This document shows positions 1 to 36,611 of a stretch of 36,611 bases of DNA, piece after piece. How positions within the stretch are numbered: the stretch's first letter is position 1; each line of letters opens with the position of its first letter. A program made the position numbers and the translations under genes. A model generated the notes under the pieces. The model did not search any database. It saw nothing but the letters and a program-made list of their open reading frames with translations, and was not told the origin of the DNA. This DNA is from a virus (Duplodnaviria; Heunggongvirae; Uroviricota; Caudoviricetes), in the IMG/VR virus record IMGVR_UViG_2874956758_000004, positions 1 to 36,611 of that record; one strand, written 5' to 3'.

Positions 1-10447: not shown

Positions 10448-11077
10448 TCAGCCCCGGCTGGATCCAGTCATCAGGCTCTTTCTTAAAGGGGGAGTATTGA
10501 AATCACGAAGAAGAGCCTCCCGCACCGCAGCATCCATGTCTGCACCACTGGCAAGTGCTTCAATCTCTGCCGCCACCTGCAAATACCCCATGCAACGGCC
10601 AATGCGTTTCATAACTCTGGTGTTTTCGTCTTTCAGGCATCTGATAGCGAGATTAATAATTTTCAGGCAGTGATGATGCGATGCCCGGACAGGTTTTCCG
10701 TTCTCATAAACGACGAACTCACCCTCTTCACAGGAAACCCTGAAAGGCCGACGGGGTTCCTGGTCTTTATCCGGTGCAGACGCAATAAAATCACTTTTAT
10801 GCTCTTCCTCTCCGGCACTGTTAACCGTAATGACGTACTCAGGCCGCAGGTAAGCCGCCTCTTTTTCTGACAATGCGGCCGGTAAAAACTTTTCCTGCAA
10901 AAACTTCATAAAAGTCTCGTGAGCGACTTTGTGGCAGTAATCGTAAATCGCCGCATAATGCTCATCGCGGCGTTTGTTTTCATCTTCAGAACTCACCAAC
11001 GCCGACAATTTTTTATTAAGCTCAGTGATTTCATTTTCCAGGTGATTGAATCGCTGATTCATTTCTTCATGCTTCAT
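10448..11077 (-). CDS. Hypothetical 209-aa protein inserted between pinholin and endolysin
   Basis: ATG 3 nt after the S stop, preceded by GGGAGAG; N-terminal coiled-coil-like segment, HHH and five Cys in the C-terminal half; no family recognised. Confidence 0.6.
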   Translation of the reverse strand: MKHEEMNQRFNHLENEITELNKKLSALVSSEDENKRRDEHYAAIYDYCHKVAHETFMKFLQEKFLPAALSEKEAAYLRPEYVITVNSAGEEEHKSDFIASAPDKDQEPRRPFRVSCEEGEFVVYENGKPVRASHHHCLKIINLAIRCLKDENTRVMKRIGRCMGYLQVAAEIEALASGADMDAAVREALLRDFNTPPLRKSLMTGSSRG

Positions 11078-11080
11078 TAT

Positions 11081-11296
11081 TTACTCTCCCCGTGCAGCCT
11101 TACGCTTGTCTTCTCTTATTTTGAAATACAGATTCGTCAGATAAGTCAGAAGCCCCAGAAGCAGACTTCCCAGCACACCAATCGCAGCCCACTGTGACGG
11201 ACTGACCTGATCAAGCCACTGCAAAAACCAGTAGCCGGCACTGCCGGCGGAGGTGCCGTAGGCAATGCCCGTTGAAATTTTATCCATGGATTTCAT
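11081..11296 (-). CDS. S: Phage-21-type pinholin with dual start (Met1/Met4)
   Basis: [71 protein letters not shown] matches remembered S21. Confidence 0.85.
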
Positions 11297-11588
11297 AGCC
11301 TCACCTCCGCAAATAACGGATGGCGTAGTTTTACACTGAGAAATGAAAGGGATTTGAAAAGAAAAAAACGCAAAAGCGGGCGAAACGATATATACAGTAA
11401 GGAAAGCACTCTATCCAACAAACCACCCACAGTTAATCGGAATAAAAGCAGAGTGCTTATGAATGATCGCACGCCCGAAGGTTAGTATTTCTGCACAGCA
11501 ATTTTGCAAAAAAAGGCGATCATTCATAACTTAAACGTCTTTCAGTCACTCCGGGATTTCCCATCATCGCAGACTGAAAGACTCTGAC

Positions 11589-11663
<75 letters not shown>

Positions 11664-11666
11664 ATA

Positions 11667-11742
<76 letters not shown>

Positions 11743-11744
11743 GC

Positions 11745-11821
11745 TGGCCCACCACCGAGGACTCGAACCTCGCACCGTCAACTTAGAAGGTTGATGCTCT
11801 ATCCGGATGAGCTAGTGGTGG
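11745..11821 (-). tRNA. tRNA-Arg (anticodon UCU, reads AGA)
   Basis: Reverse complement CCACCACTAGCTCATCCGGATAGAGCATCAACCTTCTAAGTTGACGGTGCGAGGTTCGAGTCCTCGGTGGTGGGCCA; perfect acceptor stem, anticodon loop CTTCTAA. Confidence 0.75.
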
Positions 11822-11822
11822 T

Positions 11823-11899
11823 TGGTGGCCCTTGCTGGACTTGAACCAGCGACCTGGCGATTATGAGTCGCTCGCTCTGACCAACTGAGCTAAAGGGCC
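11823..11899 (-). tRNA. tRNA with CAU anticodon, ileX-like (probable lysidine tRNA-Ile2 rather than Met)
   Basis: Reverse complement GGCCCTTTAGCTCAGTTGGTCAGAGCGAGCGACTCATAATCGCCAGGTCGCTGGTTCAAGTCCAGCAAGGGCCACCA; T arm and anticodon arm resemble remembered E. coli ileX. Confidence 0.75.
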
Positions 11900-11981
11900 G
11901 GAGGCAGAATAATAACCATATGTCATCACATCTGCAAACTCATCGTAAGCGTACAGCGAGGGCCGTATTGACGGGGATGTG

Positions 11982-13514
11982 TTATTCAGCTGGCAGTGCT
12001 ATGCGCCACGGAAGCAGTTCGCTGACCCGGTTGACCGGCCAGTCTGCTATGACGCCAAGCACATGGCGAAGGTAGCTTTCTGGATCCACGTCATTCAGTT
12101 TGCACGTCCCGATCAGGCTGTACAGTAGCGCTCCCCGCTCACCACCATGGTCAGAGCCGAAGAACAGGAAGTTTTTACGACCCAGACTGACCGCCCGCAG
12201 GGCATTTTCAGCGATGTTGTTGTCGATTTCCACCCAGCCATCGTTCGCATAGTACGTCAGTGCCGGCCACTGGTTAAGTGCGTACGCGAACGCCTTCGCC
12301 AACTCTGAGTGTCGCGACAGGGTCTTCATCTTTTCACGCAACCAGCTTTCCAGGGATTTCAACAGCGGTTTCGTTTTTCGCTGACGTTCAGCAAGCCGCT
12401 GCTCTGCCGGCATTCCCCTTATATCCGCCTCTATGGCGTACAACTGACCGAGCTGCTCCAGGGCTTCTTCCGTCAGTGCTGACGGGATGCGGACGTGCAC
12501 ATCGTGGATCTTTCGGCGGGCATGAGCCCAGCAGGCAGCTTCCGTTATCCCACCATTGCGGTACAGCTCGTTGAACCCGGCGTACGCATCCGCTTGCAGC
12601 ACACCGCTGAAGCAAGCAAGATGAGTCTGCGGATGGATGCCTTTTCTGTCCGGGCTGTAAGCGAACCACACTGCAGGTGCCAACGCTGACCCGGCATTGC
12701 GGTCATCACGAACATACGCCCACAACCGCCCGGTCTTCGTCTTCTTATTACCCGGCATCAGTACCTGGACCGGGGTATCATCAGCATGGAGTTTGCCGTC
12801 AGTCATGACATAGCCATGAAGCGCCTCTTCCAGCGGAGACAGCAGCCGGCAGCATGCATCCACCCAGCCCGACAGCAGTGAACGGCTCAGCTTCACACCT
12901 TGCCGGCCGTATATTTCTGACTGGCGATACAGCGGGGTGTGCTCTGCATACTTCGAGGTCAGCACGCGGGCCAGCAGCCCCGGTCCGGCGATACCCCGCT
13001 CGATGGGCCGCGAAGGTGCAGGTGCCTGCACGATGGCATCGCACTGAGTACAGGCATGTTTTTCCCGTACCGTCCGGATAACCCGGAAGGCACTACGCAT
13101 CAACTCCAGCTGTTCGGCGGTATCCTCGCCCAGATAGCTCAGTGAACCGCCGCAGTTCGGGCAGCACGGCGCCGCAGGCAACAGTCGCTTTTCGTCACGG
13201 GGTAGTGATTCAGGGAACGGCTTACGGGTGCGGGTCTGACGCAACGGACGCTGTACTGCCGGGTCATACACCCTACCAGTCAGCGTATCGCTCTCTTTCT
13301 GAAGCCGGTTCAGATCGGCTTCCATTTGTGCGATACGGCGGGAGACTTTTTCGGAACGACTGCCGAAGTTCATCCGGCGGAGTTTATCCAGCTGCGCCTG
13401 CAGATGGTCTATTTCGCGCTCCCGGTTGCTCAGCTTTTCCTGCAGGGCGTGGATCTCCTGTTCGGCCAGGCGCTGTTTCAGCAGGAAGATGTCGTCAGAA
13501 GAGATGTCGTTCAT
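11982..13514 (-). CDS. IS66-family transposase TnpC (orf3)
   Basis: 510-aa ORF with N-terminal coiled coil and CxxC zinc-finger segment (CCPNCGG…CTQC). Confidence 0.85.
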
Positions 13515-13563
13515 AAGCCCGTATTTTACCGGGCTTATTCTGTGACAACCAGGATAAAGAGAT

Positions 13564-13911
13564 TTACAGCATGGTCAGGGAGGTCAGCAGCCGCTTAGGC
13601 TGTCGCCAGTCGATACCTTCCAGCAGCATCGCCAGCTGCGCCTGCGTAAGGAACACTTTGCCATCACGGGCTGACGGCCAGGCGAAGCGCCCACGCTCCA
13701 GCCGTTTGGTCAGGAGGCACAGTCCGTCACCGGTGGACCACAGCAGTTTAACCTGACTGCCGCTGCGGCCCCGGAAAATGAAAACATGGCCGGACATGGG
13801 ATCGTCTTTCAGCGCCGTCTGTACTTTCGCAGCCAGACCGTTGAAGCCATTTCTCATATCGGTGATACCGGCAACCAGCCAAATTTTGGTCCCGGAAGGT
13901 AACGGGATCAT
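13564..13911 (-). CDS. IS66-family TnpB (orf2)
   Basis: 115-aa [34 protein letters not shown]… typical of IS66 orf2. Confidence 0.85.
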
Positions 13912-14309
13912 CGCTTCAGTTCCTGTATCAGCAGAGTCAGGAGCTTTTCGCTGACATTGCCATTGAAGCGGAGCGTCCCGTGCCGGAACGTTACCTCACA
14001 GCTGATACTGAGGGTTTCCGGGTCCTCTGCGAGCGATTCTGGCTGTTCGGCAGCTGCATCGAGAGTCACAGGAAGTAGCTGGGGGCTCTCTGAAGAAGGT
14101 AATAGCAGCTTTCCCTCGCGCCATTGTTGTCGCCATTTGAACAACAGATTGGCGTTAATGCCATTTTCAAGAGCAAGTTTTGAGATGGATATCCCGGGTT
14201 CACAGGAGGCAGCAACGAGCTGCTGTTTAAATTCGGGAGGATAATTAGGGCAGCCTTTTCGCCTGCCGGGAGTCACATTTTTCTGCATATCTGACACTTT
14301 GGTTCCCAC
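13908..14309 (-). CDS. IS66-family TnpA (orf1)
   Basis: 133-aa ORF, first of the three-gene IS66 arrangement. Confidence 0.8.
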   Translation of the reverse strand: MGTKVSDMQKNVTPGRRKGCPNYPPEFKQQLVAASCEPGISISKLALENGINANLLFKWRQQWREGKLLLPSSESPQLLPVTLDAAAEQPESLAEDPETLSISCEVTFRHGTLRFNGNVSEKLLTLLIQELKR

Positions 14310-14430
14310 TACTTATTGGTGGACACCACTTTGTCTAATTCGTCAGATTCTGACCAGACGGTTCAGGCTGTACGCTTACAACTCATCTGACCACCAGCGT
14401 GTTTAACGTCCTGTACCGTTTTTCAGGCAT

Positions 14431-14455
14431 AAAAAACCCGCCCGGAGGCGGGTTT
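14431..14455 (-). terminator. Intrinsic terminator downstream of Q (tR'-like)
   Basis: Minus strand reads aaacccgcc tccg ggcggg followed by TTTTTTAT. Confidence 0.6.
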
Positions 14456-14541
14456 AAGCTGTGTGGCGAAGCAACCACTCTTAACAGAATATCCCGTTTT
14501 TTACGTACGTAAAATATTTTCTAGAAAGTCGTCCCTTACCA

Positions 14542-14922
14542 TCAGGGATGTTCAATATATTTGTCCATTTCTAACCGGACACCCAACATCATCAACATTC
14601 CTTCCACCACCCCCTCGGCTTTTTGTAGCTTCTTTCCTATATAACCATCTGAGCATCCATGCTTCCGCGCCAGCGTCATGAATGTCATCCCAAACACGTA
14701 GTAGTCAACCAGCAAGTCATGTAGATCGTTGTTGTTCCGGTTAAGGCGGGCCATACACCCACATATAACCATCGCGTCATCGTCACAGCATTGCGGGCGG
14801 GATTTTACTTTTGAAGGGATTAATCCCTTAAAACCGGCAGCAATGGACGACCAGGTCACATCCTCATGATTATTAGCCACCCACGCGCCCCAGCGCTCAA
14901 GAACCTGCTGAATATCACGCAT
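14542..14922 (-). CDS. Q: Late-gene antiterminator Q (DLP12 QuuD-like); start taken at MRDIQQ
   Basis: [60 protein letters not shown]… matches remembered QuuD. Confidence 0.8.
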
Positions 14923-15118
14923 CACTGTCTTTACCCCTGTCCCATCCACGATGAACAATCAGAACACCATCAACAATGGCGTGCCCTTTGCCCTCTTTAT
15001 CTTCAGCATATTTTCTTACCGTGGCGCGATTACAGTTCAGCATTCGTGAAACTTCGGTCATATTACCTCGTGTCTGGATAAGCAGTTCCGGTATCGTTTG
15101 AATTTTGACGCTCATCAA
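14915..15118 (-). CDS. ninH: NinH-like DNA-binding protein
   Basis: …[57 protein letters not shown]… closely resembles lambda NinH. Confidence 0.75.
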
Positions 15119-15209
15119 ATACTCTCCGGTTCGGTGATTTTTATCCCGGGCTTTCCACCAGGGACATAATGATCGCGCACAAGCCAGGGCAAAACAAACT
15201 CATGGCGCA

Positions 15210-15467
15210 TCAGCGCAGCGCCTCCTGCACCAGTTTTTCAAACTTTCCGACTCTGGTTTCCAGCTCTGCCACACAGTCCACCAGCTCATCTACTGCTTTC
15301 TGTGCGCGATGCTTCGCCTGCATCAGTTCCCGAAGCGCGGGTACCATATCTTTACGGATAGCGTCTTTTGTTATGCCCGTTTTTTCGAGTTGTTCAGCAT
15401 GACGCAGCATTTCCTGCGCGTGTTTACGCAATTGTTCAGGGGTAAAAGTCATTGTCTGGTTGTTCAA
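15210..15467 (-). CDS. Hypothetical 85-aa protein (coiled-coil-like), nin-region position
   Basis: ORF ends 3 bp inside the DnaB-like gene start region; no family recognised. Confidence 0.4.
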   Translation of the reverse strand: MNNQTMTFTPEQLRKHAQEMLRHAEQLEKTGITKDAIRKDMVPALRELMQAKHRAQKAVDELVDCVAELETRVGKFEKLVQEALR

Positions 15468-16855
15468 AAGAAACGCTCCATCTTACTGCTGTCAGTTCGT
15501 TTATTACTGTATCTGCGCGGATTGCCGGGCTTCATGGGAGTGGAAAGCACCCGTGCACTTTCCTGGTCCACAGGCAGAAAATGTCCGTTATAAAAACGCC
15601 GGTAAATCGTTCCCAGAGAACCGTTACGTTGTTTCGTGATATTGATTTCTGCGATGCCCCTGGCCTGCGTATCCGGGTTGTACACTTCATCCCTGTAAAG
15701 CATCAGAATGATGTCTGCATCCGCCTCTATTTCTCCGGAATTTTTCAGGTCTGAGTTCATGGGACGTTTATTGGGTCTGGACTCCACACCGCGGGAGAGC
15801 TGGCTCAGCGCAATCAACGGAAAACCACCGGATTTTGCCAGGCCTTTAAGCCCCTTTGAGATTTCACCCACGGCAAGGTCATGACGCCCTGTGGTTCGGG
15901 TTTTTATCAGCCCGAGATAATCAACCACCACCAGCGCCGTTTCCGGATATTTAATCAGGTGGTGTTTCGTTGTTGCGCATATCTCATCAATGGCCAGGTT
16001 CGCCTGGTCCACCATCCAGATATTGCGCCCGGTCATCCGCCCCACCCCTTGTGAGAAACGCGCCCAGTCTTCATCTTCAAAGTGAGCCACAGATTTCAGG
16101 CGTGATACTGGCATCCCTCCAGCCGCAGACACCATACGTTCACCAATCTGGATGTTCGCCATCTCCATGGTGAACAGAAGCACACCATGCCCCTGCTCAG
16201 TCACCCTGTCGATGATGTCCAGCGCAAGTTCGGTTTTCCCCATCGAAGGACGGGCGGCAATGAATACCAGGTCTCCGGGCTCCATACCGCCTGTTTTTGC
16301 GTCCAGTTCATCAATACCGGTCATCAACGTCCTGGATTTCTCCAGCCCCTGATTCCGGCATTCAACACGCTCAACCACTTCCGGAAGCACATCATCAATA
16401 TGTACCGGCTGAATGACGCCCTTTCCTGTCGACAGTGTGACCATCATGTTCTGCGCATCCTTCAGGGCATCTTCAGCTGCTTCACAGGTATGCGCATCAC
16501 GTAATTTCTGCAGCGCCTCATTCAGTGTTTTTTCTGCATCGCGCAGTGCGGCATTGCGCCGCAACGCTGCAACATAGTGCTCCAGTGAAGACTTCACCCA
16601 GGTTTTACGCCCGGTATCAGTAATCACCGGGGCAAGTTCCGGCATCTCATTACACAACAGCACGGGGTCAATCACTCCTGAAACACGGGCCTGTCTGCAG
16701 ATGCCTGTATAGATATCCTGATACGCTCGTACAGAAAAAACGTCCGCTGGCAGTGTGGCCAGAATATCCATCACTTCAGGATCTGCTCCGCGCAGAAAGA
16801 ACGCGCCGATGACAGCGCCTTCAAGGTCATCGTTACGCCATACTGGAGTTGTCAT
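15464..16855 (-). CDS. DnaB-family replicative helicase
   Basis: 463-aa ORF with Walker A ARPSMGKTELAL and DnaB-like C-terminal domain. Confidence 0.85.
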   Translation of the reverse strand: MTTPVWRNDDLEGAVIGAFFLRGADPEVMDILATLPADVFSVRAYQDIYTGICRQARVSGVIDPVLLCNEMPELAPVITDTGRKTWVKSSLEHYVAALRRNAALRDAEKTLNEALQKLRDAHTCEAAEDALKDAQNMMVTLSTGKGVIQPVHIDDVLPEVVERVECRNQGLEKSRTLMTGIDELDAKTGGMEPGDLVFIAARPSMGKTELALDIIDRVTEQGHGVLLFTMEMANIQIGERMVSAAGGMPVSRLKSVAHFEDEDWARFSQGVGRMTGRNIWMVDQANLAIDEICATTKHHLIKYPETALVVVDYLGLIKTRTTGRHDLAVGEISKGLKGLAKSGGFPLIALSQLSRGVESRPNKRPMNSDLKNSGEIEADADIILMLYRDEVYNPDTQARGIAEINITKQRNGSLGTIYRRFYNGHFLPVDQESARVLSTPMKPGNPRRYSNKRTDSSKMERFF

Positions 16856-17739
16856 GCAGCCACACCTCTGATACGAGAACGGTAACTGGGCCAGTTAAAC
16901 GACAACCAGTTGCGTCCCCCGTCTGTGATCCTGTCGGCAATTCGGGGACTGATGAACGCCCACAACTCTTCCGGTGAGAGGTTACTGATCAGAATGGTGG
17001 GCAAGATACTTTCGTACCTGGCGTTGATAATTTCCTGCAAAATAGCCATTTCAGCCGCGCTGCCAAACTGAACGCCAACTTCGTCGATGATCAGCAAATC
17101 CATTGACGCATAACGCTCAATAACTTCATCCGCTGTTTTTTCGCTGTCATTCCGCCAGCAATTTTTCACAGCACGGGTAAGGCGCATCACGTCGGTGATC
17201 TCCACACTGGCCAGATAGTTACGGATGATGTGTTTTGCCATAGCCACAGCCAGATGATTTTTTCCGGTACCACAACTGCCGGTCATAACAAGACTGGTAC
17301 CGTTCTCCAGCATATCTGGCCAGTTCTCCGCATAGCGGCGACAGGCCGCAAGATTTCTGGCTGCGTCAGGATTAACCTCCAGATAATTATCAAACTCGTA
17401 GTCCCGAAAACGCAGGGCAATTCCGGCGTTATCAGTCAGCTCTTCCGCCTTGATGGACGACAGCTCCATGGTCAAATCGTTGGCCTCAGCGATTAAGCAG
17501 TCAGAGCAGCATGAAATTTTTTCTCTGTCCTCGCCATTACGATCGCTCCACACCAGTATATTCGTGTGATATTCGCCATGTTTTTCGCAATATCCGCGAC
17601 CTTCACGCATCAGGCAGGAACGATAAGGCCATGGCTTTTCGCCCTTCTGAGCAAATGCAATCTCTGCCCGTAACTCATCCATTCGCGCCTGTAGTCTTTT
17701 TTGTTGTTCACGCAGGTTAAACGTCATCATCGCTGTCAC
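16852..17739 (-). CDS. DnaC/IstB-like AAA+ helicase loader with Cys/His-rich N-terminal segment; likely start at the internal ATG after GAGG
   Basis: Walker A GSCGTGKNHLAVAMA, Walker B LLIIDEVG; stop of the upstream initiator frame overlaps its start. Confidence 0.8.
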   Translation of the reverse strand: MTAMMTFNLREQQKRLQARMDELRAEIAFAQKGEKPWPYRSCLMREGRGYCEKHGEYHTNILVWSDRNGEDREKISCCSDCLIAEANDLTMELSSIKAEELTDNAGIALRFRDYEFDNYLEVNPDAARNLAACRRYAENWPDMLENGTSLVMTGSCGTGKNHLAVAMAKHIIRNYLASVEITDVMRLTRAVKNCWRNDSEKTADEVIERYASMDLLIIDEVGVQFGSAAEMAILQEIINARYESILPTILISNLSPEELWAFISPRIADRITDGGRNWLSFNWPSYRSRIRGVAA

Positions 17740-18154
17740 CTCAGAATGTCAGTTTGTCACTGGATTTACCGAATTTGTCAGACATGGCTCCCAGGCCAGC
17801 CAGGACATCGACCTGTCGCTGTCGCCCACCTCCGGGAGCGGCTGGCTGTTGCCAGAATTCTTCGAAGTGACGATCAGGTCCAAAGAACGTCGCTGCCTGC
17901 TTCACGAACTGTGTGCCGTTATTTCCTGTAGCACGTATCTAGGCGGCATACCGCTTCACGCCATCAAGCATGGTCTCCGGTTTTATTCCCTCCCTGATAC
18001 GGGCTTTCCAGGCTTTGAAGGCTGCTGACTTGGAATTACCACCAGCACGTTTGGGATATTCCTGCCAGGCCTGTTCAAATTCCGGTGAATATTCCTGTCG
18101 GGCAGAACGCGCTGGTGCAGACGCGTCAGCGGATGCGCCAATAGTGTTTTTAGT

Positions 18155-18206
18155 CTCTGTAGTATTCTCTGAAGTAATCTCTGTTGTATTCTCTGTTGTA
18201 TTCTCT
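18155..18206. repeat. Tandem 12-bp repeats (about 4.5 copies) inside the initiator gene
   Basis: tctctgtagtat tctctgaagtaa tctctgttgtat tctctgttgtat tctctgtaag. Confidence 0.7.
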
Positions 18207-18220
18207 GTAAGATCGAAATT

Positions 18221-18335
18221 GGTTTTCCCTTCTCCGAGGCGAGGGGTTTCCCGTGTCCGCGGTGAAGGCTTTCCCTCCTCCGCGAAATTGGGTTTTACAG
18301 TTTCCCGAAAACGGGTTTCCCCATTTCGGGAAAAC
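18221..18335. repeat. Five dispersed GGTTTCCC-type repeats at 17-23 bp spacing inside the initiator gene
   Basis: ggttttccc, ggtttcccg, gctttccct, ggttttacagtttccc, ggtttcccc, followed by an AT-rich stretch. Confidence 0.6.
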
Positions 18336-18805
18336 TGATTGTTTTCATTGATAATTTCATTAAGGCGCTCACAATCTATACGGTAGAACATTTTGTGCTC
18401 AAGACGCTTGTTGGTTTCAACCAAAATGCCTCTGGACACAAGATGCTTACGCGCTACAGCCTGTTGTTCAAATGTAAGTCCGGTTTCGTGTTGTATCTCT
18501 TCACGCGTTTATGTACGCCTTCCGCTGCATGTGCTTTATCCTGCCAGTAAAAAATCTTACCAAAGAAAATAACAGCGTGCGGACTTCCCATGTATTTAAC
18601 GAGCCCAGGGTAATAAGCAACCGGATGTCCAAAATCGAGCAGAAGATCAGACGGACGCATAGCCACCTCCCAGGCGTTTAAACATTTTCCCGGACTGAAA
18701 CACCACCAGTGGGTAACTGATGGTGTAGCTACGCCCCAGTAATTCACACACAACTTTCTGGTTGAGGTGTACTGGCAATAGCGGACACTACCATTTGTTC
18801 TTTTT

Positions 18806-19624
18806 TTAAGCAGCCATCTGATGATATTTTTCCCTGAAGGCTGCCGGGGAGATATTCCCCAGACGAGAGTGACGACGCTGACGATTGTAGAAAATCTCAA
18901 TGTATTCCCGTATTACTGAGATGGCTTCATCCCGGTTATTAAAACGATAGTGGCTCAGGCTCTCATTTTTCAGCGTTCCCCAGAAGCTTTCCATCGGAGC
19001 GTTGTCGTAACAGTTACCTTTACGCGACATTGATGTTTTCAGACCAGACTGCTCCTGTATGACCCGGTAATCGTATGCGCAGTACTGTGAACCTCGATCA
19101 GAGTGGTGGATTAGCCCGGCAGGTGGGCGCTGGCTCCTGAGCGCCATAAACAGGGCTTTACCTGTCAGCTCTTTTGTCATGCGCTCTCCCATGGCGTAGC
19201 CGACAATTTCGCACGTATAAACATCTTTGACGCCGGCGAGATACAGCCATCCTTCCCGGGTGGCAACATACGTTATATCTGCGACCCAGACCTGATTAGG
19301 TGCTGTGGGCGTAAAGTTCTGATTCAGCAGATTCGGCGTAACCGGCAGATTGTGGTCTGAGTTTGTGGTCGCCCTGAATTTGCGTTTCTGCTTACAGTGC
19401 AGCCTCAGCTCCTTACGAAGACGTGCCAGTCGGTCACGACCAACGATGATGCCATTCTCTGCCAGCTCCGTCTGGAGCCGCCGGGTTCCATATGTTTCGC
19501 GAGTGCGGATATGTGCCACCTTAATCTCCAGTTTTAGCCGCTCATCACTTTGTTTTCTGTCTGAGGGTTCATGCTGTACCCAGTTGTAATAACCGCTCCT
19601 GGATACACCAAATACCTGACACAT
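18806..19624 (-). CDS. IS600 OrfB, intact reading frame (272 aa)
   Basis: MCQVFGVSRSGYYNWVQHEPSDRK…HSDRGSQYCAYDY…YHQMAA with no internal stop. Confidence 0.85.
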   Translation of the reverse strand: MCQVFGVSRSGYYNWVQHEPSDRKQSDERLKLEIKVAHIRTRETYGTRRLQTELAENGIIVGRDRLARLRKELRLHCKQKRKFRATTNSDHNLPVTPNLLNQNFTPTAPNQVWVADITYVATREGWLYLAGVKDVYTCEIVGYAMGERMTKELTGKALFMALRSQRPPAGLIHHSDRGSQYCAYDYRVIQEQSGLKTSMSRKGNCYDNAPMESFWGTLKNESLSHYRFNNRDEAISVIREYIEIFYNRQRRHSRLGNISPAAFREKYHQMAA

Positions 19625-19920
19625 CGCTTCAACAGGGAATTGTTGTCGCCATTGTTCGACTAACGCGTATTTTTCAGCGACTCCTGGGCAAAATACGCTG
19701 TTGTAGATTCAATCTGTCAATGCAACACCCCTTTCAATTATCTCTTTCGGTGTTTTGAACTTCAGTGTCTTTCTCGGTCTGTTGTTTAGCTGAGCAGCAA
19801 CCAGATCTAGTTCATGTTGAGTATATTGGGCAAGACATGTCTTTTTAGGAAAGTACTGCCGAATTAGCCCATTTGTGTTCTCATTTGTTCCCCGCTGCCA
19901 AGGACTCTGAGGATCGCAGA

Positions 19921-21525
19921 AGGGGATGCGGACGATTTCCTGGACTGCTTTATCATTCCAGCCCGCATTGTTGGCGGTACATTTCAGGGCTGACTGCACC
20001 CAGCGATAATTTTATACGCCGCTCGTTATACCATCTGATGTAAGCATCTACATGCTGCATGAACTTTTCTGGCGTGATGCCCGACCATTTACGCCCATAA
20101 TACATTTCCGTTTTCAGTCTGCCGAAAAAGCCTTCGCATGCAGCATTATCAGGTGAACATCCTTTACGGGACATTGAGCGAATAAGACCTGCTGCATTCA
20201 CTCTTTCCAGCCAGCCTGGCCAGCGATAATGCCCACCTCTGTCACTGTGTATCACCGGTCGTTCGCCAGCATTTAACGTTTCGACAGCGCTATCCAGCAT
20301 AGTGTTGACCAGTTCAGCATCGGGGCGTGTACTGAGAGACCAGCTCACAACTTTTCCATCGAAGCAGTCCACCACCGGTGACAGCCAGACTTTACCTGCA
20401 GGGAGCTGGAACTCCGTGATATCTGTCAGCCATTTCTGATTAGGTTGCTCCGCCTTAAAATCTCTGGCGATAAGGTTATCCGGAGCCGGTCCGATTTTTC
20501 CGCAATATGAGCTGTAGCGGCGCCGACGGTTACGGCTGACGACAAGCTGTTCCTCCACCATAAGTCTGCGTACAACCTTTTCTGATAGCCGAACCCCCTC
20601 ATGCCTGAGCATCGCATGCAGGCGACGATAGCCATAACACTGGTAATTACTGTTAAATATATCTGTCAGCATCGTACGTATCGTGGCGTATTTATCACCG
20701 GCTTTCAGGGCAGCCCGGTGATAAAAATAACTGCTACGGGCAAGGCCCAGAACATGCAGTAATTCTGTCAGGGGATATGTTTGTCTCAGGGCATCAGCGA
20801 TCTTTGTTTTTTCTCTGTTGTTCAGGTGACTGATACTGATGCCCGGGTCTTTTTTTATGATTTCCTCCGCCTTTTTCAGAATATCCAGCTCCATCTGCCG
20901 GCGGCGTATTTCCTGATTCAGTCGGGCGACTTCCTCCCGCAACGCATCGCGTTCTGCCTCCAGGGAAGGTTCGTTATGTTTACGCATAGTCTGGTAAGCA
21001 CTGTTGCCGATAATTTCATCTTTCCATTTATACAATACCGCACGACTGACACCAATACGCCTGGCGATTTCACTGGCTGATACTTGTCGTGTACAGAGTG
21101 CCATGACAGCCTGACGTTTGACTTCTGGTTCAAAGGGCGCAACCGGGTTGGCCTTACTGGTAAATATACGTCGTCTGTCGGGATAAAGTTCATTAACCCA
21201 GCGAGCGAGTACATCAGTGCAGGGATAACCCAGGGCTCTGCTGGTAAACGCCAGGCAGCAGCCGTGGTTAAGATAATGTTCAACGGCAACCTGTTTTTGT
21301 TCATCGGAGTAACGGTGCTTATGACGAATAGATTCTTTTGCGCCACCACCTGCTTCCCATGAGCGGATCCAACGCCGCAGATTTCTTTTCGAAGGGTAGC
21401 CCAGTTCGCGTACGACGGGAGCCAGCTTCTTACCATATTTGAAATAAAGCTCAATGGCGCGGATTTTTTCTTCTTCAGTAAACATGTGTTATCTCCTGAG
21501 AGTCCAGGAAATCGTCCGCATCCCC
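19921..21525 (-). mobile_element. IS3-superfamily element (1605 bp), 25-bp perfect terminal inverted repeats, 3-bp target duplication
   Basis: Ends GGGGATGCGGACGATTTCCTGGACT / AGTCCAGGAAATCGTCCGCATCCCC; gaa at 19918-19920 and 21526-21528. Confidence 0.8.
19953..21485 (-). CDS. Single-ORF transposase, 510 aa (two N-terminal HTH-like segments plus integrase-type DDE domain)
   Basis: …WLTDITEF…, …HSDRGGHYRW…, C-terminal …SLGAVSPEMYRQQ typical of IS3-family OrfB, fused to an OrfA-like N-terminus with no frameshift. Confidence 0.75.
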   Translation of the reverse strand: MFTEEEKIRAIELYFKYGKKLAPVVRELGYPSKRNLRRWIRSWEAGGGAKESIRHKHRYSDEQKQVAVEHYLNHGCCLAFTSRALGYPCTDVLARWVNELYPDRRRIFTSKANPVAPFEPEVKRQAVMALCTRQVSASEIARRIGVSRAVLYKWKDEIIGNSAYQTMRKHNEPSLEAERDALREEVARLNQEIRRRQMELDILKKAEEIIKKDPGISISHLNNREKTKIADALRQTYPLTELLHVLGLARSSYFYHRAALKAGDKYATIRTMLTDIFNSNYQCYGYRRLHAMLRHEGVRLSEKVVRRLMVEEQLVVSRNRRRRYSSYCGKIGPAPDNLIARDFKAEQPNQKWLTDITEFQLPAGKVWLSPVVDCFDGKVVSWSLSTRPDAELVNTMLDSAVETLNAGERPVIHSDRGGHYRWPGWLERVNAAGLIRSMSRKGCSPDNAACEGFFGRLKTEMYYGRKWSGITPEKFMQHVDAYIRWYNERRIKLSLGAVSPEMYRQQCGLE

Positions 21526-22423
21526 GAAGTAAACTTTAACGCTGGTGCTGACAGTAAATTCTAGATGTCTGGCCAGTTCCATTCCTCTGTCCCATGTCAG
21601 TGATTTTCTGAGTTCTGACGGTAAACTCAGGAATTTGTCGGTAAGAGCCTGATTTACTGAGACAGAATCTTTGCCCCTGAGTCTAAGGATGATCGTATAA
21701 CGTGATTTTCGGTCTACAAGTGTGGCTATATGAGAGTTTTTTGTACCTGAGACTAAATCGCCCTCCCAATGTCCCAGAGAGCGTCTGTTATCGATATTTC
21801 GGGAACGATCGTGAATTGGTGTTCCGTTCACTATGTTAATCGTACCTCTTTCGCCTTTGCGGGTATGACGCCTGCCATGGCGAAGGCTATGCGACCGTCG
21901 CAGATGCTGTATATTCAGGTGGTGTAGCGCTTCACGGCTACGAAAGTACAGCGTTTTATAAATTGTCTCAGGTGATATTCGCAGCGTTTTTTGACGTGGT
22001 TTTGTTCGCCTTAACCATCCTGATATTTGCTCTGGAGACCATTTCATCTCCAGCTTTTCCAGAACAAGCTTTCGCAATGGTAAATTTTGATCCAGTAAGC
22101 ACGGTTTTGGCCTTTTCGCCATTCTGTTGGCTCGGTTATTAGCATCAACAGCTTTGTAATAGCGTCTGCCCCGATTACGCTGAACTTCACGTGAGATCGT
22201 CGAAGGACTGCGATTCAGCGCAGTAGCTATCGCACGAATGCTCATTTTGACTGACAAACCAGCTCGTATCTCCTCGCGCTCAGACAGTGTCAGGTGAGCT
22301 ACAGCCCGCTTACGCTCATGGGGTTTTATGCCGCCAGTATCCCTTAACATAGTGAAGATCGTTCCGGGTTTTGAACCCAGGATATTCGCTATTTCACTGA
22401 AGCCTGTTCCGTTCTTCCATAGT

Positions 22424-22792
22424 TCAAAAACAGAGGCTTTTTCCTCTGCTGTAAATGTTCGTCTCATTCAAAAAACCTCCGCAACCCCATGTTTTCACAT
22501 AACTGTTGCGTTGACCAATTGAATCTACAGTTGCTTTTTTTAATATATCTCGCTCAAGGCGAGCTTCATTTAACGCCTTACGCAGTTGCAGAATTTCAGA
22601 TTCCAGTTCAGCCACCGTGCGGGAACCAGGAGTACCGAGCCCTTTTCTGGCGGCGGTAACCCATTGTCCTAAAGTGCCTTCAGGAAGGGATAATCGGGAA
22701 GCGCCTTCACTGATCGAAAGTTGATTTTCAAGAACCGTTCTGACAGCTTCGGCTTTGAACTCTTTAGAGTAACGTTGGGTTTTTCTGCTCAT
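22424..22792 (-). pseudogene. IS600 OrfA (copy 2), 3' end displaced by IS30
   Basis: Same 122-aa translation as copy 1. Confidence 0.8.
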
Positions 22793-23125
22793 TATTAGCT
22801 CCTTCTGATGCCATTCTATTTCAGGAAGGAGTGTCCGTTAAACTCAGGCTACCTCAGTCGGCAGTTTTGTTCCATCACGTCTTCCTGCATCAACGGGCAA
22901 ATATGTTACTGTTGCTGGAATATTAACAACAGTCCAATGCCACCAACCACTGCCTGTAGGTGCATCTGGATCATATACAGTTACGGCAAAGCTTTTGGTA
23001 CCTTCAGGGACACCAGACCAGGTTAATGAGGGCGATGTATTACCACCTTCACACCCAAATCCAGAAAAGACATGAGACGTTGTAAGTTGCTCTCCTGTTT
23101 TTATTTCATTACTAGGCTGTGTCCC

Positions 23126-23641
23126 TTAATTACGTAAGCGTTGATAAAAGAGTCGGATGCAGCCCAGTTTCACCATCGCCAGGTAATTTCTCGCCGTTTT
23201 GTCGTAACGCGTGGCGATGCGGCGATATTCTTTCAGCCGCCCAAAGCACCGTTCAACGACATTACGATTGCGGTACGCATCACGATCAAGCTGTGCACGT
23301 CCATCCGATGCCATTTTCTCATTTGACTTTCGGGGGATTACTGCCTTTATACCGTTATTTTTCAGCTCGTTGCGCAATGCGCGCCCTGAATACGCTTTAT
23401 CAGCCAGTACCGCATGTCCACGGCGTTTCATGCTGCCGTTCTGACGCTGAACGCCAATCCCGTCCAGAAGTCGTTGCGCGAACTGGCTTTCATGAGCTTG
23501 TCCGGGGCTTAGCACGATATTTAACGGGAGGCCACTTCCGTCTGTTGCCAGATGGATTTTGGTGCCAAAACCGCCGCGAGAGCGACCCGGCCCATTATCT
23601 CCGTCGATATCGGGATGTTTTTTTGAGCACCGGCGGCACAT
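23126..23641 (-). CDS. IS5-family transposase, C-terminal ORF (DDE region), overlapping the N-terminal ORF
   Basis: 171-aa ORF overlapping the upstream ORF by about 120 bp in another frame. Confidence 0.65.
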   Translation of the reverse strand: MCRRCSKKHPDIDGDNGPGRSRGGFGTKIHLATDGSGLPLNIVLSPGQAHESQFAQRLLDGIGVQRQNGSMKRRGHAVLADKAYSGRALRNELKNNGIKAVIPRKSNEKMASDGRAQLDRDAYRNRNVVERCFGRLKEYRRIATRYDKTARNYLAMVKLGCIRLFYQRLRN

Positions 23642-23970
23642 TTCAGCGCCCGGATATTACTGCCATCCAGCGCGGTGGCAGACCAGTCAATAAAGCCGTT
23701 TGCATCAAGTAGCGAAAGCAACCTGTTGAAAATAATATTAATCACGCCTGACTTTGACCATCGGTTAAAGCGGTTATAAACAGTTTTCCATGCCCCATAT
23801 CGTTCGGGTAAATTGCGCCATGGTGCACCGGAACATAACACCCAGAACATGCCATTGATGATTTTACGGTGCTCAGCCCATGGGCGTCCGGCCCGTGGTG
23901 TGGCGGGTTCAGGAGGTAACAGAGGCTTGATTATGGTCCATGCCTCATCGGGAAGGTCGTAGCGAGCCAT
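23521..23970 (-). CDS. IS5-family transposase, N-terminal ORF
   Basis: MARYDLPDEAWTIIKPLLPPEPATPRAGRPWAEHRKIINGMFWVLCSGAPWRNLPERYG…. Confidence 0.7.
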   Translation of the reverse strand: MARYDLPDEAWTIIKPLLPPEPATPRAGRPWAEHRKIINGMFWVLCSGAPWRNLPERYGAWKTVYNRFNRWSKSGVINIIFNRLLSLLDANGFIDWSATALDGSNIRALKCAAGAQKNIPISTEIMGRVALAAVLAPKSIWQQTEVASR

Positions 23971-24710
23971 AGTTCAATCTGTTGTGTAAACAGACAGTTA
24001 CTATAGCTCAGATGATTAAGGGACACAGCCTAGTGACCTGAAATGCTGCAGCCTGCGCAGAAAATGTTATGAATGCCAATACAGTTGAAACGATAAGTGT
24101 TTTCATAAAAACCTCTTTGTTATGACCTATCGTTATTTTATTTGATATTCCTTTATCTCATTATGCATAAAGGCGCAATGTTCATGCAAAAGCAATCACA
24201 ATTGTACCCCCAACCCAATTATTTGCCACAATATACACAAAGCACATTGATACTATTAAAAACTCTGCTTTATTATTAGTAATACCTACGAAAGTCGGTG
24301 TTATTTTTTAACCTACCATTCAAAATACGTGACATACACCATTTTGCTCATAATAATTTGTCACGTATTTTCAGTATTTGAATCTGCGACCAAGAGTTCT
24401 CACCTAACAAATGATTAAGATTGTATAGCTCATTTACTACCCCAATACAGCCGTACAAAACTCGCTTGTGGGAGCAAACAAAGTAATCACCCATTAAGTT
24501 TCGTTAAAGATAATTAATTCTGTCTTGCACTTTATCATCAGTGCATAACTTAAAATCCAAGATCATTATTTAGAAATAAATCTCACCATCAACCATATAT
24601 TTGAGAGCACTTATCGCCTGCTGGGCGGATATTACTTTCATTAAAGGATAGTGTTTACAAACAATGCCATTCATAAAATATGATATCACAGGTTTTATTA
24701 TCCGTATTAA

Positions 24711-25194
24711 TTATGATTTTTCGAATGTTTTATAGGCAAGTGTACGGCATAACTCTCGTCCATTTTTACTGGTTAAGTCAATAGCATAAAAATCACTGAA
24801 TGAATTTACACCTTTACTCTTCAAAGTTTTCAATGATACCGAAGCCCTTCGTAATTCCTTATCTAATAGTCTTATTTTCTCTGCTATAGCGGTAACTTCA
24901 GGCGCGACAGACAATGCAACGATTAAATTATTAATTTTCATCTGAAGCTCAATAATTTTTAACTCTAAAGTTTCATTAGCATCTTTCTTGTTTTCAACTG
25001 GTTGAATTTTGCTACAATTAAAAAGCAATTGATTAATGATATTATAATCAACCAAATCTCTTTTTATTGATGGCCTGTCACATCGATGTAATCTTCTCAT
25101 CGGACAAACATAATAGCCATGCAAACTTCCAGATACCGCATGAACAATCATAGTATTACCACAAGCCTCACACTTCATAACTGTTCGAAGTAGA
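24711..25194 (-). pseudogene. C-terminal fragment of a serine recombinase (DLP12 ybcK-like), 5' part replaced by IS2
   Basis: Zinc-ribbon-like CEACGNTMIVH…YYVCPMRRLHRCD followed by coiled-coil region; the ORF reads straight out of the IS2 terminus. Confidence 0.6.
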
Positions 25195-25285
25195 TAGACT
25201 GGCCCCCTGAATCTCCAGACAACCAGTATCACTTAAATAAGTGATAGTCTTAATACTAGTTTTTAGACTAGTCATTGGAGAACAG

Positions 25286-25651
25286 ATGATTGATGTCTTA
25301 GGGCCGGAGAAACGCAGACGGCGTACCACACAGGAAAAGATCGCAATTGTTCAGCAGAGCTTTGAACCGGGGATGACGGTCTCCCTCGTTGCCCGGCAAC
25401 ATGGTATAGCAGCCAGCCAGTTATTTCTCTGGCGTAAGCAATACCAGGAAGGAAGTCTTACTGCTGTGGCCGCCGGAGAACAGGTTGTTCCTGCCTCTCA
25501 ACTTGCTGCCGCCATGAAGCAGATTAAAGAACTCCAGCGCCTGCTCGGCAAGAAAACGATGGAAAATGAACTCCTCAAAGAAGCCGTTGAATATGGACGG
25601 GCAAAAAAGTGGATAGCGCACGCGCCCTTATTGCCCGGGGATGGGGAGTAA
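25286..25651 (+). CDS. insC: IS2 OrfA (InsC)
   Basis: As other copies; one substitution (QHGIAAS). Confidence 0.9.
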
Positions 25652-26514
25652 GCTTAGTCAGCCGTTGTCTCCGGGTGTCGCGTGCGCAGTTGCACGTCAT
25701 TCTCAGACGAACCGATGACTGGATGGATGGCCGCCGCAGTCGTCACACTGATGATACGGATGTGCTTCTCCGTATACACCATGTTATCGGAGAGCTGCCC
25801 ACGTATGGTTATCGTCGGGTATGGGCGCTGCTTCGCAGACAGGCAGAACTTGATGGTATGCCTGCGATCAATGCCAAACGTGTTTACCGGATCATGCGCC
25901 AGAATGCGCTGTTGCTTGAGCGAAAACCTGCTGTACCGCCATCGAAACGGGCACATACAGGCAGAGTGGCCGTGAAAGAAAGCAATCAGCGATGGTGCTC
26001 TGACGGGTTCGAGTTCTGCTGTGATAACGGAGAGAGACTGCGTGTCACGTTCGCGCTGGACTGCTGTGATCGTGAGGCACTGCACTGGGCGATGACTACC
26101 GGCGGCTTCAACAGTGAAACAGTACAGGACGTCATGCTGGGAGCGGTGGAACGCCGCTTCGGCAACGATCTTCCGTCGTCTCCAGTGGAGTGGCTGACGG
26201 ATAATGGTTCATGCTACCGGGCTAATGAAACACGCCAGTTCGCCCGGATGTTGGGACTTGAACCGAAGAACACGGCGGTGCGGAGTCCGGAGAGTAACGG
26301 AATAGCAGAGAGCTTCGTGAAAACGATAAAGCGTGACTACATCAGTATCATGCCCAAACCAGACGGGTTAACGGCAGCAAAGAACCTTGCAGAGGCGTTC
26401 GAGCATTATAACGAATGGCATCCGCATAGTGCGCTGGGTTATCGCTCGCCACGGGAATATCTGCGGCAGCGGGCTTGTAATGGGTTAAGTGATAACAGAT
26501 GTCTGGAAATATAG
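25609..26514 (+). CDS. insD: IS2 OrfB (InsD)
   Basis: As other copies; one substitution (HWAMTTGG). Confidence 0.9.
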
Positions 26515-26525
26515 GGGCAAATCCA

Positions 26526-26694
26526 ACACCGTTCGCCAGACCTTACCATCAACGACCAGGATTCCTGCCCGCGCCATTTTAGCCGCAGCCTGATTTATGC
26601 TGGTTACGGTTGCGCCTGTTACCGCGGCAACGTCCTGCGCACAGAAGTTCTTATGAGTCCCCAGGTAATGAATAATTGCCTCTTTGCCCGTCAT
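26526..26694 (-). pseudogene. ren: ren, 3'-truncated by IS2
   Basis: MTGKEAIIHYLGTHKNFCAQDVAAVTGATVTSINQAAAKMARAGILVVDGKVWRTV matches remembered lambda Ren N-terminus, then runs into the IS2 end. Confidence 0.75.
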
Positions 26695-27392
26695 ACCCTT
26701 GCTCCTTTCAGCCCAAACTTAGCTTTGATTTCTGCGATCTTCGCCAGAGTCTGTGCACGATTTAGAGGTCTACCGCCCATGACAGGAAGTTGTTTTACTG
26801 GTTCAGGTATAGCCTCACCACGGTTAATTCGTGCGGTCATACAGGACAGTTCATCGGCAGCCTTGCGCCGTAATTCCGCGTCAGTCAACGCATTGGCCCG
26901 CATGTTCTGATACAGGTTGGTAACCAGCCAGTAGTGCGCGTTTGATTTCCACGGATAAGACTCTGCATCCGGATACAGCCCGCGCTTCCGGCAATACTCG
27001 TAAACCATATTAACCAGCTCGCTGGCGTTTGGCAGCCCGGCGGTAACGGATGCTTCTTCCTGGCACCAGGCGACAAACTGCCCGGGTGATGGCAGGAATG
27101 GTCGATTCTGCCGACGGGCTACGCGCATTCCTGCGTTAACCTGTTCCATTGTGGTGATCCCGTTTTCCCGGAAAGCCAGAACCCACTGGCGGCGGATTTC
27201 GTTCAGTTCATTCTGGTCACGGTTAGCCAGGCTCGCCGGGAAAGTTGCCAGTAACTGGCTGAACACACCGTTGATGATCTGCGCTACCTGCTGTACCTGT
27301 GGCTTTTCGTCGTACTGTTCCGGCATGTTGTTGGCGATCCGGCGCATCTGCTCACAGTCAAAGTTAACCATCTGTGCGGCGATGTTTTTCAT
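26691..27392 (-). CDS. P: Lambda-type replication protein P
   Basis: 233-aa translation MKNIAAQMVNFDCEQMRRIANNMPEQYDEKPQVQQVAQIINGVFSQLL… near-identical to remembered lambda P. Confidence 0.9.
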   Translation of the reverse strand: MKNIAAQMVNFDCEQMRRIANNMPEQYDEKPQVQQVAQIINGVFSQLLATFPASLANRDQNELNEIRRQWVLAFRENGITTMEQVNAGMRVARRQNRPFLPSPGQFVAWCQEEASVTAGLPNASELVNMVYEYCRKRGLYPDAESYPWKSNAHYWLVTNLYQNMRANALTDAELRRKAADELSCMTARINRGEAIPEPVKQLPVMGGRPLNRAQTLAKIAEIKAKFGLKGARV

Positions 27393-28223
27393 AGCTCCAC
27401 CCCGTAAATCCAGTCAGTGTTCGTCAGGTCGAGTTTTGGTTTGCCGGCTGTCACGCCAGCCTGTTGCTTGTTTCGGTTGATTTCGAGCTGGGTCCACTTG
27501 TCGCGGAGTTTGGCCGGACTTAGCACGTTACCGGACCAGAAGTTGTCCTGGCATGCCCAGCGGAACAGCACGCACATGTCGCGGTGGTTACGTCCGTCAC
27601 GTTCACGCATCAGGCGGATATCGTTAGCCCACCCTGCAAAATTCGGTTTTCTGGCTGATGGCGCGATGGTCTTCACCATGTCAAACATCCACTCTGCGGC
27701 GGTCAGGTCTTCTGCTGTCCCCCACTTGCTGCCGCTCTGAATTGCAGCATCCGGTTTCACCACAGGAAGATCGTTTTCTGGTTGGTCAGAGGATTCGCCA
27801 GAATTCTCGGACGAAAAAGGTTTTATATTGTCTTTTGTTAGTTTGTCTTTTGTGTTTACCTGATTTGGGTAATGTTGACCATTCACTGACCACATTATTA
27901 ATGCCGGTATTCCGCCCGCTCTGAATAAAAATCCCACGCTTTACCAGAACACTTTTTGCAGCAGAACACTTGTGCGGCAATATCCCGGTTAATTCGGAAA
28001 GTTGCTCGTTGCTAACCCAATCCAGTTTTTTATTAAAGCCATATGTTTTGCGCATGACAGCCAGAAAGACCAGAAGCTGGTGCTGTGTTAATCCGGCCAG
28101 CATCACAGCTTCCAGCAACTCATTTGCAATGCGCGTATAACCATCATCGAGATCTGCCACGCGCGGCTCCTTTTGTGCCGCATCCGGCACTGGAAAATTG
28201 AATATCTCAGCAGTGCTTGCCAT
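27389..28223 (-). pseudogene. O: Lambda-type replication initiator O, N- and C-terminal domains in different frames
   Basis: N-terminal domain (…PRVADLDDGYTRIANELLEAVMLAGLTQHQLLVFLAVMRKTYGFNKK…) stops at 27786; lambda-identical C-terminal domain (SSENSGESSDQPENDL…WIYGVEL) is in another frame. Confidence 0.7.
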
Positions 28224-28309
28224 AATTCCTCCCGCAATGAGTGTGTTACGATTTGCACCTGAAAGTCGGTTCTGTTCCAGCAGACCGGCTTTCGCCATTT
28301 CTGAACCTG

Positions 28310-28849
28310 TCATATCGCCCCCAGCATGGTAGTAACCATCGCCATCAATGGACCAGCCAGATCTGGGTCCACACGAAACATCGACACAATACCTTCACTA
28401 ATTTCCTTCAGTTTCTGGTGGCGTGGTGCGTTGAGAATGACAGCCTGTTTTGCCTCACTGAGTTCCTTTTCCATTTCAGCCAACCTAGCCATGAAGCTAT
28501 CCTGCTCAACCAGGTAACCGCGATATTCCAGCGGTAGTACCGCCAGAATTGCCGGGGTCAGTTCACGCACGTTATTTCGGTATTTTTCAGAATCGAATTT
28601 GTTATCGAGGAAGCGGAACAGCTTCTGGCGTGCACGGCTGACATCATCAGGGAAATCGATGGTGCCGCCACCCTGCTCCCGATACTCATTCACAATGAGT
28701 GTGGCAACGACATCCTGATTATCTACAGCCGACCAGGCGCGGACGGCATCACGGATTTTTTCGTGGCCTGGCACCTGTTTTGTTTGAGAACGATTTATCA
28801 CCGCAGTCGGGCTAAATCCGCTAGTCTGTTGGTATGTAAGTGGTTGCAT
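28310..28849 (-). CDS. YdaT-like protein (Rac-prophage type) at the cII position
   Basis: …VATLIVNEYREQGGGTIDFPDD… and …LTPAILAVLPLEYRGYL… resemble remembered Rac YdaT. Confidence 0.5.
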   Translation of the reverse strand: MQPLTYQQTSGFSPTAVINRSQTKQVPGHEKIRDAVRAWSAVDNQDVVATLIVNEYREQGGGTIDFPDDVSRARQKLFRFLDNKFDSEKYRNNVRELTPAILAVLPLEYRGYLVEQDSFMARLAEMEKELSEAKQAVILNAPRHQKLKEISEGIVSMFRVDPDLAGPLMAMVTTMLGAI

Positions 28850-28918
28850 AATTGACTCCTTTAGTTTGAATTGACTGTTAAGTTGATTGCTTATTGTTAA
28901 AGAGCGTGAAATGGAAAT

Positions 28919-29149
28919 TTAAGCTGCGTTCTTTTCGGTGTGTGGAAACAACTTCGGAAGATCCGGGCGAATCTGGTATGCCTTCACTACTCTACCAGTA
29001 GCCGTAACAATGCTGCCGACATGTTCAGGGGATACCTTTGCTTTGTTGTGAAGCCACTTATAGACGGCCTGCTGTGAAACTTCGCAAGCAGCGCCCAGTT
29101 TCTTTTGTGAACCAACGATATTGATCGCTGTTTTGATAGCTGGGTTCAT
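28919..29149 (-). CDS. Cro/YdaS-like HTH regulator
   Basis: 76-aa ORF MNPAIKTAINIVGSQKKLGAACEVSQQAVYKWLHNK…, divergent from the cI-like gene. Confidence 0.65.
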   Translation of the reverse strand: MNPAIKTAINIVGSQKKLGAACEVSQQAVYKWLHNKAKVSPEHVGSIVTATGRVVKAYQIRPDLPKLFPHTEKNAA

Positions 29150-29253
29150 AACAACCTCCGTGGTTAATTTGAATCAAGATTAAAACTATGGTTGTTTTTA
29201 GCCAACAACCATTCTCGCTTGATGGAATAAAACCTTGGTTGTACATTTAGACT
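29150..29253. promoter_or_regulatory. Divergent cI/cro promoter-operator region
   Basis: Perfect palindrome ATGGTTGTT-tttagcc-AACAACCAT at 29188-29212, with further AACAACC / GGTTGT half-sites at 29150 and 29236. Confidence 0.6.

Positions 29254-36611: not shown

Follow-up and report, generated by a model that had tools for sequence, protein, structure and literature searches.

An ISEc8 insertion in the spacer between the late terminator and the tRNA genes of a degraded lambdoid prophage

Prophage remnants that are riddled with insertion sequences and carry ipaH are found on Shigella chromosomes. Among the described late-control regions, that of phage 933W (AF125520) carries features annotated as "pR'; putative late promoter", "qut" and "pT; putative tRNA promoter". 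Its path from pR' to the S gene is approximately 5.1 kb long and runs across three annotated terminators, three tRNA genes, among them ileZ, and stx2AB. In Sakai, the second terminator was mapped as tR' by Term-seq and gives rise to the StxS small RNA. For the tRNA promoter between tR' and stx2, a primary transcription start has been located in the Stx2a phage of Sakai (PMC7547250). ISEc8, a member of the IS66 family, is present in the Stx2-converting phage 1717 and in E. coli O157:H7. In the O157:H7 phages Stx2a_F451 (AP012532) and WGPS4 (AP012538), ISEc8 is located between pR' and the holin gene (PMC10462455), as it is in the prophage described here. In those two prophages the element is flanked by stx2B and nanS-p and opposes late transcription, whereas the copy described here follows tR', precedes the tRNA genes and is co-oriented with late transcription.

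The analyzed stretch of DNA (36,611 nt; hereafter, the window) contains a heavily degraded lambdoid prophage remnant with late control of the Q933W type. It resembles the Shigella ipaH remnants in two respects: a gene for an ipaH-type NEL E3 ligase adjoins tail-fibre fragments, and IS2, IS600 and IS30 are densely distributed among pseudogenised phage genes, so that it can be regarded as a typical example. The host is an IS-rich, ipaH-positive genome, probably that of Shigella dysenteriae ATCC 12039. IS DNA accounts for approximately 13.5 kb of the 36.6-kb window (about 37%). Homology to the intact relative (L001) is confined to positions 9385-11944 and 14380-18737. The features of the late region are summarized in Table 1.

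Table 1. Features of the late-control region, the ISEc8 copy and the lysis cassette (positions are those of the window)
Feature	Position	Strand	Basis or remark
Q antiterminator, 126 aa, Q21/Q933W family	14542..14922	-	Pfam PF06530, E=5.8e-54
Putative late promoter pR'	14486..14513	-	homology to 933W "pR'; putative late promoter"
Putative counterpart of the 933W "qut" box	14465..14472	-	alignment, GCTTCGCC vs ACATTGCC
tR' intrinsic terminator, AAACCCGCC-UCCG-GGCGGGUUU + U-run	14429..14455	-	fold, own scan, 933W alignment
Target-site duplication, Q-proximal copy, AACTCATC	14380..14387		
ISEc8 variant (IS66 family), 2435 bp	11945..14379	-	repeats, Pfam, identity to annotated ISEc8
Terminal inverted repeat, tnpA end	14358-14379		exact IS end
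tnpA, 126 aa, HTH_Tnp_1	13908..14288	-	Pfam PF01527; gene calls in L016, L020
tnpB, 115 aa, TnpB_IS66	13564..13911	-	Pfam PF05717, E=1.2e-38
tnpC, 510 aa, IS66 DDE transposase	11982..13514	-	Pfam PF03050, E=4.7e-107
Terminal inverted repeat, tnpC end	11945-11966		exact IS end
Target-site duplication, tRNA-proximal copy, AACTCATC	11937..11944		
pT, putative tRNA promoter	11909..11937	-	scan; aligns with 933W "pT; putative tRNA promoter"
Four tRNA genes: CAU, Arg-UCU, Thr-UGU, Gly-UCC	11589..11899	-	ARAGORN; Rfam RF00005 (four matches); RefSeq of empty locus
Lysis cassette, all frames intact	9385..11296	-	Pfam Phage_holin_2_1, Phage_lysozyme, Phage_lysis; gene calls in L016, L020
Holin S	11081-11296	-	
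209-aa ORF, no function assigned	10448-11077	-	
Lysozyme R	9849-10382	-	
Rz	9385-9852	-	

The inserted element is ISEc8, an already known element, and its insertion is an ordinary event. An earlier note on this DNA, made from the sequence alone, had described an IS66-family element with a perfect 8-bp duplication; both points hold, as the Pfam matches and the direct repeat demonstrate. Over its full length the copy shows 99.1% nucleotide identity to annotated ISEc8 records. Relative to the 2442-bp ISEc8, it lacks 1 bp at 14317, upstream of tnpA, and has a 6-bp in-frame deletion in tnpC at approximately 13455, together with 15 substitutions. The layout is the tnpA-tnpB-tnpC arrangement of the IS66 type, with all three genes on the minus strand and a 4-nt overlap of tnpA and tnpB. 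The zf-IS66, LZ_Tnp_IS66 and IS66_C domains were also recognized in TnpC by Pfam, and the start codon of tnpC lies within a 9-bp hairpin. The inverted repeats are 22 nt long and 82% complementary, and both start with GTAAGCGTACAGC (GTAAGCG). The gene layout, the GTAAGCG ends and the 8-bp duplication are the same as those of ISEc8 in phage 1717 and E. coli O157:H7. The interval 11945-14455, under which the earlier note had entered the insertion, comprises the IS, one copy of the repeat, the spacer and the terminator; the IS itself ends at 14379.

The late-control region on the Q-proximal side of the element can be aligned with that of 933W from pR' through the qut box and the first terminator hairpin, and pT on the other side is alignable as well. 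The Q protein is 85% identical to the 933W Q and matches the PDB chains of Q21 at E=4e-8; it was called as 126 aa at the comparison loci L001-L011 and at L016 and L020. The earlier note had suggested that the late promoter and the Q-utilisation site be sought in 14456-14541, and putative counterparts of both could be placed there by homology to 933W. The putative pR' consists of a -35 hexamer TTTACG (14513-14508), a 16-nt spacer and a -10 hexamer TATTCT (14491-14486), with a predicted start near 14480. Its hexamers match the consensus at 8 of 12 positions, which is under the threshold of the generic promoter scan, and it aligns column for column with the 933W feature, itself annotated as "putative". 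An invariant block, TAAGAGTGGTT, lies just upstream of the putative qut box. The terminator is aligned to 20726-20748 of 933W, the first of the two terminators there. Its hairpin has a dG of -19.8 kcal/mol, is followed by six U and forms part of the minimum-free-energy fold; no other hairpin with a T-run occurs on the minus strand between Q and the tRNA genes. It should be mentioned that the built-in promoter and terminator scan missed both tR' and pR', which were recovered by our own scan and by homology to 933W. In the case of tR', this was probably because the A/T-extended stem uses part of the T-run. A segment of approximately 210 nt, which holds the second terminator of 933W, is missing from the window; this means that the terminator mapped as tR' in Sakai is missing as well. 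Further differences from 933W are the absence of the stx genes, the presence of four tRNA genes rather than three and the presence of the IS.

ISEc8 was inserted between the post-Q terminator and the tRNA and lysis genes, at the place that had been proposed. The T-run of tR' ends 51 nt before the element, in agreement with the 50 bp estimated earlier. On the other side, ISEc8 ends approximately 7 bp upstream of pT, and the last base of the duplication is the first base of the pT -35 hexamer. The hexamers of pT (TTGCAG and TATTAT, with a 17-nt spacer) are identical to those of the 933W pT, and its start is predicted about 7 nt after 11909; the generic scan found the same promoter shifted by one base (TTTGCA, 18-nt spacer, TATTAT). 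Creation or destruction of a promoter at this junction was considered and rejected: the empty site has the same -35 and -10 hexamers, and the replacement is confined to the sequence that precedes the -35 hexamer. The first tRNA of the window has the anticodon CAU, as does ileZ of 933W, and is assigned to Met by ARAGORN and to Ile in RefSeq. When the whole window was scanned with Rfam, only the four tRNAs were detected, and neither a StxS-like RNA nor any other family. The lysis cassette can be aligned to that of L001 without gaps at 98.5% identity.

The history of the site could be examined by comparison of the empty and occupied forms. The empty site was reconstructed by removal of the IS and one copy of the repeat, and it was compared with complete E. 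coli genomes. It was matched in one piece in nine of them: eight along all 1208 nt with an identity of 99.7-99.8% and the ninth at 90% coverage. All 11 comparison loci contain, without mismatch, the 26-mer that spans the insertion point and has GATGAGTT once, and the site is empty in all 10 genomes with an identical Q protein among the matches listed. The occupied site was found only in GCA_002950055.1, in which a 9533-nt match to the window has 100% identity, and in GCA_031665835.1 (99.9%). None of the 5426 complete E. coli genomes has it, and no GTDB species-representative genome contains an exact match to the 32-mer of the junction, CACATCTGCAAACTCATCGTAAGCGTACAGCG. In an exact-sequence look-up, the TnpC of the window was matched in two genomes and a single read-set assembly only. 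With at most one mismatch, the 2435-bp element occupies seven distinct loci in two genomes, at least six of them in one genome, and five of the seven (this site and four others) have their own perfect 8-bp duplication. The empty sites, the single-copy 26-mer and the sister copies with duplications together place the insertion far beyond chance. We read it as the recent and simple transposition of an ISEc8 variant that is active, into the tR'-pT spacer of the lambdoid remnant. This reading, taken together with at most some loss of Q-driven transcription and a neutral effect on the remnant, is considered about 80% probable.

Instead of a true insertion, the junctions might represent an assembly artefact or an IS-mediated rearrangement. 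Rearrangements at ISEc8 do occur in this lineage, since two other copies, at L013 and at L015/L019, have no target duplication. The copy described here, however, has a perfect duplication, its two flanks are colinear with the empty sites and contiguous in the relatives, and identical junctions are present in two independent assemblies. These features rule out such an origin for all practical purposes, and simple transposition is retained.

The consequences for late transcription seem to be smaller than was thought. The geometry pointed out in the earlier note is correct: a transcript that starts at the late promoter has to run through the IS before it reaches the lysis genes. A probable decoupling of the lysis cassette from Q had been concluded from this, a conclusion that the present analysis does not support in view of the kind of terminator that follows Q, the properties of Q, the length of the 933W path, the orientation of the element, its lack of a terminator hairpin and the position of pT. 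The IS could act as a polar block if Q-dependent transcription stopped short of S-X-R-Rz while the tRNAs were still transcribed from pT, and pT does give the tRNAs a Q-independent route. Strain F349, in which ISEc8 is co-oriented within the antiterminated pR operon, has no inducible Stx2, the titre being 2 with and without mitomycin (PMC4645166). However, other differences between the strains were uncontrolled in this comparison, and phage 1717 carries the same insertion as F349. The Stx2 titres of F451 and WGPS4 are uninformative on read-through, because the IS lies downstream of stx2 and the cells had been lysed by polymyxin (PMC4645166). Against a block, Q-loaded complexes move processively and disregard pause sites and terminators (bioRxiv 10.1101/651190), and Q suppresses polarity (bioRxiv 10.1101/651190; PMC12360218). 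The element is neither opposed to late transcription nor equipped with terminators in the sense direction: the scans for intrinsic terminators, a class distinct from Rho-dependent termination, which cannot be predicted from sequence, detected no hairpin with a T-run inside ISEc8 on the late-transcription strand. In addition, its ORFs are tightly packed and presumably translated. An extra 2.4 kb is not unusual either, since the natural path in 933W is already about twice that length and includes three terminators. A polar block thus appears unlikely. The intact lysis genes say nothing on the coupling in either direction, as too little time has passed since the insertion for decay to become visible.

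As judged from the sequence, the "Q terminator" would be one that Q-loaded polymerase overrides, and the region for Q loading appears to be intact and to lie upstream of the IS. By analogy with the biochemistry of the lambda, 82 and 21 systems and with the anatomy of 933W, Q-loaded polymerase would be expected to read through ISEc8. In such a scheme, pR' would fire and most transcripts would end at tR'. Q, if made, would load at pR'/qut, and the resulting terminator-resistant polymerase would proceed through tnpA-tnpB-tnpC to the tRNA genes and then to S-R-Rz, with at most some loss. Some of the expression downstream of ISEc8 may indeed be lost through polarity. The tRNAs would still be served by pT, whether Q is present or absent.

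Conversely, read-through from pR' might drive the transposase operon of the co-oriented IS, and in that case the ISEc8 burst in the lineage could have started from this copy. The shared orientation and the short distance behind the terminator are compatible with this idea, as are the identical copies at several loci of one genome. Moreover, constitutive activity of pR' has been described for lambda and predicted for Stx phages, and a 258-nt transcript of the Sakai Stx phages extends past the position homologous to the first hairpin (PMC7547250). However, tR' is a strong canonical terminator, the hairpin on the tnpC start codon could limit translation whatever the transcript, and no feature singles out this copy as the source. 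It is therefore quite improbable that pR' drives the operon in this way, and equally so that the copy is wired to phage late-gene control or to leakage of the terminator and served as a hyperactive source in the Shigella lineage. A recent, simple transposition without such a role remains our preferred reading.

Because the prophage is heavily degraded, the question of decoupling is largely moot. No terminase, capsid/head or tail genes are present beyond Rz in the window; Rz is followed by DUF4406, then by IS600::IS30, and then by tail-fibre fragments, IS2 and ipaH. The late cassette is thus reduced to lysis genes, with no morphogenesis genes following on the same strand. The cI and O genes are each frameshifted and split into two frames, and the replication initiator is truncated. 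The N gene was not found in the window, where a Kil-like ORF follows the IS2 copy next to cI instead, and several IS elements intervene between the early promoters and Q. With no morphogenesis genes, frameshifted cI and O, no N gene found and these intervening elements, the prophage is already defunct, and the insertion is therefore most likely selectively neutral. Q itself is not expected to be expressed from this remnant, in view of the frameshifts in cI and O, the missing N and the intervening elements.

The insertion is one more case of IS expansion eroding Shigella prophages, and it carries little weight beyond annotation. For the annotation of such regions, the terminator right after Q is one that Q overrides, and the late genes are not uncoupled from Q by the mere presence of an insertion beyond it. 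So far the exact insertion has been seen in two assemblies, which might make it useful as a marker of the lineage. Its occupied and empty alleles would form a clean natural pair for the reach of Q-loaded polymerase through foreign DNA.

A complete IS66-family element of 2435 bp occupies positions 11945-14379. Its ends carry imperfect inverted repeats of 22 nt, both starting with GTAAGCGTACAGC, and the perfect 8-bp direct repeat noted earlier, AACTCATC, is found on both flanks (11937-11944 and 14380-14387). The family assignment made there is borne out by the domains of TnpA, TnpB and TnpC and by 99% identity to ISEc8 elements, annotated as such in several Stx phages and thousands of E. coli records. 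Compared with a canonical 2442-bp ISEc8 copy, the element shows 15 substitutions and two deletions, one of 1 bp located 5' of tnpA (window 14317) and one of 6 bp, in frame, within tnpC (~13455). Inside the element, a 9-bp hairpin (AUAAGCCCG ... CGGGCUUAU; 13505-13540, minus strand; z = -3.3 vs shuffles) takes in bases one and two of the tnpC start codon, and may serve ISEc8 in translational control.

The element is a true, simple insertion. The empty site reconstructed by removal of the IS and one repeat copy (1208 nt) is unbroken in nine complete E. coli genomes: eight match over the full length at 99.7-99.8% identity, and one over 90%. In one of the nine, CFSAN029787 (L001), the empty site belongs to an intact-looking lambdoid prophage integrated beside mlrA. 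The 26-mer spanning the insertion point, with one GATGAGTT, is exact in this prophage and in 10/10 identical-Q genomes among the matches listed. The occupied site was found in two NCBI assemblies only, GCA_002950055.1 (CP026831.1; the same as the window at 9533/9533 nt) and GCA_031665835.1 (99.9% identity to the window); it was found in none of 5426 complete E. coli genomes, and not among the GTDB species-representative genomes. Across these two assemblies the identical 2435-bp IS (0-1 mismatches) is present at seven distinct loci, five of which have their own perfect 8-bp duplication. Matching flanks are absent at the other two (L013; L015/L019), which suggests later recombination or deletion between copies in the lineage. 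The empty sites, the duplications and the near-identical copies at seven loci mean that the ends are exact and that this ISEc8 variant is active now or was so recently.

The minus strand carries all the genes concerned, in the order Q, a hairpin with a T-run, the IS, four tRNA genes, holin S, a 209-aa ORF, lysozyme R, and Rz. The Pfam family of Q has been named Q21/Q933W (bioRxiv 10.1101/651190), and the protein is 85% identical to Q of the Stx2 phage 933W. The Q-to-tRNA interval, with the IS excised, was aligned to the annotated 933W record. By this homology the putative late promoter and Q-utilisation region, whose identification the earlier note had called for, were located at 14465-14513, 5' of the IS and intact. 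The hairpin taken in the earlier note for a Q terminator is, by the same alignment, tR', the signal overridden by Q-modified polymerase. The IS does lie between this terminator and the tRNA and lysis genes: the insertion point is 51 nt past the T-run and ~7 bp 5' of the -35 hexamer of the putative tRNA promoter pT. The duplication and this hexamer share one base, the last of the former and the first of the latter, and neither pT hexamer differs from its form in the empty site. In the Sakai Stx2a phage, a primary transcription start has been mapped for a tRNA promoter of this kind, located in the interval from tR' to stx2 (PMC7547250).

Features of the window
Feature	Position	Strand	Basis or content
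Q antiterminator	14922-14542	minus	Pfam PF06530
pR' (predicted)	-35 TTTACG 14513-14508; -10 TATTCT 14491-14486	minus	alignment to 933W feature
qut box (predicted)	14472-14465, invariant TAAGAGTGGTT just before	minus	alignment to 933W feature
tR' terminator (predicted)	14455-14429	minus	counterpart of first of two 933W terminators
TnpA	ORF in IS	minus	HTH_Tnp_1
TnpB	ORF in IS	minus	TnpB_IS66, E=1.2e-38
TnpC	ORF in IS	minus	DDE_Tnp_IS66, E=4.7e-107; zinc-finger, leucine-zipper, C-terminal IS66 domains
pT, putative tRNA promoter	11937-11909	minus	TTGCAG and TATTAT hexamers, same as 933W
Four tRNA genes	11899-11589	minus	
ipaH-type effector	1293-3044	plus	583 aa; LRR_TTSS and NEL E3 ligase domains
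IS600 copy interrupted by IS30	6476-8962		
4.1-kb IS nest	18763-22856		IS600, IS30, another IS3-family element
Four IS2 copies	1-458 (cut by window edge), 4077-5407, 25195-26525, 30199-31529		

The tRNA-Gly-to-holin spacer (11297-11588, minus strand) is unusually structured (z = -4.1), with long inverted repeats; no clear canonical terminator for pT transcripts was found in it. The 209-aa ORF (10448-11077, minus strand), between holin and lysozyme, is kept in all related loci, and has no Pfam match and only PHROGs of unknown function (phrog_1085).

In the Sakai Stx phages, tR' was mapped by Term-seq at 258 nt from pR' (PMC7547250). This site matches the second 933W terminator, so that the first hairpin is passed by transcripts in those phages. 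Of the two hairpins, only the first has a counterpart in the window (14429-14513) and in every empty-site relative: compared with the Stx phages (933W, L022, 2667-2958), they lack a ~210-nt segment which there contains the StxS small RNA and the other terminator. A terminated pR' transcript in the window would be only ~50 nt. With a dG of about -20 kcal/mol and six U, the hairpin appears to be a strong one. Some leak past it into tnpA is nevertheless conceivable, and on this leak rests the low-probability reading that the transposase of this ISEc8 copy is driven by pR'.

The earlier note held that the IS probably decouples the lysis cassette from Q, a view that the analysis does not support; such uncoupling seems unlikely. 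Q loads at the promoter-proximal pause, and Q-loaded complexes move processively past pause sites and terminators (bioRxiv 10.1101/651190). The ISEc8 genes are co-directional with late transcription, so that no head-on conflict arises. No terminator-like site was found inside the IS on the late-transcription strand, either by a built-in scan or by a separate scan for a hairpin with a T-run; in the latter, tR' was the sole such site between Q and the tRNAs on this strand. On its ~5.1-kb path from pR' to S, the 933W late transcript passes terminators at three annotated sites, as well as three tRNA genes and stx2AB. An IS within this transcription unit is nothing unusual, since the O157:H7 Stx2 prophages F451 and WGPS4 also have ISEc8 within the Q-to-S late region, between stx2B and nanS-p and in the opposite orientation (PMC10462455). 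Their toxin titres are uninformative on read-through, because stx2 is 5' of the IS and the cells were lysed with polymyxin (PMC4645166). An uncontrolled hint toward uncoupling comes from the Stx2 prophage F349 (AP012530), in which a co-directional ISEc8 lies in the N-dependent pR operon and Stx2 is not mitomycin-inducible (titre 2 and 2; PMC4645166); however, this insertion recurs in phage 1717, and other strain differences are uncontrolled. The F349 copy (L025, 6001-8442) has the replication helicase gene on one side and the nin region on the other.

The prophage in the window is not a working one. Its homology to the intact relative L001 is limited to 9385-11944 and 14380-18737. Beyond Rz no terminase, capsid or tail genes were found in the window; this part holds a DUF4406 gene, the IS600::IS30 copy, a tail-fibre fragment, IS2, a tail-fibre-assembly-like gene, the ipaH-type gene, and an IS2 end. 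The ipaH-type gene at the tail-fibre end of the remnant marks a Shigella or enteroinvasive E. coli origin. The source is probably Shigella dysenteriae ATCC 12039: CP026830.1, the accession next to CP026831.1, belongs to a plasmid of this strain and is, among plasmids, the best match to the IS2 of the window. Upstream of Q, the homology reaches only to 18737, next to a replication-initiator ORF that is truncated (17939-18439) and just short of the IS nest, whose additional nested IS3-family element is ISEc52-like by E. coli annotation; a recombinase fragment, a transposase fragment and another IS2 follow. Both copies of IS600 are split by IS30, and IS DNA, including ISEc8, totals ~13.5 kb of 36.6 kb (~37%). 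Two different replication modules stand in series, 15464-18439 (truncated initiator, DnaC-like loader, DnaB-like helicase) and 26691-28313 (lambda O/P); together with the end of L001 homology by IS600, they suggest that recombination at IS copies fused two prophages into a chimera.

The lambda-type O gene is split into two overlapping frames (27389-28313, minus strand), and the cI-like repressor (29254-29942, plus strand) has its HTH part in one frame and its S24 part in another. Each pair of ORFs matches consecutive parts of one PHROG profile, and both genes look like frameshift pseudogenes. The cI-like gene is separated by an IS2 copy from a Kil-like ORF (31646-31972; region 30199-31972), and on the pL side no gene for an N antiterminator was recognised. 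It is doubtful that Q is ever expressed here, and apart from the lysis genes nothing is left in the window for it to turn on.

The IS observation is thus confirmed and the element was correctly identified, while the functional inference drawn from it is unsupported and largely moot. The IS is a known one, at the kind of site where insertions are expected, and the significance of this insertion is limited.

Follow-up and report, generated by a model that had tools for sequence, protein, structure and literature searches.

Two replication modules with decayed initiators at a probable IS-joined boundary of two lambdoid prophage remnants in Shigella dysenteriae

The region analyzed here is very probably a place where two distinct, degenerate lambdoid prophages of a Shigella dysenteriae chromosome abut, linked by an insertion sequence (IS); the replication initiators of both have decayed. 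We refer to the whole stretch of 36,611 nucleotides as the window; 21.4 kb of it shows 100% identity to Sh. dysenteriae CP026831.1, the assembly of which (GCA_002950055.1) is named as that species in PMC9830988. As a preliminary description of this DNA had recognized, two unrelated replication modules are present: a lambda-type O-P pair at 26691-28313 (PF04492 and PF06992) and an initiator/DnaC-like/DnaB-like module at 15464-18660 (phrog_270, phrog_50 and PF03796), with all elements of both on the minus strand. The distance between them, given earlier as 9 kb, measured about 8 kb, and nothing lies there except insertion sequences and broken cargo of DLP12. The two dead initiators are a product of ordinary genome decay and not the mark of a phage built with two replication systems.

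In the second module, the loader and helicase genes are open. The DnaB-like replicative helicase (15464..16855, minus strand; 463 aa) is full length and stop-free, and its length is that of the homologue in L002, an E. coli locus with a lambdoid prophage. It matched PF03796 (E 4e-72), PF00772 (E 2.4e-5) and phrog_19 (E 2e-114), and also TIGR00665 (E 1e-91), though under that model's curated cut-off. The DnaC/IstB-like helicase loader (16852..17730, minus strand; 292 aa from an ATG at 17730) is matched over its full length by the L002 protein, with hits to PF01695 (E 4.5e-16), phrog_50 “DnaC-like helicase loader” (E 8e-88) and, scoring under the curated cut-off, the DnaC model NF005931 (E 1e-36). 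The initiator (17741..18660, minus strand) is a pseudogene. Alignment of both initiators of the window to intact homologues pinpointed their lesions, and this one, compared with the intact 302-aa L002 protein, carries a 1-bp frameshift (AAAA to AAA at 18508-18510), a TGG-to-TAG change at 17939-17941, both already suspected, and an in-frame 12-bp repeat gain near 18200; the linker of the gene contains 12-bp tandem repeats (18148-18207) and GGGAAAC-like motifs. The initiator had no Pfam or NCBIfam model match, but the intact homologue matches phrog_270 “replication initiation protein” (E 7.5e-66) and the fragments in the window match the same PHROGs. Where IS600 cuts off this prophage, a phrog_1153 gene survives as its 3' half (18647..18763, minus strand), with nt 118-234 the sole part of the L002 gene still present; the intact version matches phrog_1153 at E 2.6e-42. 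Of the initiator's lesions, the 1-bp loss from a homopolymer and the nonsense change are what broke it, and the control region upstream of it has been lost.

In the lambda-type module, replication protein P (26691-27392, minus strand; 233 aa) is equal in length to its E. coli homologue, matches PF06992 (E 7e-62) and aligned over 702 of 702 nt, with no gaps or stops, to P of L001, an E. coli DLP12-type locus. As the preliminary description had it, this gene is open, as are those of the loader and helicase. P lies directly downstream of O, and its start overlaps the O stop codon (ATGA at 27389-27392). O itself is a pseudogene with an origin remnant (27389..28313, minus strand). It had been described as having its domains out of frame, and there are indeed two ORFs in different frames, an N-terminal one at 27786-28313 (PF04492, E 3e-34) and a C-terminal one at 27389-27937 (phrog_277 “replication initiation O-like”, E 1e-86), but the damage is greater than that. 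Alignment to the intact 339-aa O of L001 revealed a single 95-bp deletion, and four of five iterons, the sites that O binds, are gone with it (the intact O homologue matches TIGR01610, E 3.8e-23). The five iterons of L001 are spaced 19-29 bp apart; in the window none is repeated, and the deletion junction is a 17-bp stretch at 27856-27872, the sole remaining palindromic iteron, beside which the A/T-rich stretch is retained (~27823-27852). The window is therefore short of the four or more inverted-repeat iterons that, with an A/T-rich stretch, would make up an origin in O, and the 95-bp deletion leaves no continuous frame linking the N-terminal domain to the C-terminal, P-binding domain. With one iteron left and the frame shifted, origin and initiator were lost in a single event, and because 95 bp is not a multiple of three, O is destroyed in trans as well. 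We attribute the loss of the 95 bp to recombination or replication slippage between the first and the fifth iteron.

Two of the lesions sit at classic error sites, one a homopolymer and the other a tandem repeat array, and the preliminary description had allowed that the frame changes might be sequencing errors. We give practically no weight to the possibility that errors of sequencing or assembly produced the frame changes and the stop codon in initiators that are really intact. The 1-bp deletion and the TAG of the second initiator are identical in four assemblies (CP026831.1, GCA_031665835.1, GCA_053979295.1 and Logan SRR364092), two of those four, GCA_031665835.1 among them, share the O deletion, and a TGG-to-TAG substitution is atypical as an error. 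The lesions are thus not read errors, because they recur in independent assemblies.

The two parts of the window match different prophages. Positions 22855-35090 are collinear with L001 (intD, emrE, ybcK, ybcL, rusA, quuD), and positions 9150-18763 with the other lambdoid prophage, that of L002. The first part, prophage A, is a DLP12-type cryptic prophage, reading from right to left int, exo, bet, gam, kil, cI, cro, ydaT, O, P, a ren-like gene, ybcK and ybcL. The second, prophage B, is an Stx-phage-like remnant with the initiator, DnaC-like loader, DnaB-like helicase, ninH, Q, tRNAs, lysis genes, a tail-fibre fragment and an ipaH effector gene. A single prophage would have one integrase, one immunity region and contiguous phage DNA between one pair of attachment sites, which here would lie outside the window or at its edge, whereas these halves meet at an IS600 copy with unrelated flanks.

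Prophage A has the gene order of DLP12-type E. coli prophages (in which emrE may stand between ren and ybcK), 97-99.6% nucleotide identity in collinear blastn blocks to L001, and the same O N-terminal domain, P family and location of the origin inside O. It has, however, decayed much further. It contains three copies of IS2 and one IS5-family element; it lacks emrE; only truncated forms of ybcK, ybcL and the ren-like gene remain; frameshifts affect cI and kil; the array of iterons in O is collapsed; and beyond ybcL everything has given way to IS600 and the other prophage. Prophage B resembles Stx-converting phages such as the complete phage Stx2_EH2201 (48.7 kb), with 90-92% nucleotide identity in all three module genes across 24 phage records, the same order of module genes followed by Q, tRNAs and lysis genes, and a type III effector gene beyond the tail fibre, which is nleC in the Stx2_EH2201-type phage and ipaH in the window (IpaH model, E 4e-170 at 1293-3044). 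The helicase is followed downstream by an 85-aa gene, ninH and the antiterminator Q (14542..15467, minus strand), each of them intact, with Pfam matches and 100% identity to the L002 CDSs. Unlike these phages, the window has an initiator pseudogene, an IS66-family element beside the tRNA cluster and, for this prophage, no immunity/early-left region, stx/head/tail region or integrase.

The seam at 18764..22856 is an IS600 that carries a nested IS30, itself split by a 1,604-bp IS3-family element (19922-21525) that is missing from GCA_031665835.1. IS3 and IS30 transposase models matched here, and the names IS600 and IS30 were taken from the RefSeq annotation of locus L009 mapped to the window. 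Prophage B ends inside the phrog_1153 gene on one side, and DLP12 ybcL ends on the other. Both IS600 ends are present and their 3-bp flanks differ (GGT versus GTC), so there is no target duplication. The adjoining DLP12-type cargo remnants (22855..25195, minus strand), identified by blastn against the L001 CDSs, are ybcL, split by an IS5-family element (23116-24029; IS5 transposase model), and the 3' part of ybcK (24570-25195), which has a stop in the reference frame. An IS2 copy (25195..26525, plus strand; TnpB model NF006918, E 4e-219), of which further copies lie at 4077-5407 and 30199-31529, cuts short the ren-like gene (26526-26694) and stands in place of emrE and the 5' part of ybcK; emrE had no match in the window. 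Two mid-gene ends at IS600, together with unlike flanks, identify the join as an IS-associated rearrangement and not a product of phage recombination. We infer an IS600-mediated deletion: at least one rearrangement at an IS600 copy would have joined A to B, costing A its late part and B its early part. We did not find the ancestral unjoined arrangement, so the number and order of the IS events can only be inferred.

The same seam bears on whether a single recombinant hybrid lambdoid phage integrated with both modules, its initiators decaying afterwards. Lambdoid order and orientation do continue across the junction, from the early genes of A and O-P to the replication genes of B, Q, lysis and tail fibre, and a genuine hybrid would have shown an equal gene order before decay. 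Mosaicism is also a trait of lambdoid phages, and module B is 100% identical to L002 in the Q-ninH genes and 97-99% identical in the replication genes. We nevertheless consider such a hybrid improbable, since its junction would not be expected to be an IS600 with unrelated flanks, no target duplication and a gene cut mid-sequence on either side, nor would the DLP12 cargo genes ybcK and ybcL lie between its modules. Every intact relative examined has one module, O-P only in L001 and module B only in Stx2_EH2201. The B remnant also occurs in Shigella flexneri, where O-P is not its neighbour, and none of 5,426 complete E. coli genomes had both modules spanned at one place. The earlier proposal of a fusion of two prophage lineages therefore stands insofar as the two are physically joined; given the IS600 seam and the single-module relatives, they form neither one prophage nor a recombinant phage.

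An IS-made junction of two remnants is one instance of a pattern already known, that of Shigella ipaH islands and IS-driven reduction. In those islands, too, a degenerate lambdoid prophage full of IS2, IS600, IS30 and IS66-family elements has ipaH at its tail-fibre end, and we saw no substantive difference from them in the window. IS-mediated pseudogene formation, rearrangement and IS expansion are among the features of Shigella described in PMC8072062.

Decay also extends to genes outside the replication modules. In the DLP12-type immunity region (28310..29942; PF06254 and alignment with L001), a ydaT-like gene (28310-28849) and a cro-like gene (28919-29149) lie on the minus strand, and the cI-type S24 repressor on the plus strand (29254-29942) is frameshifted by the loss of one G at 29417, leaving HTH_3 and Peptidase_S24 on two separate ORFs. 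The kil gene has lost 32 bp and is frameshifted. Besides the initiators, breakage or loss has reached cI, kil, ybcK, ybcL, emrE and the ren-like gene, and IS copies number about nine. That the initiators are dead while their partner genes are open is thus nothing special, as many other genes are broken too; about six small lesions fall over about 30 retained genes, two of them in the two fairly long initiators, which is a mild enrichment only (rough estimate p ~0.03-0.1).

We compared codons in the open genes. The loader and helicase differ from the Shigella flexneri copy at 1 synonymous and 7 non-synonymous codons and from E. coli prophage L002 at 24 synonymous and 4 non-synonymous codons, and between P and its nearest intact relative there are 1 synonymous and 3 non-synonymous changes. 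On these counts, the open loader and helicase genes look neutral. Domestication of P and the DnaC-like and DnaB-like genes for the host would account for all three being full length, and for the loader and helicase being open in the Shigella flexneri remnant too, but the differences between the Shigella copies give no sign of purifying selection, P shows the few changes counted above, and the upstream promoters and immunity regions are destroyed. We regard domestication as very unlikely; the three genes are probably open merely for want of time and not through use.

In the classical lambda ori- alleles r93, r96 and r99, small deletions within the iterons leave the reading frame and O function intact. 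The O deletion in the window resembles such origin-defective deletions in that a loss between iterons inside O abolishes the cis-acting origin; it differs in being natural, in affecting the whole array (five to one) and in not being a multiple of three. We found the five-to-one collapse on three distinct haplotypes, which differ at 56-82 sites in 2.46 kb. Each of the two E. coli collapsed alleles has 100%-identical relatives that keep an intact array, and the O allele of the window is 8 substitutions from an intact-array allele. Judged from these haplotypes, the same collapse arose independently at least three times. Collapsed arrays are found in only 2 of ~2,370 E. coli copies. Array-length variants of the O iterons also occur.

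In lambda, the origin lies inside O and comprises four 18-bp iterons and an A/T-rich stretch; a trapped, derepressed lambda fragment kills the cell by origin firing (replicative killing), and survivors (RK-) carry initiation-blocking mutations (PMC3349717). Neither replication module in the window would be able to fire. This loss of initiation may have been tolerated or favored because of replicative killing, as origin firing from a trapped, unrepressed prophage would be lethal, the cI of A is frameshifted and B is without an immunity region. The O iteron array could be a recurrent deletion hotspot, offering one-step silencing of origin and initiator in a grounded prophage and favored by selection against replicative killing after repressor loss, but we put this forward only tentatively and think it rather unlikely. 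Purely neutral decay, with both initiators hit by chance and no selection, is a stronger candidate, though somewhat short of an even chance. Many other genes are broken in both remnants, the open replication genes evolve neutrally, and IS expansion and pseudogene formation are among the traits for which Shigella is known (PMC8072062). Set against it, though not decisively, initiation has been lost in every copy examined and by different routes, namely three lesions in the window and, in Shigella flexneri, an insertion sequence that removed the whole initiator; the collapse of O and its origin has arisen more than once independently; and replicative killing is a known selective pressure.

The practical weight of these findings beyond correct annotation is small: an apparent single prophage with a pair of replication systems would be two IS-fused remnants in a decaying Shigella genome. 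The O deletion provides a clean natural example of how intragenic origin iterons may act as a deletion hotspot that removes origin and initiator together. The iteron count in O would be a cheap test of replication competence and could help to predict prophage inducibility.

The window matched CP026831.1 (assembly GCA_002950055.1) at 100% identity across 21.4 kb, and this assembly is Shigella dysenteriae in a published comparison (PMC9830988). In keeping with a Shigella source, a full-length ipaH gene, for a type III effector of the E3-ligase kind, lies at 1293-3044 (NF046045, E 4e-170). Using two annotated E. coli loci as references, L001 and L002, we found that the window splits into two unrelated prophage remnants. 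Prophage A (22855-35090, then an integrase gene at 35469-36611) is collinear at 97-99.6% identity with the DLP12-type locus L001, whose gene order is int, exo, bet, gam, kil, cI, cro, ydaT, O, P, a ren-like gene, emrE, ybcK and ybcL. Prophage B, an Stx-phage-like remnant (9150-18763), is collinear at 98.7-99.9% identity with L002, a different lambdoid prophage, which carries in order a phrog_1153 gene, initiator, ATP-binding loader, helicase, an 85-aa gene, ninH, Q, four tRNAs, holin, lysozyme and Rz. The tRNA cluster downstream of Q lies at 11589-11899 in the window (Gly, Thr, Arg and a CAT-anticodon tRNA, Ile in the relative's annotation), with an IS66-family element (11945-14379) inserted directly beside it. 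Left of the collinear block are a tail-fibre fragment (5405-6463, PF08400) and, past it in a low-GC stretch (38%), ipaH.

Family matches confirmed the two replication modules named in the preliminary description, and its account of their state was borne out. In the lambda-type module, P is full length (26691-27392; PF06992, E 7e-62) and O is divided between two ORFs, one N-terminal (27786-28313; PF04492, E 3e-34), the other C-terminal (27389-27937; phrog_277, E 1e-86). In the second module, the DnaB-like helicase (15464-16855; PF03796, E 4e-72) and the DnaC/IstB-like loader (16852-17730; PF01695; phrog_50, E 8e-88) are open, and the initiator (17741-18660) is broken. Its intact 302-aa homologue had no family match in Pfam or NCBIfam and was identified by PHROGs only (phrog_270, 'replication initiation protein', E 7.5e-66).

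Alignment to intact homologues located the lesions. O carries a single 95-bp deletion relative to the intact 339-aa O of L001. In the second initiator, an A4 run is short by one A (18508-18510), TGG has become TAG at 17939-17941, and there is an additional in-frame 12-bp repeat unit near 18200. The 12-bp tandem repeats (ACAGAGAATACA-like, 18148-18207) code for the TENTTE linker of this protein, and the E. coli homologue has one unit fewer. Either they or GGGAAAC-like motifs nearby may form the origin of the second module. The initiator frameshift and TAG are identical in three more assemblies of the region (GCA_031665835.1, SRR364092 and GCA_053979295.1) and the O deletion is likewise present in the first of these, so sequencing error is ruled out. 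We also rejected programmed frameshifting or stop-codon readthrough: homologues are single-frame by the thousand, and set against them the window shows a 95-bp deletion, loss of a base from a homopolymer and a nonsense substitution.

The two modules had been taken to belong to one prophage in which two lineages had fused. Two unrelated prophages do meet here, but they do not form one prophage: the seam is an insertion sequence flanked by cut genes, with no phage backbone between the modules. Prophage B breaks off at 18763, within the phrog_1153 gene. Next comes a complete IS600 (18764-22856), and at the far end of this element a ybcL of DLP12 type is truncated. An IS30 is nested inside the IS600 and is itself split by a 1,604-bp IS3-family element, which GCA_031665835.1 lacks. 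Right of the junction, an IS5-family element splits ybcL, only the 3' part of ybcK remains, emrE is lost and IS2 truncates the ren-like gene. A second, inverted IS600::IS30 copy lies at 6476-8962, so that nested copies flank the prophage B segment on both sides; the same nesting occurs near iha and sat in a uropathogenic E. coli island. The 3-bp flanks of the junction IS600 are unlike (GGT and GTC), and neither equals those of the second copy. A junction made by simple insertion, or by a single inversion via the inverted copies, was rejected because the four flanks do not pair in direct or inverted orientation, and several events are therefore needed.

Nor do the modules normally co-occur in related prophages. 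L001 has O-P alone; L002 has the second module alone, as does the complete 48.7-kb phage Stx2_EH2201, in which the effector gene nleC lies past the tail fibre in the cargo position that ipaH holds in the window. In Shigella flexneri SFBU1023 the same remnant B, with 99.7% identity over the stretch between Q and the loader, does not adjoin O-P. No locus covering both modules was present in 5,426 complete E. coli genomes. The preliminary observation was right and its interpretation half right. With the helicase as query against genome contigs, most matches were distant DnaB genes, chromosomal or phage-borne, of unrelated bacteria; only L011 and the S. flexneri locus L012 were informative.

Decay is general in the window. 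The cI-type repressor of prophage A (29254-29942) has lost one G from a G-run at 29417, setting its HTH apart from its S24 peptidase domain; the kil homologue has lost 32 bp, a deletion with a 7-bp direct repeat at its borders (31938-31944); and several further genes are truncated. The E. coli relative also has a DUF7946 gene and an N6-adenine methyltransferase gene, both missing from the window. A pressure against initiation is known: when a trapped lambda fragment loses repression, its origin fires in the chromosome and the cell dies, survivors being mutated to block initiation (PMC3349717). By analogy with such replicative killing, given the broken repressor in A and no immunity region in B, loss of initiation would at least be required for the remnants' persistence.

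Initiation was lost in every copy, each by a different route. In S. flexneri an insertion sequence takes away the initiator gene except for its last few bases; upstream of the loader there (L012, 6031-7890) is a 619-aa ORF, cut by an insertion sequence and unrelated to the window initiator, which by eye resembles a primase-type protein carrying an intein-like insert. Taken together, the window's loader and helicase show 24 synonymous and 4 non-synonymous codon differences from the E. coli L002 copies, and 1 and 7 from the S. flexneri copies. Domestication of the two genes was rejected on this 1:7 ratio, and they show no purifying selection since the Shigella copies split. That the initiators are dead and their partner genes open probably does not mean much.

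The lambda origin inside O comprises four 18-bp iterons and a 38-bp A/T-rich stretch (PMC3349717), and Stx phages have six iterons (PMC7466680). The intact O of L001 shares the lambda architecture, with five palindromic iterons (TTTACC-N7-GGTAAA; spacings 23, 24, 19 and 29 bp) and then an A/T-rich stretch. One iteron is left in the window; its left flank is that of iteron 1 and its right flank that of iteron 5 (17-bp junction, 27856-27872), indicating that one recombination or slippage event took four of the five O-binding sites; since 95 is not divisible by three, the same deletion frameshifts O. The five-to-one collapse, with the same 925-nt O pseudogene as its product, also occurs in 2 of ~2,370 E. 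coli genomes having this O type (L007 and L008, both at 4630-5554), which are unrelated. Over 2.46 kb, 56-82 sites separate any two of the three collapsed alleles; the window allele is only 8 sites away from an intact one. Both E. coli alleles have many 100%-identical relatives that keep the intact array, so the collapse happened at least three times independently. Array length also varies in other ways: some arrays are 23 bp shorter, and others 38 bp longer, than one with five iterons. The region is an ordinary case of prophage decay driven by insertion sequences in Shigella, and its one useful detail is that deletions recur at the iterons inside O, a hotspot where origin and initiator are killed together.

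Follow-up and report, generated by a model that had tools for sequence, protein, structure and literature searches.

We analysed a window of 36,611 nt, a whole virus record (Caudoviricetes), in which three insertion sequences (ISs) lie one within another at positions 18763–22856, all on the minus strand: IS600 on the outside, IS30 inside it and an IS3-family element inside IS30. The stretch 16953–24485 is identical to Shigella dysenteriae CP026831.1, and the surroundings of the nest are a decayed prophage of this species. When each insert was deleted in silico, the IS30 and IS600 genes became intact again and the two elements came to exactly 1221 and 1264 bp, which, together with the ends and duplications, bore out the three-deep nest proposed in a first-pass annotation of the sequence. 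The layer names given there also held, with homologous E. coli segments annotated as IS600 and IS30 family, canonical lengths and an NCBIfam IS3 match.

The outer IS600 (18763–22856, minus strand) measured 1264 bp after removal of IS30 and one GT. Its 5′ part, from the left inverted repeat through orfA to 6 nt past the slippery site, lies at 22530..22856, and its 3′ part, from the orfB side to the right inverted repeat, at 18763..19701 (orfB ORF at 18806–19624; Pfam rve and NCBIfam IS3 matches). Joining the latter to 22532–22856 gave an element with the ends TGAGGT...ACCTCA, an orfA of 100 aa, an orfB of 272 aa and an A_AAA_AAA slippery site, in agreement with the IS600 heptamer in Table S4 of PMC4066793. 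The duplication that had been claimed for every layer was found for IS30 and the innermost element but not for the outer IS600, around which no 3-bp target duplication was present (flanks GGT versus GTC). The two flanks derive from different prophage contexts, and no E. coli genome among 5,426 had them side by side; the outer IS600 sits at a rearrangement junction.

IS30 (19702–22529, minus strand) lies 6 nt 3′ of the IS600 A_AAA_AAA site, at the orfA/orfB junction, with the expected 2-bp duplication, GT, at 19700–01 and 22530–31. Its 5′ part (21526..22529) carries the left end and the N-terminal 304 codons of the transposase, with the second GAA copy at 21526–21528, and its 3′ part (19702..19921) carries the C-terminal 79 codons and the right end. 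Removal of the inner element and one GAA restored exactly 1221 bp and an intact 383-aa ORF reading ...VKVYFCDPQSPW..., so that the reported splitting of the IS30 transposase by the inner element was confirmed. The reconstruction was 99.75% identical to the annotated intact IS30 of E. coli ABU 83972, its ends matched each other at 23 of 26 terminal bases, and the NCBIfam IS30 model scored 182 bits (cut-off 80); length, terminal repeats of ∼26 bp, a duplication in the 2–3-bp range and transposase size are all those of IS30. With IS30 lying between the frameshift site of IS600 and the stimulator downstream of that site, this copy of IS600 is expected to have lost the ability to make its own transposase.

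A second IS600::IS30 composite with the same junction, overlooked in the first-pass annotation, was found in the window at 6476–8962, where 6476–6802 is 100% identical to the IS600 5′ part of the nest. The junction also occurs in E. coli ABU 83972, flanked by GTT|GTT. The composite is therefore old and repeated, with a second copy in the window and one in E. coli urinary-tract strains. A search of 5,426 E. coli genomes and of 72,556 plasmids gave no full match to the junction between IS30 and the inner element, and the insertion of the inner element into IS30 is specific to the S. dysenteriae lineage. The nest records three steps: IS30 entered IS600 6 nt downstream of the slippery site, one copy of the composite came to lie at a rearrangement junction, with no duplication around its IS600, and a 1604-bp IS3-family element then entered the transposase gene of IS30, duplicating 3 bp and inactivating IS30.

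This innermost element (19922–21525, minus strand) is bounded by perfect 25-bp inverted repeats at 19922–19946 and 21501–21525 (GGGGATGCGGACGATTTCCTGGACT, a pattern with two occurrences in the window and 0 expected in shuffles) and flanked by GAA at 19919–21 and 21526–28. On re-inspection its repeats and GAA duplication stood, as did the GT of IS30, while the length of 1605 bp given earlier was corrected to 1604 bp. The repeat length falls within the ∼20–40 bp of IS3 elements, but the termini are 5′-GG...CC-3′ instead of TG...CA. In the ORF list, a single ORF at 19953–21485 (minus strand) encodes a 510-aa transposase, in which Pfam and NCBIfam scans identified an extra N-terminal HTH (residues 6–47), HTH_Tnp_1 with a coiled coil (118–193), HTH_21 (275–322) and rve (Pfam E = 1.9e-18). 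The last contains D355, D415, E451 and K458, which were invariant in an alignment of 15 relatives and form a DD(35)E motif, with 35 residues between D415 and E451 and the K seven residues past the E. The NCBIfam IS3 transposase model NF033516 scored 428 bits (cut-off 160), and PGAP labels the protein no more specifically than ‘IS3 family transposase’. The single frame had rightly been singled out as atypical for IS3 and worth checking: whereas IS3 elements usually have two overlapping ORFs, orfA in frame 0 and orfB in frame −1, and make the transposase by −1 frameshifting, here the transposase is encoded in frame 0 of one ORF. A scan of the 40-nt leader for a sigma-70-like promoter found none.

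The exact 510-aa protein is encoded at seven places in S. dysenteriae GCA_031665835.1 and three in CP026831.1, and as two sites are common to both genomes, these represent at least 8 distinct loci. Nucleotide differences between the copies number 0–3, their proteins are identical and all of their ORFs are intact. Ten copies diverge directly outside GGGG; seven independent insertions are surrounded by 3-bp duplications (TTC, ATA, GAT, GTC, GAC, TAC and AAT), within the 3–5 bp of the IS3 family, and one copy by a 4-bp duplication, CAGT. Judged from these copies, the inner element is intact and has moved recently, which answers the question of its activity that the first-pass annotation had raised. 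Transposition in the IS3 family is of the copy-out-paste-in type and passes through a circle in which the two ends abut.

Among the best 120 database matches, nearly all of the complete proteins had 508–515 aa with 97–100% coverage and 56–84% identity, and across the Gamma-, Beta- and Alphaproteobacteria and the Firmicutes 65 of the 84 loci compared had a complete single ORF. The named relatives ISKpn38, the ISBmu11 family and an element beside IS1326 are likewise single CDSs of 510–514 aa, so that the single ORF is no peculiarity of the nested copy. These comparisons place the inner element, as an unexceptional member, in a large IS3 subgroup whose ∼510-aa transposase is encoded in one frame. 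It shares with this subgroup a single-frame protein of ∼508–515 aa with an added N-terminal HTH region, an in-frame A_AAA_AAA_G followed by a stem, and the ends GGGG(A/G)TGCGG...TGGAC; an Enterococcus relative retains both the A_AAA_AAA_G/stem arrangement and such ends, and in some relatives the repeats are ∼55 bp long and start with TGTTGATT. Of the earlier reservation that the ORF might be that of a known fused-ORF IS, the fused state was borne out and is ordinary for the subgroup; identity to the named relatives was at most 61%.

Within the continuous ORF we found a conserved arrangement that the first-pass annotation had overlooked, at 20789..20856 on the minus strand. An A_AAA_AAA heptamer (20856..20850) is followed by a 5-nt spacer and a stem of ∼11 bp, whose 5′ arm (20844..20834) and 3′ arm (20799..20789) enclose a 34-nt loop (hairpin z-score −4.0). 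A7G was present at 78 of 84 loci and A_AAA_AAG at four more. Codon 211 was AAA in all 64 sequences and codon 212 in 59 of 63, compared with only 13–53% AAA at eight other conserved Lys columns, and codon 210 ended in A in 64 of 64 against a background of 11%. Synonymous sites were constrained accordingly, codons 208–232 holding six of the seven most codon-invariant of 189 columns and the lowest third-position entropy in the gene. The stem covaries at pair 25–72 (GC 29, AU 28, GU 5) and at pair 30–67 (CG 34, UA 14, UG 13); 90.8% of stem cells were paired, compared with 29–53% when the partners were slid, and none of 500 shuffles reached the observed values. Among the 64 aligned sequences, the −1 frame meets a stop 18 codons on in 50 and 10 codons on in 10, and the +1 frame meets one after 8 codons in 51. 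The −1-frame UGA of the inner element (20796..20794) lies inside the 3′ arm of the stem and may owe its conservation to the structure, and the −1 tail had no conservation beyond that imposed by the frame-0 sequence. No upstream Shine-Dalgarno-like stimulator was conserved in the family alignment. Heptamer, spacer and covarying stem together make up a complete predicted −1 frameshift cassette.

The closest of the named relatives, ISKpn38 of Klebsiella plasmids (IS3 family), has a single 510-aa CDS and shares with the inner element the cassette ATA AAA AAA GAT CTG GGC ATC; its full-length protein identity of 61% is far too low for it to be the same element, since ISfinder isoforms are recognized only at about 95% protein identity. 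Full inverted repeats were not recovered at the ISKpn38 locus by the end-finding script. An element in pSD_174 beside IS1326 istA and tniB, recorded only as ‘IS3 family transposase’ but which we take from this position to be IS1353, is more distant in sequence (514-aa single CDS, 52% identity, about 1611 bp, ends GGGGTGCGGAC...TTGGAC); it carries the A7G cassette and, like the inner element, is nested in another IS. The ISBmu11 family of Burkholderia (single 512-aa CDS, 54% identity) has the same cassette in a betaproteobacterial, high-G+C background. ISBmu11 is among the IS3 members with a frameshift motif and a likely stimulatory structure in PMC4066793, which does not state what its shifted product would be.

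Classical IS3 elements (IS600, IS911, IS2 and IS150) share with the inner element the rve DDE domain, HTH and coiled coil upstream of the slippery site, the 3-bp duplication and a heptamer-plus-structure cassette, and in IS600, a proven case of −1 frameshifting with a stem-loop, the heptamer is the same A_AAA_AAA (PMC4066793). There, OrfA is read in frame 0 and the transposase arises by the shift. The inner element, with ∼120 extra N-terminal residues, its GG...CC ends and a slippery site 7 codons 3′ of the LKKA motif that IS600 uses, appears to have these outputs swapped. Standard translation would yield the full-length DNA-binding and DDE transposase from frame 0, whereas the cassette would move a fraction of ribosomes to the −1 frame at codon 212; these would stop 18 codons on and release a 230-aa protein limited to the HTH and coiled-coil domains, acting as an OrfA-like regulator of transposition. 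We infer from the sequence this reverse of the classical IS3 arrangement, in which frameshift efficiency would set the dose of the inhibitor rather than that of the enzyme. A parallel is E. coli dnaX (tau/gamma), where frame 0 gives the full-length product and a −1 shift at an A-rich heptamer with a stem-loop downstream gives a shorter one (PMC3711429), although dnaX encodes an unrelated protein and uses A_AAA_AAG with a stop one codon past the shift (PMC5009743), compared with A_AAA_AAA, a stop after 18 codons and a predicted shift here. Several observations count against this account: the lower shift-proneness of A_AAA_AAA than of A_AAA_AAG in E. coli, the lack of a conserved Shine-Dalgarno-like stimulator in the family alignment, the position of the −1 stop within the stem, the leader in which no sigma-70-like promoter was found, and the GG...CC termini. 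Taken jointly, the three-step history of the nest, the mobile single-ORF element and a cassette giving a 230-aa regulator form a reading that we consider probable.

Other explanations of the single frame and of the cassette were weighed against this reading. Given the usual split of orfA and orfB between frames 0 and −1 in IS3 elements (PMC5009743), and since homopolymer runs are prone to indels, a 1-nt change in the slippery run might recently have fused the two genes by accident and left the element deregulated or dead. This is contradicted by the conservation of the fused frame among relatives: the frame and the A7 run were found together in 78 of 84 diverse loci of several phyla with 50–84% protein identity, A6 or A8 occurred at none of the 84, the named relatives are also single CDSs, and the near-identical S. 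dysenteriae copies keep their ORFs intact, so that a recent fusion is very improbable. Hardly credible is an intrinsic terminator on the opposite strand, acting against antisense read-through into the element, for which the plus strand does offer a G+C-rich stem (20789–20844) followed by TTTTTTT (20850–20856). The wobble pairs run in the wrong direction for it, as G.U pairs of the sense strand, which become C.A mismatches in the antisense strand, are common (GU in 39 of 63 at pair 28–69, UG in 58 at pair 41–50 and in 13 at pair 30–67); moreover, the loop of 34 nt and the 5-nt gap between stem and T run speak against a terminator, and a terminator scan returned no match.

Two further explanations accept the conservation but assign it another role. 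RNA polymerase might slip on A7 and produce A6 and A8 mRNAs encoding truncated proteins of 220 and 230 aa without ribosomal frameshifting. Slippage in both directions, ∼16% each, with a need for at least 7 A, is known from the IS3 relative IS1447 (PMC6211511); both alternative frames of the subgroup stop soon, and A7 is favoured over the more ribosome-shifty A6G, A_AAA_AAA being less shift-prone than A_AAA_AAG in E. coli (PMC5009743). We nevertheless regard this as unlikely, given that the four members with A_AAA_AAG keep the ribosomal heptamer while their run is cut to 6, and that a stem 5–6 nt downstream has the geometry of a ribosomal stimulator, whereas the helper hairpin of IS1447 is upstream (PMC6211511). 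Alternatively, heptamer and stem could pause translation and so give the nascent N-terminal DNA-binding domain time to engage, in cis, the ends of the element that encodes it, the shifted product being functionally irrelevant. Cis preference through co-translational binding by the N-terminal domain has been stated for IS3-family transposases (PMC6350997), and the conserved structure beside an unconserved shifted tail would suit such a role; however, a pause alone would require neither the exact X_XXY_YYZ phase nor a rare NNA codon as codon 210, conserved in 64 of 64 sequences, and we regard this account as unlikely too.

The proposed inversion may have been reported before, in the ISPpy1 subgroup, which reportedly (Petrova et al., 2013) has long repeats with unconventional ends and an atypical frameshift box. 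Like the inner element, IS1447 and the ISPpy1 subgroup have non-TG ends, an A-run where orfA meets orfB and long inverted repeats, but IS1447 differs in that its run is A9 before a T, its hairpin lies upstream, its orfB is in the +1 frame and it requires +1 transcriptional slippage, compared with A7G, an ORF in frame and a downstream hairpin here (PMC6211511). That paper gives 76.5% of the sampled non-Firmicutes relatives, including ISPpy1, as needing ‘no or −1’ frameshift. We tentatively extend the inverted arrangement, with the transposase as the frame-0 default and the cassette giving an OrfA-like regulator as in dnaX, to the whole widespread subgroup, whose hundreds of elements range from Proteobacteria to Firmicutes and include ISKpn38 of Klebsiella plasmids and the IS1353 found in Tn21-type integrons; this generalization seems to us slightly more doubtful than probable.

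Although such nesting is routine for Shigella, the present case provides a dated order of IS activity in the lineage, from IS30 through the spread of the composite to the 1604-bp element, and shows that the last is the one now expanding in S. dysenteriae. Annotation pipelines call members of the subgroup only ‘IS3 family transposase’, or wrongly pseudogenes or programmed frameshifts, and the predicted 230-aa product is never called, which also concerns the clinically common ISKpn38 and IS1353. These elements carry a complete and strongly conserved recoding cassette within a continuous ORF. If it works as proposed, the cassette would represent a second route by which IS3 elements balance transposase and regulator, and a natural test case of frameshifting that truncates a protein rather than extends it.

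All three nested elements lie on the minus strand, according to both direct sequence reading and the ORF listing. The innermost IS3-family element occupies 19922–21525 with GAA on both sides and measures 1604 bp, one less than the first-pass annotation had given (1605 bp), whereas its perfect 25-bp terminal inverted repeats, GGGGATGCGGACGATTTCCTGGACT, and the GAA duplication were confirmed on re-inspection; the 25-bp pattern occurred at two places in the window, which were the two element ends, and in none of 100 shuffles. The IS30 around it (19702–22529) has ends reading TGTAGATTCAAT..., of whose 26 terminal bases 23 match between both ends, and is flanked by GT on both sides, and the enclosing IS600 (18763–22856) has the ends TGAGGT...ACCTCA. 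When the inner element and one GAA were removed, IS30 was exactly 1221 bp long with an unbroken 383-aa ORF reading ...VKVYFCDPQSPW..., and when IS30 and one GT were removed, IS600 was exactly 1264 bp long with an orfA of 100 aa and an orfB of 272 aa. The exactness of these reconstructions argues strongly that the three layers arose by genuine insertions one after another, and it bears out the nested structure and the identities first proposed from the sequence. Nested ISs are ordinary in Shigella.

The proposal that every layer carries duplications held for the inner element (GAA) and IS30 (GT) but failed for the outer IS600, around which no target duplication was found (GGT at 18760–18762 versus GTC at 22857–22859). 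Its left flank is a lambdoid-prophage gene related to LvrA and its right flank lies inside ybcL of a DLP12-type prophage. As the two flanks were joined to each other in none of 5426 complete E. coli genomes, we concluded that this IS600 copy sits at an IS600-mediated rearrangement junction. The insertion point of IS30 is 6 nt downstream of the heptamer TTA AAA AAA G of IS600, and a weak Rfam hit to the ALIL frameshift pseudoknot, below the threshold (19597–19699, minus strand; 18.8 bits, E = 0.089, gathering score 50), starts directly 3' of the insertion point, so that IS30 would part the IS600 slippery site from its stimulator.

Positions 16953–24485 of the window were identical to positions 2 509 763–2 517 295 of Shigella dysenteriae CP026831.1. 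A second IS600::IS30 composite of 2487 bp was detected at 6476–8962 on the plus strand, in the opposite orientation to the nest and 9.8 kb away from it, with an intact IS30 (6803–8023) at exactly the same position in IS600 and without a flanking duplication (TGT versus GAA). The flanks of the nested and the second composite do not form matching pairs, and an inversion between them was accordingly rejected as the cause of the missing duplications. Of the 47 positions at which these composites differ, 35 cluster in an orfB patch of ∼210 bp (composite positions 1813–2019), and this clustering indicates a recombination patch. In E. coli ABU 83972, a composite with the same junction adjoins sat, and only 11 positions distinguish it from copy A of the window. 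Given the same junction in the second window copy and in ABU 83972, the IS30-in-IS600 event is old and the composite has spread; an IS30 hot spot in IS600 that was used repeatedly is a possible alternative source of the recurrent composite. The composite was probably mobilised in one piece, through IS600 transposase provided in trans, and the GTT|GTT around the ABU 83972 copy suggests that it may move as a unit. The third event, the insertion of the inner element, is lineage-specific, and no full-length match to the IS30/inner-element junction was found in 5426 E. coli genomes or 72 556 plasmids.

Other mobile elements were also found in the window. Another ORF of 510 aa (11982–13514, minus strand) was unrelated to that of the inner element (BLASTP E = 0.26) and was judged from its sequence to encode an IS66-family transposase, the equal length being a coincidence. 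Three full repeats of 1331 bp with 99.8–99.9% identity and a 301-aa ORF each (4077–5407, 25194–26526 and 30198–31530), together with a partial copy at the window start (1–458), fit IS2 in length, and IS2-family annotations occur in matching E. coli regions. Directly beside the nest, two overlapping ORFs of 149 and 171 aa (23126–23970, minus strand), the second with DDE_Tnp_1 in the gene list of the compared locus L015, look like a two-ORF IS5-family element, in which frameshifting may occur.

The 510-aa protein of the inner element contains an rve catalytic domain, HTH_21, HTH_Tnp_1 and an extra N-terminal HTH, and its residues D355, D415, E451 and K458 were invariant. Its match to the NCBIfam IS3 transposase model (428 bits, cut-off 160) was confined to residues 121–504, and the first ∼120 residues thus extend the standard OrfAB. 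The exact protein was found at seven places in S. dysenteriae GCA_031665835.1 and at three in CP026831.1; as two sites are shared by both genomes, these make up eight distinct loci. The ten copies were 0–3 nt away from the window copy and all had an intact ORF. Three-base-pair duplications were detected at seven independent sites (TTC, ATA, GAT, GTC, GAC, TAC and AAT); one more site had a 4-bp duplication (CAGT), and several other copies had none, as expected from recombination between IS copies. The element also had matches in 1742 E. coli records (858 nearly over the full length) and in 987 Escherichia, Shigella, Klebsiella and Salmonella plasmids, with intact copies on plasmids of E. coli and E. 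albertii. To judge from these copies, the innermost element is an active and common member of its IS3 subgroup. Only 40 nt lie between its left end and the ATG (19922–19952/21486–21525), and no sigma-70-like promoter was detected in this leader, nor by eye across the modelled circle junction.

In the uropathogenic lineage, the chromosomal copy that adjoins sat is a pseudogene, with TAG in place of the codon for the invariant Trp154. This copy (loci L001, L003, L100 and L101), which also adjoins an L-lactate permease fragment and lacks a duplication, carried the TAG in all four genomes inspected at the locus (SCU-172, ABU 83972, VR50 and B20105). A leaky TGA at codon 154 common to the E. coli copies was rejected, as the stop is TAG and further copies carry other lesions. 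Copies of 1605 bp in E. coli SC418 (L099) and on an S. boydii plasmid (L005) were either flagged 'programmed frameshift' by PGAP or unannotated; an A7/A8 polymorphism was rejected as the reason for the flag because they keep A7 and have their extra base near codon 390, apparently an ordinary frameshift mutation to which the 'programmed' label was given in error.

The identity of the single 510-aa ORF had been singled out as worth checking, and it turned out to be normal for its clade. Among the 120 best database relatives, almost all complete proteins were 508–515 aa long, with coverage of 97–100% and identity of 56–84%. Named relatives with a single CDS exist, including ISKpn38 (510 aa, 61% identity) and an ISBmu11-family element (512 aa, 54% identity), and an element between IS1326 istA and tniB, which we take to be IS1353, likewise has a single CDS (514 aa, 52% identity). 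Scanning a single genome of each species gave 583 relatives; the best 80 came from Gamma-, Beta- and Alphaproteobacteria and from Firmicutes and other metagenome-assembled genomes. Of the 84 loci examined, 65 had one complete ORF of the size expected. This spread across the relatives excludes a recent fusion mutation as the origin of the single ORF.

The inner element has the catalytic, inverted-repeat length and duplication characteristics of the IS3 family, but not the textbook two ORFs in frames 0/−1 or TG...CA termini. Comparison of the window element with relative loci (L040, L058, L078, L095, L026 and others) revealed two end types: 25-bp repeats starting with GGGG in elements of 1604–1612 bp, and repeats of ∼55 bp starting with TGTTGATT and containing the 25-bp core in elements of 1660–1680 bp. 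The abstract of Petrova et al. 2013 reportedly describes an atypical frameshifting box as well as long repeats whose ends are unconventional. In the IS1447 paper, a new IS3 subgroup is credited to that study, and 'no or −1' frameshifting is needed by 76.5% of the sampled non-Firmicutes relatives, including ISPpy1 (PMC6211511). The subgroup, and perhaps the cassette described below, is thus probably already known to specialists. No specific name was found in PGAP, PLSDB or cluster names, all of which give 'IS3 family transposase'; a literature search for '1604 bp' had no match, and for the candidate name ISSd1 the papers checked give neither sequence nor family. We rated the element as a new or unnamed representative of a known kind, which may already bear a name.

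Within the ORF we found a conserved cassette (20789–20856), in which family codons 210–213 read NNA AAA AAA G. A7G was present at 78 of the 84 loci and A_AAA_AAG at four, with one broken and one not found. K211 was encoded by AAA in 64 of 64 distinct sequences and K212 in 59 of 63, compared with only 13–53% of sequences for eight other conserved lysines, and codon 210 (I, L or V) ended in A in all 64, versus 11% for such codons overall. Only seven of 189 conserved amino-acid columns had the same codon in 93% or more of the sequences, and six of these seven were within codons 208–232, where third-position entropy was the lowest in the gene (0.46–0.8 bits versus a mean of 1.41). The codon conservation at the heptamer is nucleotide-level rather than protein-level selection.

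Five nucleotides past the heptamer lies a stem, in the window GGGCAUCAGU paired with GCUGAUGCCC and enclosing 34 nt, that RNAalifold predicted from 63 sequences with compensatory changes, such as GC 29, AU 28 and GU 5 at pair 25–72, where base 1 of codon I/V216 pairs with the synonymous base 3 of codon D231, and CG 34, UA 14 and UG 13 at pair 30–67. In the extended structure 90.8% of cells were paired, versus 29–53% with partners slid by 1–3 columns; the observed covariation was reached in none of 500 shuffles, and the window hairpin had a folding z-score of −4.0. The structure belongs to the mRNA, because G.U pairs are frequent on the sense strand; these pairs also rule out an antisense terminator, and a terminator scan found none. 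No matching Rfam family was found for the cassette; an Enterococcus faecium relative has kept the heptamer, the stem and the GGGGGTGCGGAC ends.

From its sequence, the cassette has the geometry of a bacterial −1 programmed ribosomal frameshift site, with an in-phase X_XXY_YYZ, a 5–6-nt spacer and a stable stem. IS600, which is listed as a proven −1 frameshift case with a stem-loop, shares the A_AAA_AAA heptamer with the inner element, and ISBmu11 is listed among IS3 members with a frameshift motif and a likely stimulator (PMC4066793). Transcriptional slippage on the A7 run is an alternative with a precedent in IS1447, which needs at least seven A (PMC6211511), and a pure pausing role is another; the four A_AAA_AAG variants and the position of the stem downstream of the run favour ribosomal frameshifting.

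Since the catalytic domain is in frame 0, shifting cannot be needed for the transposase. A −1 shift at codon 212 would add 18 more codons (RPGHQYQSPEQQRKNKDR) up to a UGA within the stem's 3' arm; of 64 sequences, 50 have the −1-frame stop after 18 codons and another 10 have it after 10 codons. The product would be a 230-aa protein that keeps every N-terminal HTH domain and the coiled coil but lacks the catalytic domain. On IS3 elements that have a single ORF and retain a frameshift signal, only indirect statements were found in the literature, and no description of such inverted recoding logic, which is a plausible reading. The one point of wider interest is this conserved in-frame frameshift cassette, for which the frame-0 catalytic domain and the truncated shifted product lead us to propose a layout like that of dnaX, in which the element would make the enzyme by default and a regulator by frameshifting.
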